Part shown: piece by piece, positions 1 through 17,119 of the stretch | Layout of the letters: every line of letters begins with the position of its first letter | How positions within the stretch are numbered: position 1 is the stretch's first letter | DNA from: Rhodothermales bacterium | GTDB lineage: Bacteria; Bacteroidota; Rhodothermia; Rhodothermales; VXPQ01 | Assembly: GCA_040904565.1 (NCBI GenBank) | Contig: JBBDTI010000074.1 | Coordinates: 3,619-20,737, forward strand | Reading direction: 5' to 3' | Length of the DNA: 17,119 bases | Position numbers and translations under genes: made by a program | Notes under the pieces: generated by a model | Seen by the model: only the letters and a program-made list of their open reading frames with translations | The model's database searches: none | Told to the model about the DNA's origin: nothing

Positions 1-7
1 ACGCGGC

Positions 8-1828
8 TTAGTTGCCGATCCATACGCTCTTGTTGATCGTTCCCGACGGCGTCGCCCCGTTGATCGTACGCCCGCTTTCCTGGAACGCAGACACGACCTG
101 ATCGGGTGTGGCTGTCGGATGGTTCGCCAGGTAGACGGCGGCGGCGCCGGAAACCATCGCCGCGGCGGGCGACGTACCCGTCGTCGTCGGTGACTTCGTC
201 GTCGAAGACTCGTGGGTCGAATTCACCGTTTCCAGCTTTTCACCCGGCGCAAGGATGTCGACCATGCTGCCGTAGTTAGAGAAGCTGGAAAAAACATCCG
301 TCTTTCCGTACGAACCCACCGTGATAGCCTTCACGGCATGCGCCGGCGTGTAAGTCGAGGCATCCGTGGCGCCGTTGCCGGCCGATACGACCACGACGAC
401 ACCAGCATCGACGGCGGCATCAACCGCCTCGTCGAGGGAGATATACTCCGTCGTACCGATGTCGGCACCGAGGCTGATGTTCACGACCATGGGCGTCAGC
501 GGGTGCAGGGCTTTACGCTCCACCACGTAGTCCAGTGCGGCGATCACGTAGGCCGACTCCGCCGAACCGTCATCGCTCACGACCTTCATACTGAAAACGT
601 CGACGCCGGGCGCCACGCCTACGATGCCGTCGCTGTCGTCAATGGCCGAAGCGAGTGCCGCGACGTGGGTCCCGTGTCCGTCCGTGTCGTCACCGCCTTC
701 GGCATACGTGCATCCGTCCAGGATCTCGTCGTCGGCGACCTCGCAGTGCGTGAAGTCATAGCGGGCGGCAACGTTGATGTCGTCGCTGCTCACGCCGCTG
801 TCGATGAAATAGACTTCGACGCCCGCGGCATCACGCGTACCGGTCGCACCGATCTTTTCCATGCCCCAGGGCGTGATCTGCTCGGGATCATCGTCGATGA
901 GCGACGGACCGTTTCCTCCTCCGAAGCGAAAGCTCGGCTCCGCATAGCGAACGATGGGATTTACGTTGATGAAGCTGACGAATCGGCTCACGTAGCGGCT
1001 GGGCAGCGAAACGGCTATGCCGTTCATGACGCTAGTAAAGTCCGCGTAGCGCGAAATATACTCCCACCGCGTAAGCAGCTCCTCATACGTCATGCCCCAT
1101 CGCTGCAGCAGCTCGTCGAAGCCCAGCTCCTCCCAGCGCTGCAGCAGCTCGTCACGGGACAGCAGCTCCCAGCGCGAGAGCAGCTCGTCACGCTGCAGCA
1201 GTTCCCACTGCTGGAGATCCTCCAGGCGGCTGAGCAGCTCGTCGCGAGAGAGGAGCTCCCAGCGAGAGAGCAGCTCCCAGCGGGACAGTAACTCTTCGGT
1301 CTGCATCTCTTCCCAACGCGACAGCAGTTCGTCGCGGCTTAACAGCTCGTCACGGCCGAGCAGTTCGTAGCGCTGCAAGAGTTCGAAGCGCTGCAACAGC
1401 TCGTCCATGGACAGGTCTTCCTGCGTGTCGATCAGCTCGTAGCGCTGAAGCAGCTCGAAACGCTGCAAAAGCTCGTAGCGCTGCAACAGCTCGAAACGCT
1501 GCAGCAGTTCCTGCTTCTCCAACTCCGTCGTGGTTTCGTCCATACTGAGGACGAATCCCGTCTCGTACTCGTCCTTACCCACCGAGCGCGTGGCACGGTC
1601 GATCAGGTTCGCGTGACGCAGCTTCGAAACGTCGCCGCGCTTATTGGGCGCGTCGACGGCGTCCGCCGTCGGTGACTCCGGAGCCTCGTCGAGGCCCGCT
1701 ATCTGATCCGTACAACCGGTGAAGGACAGCGTCGCGGCTAGTAGAAACGCGATCGCCGAATACATCGTGGCCCGAAGCCGCGAGGGGCGATCGTCGAACC
1801 GGCTTGGTGTGAATATTGAGTATAACAT
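8..1828 (-). CDS. S8 family (subtilisin-like) serine peptidase, predicted lipoprotein, with a hexapeptide-repeat insertion in an I9-like pro-domain (paralog A)
   Basis: 606-aa ORF. Triad motifs FIDSG (Asp), GHGTHVA (His) and TGTSPAAAMVSG (Ser), oxyanion SAGN, plus NISLG and DILAPG. Hydrophobic signal ends in lipobox-like SFTG-C. I9-like elements (VMNGIAV...VRYAEP) follow the repeats. Confidence 0.93.
   Translation of the reverse strand: MLYSIFTPSRFDDRPSRLRATMYSAIAFLLAATLSFTGCTDQIAGLDEAPESPTADAVDAPNKRGDVSKLRHANLIDRATRSVGKDEYETGFVLSMDETTTELEKQELLQRFELLQRYELLQRFELLQRYELIDTQEDLSMDELLQRFELLQRYELLGRDELLSRDELLSRWEEMQTEELLSRWELLSRWELLSRDELLSRLEDLQQWELLQRDELLSRWELLSRDELLQRWEELGFDELLQRWGMTYEELLTRWEYISRYADFTSVMNGIAVSLPSRYVSRFVSFINVNPIVRYAEPSFRFGGGNGPSLIDDDPEQITPWGMEKIGATGTRDAAGVEVYFIDSGVSSDDINVAARYDFTHCEVADDEILDGCTYAEGGDDTDGHGTHVAALASAIDDSDGIVGVAPGVDVFSMKVVSDDGSAESAYVIAALDYVVERKALHPLTPMVVNISLGADIGTTEYISLDEAVDAAVDAGVVVVVSAGNGATDASTYTPAHAVKAITVGSYGKTDVFSSFSNYGSMVDILAPGEKLETVNSTHESSTTKSPTTTGTSPAAAMVSGAAAVYLANHPTATPDQVVSAFQESGRTINGATPSGTINKSVWIGN
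1046..1510 (-). repeat. Intragenic 18-nt/6-aa tandem repeat, ELL(Q/S)R(W/F/Y/D): 23 units + 5-aa spacer + 2 units
   Basis: Read directly from the translation, ELLQRF...EYISRY (155 aa). At DNA level, recurring gcagcagctc/cagcgctg with synonymous variation. Confidence 0.97.
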
Positions 1829-1891
1829 GGTTTTGCTCGTTTAGGCAGTAGACACGCCGGAATGCCGGCGCCCTAAGAATTTGCTTCCCTA

Positions 1892-1937
1892 CAGGTATCG
1901 CGTATTCGCCGGCCGGCCAAATAGGACGTTTGACCTA
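1892..1937 (-). promoter_or_regulatory. Putative activator-dependent promoter of protease A: TAGG-N8-CCTA palindrome followed by a -35/-10-like block
   Basis: TAGGACGTTTGACCTA at 1922-1937. The block GGTATCGCG-N16-AAATAGG (1894-1925) recurs with identical spacing upstream of paralog B (4084-4115), 66 versus 67 nt from the respective ATGs. Confidence 0.6.
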
Positions 1938-2058
1938 ATTCGCATCGGGTGATCTGGTGAATCTTGCCGCCTGAGGCCCCATCGCAGGCGCTGTAGGCGC
2001 CCGGCCGGCGTGCGGCCCGAAGACTCGTCATGCGCGCACGCGCTCGTACCGGCTGCCC

Positions 2059-2094
2059 AAAAAAAACCGGGCGGCACCTTTCGGTACCGCCCGG
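2059..2094 (-). terminator. Rho-independent terminator after protease B
   Basis: Minus strand reads CCGGGCGG-TACC-GAAA-GGTG-CCGCCCGG followed by T8, about 45 nt downstream of the stop at 2140. Confidence 0.92.
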
Positions 2095-2139
2095 CTGCTC
2101 TCTCTCATCAAGAGCGATGGTTATATCGAAGGAGGGAGT

Positions 2140-4017
2140 TTAGCCCTTCCCCTTCTTTTTCTTCTTTCCCTTTTTATCGTCTTTCTCGTCACCGCCGATC
2201 CACACGGTTTTGTCCGTCGTGCCCTTCGGCGCGTTCTTGACGAGTTTCTCGCCGCTCTGGTCGAGCGCCTTCTCTACGTCCTTGGCGGACGCGTCAGGGT
2301 TCTGGGCGAGATAGACGGCGGCGGCGCCGGCGACCATCGCCGCAGCGGGCGACGTACCCGTGGACGTAGACTTCTGATAGCCGGTAGCGTCGTCCGAACC
2401 GACCGTCTCCAGCTGCTCGCCCGGGGCAAGAATGTCGACCACCTTGCCGTAGTTCGAGAACGTGGAGAACACGTAGTTCTTCCCGTACGAACCGACCGTG
2501 ATCGCGCCCTTGGCGTGCGCCGGCGTGTACGTCTCGGCATCGGTGCTGCCGTTGCCGGCGGACACGACCACGACGACACCTGCCTTGGCAGCCGCATCGA
2601 CGGCCTCGTCGAGGGCGATGTACTCCGTCGTACCGATATCGGCGCCGAGACTGATGTTGGCAACCATCGGCGTAGACGGATTCGTCTTCTTGCGTGCCAT
2701 GATGTAATCGAGCACCTCGATGACGTAGGACGATTCCGCACTACCGTCGTCTCGGACGACCTTCATGCTGTAGACGTTCACGCCCGGGGCCACACCTACC
2801 ACACCATCGTTATCGTCGATGGCGGAGGCGAGTCCGGCCATGTGCGTACCGTGACCGTCCGTGTCCAGCCCGCCCTCTTCGAGCGAACAGTCGTCGAGAA
2901 TGACGTCATCCTCGACCTCACACTGGGTCACGTCGTAGCGAGCCGCGACGTTGACGTCCGAGCTGCTCACGCCGCTGTCGATCATGTAGAGCTCGACGCC
3001 GTCGGCATGACGCCCATCCTCGGCGCCTATGTACTCGAGACCCCACGGCGTGATCTGGCTCCCGTCGCCGTTGAGCACGGGACCCGGATTGCCGATATTG
3101 AACCCGATGTCGGGCTCGGCCCACGACACGTGCGGCTGACGCTGGATAAAGCTCGCAAAGAGTCCGACGAGTCGACTCGGCATACGCACGGCGATGCCGT
3201 TGAAGACCTCGTTGTAGTTGCCGTAGCGCTGCAGCAGCTCCCACCGCTGCAAGAGCTCGTCGAACGTGAGTCCCCATCGCTGGAGCAGCTCGTCATAACC
3301 GAGCTTCTCCCAGCGCTGCAGCAGTTCGTCCTGATCGAGCTTATTCCATCGCTGGAGCAGCTCCCAGCGCTGAAGCAACTCCCAGCGCTGCAGCAGCTCG
3401 AGGCGATACACCAGCTGCCAGCGAGACAGCAGCTCCCAACGCTGCAGCAGCTCCCAACGCTGAAGCAACTCATCACGCTGTAGAAGCTCCCAGCGCTGCA
3501 GCAGCTCGTCGCGCGTCAACAGCTCGTCGCGGCCCAGCAGCTCGTAGCGCTGTAGCAACTCCCAGCGCTGAAGCAGCTCGTCACGCTGTAACAGTTCGTC
3601 ACGGCCGAGCAGCTCGAAACGCTGCAAGAGCTCGAAGCGCTGCAAGAGCTCGAAGCGCTGCAACAGCTCGAAGCGCTGGAGCAATTCCTGCTTCTCAAGG
3701 TCGGTCGTGTTGGAATGCAGGCCCAGGATGATGCCCGTCGATTCGCCGTTCTTGCTCGTGTGGACCGTCGCGCGGTCCATCAGGTTGGCGTGGCGAAGTT
3801 TCGTGATCGGTTCCATCTTGGAAGATACGTCCGGGATGTCCGAGTCGACCGCGGTCGTCTCAGATCCCCCGGCATCTTCAAGACCGGCGACCTGATCGGT
3901 ACAGCCCGTAAACGAAAGGACCGCAGCGAGCAGGAATGCAATCGCCGAATATAACGTCGCTCGAAGTCGCGTAAAGCGATCCTCCGAGGTCCTTGGGATG
4001 GATAGTGAGTTACGCAT
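2140..4017 (-). CDS. S8 family (subtilisin-like) serine peptidase, predicted lipoprotein, with hexapeptide-repeat pro-domain insertion and Lys-rich C-terminal tail (paralog B)
   Basis: Motifs MIDSG, GHGTHMA, SAGN, TGTSPAAAMVAG and lipobox-like SFTG-C. Start moved from 4161 to ATG 4017 because the N-terminus then aligns with paralog A (…RLRAT[ML]YSAIAFLLAA) and both ATGs share upstream AACGAGCAA. Confidence 0.93.
   Translation of the reverse strand: MRNSLSIPRTSEDRFTRLRATLYSAIAFLLAAVLSFTGCTDQVAGLEDAGGSETTAVDSDIPDVSSKMEPITKLRHANLMDRATVHTSKNGESTGIILGLHSNTTDLEKQELLQRFELLQRFELLQRFELLQRFELLGRDELLQRDELLQRWELLQRYELLGRDELLTRDELLQRWELLQRDELLQRWELLQRWELLSRWQLVYRLELLQRWELLQRWELLQRWNKLDQDELLQRWEKLGYDELLQRWGLTFDELLQRWELLQRYGNYNEVFNGIAVRMPSRLVGLFASFIQRQPHVSWAEPDIGFNIGNPGPVLNGDGSQITPWGLEYIGAEDGRHADGVELYMIDSGVSSSDVNVAARYDVTQCEVEDDVILDDCSLEEGGLDTDGHGTHMAGLASAIDDNDGVVGVAPGVNVYSMKVVRDDGSAESSYVIEVLDYIMARKKTNPSTPMVANISLGADIGTTEYIALDEAVDAAAKAGVVVVVSAGNGSTDAETYTPAHAKGAITVGSYGKNYVFSTFSNYGKVVDILAPGEQLETVGSDDATGYQKSTSTGTSPAAAMVAGAAAVYLAQNPDASAKDVEKALDQSGEKLVKNAPKGTTDKTVWIGGDEKDDKKGKKKKKGKG
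3223..3687 (-). repeat. Intragenic 18-nt/6-aa tandem repeat, ELLQR(W/F/Y/D): 23 units + 5-aa spacer + 2 units
   Basis: Read directly from the translation, ELLQRF...ELLQRY (155 aa). Confidence 0.97.
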
Positions 4018-4081
4018 AGTATTGCTCGTTAATGAACGTTGTGCGCGGATGTAGACCGGCACGGCAGATTTACTCGTATCC

Positions 4082-4127
4082 AGGGTATCGCGGACTCCCG
4101 ACGCGCCTAAATAGGCAACTCGACCGG
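4082..4127 (-). promoter_or_regulatory. Putative promoter of protease B, homologous to 1892-1937, with a degenerate box TAGG-N8-CCGG
   Basis: GGTATCGCG(4084-4092)-N16-AAATAGG(4109-4115). On the minus strand TTAGGC-N17-TACCCT, versus TTGGCC-N17-TACCTG for paralog A. Confidence 0.58.
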
Positions 4128-4179
4128 TTTTCTCGTCAGACCTGCTGAAATACGGGTGCACAAAAGTGCCTATACCACG

Positions 4180-4195
4180 TAGGTAGAATCACCTA
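4180..4195. promoter_or_regulatory. TAGG-N8-CCTA palindromic box (candidate response-regulator site)
   Basis: TAGGTAGAATCACCTA, with the same geometry as the boxes at 1922 and 4475. Confidence 0.55.
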
Positions 4196-4474
4196 GACAG
4201 GAAAGGGCAAGGCCGAAAAGACGGTTGCTCTCCCGTCCGTCCTTCAGCCTTACCCTTTTGATAGATCGCGTTGCGCAGACTATATCGTCACCCTCAGCGC
4301 ACGATCCATCAACCTGTCTTGTCCAGGTTCGCCGGGCGCCCGGGTCGCGTGGACCCTTCGACGCGCCGACAATTATAGTATCGTGGGATGCGGGCCCGAT
4401 GTATATAGGCCGAAGAACGGAAATCGCGGGGCCGTTTTGCCGGTTCTTGGACGGATCGAACTACCCACGGCGCC

Positions 4475-4490
4475 TAGGTAGCGATGCCTA
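4475..4490. promoter_or_regulatory. TAGG-N8-CCTA palindromic box (candidate response-regulator site)
   Basis: TAGGTAGCGATGCCTA. Shares TAGGTAG with the box at 4180 and lies 22 nt downstream of the regulator's stop codon. Confidence 0.5.
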
Positions 4491-4512
4491 CTACATGGCA
4501 CCAATTCATTCC

Positions 4513-5169
4513 TCAGGCCGCCTTCCGCTCGGAAAACCACTGGATGGCGAACCGGTCGAGCTCGGACGTGCTGTCGAGATCTAGCTTGCGCTTCATATTC
4601 TCCCGGTGTGAGTTGACGGTCTTCGGACTCACGTGCAGCGCCTCGGCGATCTGACGCGGCTTATATCCCTGACCGATCAGCTCCAGCACCTCCATCTCCC
4701 GCTCGCTGAGCTCAGAGACTTTCTCGTCGTCGCTTTCTTCGTCGGAGGCCAGCGATCGTGCCAGCACGTCCATCATGTTCTCGCCGATGTACACTTTTCC
4801 GGACAGCACGCGTCGGATCGCGTCGGCCAGACGCTGAATGGACTCTTTTTTATTGACGAACCCCTTCGCGCCGGATTTCAATACCTTCTCGAGGTAGTCC
4901 GGCGCGTCGTGCATGGAGACGACCAGCACCGGCAGGTCCGGCCAGCGTTCGTGAATGGTTTCGATAAGATCGAGACCGCTCTCCCCATCCAGAACCAGAT
5001 CCACGAGTACGATGTCCGGCAGCTCCTTCTCGAGCAGCTCGAGCGCACCCGCACTGTTTTCCGCCTCGCCGGTCACGGAGAGATCCTCCTCGCGGTTGAG
5101 CAGGCGGCTCACGCCATGGCGTACGATCGGATGATCGTCTACGATAAAAACGCGGGCTTTGTCGGGCAT
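4513..5169 (-). CDS. NarL/FixJ-family DNA-binding response regulator (REC + LuxR-type HTH)
   Basis: VFIVDDHPIVR, phospho-acceptor in IVLVDLVL, VVSMH, GAKGFVNK, and HTH LSEREMEVLELIGQG...IAEALHVSPKTVNSHRENMKRKL. Confidence 0.97.
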   Translation of the reverse strand: MPDKARVFIVDDHPIVRHGVSRLLNREEDLSVTGEAENSAGALELLEKELPDIVLVDLVLDGESGLDLIETIHERWPDLPVLVVSMHDAPDYLEKVLKSGAKGFVNKKESIQRLADAIRRVLSGKVYIGENMMDVLARSLASDEESDDEKVSELSEREMEVLELIGQGYKPRQIAEALHVSPKTVNSHRENMKRKLDLDSTSELDRFAIQWFSERKAA

Positions 5170-5181
5170 GTCTTCAGCGTG

Positions 5182-7167
5182 TCAGGTAGTTGAATGGATC
5201 TCTCCGGCATGGCGCTCCGCGGAGGCCGGCAGCGTACAGACCACGCGCGTGCCGCGACTCCGCCGGCGACCGATAGACAGCACGGCGCCGATCGTCTGGG
5301 CACGATAGTGCATGGTCCGAAGGCCCAGGCCGCTGGCGGTCTGCTCGACCCCCTCCGGCAGCCCGATGCCGTCGTCCACGACCTGCAATACGGTCTTCCC
5401 CCGCTTCGTGGTGAGGGAGATGGCGACCTGTTCGGGTTTTCCGTGGCGGACCGCGTTGTTGACGGCCTCCTGTGCAACCCGGTACATGTGCAGGGCGATT
5501 TCAGGATCTTGTATCGGTCGATACGTCCCTGTCTTAAGCGTACAGGAGATGCCGTAGACGCCCTCGACGTGAGAGCGAAGCCGCTGGAGAGCTGCCTCGA
5601 GACCGTTTTCCTCCAGTTCCACAGGAAGCAACAGCTTGCTGAGGCTGCGCGTGTGGTCGATCGCGTCCTCCACGAGGTAGGTAATCTCGGATGCCTCTCC
5701 GGACAGGTCGTCTTCTCGCGCTTCCAGCGTCTGCGCAAGCGTCTTGCTCAAAAAACCGATGCCGGTGAGCAGCTGCCCCAGACCGTCGTGCAGATCTCGT
5801 CCCACGCGCTTTCGCTCCCTCTCGCCGGCCTTGAGGATCTCCTTCTCGAGGATGCGCTGCTCGGTGATGTCGTGGAGCACACCAATGACGCGGCCGGACC
5901 GGTCGTCCCCGCCCGAGCTGAATTCCATTTCCACCACGCGCTCCTCTCCGTCGGGCCGTCGAATTCGAAATTCGCCGCTTCGCACCTCGCCATCCGCTCC
6001 CATCGAGAACAGGTCGAACACGCGGCGGCGATCATCCGGCTGAATCTGACGTGCGATGTGGAATAACGCCGGGCGAAAAGAGTCCTTATCCACCCCGAAG
6101 ATTCGATACGTTTCGTCGGACCACATCAATGCCCTGCTTCCCGGCATCCAGCTCCAGCTTCCTAAGTGCGCGATGCGCTCGGCCTCCTTGAGAAGCGATT
6201 CGCTGGTGCGCAGCGCGCGCTCTGCTTCCATGCGTTCGTTGACCTCGTGGCGCAGTTTACGGTTACCCTGTTCCAGCTCCGCCGTACGTGCGGCCACTTT
6301 CCGCTTGAGCTCCATCCGGGCCGTCCGCTCAAATCGGTCGCGATCGATCGCAATCCCGGCGACCTGTGCAGAGACATCGAGCAGCCGGAAATCTTCATCG
6401 CCCGGTTCGGGCGTATCGGGATGAAAGAGAACCAGTACGCCGTTGGCGTCTCGATCCCTGGAGACAACCGGCATAGCCCAGCACGAGGCGTATCTAAAGC
6501 CCGACCAGTCCGGTTCATCGAGGGTCAGCGTGCGCACTCTCTCTCTCGGCGGGACGTCGAGCGCAACCGGAAGCGGCAGATCATTCTCCCATTCCTGCTC
6601 GAGGATAAGCACCTCGTCATCCGTGAGTCCCGGTGCGACGAGCGGGCGGATGAGATTCTGGTTCCCATCGAGCACCAGGAGGGCAACGGCTACCCCCGGC
6701 AGCTGCCCTTCGAGGAAGTAGGCCAGCGTGTCGAGCGAATCGATCAGCGGCTTCCCTCGGGCGACCAGCTCGAGGAGACTCTTCTGCCCGATCTGAAGAT
6801 CGGCCAGCCGTCGATACTCCGAGATGTCGCGCGCCACGACCTCCAGCGCCGTCGTGCGACCTTCCTCTTCCACCAGGTGCGCCTCCTGACCCAACCAGAC
6901 TACGTGGCCGCTGCTGGATAGAACGGGGACCTCCGCATACGTCCGCAGTTCGCCGCTCCGCACCTGGCGCCCATAGGTCGAGAGTATACTCCGCACGCTT
7001 CCGGGGGCCAGAAATTCATCCACCCGCCGACCGACGACGTCGTCGCGATCGTAACCGAGCAAGCGAGTCACGGCCGCGTTCACGTATCGAATGCGACCGG
7101 CCCGGTCGAGCGTATAGATCAGGTCGCCGGCCTGGTCAACCAGCGATTGGAATGCGAAAGGCTCCAT
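5182..7167 (-). CDS. Cytoplasmic sensor histidine kinase, PAS-GAF-like-PAS-HisKA_3-HATPase
   Basis: PAS (DLIYTLDRAGRIRYVNAA...ARDISE), GAF-like segment (SCWAMPV...AGIAIDR), coiled coil, second PAS (AHLGSWSW...WSDETYRIFG...HDITEQ), H-box RDLHDGLGQ, N-box QEAVNNAVRH, DDGIG and GLGL. No transmembrane segment seen. Start ATG 7167 preferred over 7200. Stop is 12 nt from the regulator's start. Confidence 0.95.
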   Translation of the reverse strand: MEPFAFQSLVDQAGDLIYTLDRAGRIRYVNAAVTRLLGYDRDDVVGRRVDEFLAPGSVRSILSTYGRQVRSGELRTYAEVPVLSSSGHVVWLGQEAHLVEEEGRTTALEVVARDISEYRRLADLQIGQKSLLELVARGKPLIDSLDTLAYFLEGQLPGVAVALLVLDGNQNLIRPLVAPGLTDDEVLILEQEWENDLPLPVALDVPPRERVRTLTLDEPDWSGFRYASCWAMPVVSRDRDANGVLVLFHPDTPEPGDEDFRLLDVSAQVAGIAIDRDRFERTARMELKRKVAARTAELEQGNRKLRHEVNERMEAERALRTSESLLKEAERIAHLGSWSWMPGSRALMWSDETYRIFGVDKDSFRPALFHIARQIQPDDRRRVFDLFSMGADGEVRSGEFRIRRPDGEERVVEMEFSSGGDDRSGRVIGVLHDITEQRILEKEILKAGERERKRVGRDLHDGLGQLLTGIGFLSKTLAQTLEAREDDLSGEASEITYLVEDAIDHTRSLSKLLLPVELEENGLEAALQRLRSHVEGVYGISCTLKTGTYRPIQDPEIALHMYRVAQEAVNNAVRHGKPEQVAISLTTKRGKTVLQVVDDGIGLPEGVEQTASGLGLRTMHYRAQTIGAVLSIGRRRSRGTRVVCTLPASAERHAGEIHSTT

Positions 7168-7185
7168 CTGGCATCGATTCCGAGG

Positions 7186-7204
7186 GTAGGTGTGGTACAC
7201 CTAC
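7186..7204. promoter_or_regulatory. Inverted repeat GTAGGTGT-GGT-ACACCTAC (TAGG-N9-CCTA) just upstream of the kinase
   Basis: Perfect 8-bp arms, about 20 nt upstream of ATG 7167, with the same half-sites as the N8 boxes. Confidence 0.45.
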
Positions 7205-7259
7205 TAGAATCGACGGCGCACGCCCAATATTAAGCGCGCGCTTCACGAGGCAAATCTCG

Positions 7260-8177
7260 CTAGTTGACGAGCTCTTCGTATGTAGAGATGTGGGAAGGGT
7301 CGAGACGGGTAAGATGGTCATACGCCTCGGAGCTGCGCTGCCATCCGTCGAAAACCGACGGAAATTCCGTGTATTTTGCTGAAAAGAACAGATCTATGGC
7401 GTACTGCCTGGACACGTCCTGGAACAGCTCATCGAGAGAAACCAGGACTTCCAGCATCGTCGCCCGAGCCGCATCGGTCTCGGTGGTGAAGCGGTCCAGT
7501 CCACCAAAATGATAGTCGAAATACGCCTTGCGAAGCGGACGAAGGCGAGGATCGAGGATCTGGGTGATCAGATTCACGCGCCCCCGGTCACTGCCTACCT
7601 GCGACCAGCCGGGGGCGGACTGCGACTGGGCGCGCTCCGCAATGCGGCGCGCCGTCGCGAAATGGTCCGAGCCTCCGTACTCACTGAAGGTGTCGTAATC
7701 GTACCCCAGCATGACGTAGGCGTAAAAGTCGATGATCGAAACGAGCGGATCGTACTGGTCGAGATTGAAGACCAGCGGCTGGCCCTGAGCGTAGTTGAAC
7801 TGCCACTCCGTATCGTTGAACTGCACGACGGTCGTGTGCTGCGTCGTGTTATAGATCGGCCTGCGCGAGGCGATGATGAGCCGGGCTCGGAAGCTCGTCA
7901 ACGAGATGGCCTCCTCGACCGTGACCTGCATCGTGCATTCGATTCGCTCGTTCTCGCGAAAGCGGTCCTCCGTCCACGAGCGCTTGTTGACGTACTCTTC
8001 GATTCGGTCCTCCAGGTCACTCAAAAACCCAAAATCAGAGCCGCTCAAGCTGCTGTAATTCACCGAAACGGTGCAATTGAACTCCTGCGCCTGCACATCC
8101 GACGGTGCGGAGGCCACATACATGCAGGCACACGCCAGCAGTACCCCGGCACGCACCAGAAAACGAGTCATCCACAT
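7260..8177 (-). CDS. DUF4835 family protein (T9SS-associated PorD-like), exported
   Basis: Signal peptide, then AQEFNCTVSVN...YVNKRSWT...ERIEC...RRPIYNTT...FYAYVMLGYDYDTFS...GW, the pattern I recognise as DUF4835 of Bacteroidota/Rhodothermota. Start uncertain (8201/8177/8171). Confidence 0.8.
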   Translation of the reverse strand: MWMTRFLVRAGVLLACACMYVASAPSDVQAQEFNCTVSVNYSSLSGSDFGFLSDLEDRIEEYVNKRSWTEDRFRENERIECTMQVTVEEAISLTSFRARLIIASRRPIYNTTQHTTVVQFNDTEWQFNYAQGQPLVFNLDQYDPLVSIIDFYAYVMLGYDYDTFSEYGGSDHFATARRIAERAQSQSAPGWSQVGSDRGRVNLITQILDPRLRPLRKAYFDYHFGGLDRFTTETDAARATMLEVLVSLDELFQDVSRQYAIDLFFSAKYTEFPSVFDGWQRSSEAYDHLTRLDPSHISTYEELVN

Positions 8178-8487
8178 CAGCAACGTTCCGTCTTCATCCA
8201 CAACCTATCCATAGCAAGCGACACCGACACAGTACCACACCCGGAAGCCCCGCCGTTCAGCGGTTCATACTGGAAGCGCACCACCCCAGTTTCACCGGAA
8301 GTAACACCTCGCATCACACGGCACATCACCTGAAGGTTACATCCTACCCTCGCTCGTGTCTGTGTAGTACGAAGACGATCGAATACGGTGCCCTCGCCGT
8401 GATATAAAGACGCCGAGCGGAAACCCACCGGCATCTCCGTCTCCGTTTGACGAGGCCTCCGTACGAACGACATCGACGGGTACGTTC

Positions 8488-9297
8488 ATGTGCCGCTCTC
8501 TGTACCTTTTCGTTCTCACTTTCGTGCTCGTCCTGCCGGCATCCGGGCAGACGGCGCTCCGGGGCCCGCGCAGCGCGGCGCTCGCTGGGGCGACCAGCGC
8601 GCTGTCCGGCGACGTCTACGGCGAGGTGAACCCCGCGGCGTGGGCGCAGGCTGAAGAATTTGGGCTGCTGCTGCATGCCGCGCAGTTGTACGGTCTCCGA
8701 GAACTCAGATTCGCCGGTGCGCTCCTCATCTTACCCTATCGCACCGGATCGGCCGCGCTCGGCGGCTCTACCTTCGGATTCGAGTTGTATCGGACCAGCA
8801 CGATAGATATCGGATTGGCCCTGAGGGTTCGAGCCGGGTCCTATAGGCATTTCTCGATCGGGTTGCGCTCCCGGTGGCGGTACGTGACGATAGACCGATA
8901 CGGAAGCACTTCGGCACTTGGATTGACGGCCGGACTCCAACTGCCCGTAACGCCGTTCATCACGATCGGCGCCGCCGCCCAGAATGCCGTCGTCGGCGGT
9001 CCGTATCGATCCGACGTGCCGCGACGTCTGACGGTCGGCGCCGCATTCGTGCTCACGCCTTCCTTCGCCGCGATGGTGGACGTGTCGAAAGACGTTCTAA
9101 CCCCGGTCGCCGTCTCCACGGGGGTCGAAATATCCCCCGTTCAGGTCGTCGTGCTTCGTCTTGGCGCCGGCGCCTCACCGCCCCTCCTCGCTGGAGGCGT
9201 CGGACTCCGGCTGGCAGGTTTTCAGGCGGACGTGGGAGCCGTACATCACGCCGTTCTCGGCTGGAGTCCGTCCGTATCCGTCCTGCTGGAGAGGTAG
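8488..9297 (+). CDS. Putative outer-membrane beta-barrel protein (PorV/PorQ-like N-terminal motif)
   Basis: Signal peptide, GPRSAALAGA...NPA motif, alternating amphipathic strands and C-terminal HAVLGWS. Sits 4 nt upstream of the HhH gene. Confidence 0.7.
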   Translation: MCRSLYLFVLTFVLVLPASGQTALRGPRSAALAGATSALSGDVYGEVNPAAWAQAEEFGLLLHAAQLYGLRELRFAGALLILPYRTGSAALGGSTFGFELYRTSTIDIGLALRVRAGSYRHFSIGLRSRWRYVTIDRYGSTSALGLTAGLQLPVTPFITIGAAAQNAVVGGPYRSDVPRRLTVGAAFVLTPSFAAMVDVSKDVLTPVAVSTGVEISPVQVVVLRLGAGASPPLLAGGVGLRLAGFQADVGAVHHAVLGWSPSVSVLLER

Positions 9298-9301
9298 CGG
9301 T

Positions 9302-11272
9302 ATGCTGGCCGCACTGTTCGCTCTCGCCGTCATTCAGGCAGGTCCTGCTGCTCCCGACACGAGCGGTGTGGATCAAATCGTGGAATCGCTGCTCGAGAAT
9401 CGAATAGACGATCAGGACGATGCGAGCCGGGAGCAGGACGCCGGCCATCTCGTAGAGCTGCTCGAAGACGCTCTGCACCGGAGAGTGCCGATCAATACCG
9501 CCTCCGAAGAAACGCTGCGGGGTCTGGCCGTACTGTCGGAAGTTGACGTGCGCCGCATCGTCCACCACCGGGCGGAAGCCGGTCCTCTGCGTGCGGCTGC
9601 CGATCTGCTTGCAGCCGGACTCTCAGACGAGGCCGTGCGTCAACTCGAGCCGTTCATTACGTTTAACCTCCATCAACCATCATCCGCGCGCCGGATCCGT
9701 GTCGACCTTATCCAGCGATGGAGCCGGCGCATCGACGTCGGTCGTGGTTTCCAGCCGTCGTCTGCGACAGGTTCGCGGTATCTGGGGGCGCCCCTCGCCT
9801 TCCAGTCCAGACTGCGGCTCCGCGTCGGTGAGCAGGTCTCGGCCGGCCTTACGCTAGATCATGATGCCGGGGAGCCCTTCGTCTGGCGGCCCGGCCGCCG
9901 CCGATTGGGCCCCGATTACATCTCATTACATGGTACGTTGGACGGCGTCGGACCGGTAGAACGACTCGTAGCGGGCAGCTTCAGCGTGCAGGTCGGAGAA
10001 GGCCTCGTCATCGGACAGCGTACCGCAGCGATGGCCGCCGTACGCACGGCTACCGTAGACCGCCTTCTGCGACCCCATTCCTCGTCTCGAGAAGGTGCCC
10101 ATTTTCGGGGTCTCGCCATCCAAACCAGGTCCGTTCACGGCCTAACGCTCGGTGCGTTCGTCTCGCTCCATCGCACCGATGGACGCCTGGATACGCTCGA
10201 TGGGAGCTGGCACCTCGCTGCCGCGGGGGCCCACCGCACACCCGGCGAGCAGCGCGGCCGGAAGCTCCTTCGTGCTCGCACGTCCGGCGCGCTGTTTAGT
10301 TTTCGCTTCGGCCCGCTCCATGTAGGTGCCCTCACCGTATACACGCGCTACGGTCCAGACAAACCCTACCGCACGTCGACTTCCGGCACCATTTTTGCTG
10401 GATGGGTCCGGCCACGATGGACCGTAACGGCAGAGATGGATCCGAACCTCTTGCACGCGGCGGCAACCGCCATCTTTCGAGGTCCGCGTGACGTCACGAC
10501 AGCGATCCGATTCGTCGGCACGAGATCCGGCACGACCAGAGTGCATTCACCATCGGGCGTGAATAGCAGGGGTGAAAGCCTGGATATGCGGGCCTGGGAT
10601 GCTGAATACAGCTTCCGGCCGTTCCGATCGTGGACCTCCGCCACCAGATTCCGCTACCGCGTGAAAGCTCGTATCGACGAGCCGGCCTACGAACGCCGGT
10701 CCGTGGACACACGTCTGGAATTCGCCCCCCACCGATGGCTCCGCGTACAAGTTCGCGGTACGAGCAGCTCGACGGAAGAAGCCGCGGCGTGCCTCGCGGG
10801 GCGGCACGTACTCCGCTGCTCCACGACCCGCACCCGGAACACGGCACGCCTGGAGATCGAATACCGACACAGTCCAACGTTCCGCTCGCGGTCACGCATC
10901 GAACTCGTCGACGCCACGGGGCCGGCCGGTCTCCACCAGGGTTTTCTCATCTACGAGGAAGTTAGATGGCACGCGGCCAAACGTCTCCAGCTCGATCTCC
11001 GATTGGCCACGTTCGAGACGTCCGGTACACGTGCACGCATCCATACGTTCGAGAACGACGTACTTTACGCCTTCAGCGTACCTTCTTTCGCAGGTCGCGG
11101 ACGTCGGCGGTACGTGCTCGCCCACGTCCGCGCGTCGTCGCGCCTCACCCTCCAGCTAAAAATGGCCGTAACGAACTATGTGGACGTGCGCACCGTCGGA
11201 TCGGGATTGGATGAAGTGGCAGGCAACAGGATTCGCGAGGTGAAGGTGCAGATTCGGTGGAAGACCGATTAA
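9302..11272 (+). CDS. Helix-hairpin-helix (ComEA/HHH_3-like) domain protein with C-terminal beta-rich, probably barrel, region
   Basis: PINTASEETLRGLAVLSEVDVRRIVHHRAEAGP is HhH-like. Also DHDAGEPF, GSFSVQVGEGL, FENDVLYAFSVP and terminal KVQIRW. ATG 9302 follows GGAGAGG, so it is preferred over 9161. Confidence 0.82.
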   Translation: MLAALFALAVIQAGPAAPDTSGVDQIVESLLENRIDDQDDASREQDAGHLVELLEDALHRRVPINTASEETLRGLAVLSEVDVRRIVHHRAEAGPLRAAADLLAAGLSDEAVRQLEPFITFNLHQPSSARRIRVDLIQRWSRRIDVGRGFQPSSATGSRYLGAPLAFQSRLRLRVGEQVSAGLTLDHDAGEPFVWRPGRRRLGPDYISLHGTLDGVGPVERLVAGSFSVQVGEGLVIGQRTAAMAAVRTATVDRLLRPHSSSREGAHFRGLAIQTRSVHGLTLGAFVSLHRTDGRLDTLDGSWHLAAAGAHRTPGEQRGRKLLRARTSGALFSFRFGPLHVGALTVYTRYGPDKPYRTSTSGTIFAGWVRPRWTVTAEMDPNLLHAAATAIFRGPRDVTTAIRFVGTRSGTTRVHSPSGVNSRGESLDMRAWDAEYSFRPFRSWTSATRFRYRVKARIDEPAYERRSVDTRLEFAPHRWLRVQVRGTSSSTEEAAACLAGRHVLRCSTTRTRNTARLEIEYRHSPTFRSRSRIELVDATGPAGLHQGFLIYEEVRWHAAKRLQLDLRLATFETSGTRARIHTFENDVLYAFSVPSFAGRGRRRYVLAHVRASSRLTLQLKMAVTNYVDVRTVGSGLDEVAGNRIREVKVQIRWKTD

Positions 11273-11497
11273 CATCGTGGCGGATCATTCGCAACGTCCA
11301 TTAACATGGATGAATGAATGCACGTCTCGTAGCTTTTGTAATTCCTTTCCCGATTACTTGGTCTTGTACGAAGAACTTATATATTCAGTCGGATGGCCGA
11401 TCACTTACATAAGACGGCCGAATACCTACATCCCCGCTGGTAGTCGGCCATTCGTCCACCCCCGTACCGTTGGAGTGGCAACCATTCAACGTTCCCC

Positions 11498-11881
11498 ATG
11501 GCTCTAGATAACACGCCGAGCATTCTTGCCGTCGAGGACAACCCCGACACGCAGTTGCTGCTTCGCTATCTGCTCAAACCGCACTACGACGTCGAAATCG
11601 TATCGCACGTCGACGACGCTCTCGATGTGGCGAGGCGGCAGGACTTCGACCTCCTCGTTCTGGATATCAATCTCGGCGAAGAGCGAACGGGGGTAGACCT
11701 CCTGCGAGAGCTCCGCGATATGGATGCGTACACGTCGACGCCGGCTCTGGCACTTACAGCCTACGCCATGCCCGGAGACAGAGAACGCTTTCACAGCTCC
11801 GGCTTTTCGCAGTATATCAGCAAGCCCTTTACGCGGAAAGAACTTTACGAGGCCCTTAAGGATATGCTTGAGGGCACGTAA
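11498..11881 (+). CDS. Single-domain response regulator (CheY-like receiver)
   Basis: ILAVEDN, LVLDINL, ALTAYAMPGD and YISKPF; 127 aa with no output domain. Confidence 0.95.
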   Translation: MALDNTPSILAVEDNPDTQLLLRYLLKPHYDVEIVSHVDDALDVARRQDFDLLVLDINLGEERTGVDLLRELRDMDAYTSTPALALTAYAMPGDRERFHSSGFSQYISKPFTRKELYEALKDMLEGT

Positions 11882-11962
11882 GCGCGACCGACCCCTCGAC
11901 CGGGCATCGGCCTCGGTCGCGACGTGCTTCGGATACCTCCGTCCACGTTCACTGCATTACCG

Positions 11963-12847
11963 ATGTTGATCGCGCATGTCTGCCGGCGAACGGGAACCGG
12001 CATCAACGGCTTCCTCTTGATTGCCCTCCTCATATTGACAGCCGGTTGTGCCGGAGAACGTACGTACGAGGTGCGGGGGCGCGTGGCGGGATTCGGGGAC
12101 GACGCACATACCCTTATCGTCGAACATGAAGACATTCCCGGCCTCATGCCGGCGATGACGATGCCGTTCGACGTTCTCGACCCGACGGCCATCGAGAACC
12201 TGACTGTCGGCGACGCGATCGCCTTCCGGCTCTCCATGACGGGTGACCGGTCGTGGATCGAGGACATCACCGTGCTCGCCGACGATGCCGTCGCCGAACA
12301 TCCGGCGGGCCGACCCGATCCCTTTCAACCGAACACCGAACGCATCCTCGATCGTGGGGACCGCATTCCCGACGCCGAGCTGCTTACGCACGCCGACACG
12401 ACGCTGCGGCTGGCGTCTCTACGTGGACGGAGAGTCGTGATCACGTTCATCTATACCGAATGTCCGATCCCGGATTTCTGTCCACTCATGTCACGCCGGT
12501 TCGCCGAGCTGCAGCCCGAACTCGAGCGGCTGAGCGGTCCACCGACGCACCTTCTCAGCATCAGCTTCGATCCGTCTACCGATACGCCGGACGTGCTGCG
12601 CGACTATGCAGATCGATATACGTCGGATCTATCAAACTGGACCTTCGCTACCGGAGATCAGGAGACGATTGACCGGCTGGCAAACCGATTCGGGGTGTTC
12701 TATCGAACGGATGCCGAACAAATCATCCATAATCTGGTCACCGTCCTGGTTGACGCGGACGGTCACGTTCGCGACATATGGCGCGGCAATGAGTGGCTGG
12801 CCGACGACGTCCTCGACGCGCTACAGCAGATGAATCCGGACGCCTGA
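11963..12847 (+). CDS. SCO1/SenC family lipoprotein with N-terminal CusF-like copper-binding domain
   Basis: Lipobox LTAG-C, HEDIPGLMPAMTMPF (CusF-like His/Met site), TFIYTECPIPDFCP, SISFDP..DTP and IIHNL. Start uncertain. Confidence 0.9.
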   Translation: MLIAHVCRRTGTGINGFLLIALLILTAGCAGERTYEVRGRVAGFGDDAHTLIVEHEDIPGLMPAMTMPFDVLDPTAIENLTVGDAIAFRLSMTGDRSWIEDITVLADDAVAEHPAGRPDPFQPNTERILDRGDRIPDAELLTHADTTLRLASLRGRRVVITFIYTECPIPDFCPLMSRRFAELQPELERLSGPPTHLLSISFDPSTDTPDVLRDYADRYTSDLSNWTFATGDQETIDRLANRFGVFYRTDAEQIIHNLVTVLVDADGHVRDIWRGNEWLADDVLDALQQMNPDA

Positions 12848-13148
12848 ATCGTCCACCTTTCCCTACGGCACGATTCGCTCCCCCGGCCCTCGCCGTCCTG
12901 TTCTACCACTGCGGTCCCTCCTGTCCGGTACGACCGACGTACCTGCAGAGCCATCGGCTAAATTCACCTAACTGCAACGAGCACAAGCGGATACGACTTG
13001 GTTCTTCCGGCCGCATCGTCTATATTGATATTCGGGATGCGTACGCGGCCCGATATACACTACCGCTCCTCGTTGACCTCGCTGCCGGTAACCACCGCCC
13101 GGTTCGACGACAGCGTAGAGCCACTGGTCATCAAGTGGTCTCGGTCGG

Positions 13149-13451
13149 ATGGGAAGAGAGAAACGCAAGCCGTTGCCGGTGCGGTCAAGATCGTCTATTC
13201 GAACGGAATACGTAGGTCGGACCCCGGAGAACTCGGCGTCCACGCAAACACGAATCGTTGCATTTCGGAGTGGGGAGGCCGTTCAACACCACCCTGAATT
13301 GATCCCGTTACTACGGGAAGGGTGGACGATCCAATCTGCGGCTCCCTACCTGGATGAGCCTGATACGGTACGTCTGATGGTTATACTCGAACTGCGGATC
13401 GACCAATCTCAAGAAAGATCGAACCCCAGAGAGACATCGACGCCCCAATAG
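13149..13451 (+). CDS. Small hypothetical protein (start uncertain)
   Basis: The C-terminal half looks protein-like (RIVAF...HPELIPLLREGWTIQSAAP...RLMVILE). It fills the gap and converges on the next gene's stop, 36 nt away. TATATTG at 13021 could be a promoter element. Confidence 0.45.
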   Translation: MGREKRKPLPVRSRSSIRTEYVGRTPENSASTQTRIVAFRSGEAVQHHPELIPLLREGWTIQSAAPYLDEPDTVRLMVILELRIDQSQERSNPRETSTPQ

Positions 13452-13487
13452 GACGCGGCCCTCAGGAAGACGTCCGCCGCCGGCCCT

Positions 13488-13865
13488 TTAGTTCGAGCAG
13501 ATAGATTTCAGCACGTTGCGCCGGCTAACGAGCTTTTCATGCCAGGCGTCGTGACCGATCCGCTCGTCATCGACGTAGTACTCCCACTGGTCGACCGATT
13601 CGTCGTGCGACGTAACGGGGGCGTCGACGTGAGCGACACGCTTTAGCTCGGGTGACATGCCCATCTGATGGACGAACGTAATCTTGTAGTCCCCTCTACG
13701 CGTCTCTTTTACCGACAGCCAATTGTCGCCACACACGTGGCACGTATAAAACCGCGAATCCTGGTCATCACGTCCCAGGTCGACTCCCTCGATGTCGTCT
13801 TCGACGACCACATCCATAGGAACCATGCTGTAGCTCCCGCAGGCCTTGCAATGCAACTTTTCCAT
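13488..13865 (-). CDS. Hypothetical zinc-ribbon-like protein (2 x CxxC)
   Basis: CKAC ... CHVC pairs, acidic linker and C-terminal ICSN. ATG 13865 follows an A-rich leader. Confidence 0.8.
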   Translation of the reverse strand: MEKLHCKACGSYSMVPMDVVVEDDIEGVDLGRDDQDSRFYTCHVCGDNWLSVKETRRGDYKITFVHQMGMSPELKRVAHVDAPVTSHDESVDQWEYYVDDERIGHDAWHEKLVSRRNVLKSICSN

Positions 13866-14113
13866 GTGCTGGATCGACGGTTTTTCTTTTTTCAAACATT
13901 GCAACCGTTCAGCTCACAATAAGTTCGTTCCGGGCCAATCGCAACCGGCGTGGAAAAGTAGCCCGGCGACCTCGCCCCGAGCGAGCGGGTCGGCCACGCA
14001 ATAACGGCTCCATTAAATGGGCCGCTAAAAGTTATCCGGAGGTGCCGGGATACGAATGCGCTGGACGAGCCCGACACGCAATAACGGAGTATTAGCGCCG
14101 CCGATGTCAGGGT

Positions 14114-16990
14114 TCACCGGAACGTCACGAACCAGTCTGACGGCTCGAGCCGGTAGACGGGTGCGGCACGAAGCGTAAGGTCGATGTTGTGAAAGAGTCG
14201 CAGCTGGATGCCGAGCCCCGCGCCCACCGTGCTCCGCCGCGATGCGTGCCCCGTGATGCCCTGCATGGATTCGGCGAAACCGTAGACGAAGAGGGCCTTG
14301 ACGAAGACGGGCGGCAGCACAAACCCGTCGTCGACGTACCACAGCGCGCGCGTCAGCTCGAGGCCGGCGGTGCCGAACGTACCCGCGTCCAGAAAGATTG
14401 TCTCGATCTCGTACCCACGCGGGTAAAACGTGGTGAGATCGATGAGGCCGCCGCCGTTCTGCGCCAGGAGCCGGGCCGAGACCTTGATGGCCGTTCCACC
14501 GCGCCGCAAAAAAGGAAGATAGGTGGATGCATCCACACGCAGCCAGCGAGACATCCGGTTGCGCTCCGACCACACGTCGAAGGAGGATCGGACGGCCACG
14601 TGGGTACCGGTATTGGGCTGCAGATCCCGTGGATTGGCCTGCATGCGGTAGCTCAATGAGGCGAATGGACGCAGGGTAACACGCCGTTCGCTCCCGCGTA
14701 CGGTATCGCCTCGACCGTCGAACAGCCGCTCGCTGCGAACGAAGGCCGCCAGTCCGCCCGCGATCGCCGTCCGAAACACGTTCGACCGCAGTACGACGGG
14801 AAGGTGCACGGCAACGCCCGCACCATATTCTTCACGTCCCACCCGGAGCGTATCCATTCCCTGGGACGTGTTCCGGCGCACTACGACCGTTGACGGCGTC
14901 CTGTAGATTTCGGCCGACGGTCGGAGTAGAAAATCACTCGAACGCAGCTCCGCACGTCCCCACAGCGCCCGGTTCTGGTAGAACAGGTTCGTATGGGCCG
15001 TCCACAGCGCCAGCGGATCCGCCCACTCCAACCCGACACCTCCACCGAATCCAAGATGCACGCCACCTCCCGAACTGGAGGGACGCTGGTACACGACGAA
15101 CGGATAGGCCGCTCGTGGACGCAGGTTCGCGATCGGCATGTAGGCGGTGCCGCCTGCGTTTTCCTCCGCTTCGCTGCCATCGGCCGATGCCGCGCCCGTG
15201 GTCGCAACGATCGTCGGAGGCGGACCCTCGAACCGGCTCACGGATGCCTCCGACCACGAGCGTCCGCCACCCGCATCGAAGGGTATCGCGGCCAGGTCGT
15301 ATCTCTCGTGCCGATAGTGTACGAAAGCGAGCGTGCTCCCGTCCGGAGAGAGCGCAGGCTCGAACGCGCCATAGGCCGCATTCGTGACCTGCACGACGCG
15401 GTCTTCCTCCCGGATCCACGCAAACACGTTCACCACCCCACCCGGATCCGCTGAAAAGAGCATATGTCTCCCATCCGCACTCCACGACGCGTCGTAGATC
15501 GATCCGTCCGCGAACTGCATCCACGGCTCGAACCGGGTAAGCCGTCCCGCGTCAACGCGCGCACGATAGATGCCCTGCCAACCGTCCCGGTGCGCCACGA
15601 CGGCGACGTCGTGGCTCTGCGGATCCGGGTGAAGCGCCAGGATCCTCGTTCCTTCGACGGCCCCGACGACATCGACCTCGCCGGACGGACCGATCCGTAC
15701 CCACTCGTTGAATCGATCCACGTTGCGCAGCGCCCAAATCCCCCCCCCCTCCACGGCAACCGGCGCGAACACCCGTTCGTCCGTCGTCACACGCTCCACC
15801 TCTCCCGTCACCACATCGAGCCGAAAGACATCGGCCAGGGCACGCTCCGGGTGCAACCTATCGATGACGTACCGCGAAAAGAGAACGCTCGATCGCCGGT
15901 CATCGAGCGTGAACTGTACGTCTTCCGTGATGGATTGCACCGCGACCGGGTGCCGTACGCCCGTCTGGACATCCACCCGATAAAATCCGGGGCGATCGTG
16001 GTAGCTTCGCGCGTATGTCAACAGTGACCCGTCACGGAGCCACACCGGTCGCCTGAACGAGCTCCCCGCGGCCGAAGCCAGGGTCCGCACCCTCGTCACC
16101 TCCCCCAACGAATCCCGGACGGCTCTGCCCTCAGTCCGCGCACGTTCCTGCAGGTCGACTGTCAGCCGCCAAGGGCGGCGTCCCGTCGCCAGCCAGAGCG
16201 GGGGCCCGAATCCAAGCAGCGGAAAACGGTAATAGATGTCGCGAGCCCGCCGAAAGAACGGGATGTCGCCATCGACGGCCAGGTATTCGAAGAGGTGCGC
16301 GCCTCCGATGTAGTAGCGGTCGAATGGCCGGGTATAGGCGGGCGGTTCGAGCATCTGAACGAGACTCCAGGGGTTGGACGAGTCCATCGCAGCGCGAAAC
16401 TCCATCCCTGCCATGGAGTGATTCAACCGGCCGGCACCCGGCCGAACGCGACTCTCCAGCCATACGGCCAATCCCTCGTTGATTCCTCGCGGCGCCGACA
16501 GATTCAACGATCGCGCCAGATCCGGACCGATGTAGCGCAAGAGCCAGCCAACGCCGACACCACGACCCGATTCGGCATGCAGAGCATGTGCCAGTTCGTG
16601 CGGCGCGACGGTTTCGTGCCAGTCACGAAAACGCGGAGAGAGCGTATTTCCGCGCAACGGTACACCCTCTATCTCGATCCGTAGCGGCCGGGGGGTTACA
16701 AATCCGTTCGACCGATCGGTGAATCGATTCAGGACGACCGGAATGATCGACCGCCTGTCGAGTCCGATCCGTGCCCGCATTTCAGGAGCCGATGCCTCTA
16801 GAAGCCTGGCCATGGCGCCGGCCTCCTCATACAGCCCGACCTGATAGATCAGACGAAAGGGAGGGGCCGAGAAGTGCCGATACTGAACGTCCACCGGACG
16901 AGGACGCGGTTGATACAGCTGCGCGGCGACACGGCAAGGCAGCAGACCTGCTGCCATCAAAAGGATGGCGAAAGGGAGAAGTCGACGCAT
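14114..16990 (-). CDS. Exported multidomain protein: gluzincin-like HExxH domain, TolB/PD40-type beta-propeller and C-terminal probable beta-barrel
   Basis: Signal peptide, HELAH (16586-16600) with downstream NEGLA, PD40-like repeats (ASWSADGR, PALSPDGSTLAF) and amphipathic strands ending ...WFVTFR. Confidence 0.8.
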   Translation of the reverse strand: MRRLLPFAILLMAAGLLPCRVAAQLYQPRPRPVDVQYRHFSAPPFRLIYQVGLYEEAGAMARLLEASAPEMRARIGLDRRSIIPVVLNRFTDRSNGFVTPRPLRIEIEGVPLRGNTLSPRFRDWHETVAPHELAHALHAESGRGVGVGWLLRYIGPDLARSLNLSAPRGINEGLAVWLESRVRPGAGRLNHSMAGMEFRAAMDSSNPWSLVQMLEPPAYTRPFDRYYIGGAHLFEYLAVDGDIPFFRRARDIYYRFPLLGFGPPLWLATGRRPWRLTVDLQERARTEGRAVRDSLGEVTRVRTLASAAGSSFRRPVWLRDGSLLTYARSYHDRPGFYRVDVQTGVRHPVAVQSITEDVQFTLDDRRSSVLFSRYVIDRLHPERALADVFRLDVVTGEVERVTTDERVFAPVAVEGGGIWALRNVDRFNEWVRIGPSGEVDVVGAVEGTRILALHPDPQSHDVAVVAHRDGWQGIYRARVDAGRLTRFEPWMQFADGSIYDASWSADGRHMLFSADPGGVVNVFAWIREEDRVVQVTNAAYGAFEPALSPDGSTLAFVHYRHERYDLAAIPFDAGGGRSWSEASVSRFEGPPPTIVATTGAASADGSEAEENAGGTAYMPIANLRPRAAYPFVVYQRPSSSGGGVHLGFGGGVGLEWADPLALWTAHTNLFYQNRALWGRAELRSSDFLLRPSAEIYRTPSTVVVRRNTSQGMDTLRVGREEYGAGVAVHLPVVLRSNVFRTAIAGGLAAFVRSERLFDGRGDTVRGSERRVTLRPFASLSYRMQANPRDLQPNTGTHVAVRSSFDVWSERNRMSRWLRVDASTYLPFLRRGGTAIKVSARLLAQNGGGLIDLTTFYPRGYEIETIFLDAGTFGTAGLELTRALWYVDDGFVLPPVFVKALFVYGFAESMQGITGHASRRSTVGAGLGIQLRLFHNIDLTLRAAPVYRLEPSDWFVTFR

Positions 16991-17119
16991 AATTCCGGAA
17001 CGTACGACGGGCGGCGCACACGCAACATACGAAAGGCCGCGACACGATCGCCGCGACCTTCAGGTATGGGCTGTGGTTCGTCGCCGACTTGCATCAGCGC
17101 TGGCGGAGGGGGAGGGATT

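What the first reader, a model, noticed from the sequence alone, without database searches (positions are those of the whole stretch)
8..7204. Candidate undescribed module: tandem repeat-prodomain lipoprotein subtilases under a dedicated cytoplasmic two-component system
Seen: four co-oriented genes (kinase, NarL-type regulator, protease B, protease A). Both proteases carry a large hexapeptide array, have their own conserved promoter block and are separated by a strong terminator. TAGG-N8/9-CCTA boxes occur at both protease promoters and around the kinase/regulator pair. Known: HisKA_3 kinases pair with NarL/LuxR regulators that bind inverted repeats as dimers. Inference: this is a small regulon in which an intracellular PAS/GAF-sensed cue induces two envelope-anchored, repeat-bearing proteases. 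I do not know a characterised system with this architecture.
Basis: partly seen in the sequence, partly recalled or inferred. Interest (0 to 1): 0.85.

Follow-up and report, generated by a model that had tools for sequence, protein, structure and literature searches.

The report
Repeat-propeptide subtilases and their regulators
Two neighbouring genes encode membrane-tethered subtilisin-type proteases whose built-in inhibitor segment carries about 25 copies of a six-residue repeat; they sit in a conserved cluster with signalling proteins, shared DNA control motifs and a small structured RNA, so the parts are of known kinds but the combination is new.

Summary
On the minus strand lie a soluble PAS-GAF-PAS HisKA_3 kinase, a NarL-type regulator and two paralogous S8 lipoprotein subtilases (66% identical), split by a strong terminator. 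TAGG-N8/9-CCTA occurs 4 times here against 0.11 expected, and only 7 times in the 4.02 Mb genome. The hexad array (E-L-L-x-R-W/F/Y, 19-26 units) is an expansion of helix alpha1 of an I9-like propeptide.

Boxes and promoter blocks are conserved in six sister genera. The kinase-regulator-protease-sensor set is missing as a block from the sister genus. However, the local synteny is part of a wider collinear stretch, and 9 of 10 distant family loci lack this kinase/regulator pair.

- The family's commonest neighbour is a Reg_prop/Y_Y_Y hybrid sensor kinase (22 of 45 loci), just beyond the window here.
- The promoters are of FliA/sigma-28 type, and the protease family was found only in genomes with a FliA/WhiG sigma (21 of 21, against 0 of 14).
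- A conserved structured RNA lies between regulator and protease.
- Bacillus DegS-DegU with AprE/Epr is a characterised analogue.

Verdict: a new variant of known kinds. No function has been tested.

The parts
8..1828 (-). Protease A: lipoprotein S8 subtilase zymogen, 606 aa
   Evidence: Peptidase_S8 E 2.7e-37. Triad D343/H385/S553 and N485 are invariant in a 27-sequence alignment. AlphaFold2 mean pLDDT is 77.5. The top Foldseek hit is unautoprocessed pro-subtilisin E, 3WHI, TM 0.80 on the target.
1064..1510 (-). Hexad array of protease A (residues 107-255), in the place of helix alpha1 of the I9-like propeptide
   Evidence: hexads in one phase; helices 102-254 lie between strand 88-96 and strands 259-264 and 270-276; pLDDT is 41-86.
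1895..1925 (-). Promoter-like two-block motif of protease A (CCTATT..CGATAC)
   Evidence: One of 3 genome-wide matches, all on this contig. Aligns with the protease B block.
1922..1937 (.). TAGG-N8-CCTA box overlapping the upstream block of the protease A promoter
   Evidence: A related strain differs at 1932 and 1936.
2065..2096 (-). Intrinsic terminator after protease B
   Evidence: 14-pair stem, 10 G-C pairs, then a T run. Contigs of three runs carry about 30-39 letters matching the stretch that ends at 2095, 32 letters before window base 1. I read this as a second copy of the terminator after protease A (joint 2095 to 1).
2140..4017 (-). Protease B: lipoprotein S8 subtilase zymogen (625 aa from the ATG at 4017), with a Lys-rich C-terminal tail
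   Evidence: The start is placed by alignment with protease A and its orthologs.
3223..3687 (-). Hexad array of protease B (residues 111-265)
4085..4115 (-). Promoter-like two-block motif of protease B
   Evidence: Conserved in G001, G002, G004, G005 and G006.
4167..4195 (.). Composite operator-like site before the protease B promoter: TAGGTA-N4-TACCTA overlapping TACCTA-N7-TAGGTA
   Evidence: 2 of 5 and 2 of 4 genome-wide hits with at most 1 mismatch lie in this spacer. Positionally conserved in orthologs.
4203..4330 (-). Conserved structured RNA-like element between regulator and protease B
   Evidence: 33 pairs, 11 with changes on both sides, 93.4% of cells paired against 37-48% when slid, 0 of 500 shuffles as high. 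No Rfam match to this element (the one weak window-wide hit lies at the terminator). One copy per genome, found only in this clade.
4378..4409 (-). Promoter-like two-block motif before the RNA element
   Evidence: In the orthologs it reads CCTATTTAA-N15-17-GCGATACC.
4462..4490 (.). Second composite box site, just after the regulator stop codon and upstream of the RNA promoter
4513..5169 (-). NarL/FixJ-type response regulator, 218 aa
   Evidence: Response_reg E 6.3e-28 and GerE E 1.2e-17. NCBIfam hits to NarL-like models all fall below the equivalog cut-offs.
5182..7167 (-). Soluble PAS-GAF-PAS HisKA_3 histidine kinase (a GTG at 7200 is an alternative start)
   Evidence: Full-length orthologs (62-78% identity) occur only in G001-G006.
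5508..5540 (-). Sigma-28-type motif inside the kinase gene, about 340 nt before the regulator ATG
   Evidence: PWM score 20.5, rank 39 in the genome. Present at the same place in 5 of 7 genomes, though it lies in conserved codons.
7187..7203 (.). Palindrome (TAGG-N9-CCTA) directly after the kinase promoter-like motif; probably a leader hairpin
7204..7236 (-). Sigma-28-type promoter-like motif before the kinase
   Evidence: PWM score 18.7, rank 49 in the genome. Conserved in the orthologs.

Best explanation
What it is. The window holds a tandem duplicate of a gene for a lipid-anchored subtilase zymogen. Its propeptide has the I9 fold (strand-helix-strand-strand-helix-strand). The first helix has grown from about 2 hexads, as in short family members, to 19-26 in-phase hexads E-L-L-x-R-(W/F/Y). 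Because the lipid anchor sits on the propeptide, autoprocessing would cut the mature enzyme free of the membrane (inferred). The array would then be a helical appendage of the tethered inhibitor/chaperone part (inferred).

Family context. The genes belong to a Rhodothermales family of lipoprotein subtilases with short-period arrays (periods 6, 10 and 12) at this same place. The commonest neighbour of that family is a periplasm-sensing Reg_prop/Y_Y_Y hybrid histidine kinase.

Proposed control (inferred; no expression data). In this clade the protease-sensor pair lies behind a soluble PAS-GAF-PAS HisKA_3 kinase and a NarL-type regulator. I propose two layers of control. First, FliA/sigma-28-type promoters precede the kinase, the sensor, the RNA and, in weakened form, the proteases. 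Second, the phosphorylated regulator binds the locus-specific TAGGTA/TACCTA sites 50-90 bp upstream of the RNA and protease B promoters and at the upstream block of the protease A promoter. This logic resembles DegS-DegU plus SigD control of Epr in Bacillus subtilis.
For: Protein:
- S8 domain with an intact triad.
- The AlphaFold2 model of protease A gives the I9 topology with the array as the first helix.
- The best Foldseek hit is unautoprocessed pro-subtilisin E, aligned over 359 columns of a 355-residue chain at TM 0.80.
- The short paralog on contig C63 folds at mean pLDDT 85.1, and its YEYAIR x3 array forms helix 99-111 at block pLDDT 83-86.
- Array length and the positions of degenerate units are kept between the two paralogs and G001/G004 at 61-66% identity.

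Family:
- 21 of 41 related genomes carry it. Arrays of period 6, 10 and 12 occur at the same site.

Sensor partner:
- 22 of 45 family loci have a Reg_prop sensor within 5 kb, mostly as a divergent pair (hand tally). G000 has only 7 Y_Y_Y proteins.

Promoters:
- The TTAAG-N-GCCGATAC motif occurs 36 times against 6-13 in shuffles, 25 of them outside long ORFs. It lies before three of the genes tested by Pfam (a flagellin, FliS and MotA) and before further flagellin-like genes in the list.
- Kinase and sensor promoters rank 49 and 76 genome-wide.
- The third S8 paralog has an exact match.
- 7 of 19 family genes examined have such a motif within 420 nt.
- All 21 genomes with the family have a FliA/WhiG sigma, and 0 of 14 genomes without that sigma have the family.

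Boxes:
-, with conservation.
- A perfect box lies about 130 nt upstream of a sigma-28-type motif (a terminator-like hairpin lies between them) before a T2SSE ATPase gene on contig C91.

Module gain or loss:
-.

Analogue:
- Passages of PMC8767453.
Against: - No transcript, binding or activity data exist for any part.
- Synteny with the kinase/regulator pair is limited to one clade, inside a longer collinear block. 9 of 10 distant loci lack such a pair.
- In G000 the two protease promoters score poorly against the sigma-28 matrix built from this genome: 5.5 and 0.1 bits, against 16.8-20.5 for the kinase, internal and sensor motifs. Sigma-28 use at the proteases rests mainly on the orthologs' better matches and on phyletic co-occurrence.
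- The box at 7187-7203 behaves like an RNA hairpin.
- The protease A box is not positionally homologous to the protease B box, and it differs at two bases in a related strain.
- The Pfam I9 model does not match.
- The array is modelled at low confidence (pLDDT 41-58 over most of it), so its shape and role are unknown.
- The genome counts involve related genomes: 12 of the 14 sigma-less genomes belong to one genus.
Confidence: 0.55

Rival explanations
1. The kinase/regulator pair is only a neighbour by descent. The proteases would then be controlled by the adjacent Reg_prop/Y_Y_Y hybrid kinase (through an unlinked regulator) and by the FliA-type sigma. The TAGGTA/TACCTA sites would bind some other factor.
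For: The sensor, not the HisKA_3/NarL pair, is the partner kept across families: 22 of 45 loci against 1 of 10 distant loci. The whole region is collinear in the clade. A perfect box also lies on contig C91, far from this regulator.
Against: 4 of 7 genome-wide boxes lie within 5.3 kb around this regulator gene. One composite site sits directly after its stop codon. Kinase, regulator, protease and sensor are missing together in genus g8 while the flanking genes stay. The hybrid kinase has no DNA-binding domain, and the NarL-type regulator is the only DNA-binding protein identified in the cluster.
Confidence: 0.25
2. The arrays are tandem processing sites. On activation the propeptide would be cut into many copies of a short peptide, which act as decoy substrates that delay activation or as a signal sensed by the neighbouring Reg_prop kinase.
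For: A core of two aliphatic residues followed three places later by an aromatic residue recurs in arrays of period 6, 10 and 12. This resembles the hydrophobic P4 and aromatic P1 preference of subtilisins (recalled). Each paralog type sits beside its own sensor. Bacillus Epr processes a signalling peptide (passage of PMC8767453).
Against: Position 6 is the least conserved position in the long arrays: aromatic in 69% of 128 hexads, D/N in 13%. The 6-residue phase is kept strictly, even through degenerate units at conserved places, which points to a folded periodic structure rather than independent linear motifs. In the short paralog the array is a confidently modelled helix of the I9 core.
Confidence: 0.1
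3. The long arrays are selectively neutral slippage expansions of a low-complexity helix with no role of their own.
For: Array length differs between family members, from 2 to about 26 units. The model confidence is low. A search of 1.84 billion representatives found only unrelated repetitive proteins besides one family member.
Against: Length, phase and the places of irregular units are conserved between paralogs and across genera at 61-66% protein identity. E1, L2, L3 and R5 are close to invariant in 128 hexads, while the DNA repeats have diverged to 66-94% matches. No length variants appear in contigs of three runs.
Confidence: 0.1

Closest known systems
Bacillus subtilis DegS-DegU with AprE/Bpr/Epr, and SigD control of Epr
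   Same: A soluble histidine kinase and a NarL/LuxR-family regulator control subtilisin-family (S8) genes. Epr belongs to both the DegU and SigD regulons, is linked to swarming, and degrades the secreted anti-sigma factor FlgM (passages of PMC8767453). Here a soluble HisKA_3 kinase and a NarL-type regulator lie beside S8 genes that carry FliA-type promoter motifs.
   Different: These are not orthologs. The kinase here has PAS-GAF-PAS input domains. The genes are clustered with their presumed targets. The proteases are lipoproteins of a Gram-negative lineage with repeat propeptides. A Reg_prop hybrid kinase and a structured RNA are part of the cluster. That DegS is HisKA_3-type and lacks PAS/GAF domains is recalled, not tested here.
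I9 propeptide of subtilisins (pro-subtilisin E, pro-Tk-subtilisin): intramolecular chaperone and inhibitor
   Same: Same order of strands and helices. The whole zymogen model aligns to unautoprocessed pro-subtilisin E (3WHI, TM 0.80) and to pro-Tk-subtilisin (2E1P, TM 0.71).
   Different: The first helix is about 150 residues of hexad repeats instead of about 13. The propeptide carries the lipid anchor and a conserved K-L-R-H-x-x-L motif ahead of strand 1. Pfam PF05922 does not match.
Bacteroides hybrid two-component sensors with Reg_prop/Y_Y_Y periplasmic domains next to the enzymes they control (recalled)
   Same: A large periplasmic propeller sensor is encoded beside a secreted or surface hydrolase gene, often divergently.
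   Different: The sensor here has no AraC-type DNA-binding domain. Its architecture is Reg_prop-Y_Y_Y-HisKA-HATPase-REC-HisKA-HATPase. The neighbouring enzyme is a protease, not a glycoside hydrolase, and the ligand is unknown.
Repeat precursors cut by subtilases (yeast alpha-factor/Kex2, fungal Kex2-processed repeat proteins; recalled)
   Same: Many tandem copies of a short peptide are associated with a subtilase.
   Different: There the precursor and the protease are separate proteins, and the repeats are flanked by dibasic sites. Here the repeats are inside the protease's own propeptide and look like a folded helix. Release of peptides has not been shown.

Membership tests
Peptidase S8 (subtilase) | Asp-His-Ser triad in that order, oxyanion Asn, and a match to the S8 profile | tested here: met
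   PF00082 E 2.7e-37 and 6e-39. D343, H385, S553 and N485 are invariant in 27 sequences. Foldseek hits to subtilisins and proteinase K at E about 1e-20.
Inhibitor I9 propeptide | Match to the Pfam PF05922 sequence profile | tested here: not met
   No PF05922 hit at E up to 0.01 for either protease.
Inhibitor I9 propeptide | Strand-helix-strand-strand-helix-strand fold packed on the catalytic domain, N-terminal to it | tested here: met
   Predicted only. Searches give the element order; one search gives the alignment to pro-subtilisin E over the whole 355-residue chain.
Bacterial lipoprotein | Signal peptide ending in a lipobox with an invariant Cys | tested here: met
   Basic n-region, hydrophobic core and S-F-T-G-C. 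The Cys is invariant in alignment A7 and at least 90% conserved in A4. The lipobox rule is recalled. Lipidation and the final membrane are not testable here.
NarL/FixJ response regulator | Receiver domain plus C-terminal GerE/LuxR helix-turn-helix | tested here: met
   PF00072 E 6.3e-28 and PF00196 E 1.2e-17. No NCBIfam equivalog cut-off is reached.
HisKA_3 histidine kinase | HisKA_3 dimerisation/phospho-acceptor domain followed by HATPase_c | tested here: met
   PF07730 E 5.1e-11 and PF02518 E 2.4e-12.
DegS-DegU system | Orthology to DegS and DegU | not tested
   NCBIfam named no DegS/DegU model among the hits shown. The resemblance is functional only.
FliA/sigma-28 dependent promoter | Match to the -35/-10 consensus shared with flagellar late genes of the same genome | tested here: inconclusive
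   Met for the kinase, the internal site, the sensor and the C63 paralog (scores 16.8-20.5, or an exact match). Weak for proteases A and B in G000 (0.1 and 5.5), better in the orthologs.
FliA/sigma-28 dependent promoter | Transcription that depends on the sigma factor | not testable with these tools
   Only co-occurrence is available: the family is present in 21 of 27 genomes with a FliA/WhiG sigma and 0 of 14 without.
Reg_prop/Y_Y_Y hybrid sensor kinase | Reg_prop repeats, Y_Y_Y, HisKA, HATPase_c, receiver | tested here: met
   on the G004 ortholog. The G000 copy is cut by the contig end but is 64% identical over residues 40-966 of the query.
Any Rfam family (for the RNA element) | Covariance-model match | tested here: not met
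   Nothing matches this element. The only hit in the window at E up to 1 is a below-threshold sbrA match at the terminator, 2062-2118.

The most novel reading that the evidence does not exclude
The protease and the neighbouring Reg_prop/Y_Y_Y kinase form a self-reporting pair. When the zymogen fires, its repeat propeptide is shed or cut into many copies of one short peptide. The cognate sensor detects these in the envelope, which couples protease activation to a phosphorelay and to the FliA-type regulon. Different repeat types (ELLxRW, YEYAIR, the 10- and 12-residue units) would then be paired with different sensors, like pheromone-receptor pairs.
Probability: 0.08. Interest if true: 0.8.

Novelty: new variant of a known kind. 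Interest (0 to 1): 0.55.

Why it matters
Propeptides of subtilases are textbook intramolecular chaperones of fixed size. A whole family in which one helix of that domain is a repeat array of 2 to about 26 units, on a lipid-anchored propeptide, is a new structural variant. It could show how zymogen release or timing is tuned.

The recurrent pairing of these proteases with propeller-type hybrid sensor kinases suggests a protease counterpart of the enzyme-plus-sensor logic known from polysaccharide utilisation loci.

The cluster also offers a compact, testable regulon in a poorly studied phylum: a rare operator motif, FliA-type promoters, a NarL-type regulator and a clade-specific RNA. FliA/WhiG-type sigma genes in the six protease-bearing genomes where no flagellin gene was found (G001, G004, G022, G023, G025, G027) hint at a non-flagellar use of this sigma.

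Tried and rejected
- Complex prediction of the sensor's periplasmic part (residues 28-750) with the propeptide (residues 66-300): no verdict, score 0.00. This is not evidence either way.
- Expression: no RNA holder was listed for window 1-7300. Only DNA contigs could be laid.
- Rfam: nothing for the RNA element.
- Proteins shorter than 333 aa with the propeptide or array: none at E up to 0.001.
- Search of 1.84 billion representatives with residues 66-300: 24 hits at E up to 0.001, none at 1e-30. Of the 13 I read in part, all were unrelated repetitive proteins; one further hit was the family member P0002. I take these hits as compositional.
- Pfam 'Decapeptide' PF25296 gave below-cut-off hits to two 10-residue-repeat family members but nothing over the cut-off in 41 genomes. 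No existing model describes the arrays.
- The search for related loci in genome contigs returned only 1 true relative among 10 loci.
- The transcript behind the third promoter block (beyond the window) is not conserved between G000 and G006 apart from a terminal hairpin.
- I first read the shared promoter block as specific to this cluster, then found that it is a variant of the genome's sigma-28-type motif. The matrix test showed that the G000 protease copies are weak matches.
- Flagellin presence does not track the family strictly: 15 genomes have both, 6 have the family only, 4 have flagellin only. FliA/WhiG tracks it better.
- Literature: three searches (listings only) found no paper on repeat-bearing subtilase propeptides or on an S8 / Reg_prop kinase pairing. 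Supplements were not consulted.
- The hand tally of 22 of 45 loci is a lower bound, because many contigs end within 2 kb of the protease gene.

Full report
ANATOMY. The window is G000:C74:3619-20737 of a 4.02 Mb, 95-contig assembly. Named homologs place it in Rhodothermales. Four ORFs lie on the minus strand:
- A kinase at 7200/7167..5182 (PAS, GAF, PAS_3, HisKA_3, HATPase_c).
- A regulator at 5169..4513 (Response_reg + GerE).
- Protease B at 4017..2140 and protease A at 1828..8 (both Peptidase_S8).

The kinase has no signal peptide and only one borderline hydrophobic stretch inside the GAF region. The proteases are 66% identical and align without gaps through their arrays. A 14-pair terminator at 2096..2065 separates them. 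Contigs of three runs carry a short stretch matching the terminator 32 letters before window base 1, which I read as a copy of it after protease A. The duplicated unit was therefore promoter-gene-terminator. The same contigs reproduce both arrays with no insertions or deletions.

THE REPEATS. DNA arrays of period 18/36 lie at 1096-1510 and 3238-3683. In protein they read E-L-L-x-R-x. Both proteases keep the 6-residue phase over the first 23 hexad positions, degenerate units included: 18 of 19 ELL motifs in A and 20 of 22 in B are in one phase. Then comes a one-residue shift at a conserved G-x-T-x-x-E unit.

Nine proteins from seven genomes have arrays of 112-155 residues. In 128 canonical hexads, E1, L2 and L3 are fixed by the selection, R5 is present in 123, and position 6 is W/F/Y in 69%, D/N in 13% and L/M in 11%. 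The degenerate units sit at the same places in the two paralogs and in G001 and G004, which argues for a folded, periodic structure.

The AlphaFold2 model of protease A (27-row alignment, mean pLDDT 77.5) gives this order of elements:
- strand 88-96;
- helices 102-254, which are the array (pLDDT 86 falling to 41-58);
- strands 259-264 and 270-276;
- helix 277-289;
- strand 293-298;
- the catalytic domain.

Foldseek's best hit is unautoprocessed pro-subtilisin E (3WHI), aligned over its whole 355 residues at TM 0.80. Pro-Tk-subtilisin and PCSK9 follow.

The genome's third family member (contig C63, 473 aa, YEYAIR x3) folds at mean pLDDT 85.1, with the array as helix 99-111 of the same fold. The array is thus the first helix of an I9-like propeptide, although Pfam's I9 model does not match.

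The N-terminal lipobox Cys is conserved across the family, as is a K-L-R-H-x-x-L motif before strand 1. Since the anchor is on the propeptide, processing should free the mature enzyme. This is an inference.

THE FAMILY. A search of 5.8 billion proteins gave 2,940 proteins at E up to 0.001 among the 8,000 candidates scored. The 16 top-ranked hits I read were nearly all lipoprotein S8 enzymes. Those with a source name were almost all named Rhodothermales, Rubricoccaceae or Bacteroidota; the one other organism name, a chytrid, stood at rank 113.

Their arrays sit at the same place but differ in period:
- period 6 (for example K-V-L-E-R-Y, 2-5 copies);
- period 10 (Y-G-I-T-R-R-V-L-E-E, up to about 10 copies);
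- period 12.

Some members have no evident repeat. No Pfam model covers the arrays. No short stand-alone proteins carry them. A library-wide search returned only compositional look-alikes.

NEIGHBOURS. Among 41 related genomes, 21 have the family. In the window's own family the count is 6 of 18, with 0 of 12 in genus g8. Full-length kinase orthologs (62-78% identity) exist only in the six non-g8 genera G001-G006.

In G001, G002, G004 and G005 the order kinase-regulator-protease is intact. In G003 and G006 the contigs end right after the regulator. However, the whole stretch SCO1-HHH_3-orf-DUF4835-kinase-regulator-protease is collinear there, so adjacency reflects descent as much as function. 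Only G000 has two tandem proteases. G006 has two further array-bearing paralogs on other contigs with no such pair nearby.

Of 10 distant loci with up to 20 kb of context, 1 has a HisKA_3/NarL pair within 10 kb.

In contrast, a gene of about 1,500 aa with the architecture Reg_prop-Y_Y_Y-HisKA-HATPase-REC-HisKA-HATPase follows the protease in every resolved locus of the clade. In G000 it lies just beyond the window start, after a run of N.

Across the 50 family genes (45 loci), 22 loci have such a sensor within 5 kb. Most are divergent pairs, and they occur in at least eight lineages (hand tally; a lower bound because many contigs are short). G000 has only 7 Y_Y_Y proteins, and two of them flank its three family genes. 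Neighbours other than the sensor differ from locus to locus.

In three g8 genomes the HHH_3-orf-PorD block is kept, but nothing of the kinase, regulator, protease or sensor follows it. The set was therefore gained or lost as a block, which counts as one event.

CIS ELEMENTS. TAGG-N8/9-CCTA occurs 4 times here against 0.11 expected, and 7 times in the whole genome. With at most one mismatch, TAGGTA-N4/5-TACCTA has 5 genome hits and the everted TACCTA-N7/8-TAGGTA has 4. Two of each lie in the regulator-to-protease B spacer, where they overlap into composite sites at 4167-4195 and 4462-4490.

The alignment of this spacer from six genomes shows the same order everywhere:
- a box site;
- a two-block motif, CCTATTTAA-N15-17-GCGATACC;
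- about 130-190 nt of conserved sequence;
- one or two box sites;
- a second two-block motif 70-90 nt before the protease ATG.

The protease A box overlaps the upstream block of its promoter. It is not homologous in position to the protease B box, and it varies in a related strain.

The 7187-7203 site follows a TTAAT-N-CGATTC motif. Its arms differ between genera while staying complementary, so I read it as a leader hairpin.

A perfect box on contig C91 lies about 130 nt upstream of a TTAGG-N-GCCGATAC motif (a terminator-like hairpin lies between them) and a T2SSE-type ATPase gene. Of the other two boxes, one is inside a UbiA gene and one is intergenic.

PROMOTER TYPE. TTAA-N16-19-CGATAC occurs 36 times against 6-13 in shuffled genomes, and 25 of these lie outside long ORFs. 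Downstream genes include three flagellins, FliS, MotA, several CheY-like regulators and the C63 S8 paralog (Pfam confirmed one flagellin, FliS and MotA). This is the FliA/sigma-28 consensus, and G000 encodes a FliA/WhiG sigma above the curated cut-off.

A matrix built from 25 sites outside this contig gave these scores:
- kinase promoter: 18.7 (rank 49 in the genome);
- a site inside the kinase gene, ahead of the regulator: 20.5 (rank 39);
- sensor promoter: 16.8 (rank 76);
- third block after protease A: 12.4;
- protease B promoter: 5.5;
- protease A promoter: 0.1;
- RNA promoter: 7.0.

The orthologs' versions fit a looser sigma-28-like pattern better. Seven of 19 family genes examined have such a motif within 420 nt upstream, four of them canonical GCCGATAC sites in other families. 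My rough chance estimate is about 0.02 per locus.

Phyletically, all 21 genomes with the family have a FliA/WhiG-type sigma, and none of the 14 genomes without it has the family. Twelve of those 14 belong to one genus. Six family-bearing genomes show no flagellin gene. Four of the five tested first (G001, G004, G022, G023) have this sigma above the cut-off and G027 falls just below it. G025 is above the cut-off.

THE RNA. The conserved stretch at 4203-4330(-) folds into two stem-loops with 33 pairs, and 11 pairs show changes on both sides among six sequences. Of all cells, 93.4% pair, against 37-48% when the partner is slid, and 0 of 500 shuffles reach the observed covariation. The structure was derived from these same sequences, which favours it. 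G-U pairs fit the minus strand. There is no Rfam match. A covariance model finds one copy per genome, in 3 of 151 sampled genomes of the order, all from this clade.

COMPARISON AND VERDICT. The closest characterised logic is DegS-DegU control of AprE, Bpr and Epr, together with SigD control of Epr in Bacillus subtilis (passages read in PMC8767453). The closest structure is the I9 propeptide. The sensor pairing recalls Bacteroides hybrid two-component systems (recalled).

I rate the protein annotation and the propeptide placement as secure. The sensor partnership and the FliA-type link are well supported statistically but untested. Control by the local regulator is plausible, at about even odds. 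The role of the array is open.

Three literature searches found no description of such propeptides or of the protease-sensor pairing (listings only).

Noticed in passing
window 4203-4330 (-), promoter-like block 4378-4409: Clade-restricted structured RNA-like element between regulator and protease B. It has a conserved GGGAGAGC hairpin loop and its own promoter block, with no Rfam match.
   Followed up: yes
G000:C74:3-2786 (-), locus L064, just beyond the window start: Reg_prop/Y_Y_Y hybrid sensor kinase gene with a sigma-28-type promoter. It is the commonest neighbour of this protease family in other genomes.
   Followed up: yes
G000:C74:3430-3460 (-), locus L064, after a run of N following protease A: Third copy of the CCTATT..CGATAC block with a half box. 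It is followed by about 300 nt ending in a hairpin and no convincing ORF. G006 has a similar unit, but the sequence is not conserved.
   Followed up: partly
window 7260-8201 (-): The gene upstream of the kinase is a DUF4835 protein that NCBIfam names type IX secretion protein PorD (287 bits, cut-off 170). It is the conserved anchor next to which the module is present or missing.
   Followed up: partly
window 5508-5540 (-): Strong sigma-28-type motif inside the kinase coding region, about 340 nt before the regulator ATG. It is kept in 5 of 7 genomes. It may be an internal promoter for the regulator, or merely conserved codons.
   Followed up: partly
G000:C91:39368-39383 (locus L067 1369-1384): The only perfect TAGGTA-N4-TACCTA palindrome in the genome. 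It lies in an intergenic region upstream of a sigma-28-type motif and a T2SSE-family ATPase gene, after a pilin-like ORF. It may be a further member of the same regulon.
   Followed up: partly
window 2140-2200 (-): Protease B ends in a Lys-rich tail (G-G-D-E-K-D-D-K-K-G-K-K-K-K-K-G-K-G) that protease A lacks.
   Followed up: no
window 1986-2058 and 1903-1949: In run X2 a related strain replaces 73 bases upstream of protease A with 75 other letters. It also differs at several bases in and around the protease A box.
   Followed up: no
proteins P0001, P0002, P0005, P0031 and others: Many family members carry a long C-terminal extension (weak DUF7305 match) and 10- or 12-residue repeat arrays. G031 has three family genes in tandem with no sensor nearby.
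   Followed up: no
genomes G001, G004, G022, G023, G025, G027: A FliA/WhiG-type sigma gene is present although no flagellin gene was found. This suggests a non-flagellar use of this sigma in parts of the order.
   Followed up: partly
window 8488-9297 (+) and 9161-11272 (+); 11924-12847 (+): Two overlapping plus-strand ORFs (no Pfam family; HHH_3) and a fused CusF-SCO1/SenC protein. These are part of the collinear block and were not studied.
   Followed up: no

Follow-up and report, generated by a model that had tools for sequence, protein, structure and literature searches.

A long hexapeptide array at the first-helix position of a predicted I9-type propeptide in Rhodothermales subtilases

I9-type propeptides, the textbook intramolecular chaperones and temporary inhibitors of subtilases, are regarded as minimal domains of small size. 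The locus considered here, in a 17,119-nucleotide stretch of contig JBBDTI010000074.1 from a Rhodothermales bacterium (positions 3,619 to 20,737; hereafter the window), raises the question of how such a propeptide came to carry some 25 tandem hexapeptides, and of what they might do there.

The gene concerned, p1 (8..1828, minus strand), is a 606-residue open reading frame coding for an S8 (subtilase) zymogen. It matches Pfam PF00082 over residues 336–578 (129.1 bits against a cutoff of 21.8), and the triad D343, H385 and S553, together with the oxyanion N485, occupies invariant columns in a 76-sequence alignment. Structural superposition delimits the catalytic domain to residues 317–606 (11..880): VIA-align superposes model residues 316–606 on about 260 residues of proteinase K-like enzymes and of subtilisins (Z 38–40; rmsd 1.6–2.0). 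More specific NCBIfam identities were rejected, as all scored far under their cutoffs (e.g., mycosin, 118.8 vs 278.75). At the opposite end, an Arg-rich start is followed by a hydrophobic helix at 14–36 in the AlphaFold2 model and then by a lipobox-like LSFTG-C39, whose G38 and C39 are nearly invariant (at least 90% conserved across 76 homologues). From this putative lipoprotein signal (1712..1828) we infer that p1 is a lipoprotein anchored in the membrane via C39. The linker past the putatively lipidated Cys (residues 40–66; 1631..1711) is modelled with low confidence (pLDDT below 50 at residues 40–64), and residues 1–66 show a mean identity of 39% among orthologues. A tandem paralogue, p2, lies on the same strand; it is 625 residues long when read from the orthologue-conserved Met (2140..4017; the longest open reading frame extends to 4161), is 66% identical to p1, and matches PF00082 with 134.5 bits against the same cutoff of 21.8.

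The first-pass annotation had placed an ELLxR(W/F/Y/D) array at 1046..1510, and this is borne out: the segment, on the minus strand, lies in frame within the p1 reading frame as residues 107–261 and holds 19 strict ELLxRx units by regular-expression count, alongside the degenerate units ELIDTQ, EDLSMD, EEMQTE, EDLQQW, EELGFD, GMTYE and EYISRY. With the conserved lead-in ELEKQ, the array spans 160 residues (102–261; 1046..1525) and about 25 units. Position 6 of the strict units is W in seven, D in five, F and Y in three each, and L in one. The p2 array (3223..3702, minus strand) has 22 strict units, is likewise 160 residues long and aligns to that of p1 without gaps. Tandem Repeats Finder called arrays with periods of 18 and 36 nucleotides at 1096–1510 in p1 and 3238–3683 in p2. 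The ELLxRx repeat is far beyond chance. Moreover, 54% (p1) and 56% (p2) of the codon pairs for E, L, L and R differ synonymously among units; thus, the repeat is maintained at the protein level. Logan contigs from two sequencing runs cross the p1 array with zero indels (X1 record 817–1647; X2 record 473–1499), though both runs may stem from the source sample and so offer no independent support.

The six-residue period sets this array apart from common helical repeats. By Fourier analysis, its hydrophobicity has a power of 0.51 for period 6 and 0.35 for period 3, compared to 0.085 for 3.6 and 0.058 for 3.43, in agreement with the earlier remark that the period is not heptad-like; the hydrophobic periodicity near 3.5–3.67 expected of heptad or hendecad coiled coils is absent (power 0.058–0.085). 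The mean helical moment in 18-residue windows is 0.16 at 100 degrees vs 0.38 at 120 degrees. A sequence with period 6 has no amphipathic face when drawn as a continuous α-helix, and therefore does not account for simple helix packing.

What surrounds the array is more readily interpreted. In the AlphaFold2 model, the flanks of p1 show the β-α-β-β-α-β order of an I9 domain with pLDDT 85–96. The N-terminal flank (residues 67–101; 1526..1630) comprises a KLRHANL helix (73–79), a short strand (80–84) and β1 (87–96, in EYETGFVLSM), with pLDDT 88–95. The C-terminal flank (residues 262–316; 881..1045) supplies β2 (259–264), β3 (270–276), α2 (277–289) and β4 (293–298), with pLDDT 90–96, and runs into the junction with the mature enzyme. 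The earlier placement of the array between a first strand and an I9-like continuation agrees with this model, in which GFVLSM falls in strand 87–96, GIAV in 270–276 and VRYAEP in 293–298. The span from β1 to β4 (residues 87–298) measures about 210 residues, 160 of which are array. The closest structures to the p1 model are unautoprocessed pro-enzymes, over both propeptide and catalytic domain: pro-subtilisin E (3whi_A) aligns with model residues 88–606 (Z 42.9, rmsd 2.3, 339 of 355 residues), and the pro-subtilisin 2e1p gives Z 42.2 with 346 of 395 residues aligned. Mature subtilases superpose on residues 316–606 only. The superposition starts at residue 88 for pro-subtilisin E and pro-Tk-subtilisin and at 67 for PCSK9, and the propeptide is predicted to dock on the catalytic domain as in the pro-subtilisins.

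Profile searches gave a mixed picture. Pfam I9 (PF05922) had no match in whole p1 or p2 at E ≤ 1, in the pro-region (P0143) at E ≤ 0.1 or in either flank at E ≤ 10. An hhalign comparison of a profile of 52 short-array homologues with the N-terminus of P0120, a protein whose residues 58–130 (73 residues) match Pfam I9 with 31.7 bits (cutoff 21.2), returned 93.8% probability and E 1.8e-7 over just 43 columns (β2–β4), a match that concerns the C-terminal half, leaves the N-terminal half unaligned and derives from the family profile rather than from p1 alone. The model nevertheless upholds the first-pass expectation that the flanks would fold as an I9-type domain, and they are predicted to form such a propeptide. 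The array itself is modelled as eight helices (102–134, 141–158, 165–174, 179–190, 195–221, 225–234, 237–243 and 248–255), with pLDDT of 85 at residues 101–110 and 44–64 beyond, from a shallow alignment. This weakly suggests a helical array, which might be the new solenoid or stalk fold, or the bait region, proposed in the first-pass annotation. In the same model, α1 faces solvent, and the array lies on that side of the propeptide.

The position of the array acquires meaning from its homologues. We counted units in the best 120 homologues after setting aside 16 with decapeptide arrays and 9 that were N-terminally short. Among the remaining 95, the motif was present in no copies in 12, one in 13, two in 29, three in 29, four in 9, five in 2 and at least six in a single protein; thus, 82 of the 95 carry one to five copies. 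In these short-array homologues, whose source labels are Rhodothermales, the unit (e.g., KVLERY) sits at the α1 position, directly after β1. P0013, for instance, reads LEKQ, three units and then the β2 sequence, and the LEKQ lead-in is common to it, p1 and p2. The short-array relatives from Rhodothermales MAGs (e.g., P0013, P0002 and P0030) further share with p1 the lipobox, the KLRH segment, β1, the module itself and the C-terminal half of I9; they differ in having one to five units against about 25, and in usually bearing K/R at position 1 and E/D/S at position 4, where p1 and p2 have E and Q/S/K/E, respectively. The α1 helix of this protease family thus appears to be built from a module of the form x, hydrophobic, hydrophobic, x, Arg, aromatic. 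As one to five copies occupy the exact site in the wider family, the array represents the in-place expansion of a native element. The earlier description of it as inserted into the pro-domain is therefore misleading; it is not a foreign insert but a motif of the α1 position grown about eight-fold, to some 25 units.

A second kind of array occurs at the same site. Other S8 lipoprotein peptidases of the order (e.g., P0038, P0005 and P0031) bear decapeptide arrays of the YGVTRRVLEE type, which, like the p1 array, lie between β1 and β2 and have a core of hydrophobic, hydrophobic, x, x, Tyr, in a unit repeated 6–10 times. Unlike it, they have a period of 10, and every unit includes a Gly-(V/I)-Thr linker. 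Three other families carry them, with 9 of the order's 285 genomes positive, against none of the 18 other genomes of the family with long hexapeptide arrays (f1). The decapeptide array appears to be an independent expansion.

Searches with the array returned several matches that we rejected. The LIM-domain protein 9e5c_0q hit the pro-region in a PDB sequence search at E 7.5e-24, but the alignment pairs only one Glu per six residues with another period-6 repeat, at low posterior support, which marks a coincidence of periodicity. An exhaustive HMMER search of 1.84 billion representatives with the array gave 22 matches at E ≤ 0.001, of which 21 were unrelated repeats of period 6 or 12 and one was P0128, a 72-residue fragment with EV(I/L)QR(H/Y) units. 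Blanks in that library and in a 5.8-billion-cluster one are uninformative on rarity, as orthologues seen in genomes are missing from both (best identity 39% in the latter). No described repeat family matched the array above threshold in Pfam scans: LED_rpt (PF20854) was a sub-threshold hit in the orthologue L006 only (33.2 bits vs a cutoff of 59), with none for p1, p2 or L003; Gln-synt_C-ter and Peptidase_M78 fell under cutoff on the p1 array, as did Decapeptide (PF25296) on the 10-residue arrays. The 'decapeptide repeat region' of the literature belongs to a Plasmodium protein unrelated to these arrays. In a non-exhaustive literature search, no I9 propeptide with an internal repeat array came to light.

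The long hexapeptide arrays are narrowly distributed and well conserved. Of the 285 genomes available for the order, 7 have them; these all belong to family f1 and represent seven of its eight genera. In all six pairs compared, dN/dS was lower in the array (0.05–0.24) than in the catalytic domain (0.14–0.31) or about equal to it, as in the p1–p2 pair (0.24 vs 0.25); these values are rough, with dS near saturation (about 1–2). Gaps between orthologous arrays are mostly whole units of 6 or 12 residues. When the two clades are aligned, 177 of 267 units have the same class of residue at position 6, compared to 109 ± 8 in shuffled arrays, and none of 2000 shuffles reached 177, the pairs here being related rather than independent sequences. 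The conservation of array length and unit order across genera points to a defined structure, and the substitution patterns indicate that the array is under purifying selection. These observations bear on the simplest alternative, namely that the array is a functionless expansion which a surface loop or helix of this discarded domain can accommodate. Removal of the propeptide, the solvent-facing position of α1 and the expansion of a different period that other families have here, which suggests a permissive site, would all suit it. Yet the array evolves no faster than the catalytic domain, it is retained at conserved length across nearly the whole family, and its units differ too much at synonymous sites for slippage to have been recent. 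This reading is thus disfavoured, and we regard it as highly improbable.

The gene neighbourhood brings a further alternative into view. Upstream of the two proteases, on the same strand, Pfam identifies a LuxR-type response regulator (4513–5169) and a PAS/GAF/HisKA_3 histidine kinase (5182–7200). The order DUF4835, kinase, regulator, protease and Reg_prop/Y_Y_Y/HisKA sensor is conserved in all four other genera examined, such that the protease gene lies between sensor kinase genes in five of five genera, the source genome included. Other kingdoms have repeated core peptides fused to enzymes, and the many near-identical units fused here to a protease, set among sensor kinases, could be construed as a peptide cassette: the attached protease would cut the pro-region into about 20 hexapeptides, serving as signals or antimicrobials. 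In the specific form of this proposal, which we likewise consider very unlikely, the protease or its paralogue would, after autoprocessing, free some 20 ELLxR-aromatic hexapeptides from the membrane-tethered array as extracellular or periplasmic signals to be read by the flanking kinases; if true, protease and precursor would together form a self-contained signalling module of a Gram-negative lineage. Copy number usually differs among cassettes, be they RiPP-like or of the Kex2 type, whereas here unit order, array length and even the irregular units are conserved. Position 6 may be W, F, Y, M, L, D, N or H, which would yield no single product; the ancestral one to five copies belong to a folded domain; and Pfam detected no tailoring or export genes among the eight window reading frames scanned, the neighbours being signalling genes only. 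Any release of peptides as the purpose of the array is accordingly given little credence. As a separate observation on this region, about 39 bases resembling window positions 2057–2095 are joined to the window start in contigs of three runs, which may point to a short element that follows p1 as well as p2 on their downstream sides. A repeat search of L016, in which the stretch relevant to this element is partly masked, found the array alone, and no RNA run is listed among the sequencing runs matching the locus.

The reading that we favour, at what we judge to be about even probability, is that the array is a helical excursion of α1 that tunes the stability and release of the propeptide in a membrane-anchored S8 zymogen with an I9-fold propeptide. 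Both p1 and p2 would be such lipoprotein-type zymogens; within a single family of the order, their α1 module has grown on the spot to about 25 copies, or 160 residues. The array ends would be held in the I9 core by the LEKQ lead-in and an exit of the form RY-A/G-D/N-F/Y; as both ends are anchored there, the extra units must leave the domain and return. They would most likely do so as several helices, broken at the Gly- or Asp-containing units and projecting into solvent on the side of the propeptide that is not in contact with the protease. PMC10580911 describes propeptide dissociation and degradation as the final, rate-limiting step of subtilase maturation. A large, independently stable α1 appendage could alter both the grip of the cleaved propeptide on the enzyme and its rate of degradation, and it is such a tuning of the propeptide, as chaperone and inhibitor, that we infer for the array. 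Because it is the propeptide that would bear the lipid anchor, its release or degradation would also free the mature protease from the membrane.

The same exposed position admits the possibility that the array is a sacrificial multi-site substrate. Subtilisins prefer a hydrophobic P4 and a large hydrophobic P1, and each unit, with a Leu four residues before the aromatic, would then be a favoured cleavage site; chewing of this bait, fuse or decoy by its own enzyme, the paralogue or another protease would collapse the propeptide and activate the zymogen, or would soak up activity near the producer's envelope. Subtilase propeptides are digested at the end of maturation by the enzyme they belong to (PMC10580911), and activation through destruction of a prodomain by another protease has a reported precedent (PMC10128010); both, like the solvent-side location of the array in the model, are consistent with this. 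But equivalent sites need no fixed length, conserved irregular units or position-specific residue classes across genera; Asp, moreover, takes position 6 in 5 of the 19 strict p1 units (about a quarter), and the pro/mature junction region of p1 does not resemble an ELLxRx unit. We hold this to be unlikely.

It is also improbable, to a similar degree, that the array acts as a spacer, stalk or self-association element holding the zymogen off or along the membrane or assembling inactive oligomers. The probable lipid anchor and the low-confidence linker of about 25 residues before the propeptide would fit a stalk, helices rich in Leu and aromatics, with no side free of hydrophobic residues, would tend to associate, and prodomain-driven dimerisation is reported in another subtilase (PMC10936178). 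In the model, though, the array enters and exits at neighbouring points of the I9 core, so that a simple linear spacer is ruled out.

One of the two helices of the I9-type fold has here been amplified about eight-fold, and its length has stayed constant under selection no weaker than that on the catalytic domain. The homologues provide a natural series, with 1–5, about 20 and about 25 hexapeptide units as well as the 10-residue units, through which to learn how propeptide stability times activation and membrane release. Further, with two Leu and an aromatic in every six residues, the unit cannot present one hydrophobic face along an α-helix, and the model of the array is of low confidence; an experimental structure could therefore reveal an undescribed helical repeat arrangement.

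Among known systems, the nearest are the propeptides of subtilisin E, subtilisin BPN' and Tk-subtilisin, I9 domains acting as intramolecular chaperones, whose strand and helix order and docking are as in the p1 model; by the family profile, the C-terminal half of the propeptide appears related in sequence, over 43 columns, to the Pfam-positive I9 domain of P0120. Known I9 domains are compact, at about 70–80 residues (as in the 73-residue match of P0120), compared to the roughly 210 residues from β1 to β4 in p1, and unlike the propeptides of those three enzymes, that of p1 is preceded by a probable lipoprotein anchor and a conserved KLRHxxL segment. With the left-handed β-helix hexapeptide-repeat proteins, the array has only the six-residue period in common: they show hexads of aliphatic and small residues, match Pfam Hexapep and form β coils, whereas p1 and p2 have no Hexapep match and the p1 array is modelled as helices free of β coils. 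With heptad coiled coils it has in common only its helix-favouring residues, and it differs from them in lacking power at 3.4–3.6.

Two tandem paralogous genes for S8 subtilase zymogens lie on the reverse strand of the window (17,119 bases, 61% G+C): p1, an ORF of 606 aa at 8..1828, and p2, an ORF at 2140..4161 whose orthologue-conserved start at 4017 yields 625 aa. The products are 66% identical, and the sole Pfam match in each is Peptidase_S8 (129 and 134 bits, cutoff 21.8), with every NCBIfam match falling far under its cutoff. Across 76 aligned sequences, D343, H385, N485 and S553 never vary, and G38 and C39 are conserved at 90% or more. The p1 N-terminus runs from an Arg-rich start through a hydrophobic stretch to LSFTG-C39, and is probably a lipoprotein signal peptide. 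A Lys/Gly-rich tail (KKGKKKKKGKG; 2140-2185) closes p2 and is missing from p1; Tandem Repeats Finder also marks 2146-2185 in this region, and some of the C-terminal Gly/Lys/Pro-rich tails of the orthologues L003, L004, L006 and L008 are longer than that of p2 (up to ~70 aa in L003). In contigs of three runs, the window start is joined to ~39 bases resembling window 2057-2095 and to 32 further bases, which points to either strain variation or a short element that both protease genes share on their downstream side; a repeat search did not recover the 2057-2095-like element, and the contig is partly masked at that place.

Both propeptides carry an array of ELLxRx hexapeptides. Residues 107-261 of p1 are encoded in frame by 1046-1510; once the conserved lead-in ELEKQ is counted, the p1 array occupies 1046-1525 on the reverse strand, exactly 160 aa, and aligns gap-free to the 160-aa array of p2 (3223-3702, same strand). 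Tandem Repeats Finder detects 18- and 36-nt periods across both. The strict pattern is matched by 19 units in p1 and 22 in p2, the remainder being degenerate (e.g., EDLSMD, EEMQTE, EELGFD and GMTYE), and position 6 of the p1 units is W in seven, D in five, F and Y in three each and L in one. The repeat also gives rise to plus-strand ORFs over the array (212..1291 and 1092..1370) as by-products. Two runs, possibly from the source sample, yielded Logan contigs that span the p1 array without indels.

The four fixed residues of the unit are written with varied synonymous codons (Leu as CTG/CTC/CTT/TTG/TTA, Arg as CGC/CGT/CGA/CGG), and Ser in the array appears as both AGC and TCN. Since 54-56% of the codon pairs at the fixed positions differ, the array is old and maintained at the protein level rather than a product of recent slippage. 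Among nine full orthologues, mean pairwise identity is 0.70 in the array (a value inflated by the repeats), 0.61 in the catalytic domain, and 0.48 and 0.35 in the propeptide flanks N- and C-terminal to the array, respectively. The dN/dS of the array (0.05-0.24) is lower than or about equal to that of the catalytic domain (0.14-0.31) in all six pairs compared, at a dS of ~1-2, i.e., near saturation; the gaps between orthologous arrays are mostly of whole units (6 or 12 residues). The synonymous codon spread, these whole-unit gaps and the low dN/dS make a neutral expansion highly improbable. Further, units retain a character set by their place in the array: position 6 is F/Y/M/L in the four or five leading units and rich in W, with scattered D/N/H, in those that follow, and clade A of the orthologues conserves irregular Gly-containing units near the array end (E-x-L-G-x-D, G-x-T-x-D/E). 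Between the clades, 177 of 267 aligned units share the residue class at position 6, versus 109 ± 8 after shuffling; none of 2000 shuffles reached 177, a count that is not a probability because the compared pairs are related. A length that stays fixed and residues particular to each unit favour a single defined structure over a string of equivalent units. We regard a role as a peptide cassette as very unlikely.

The first-pass annotation had proposed that the array's flanks adopt an I9-like fold, with the array lying between the first strand and the typical I9 continuation, and both proposals agree with the structural evidence. An AlphaFold2 model of p1 built from the 76-sequence alignment (mean pLDDT 79, pTM 0.73) is confident in both flanks (pLDDT 88-95 at 71-100 and 90-96 at 261-300), and places a strand (β1, 87-96) ahead of the array helices and strands at 259-264 and 270-276, a helix at 277-289 and a strand at 293-298 after them. 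Among its structural matches, Foldseek ranks unautoprocessed pro-subtilisin E first (3whi_B; E 2.9e-23, TM on target 0.81), and VIA-align places 339 of 355 residues of 3whi_A onto model residues 88-606 (Z 42.9, rmsd 2.3) and 346 of 395 residues of pro-Tk-subtilisin (2e1p; Z 42.2), while the PCSK9 alignment starts at model residue 67. Whereas the pro-enzymes align across the propeptide, mature enzymes align only to 316-606 (~260 residues); thus, the ~80 extra residues split by the array fill the place of the I9 propeptide.

Support from sequence is weaker than from structure. Neither p1 nor p2 counts formally as I9 in Pfam: the family matches neither the whole proteins (E<=1), nor the pro-region (E<=0.1), nor either flank (E<=10). 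A profile of 52 short-array relatives does align over its β2-to-β4 half with the N-terminus of the relative P0120 (hhalign 93.8%, E 1.8e-7, 43 columns), within the Pfam-positive I9 domain of that protein (residues 58-130, 31.7 bits, cutoff 21.2). We conclude from the model and the profile comparison that the p1 pro-region probably acts like an I9 propeptide and shares its fold.

That the array is inserted into this domain, as had been supposed, is contradicted by its homologues, most of which carry one to five copies of the same kind of hexapeptide natively at the site. Of 8,000 homologue candidates scored, 2,940 passed E<=0.001, the closest among those scored being 39% identical; several source names are Rhodothermales MAGs. 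The common N-terminal plan comprises a lipobox, KLRHxxL, β1 (GLIxxL), one to five hexapeptides (e.g., KVLERY, KILDRY and RIFSRY) and the I9 C-terminal half; in the relative P0013, LEKQ, the lead-in of the p1 and p2 arrays, is followed by three units and then the β2 sequence. Among the 120 homologues listed, decapeptide arrays occur in 16 and the N-terminus is too short in 9; in the 95 countable ones, a loose regular expression applied to the entire region ahead of the His motif found 0 (12 proteins), 1 (13), 2 (29), 3 (29), 4 (9), 5 (2) or at least 6 (1) copies. Three units, or 18 residues, fit a single-helix β1-β2 span (roughly 25 residues in P0120), and the confident portion of the p1 array is limited to its first 10-15 residues (pLDDT 85 at 101-110); hence, the α1 helix of the family appears to be built of the hexapeptide module. 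By the sequence and model evidence, then, the array arose by expanding a native element, and p1 and p2 contain about eight times the module copies of short-array relatives. Two array-less paralogues or relatives have perfect tandems of four units at the α1 site (KIVRRW in L031, K(M/L)VQRY in L009); such tandems may represent stages on the way to the long array.

The model gives a weak indication of the array's shape: eight helices (102-134, 141-158, 165-174, 179-190, 195-221, 225-234, 237-243 and 248-255) are predicted at pLDDT 44-64, with breaks near the Gly and Asp units. Because the I9 core anchors the array at either end, the chain must leave and return, which excludes a single long rod; we consider a stalk or oligomerisation module improbable. 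The hydrophobicity power of the array is 0.51 at period 6, 0.35 at 3 and 0.25 at 2 versus 0.085 at 3.6 and 0.058 at 3.43, bearing out the earlier view that it is no ordinary coiled coil; the mean hydrophobic moment in 18-residue windows is 0.16 at 100° and 0.38 at 120°. If the array is α-helical, the hydrophobic patch turns by one third of a turn per unit, so the helix would be greasy all round and need packing from several directions. Such packing is compatible with a buried α1 where copies are few and suggests that long arrays form a multi-helix bundle. As the first-pass annotation anticipated, no described repeat family in Pfam matched the array above threshold. A strong-looking PDB sequence match (9e5c_0q) proved to be a periodicity artefact.

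The array is confined to p1 and p2 in the window genome, and across the order the long array occurs in 7 of 285 genomes, all in the taxonomic family of the window genome (f1), where 7 of 19 genomes (the window genome included) and 7 of 8 genera have it; the remaining genus, with 12 genomes, has neither the array nor an orthologue at E<=1e-40. The orthologues form two clades, one with ELL(Q/K/S/T)R units (L003, L004, L005, p1 and p2) and one with ELLER units (L006, L007, L008, L011 and L024). At this propeptide site, other peptidases of the protease family have an array of 10-residue units (YGVTRRVLEE type), which occurs in 9 of 285 genomes, drawn from three other taxonomic families (f17, 4 of 8; f10, 2 of 50; f5, 3 of 35), and in none of the 18 other genomes of the window genome's family. 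The core of the decapeptide (hydrophobic, hydrophobic, x, x, Tyr) corresponds to the hexapeptide, and the presence of both arrays at one site implies that it was expanded at least twice. S8 lipoprotein peptidases with 6-10 decapeptide copies include P0005, P0031, P0038, P0053, P0077, P0092 and loci L038-L043; genome G264 has decapeptide matches on six contigs (C340, C133, C164, C270, C318 and C389). A 72-aa protein fragment (P0128) from a public library, made up of EV(I/L)QR(H/Y) hexapeptides, was the sole array-like match among 22.

The same strand encodes, upstream of p2, a response regulator of the LuxR type and a PAS/GAF/HisKA_3 kinase, both part of a conserved gene order (window part 4513-8201). 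The order DUF4835, kinase, regulator, protease and sensor, the last being a 997-aa Reg_prop/Y_Y_Y/HisKA protein downstream in the contig (L033:3-2993), is kept in all four other genera examined (G001, G002, G004 and G005), possibly through shared ancestry. Each has one protease gene at the syntenic place; thus, the p2/p1 duplication is particular to the window genome. A 703-aa HHH_3-containing protein (9161-11272), a CusF/SCO1-SenC fusion (11924-12847) and a 958-aa PD40 (β-propeller repeat) protein (14114-16990) are not related to the array.

A subtilase propeptide folds its enzyme and, once cleaved, stays on it as an inhibitor. Activation ends with a rate-limiting step, in which the propeptide dissociates and is degraded (PMC10580911). 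In the model, α1 is on the propeptide face pointing away from the enzyme, where an appendage would leave docking free yet would alter the stability and protease-accessibility of the propeptide; we therefore read the array as a possible latency module, setting how long the enzyme remains silenced by its cleaved propeptide. As the putative lipid anchor sits on the propeptide, the array would also set the duration of enzyme tethering. That it is instead a sacrificial multi-site substrate or bait seems unlikely. The anatomy of the array and its origin are highly probable, the latency-setting function is a tentative proposal, and the reading as a whole, from anatomy through expansion to function, stands at even chances.

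In the literature, subscription journals and supplements being outside reach, we found no description of such an array inside an I9 propeptide. The closest known systems are the I9 propeptides of subtilisin E/BPN' and Tk-subtilisin, with which p1 has its modelled fold and docking in common; it differs from them in its size, its repeat-built and expanded α1, its putative lipid anchor and its escape from recognition by the Pfam model.
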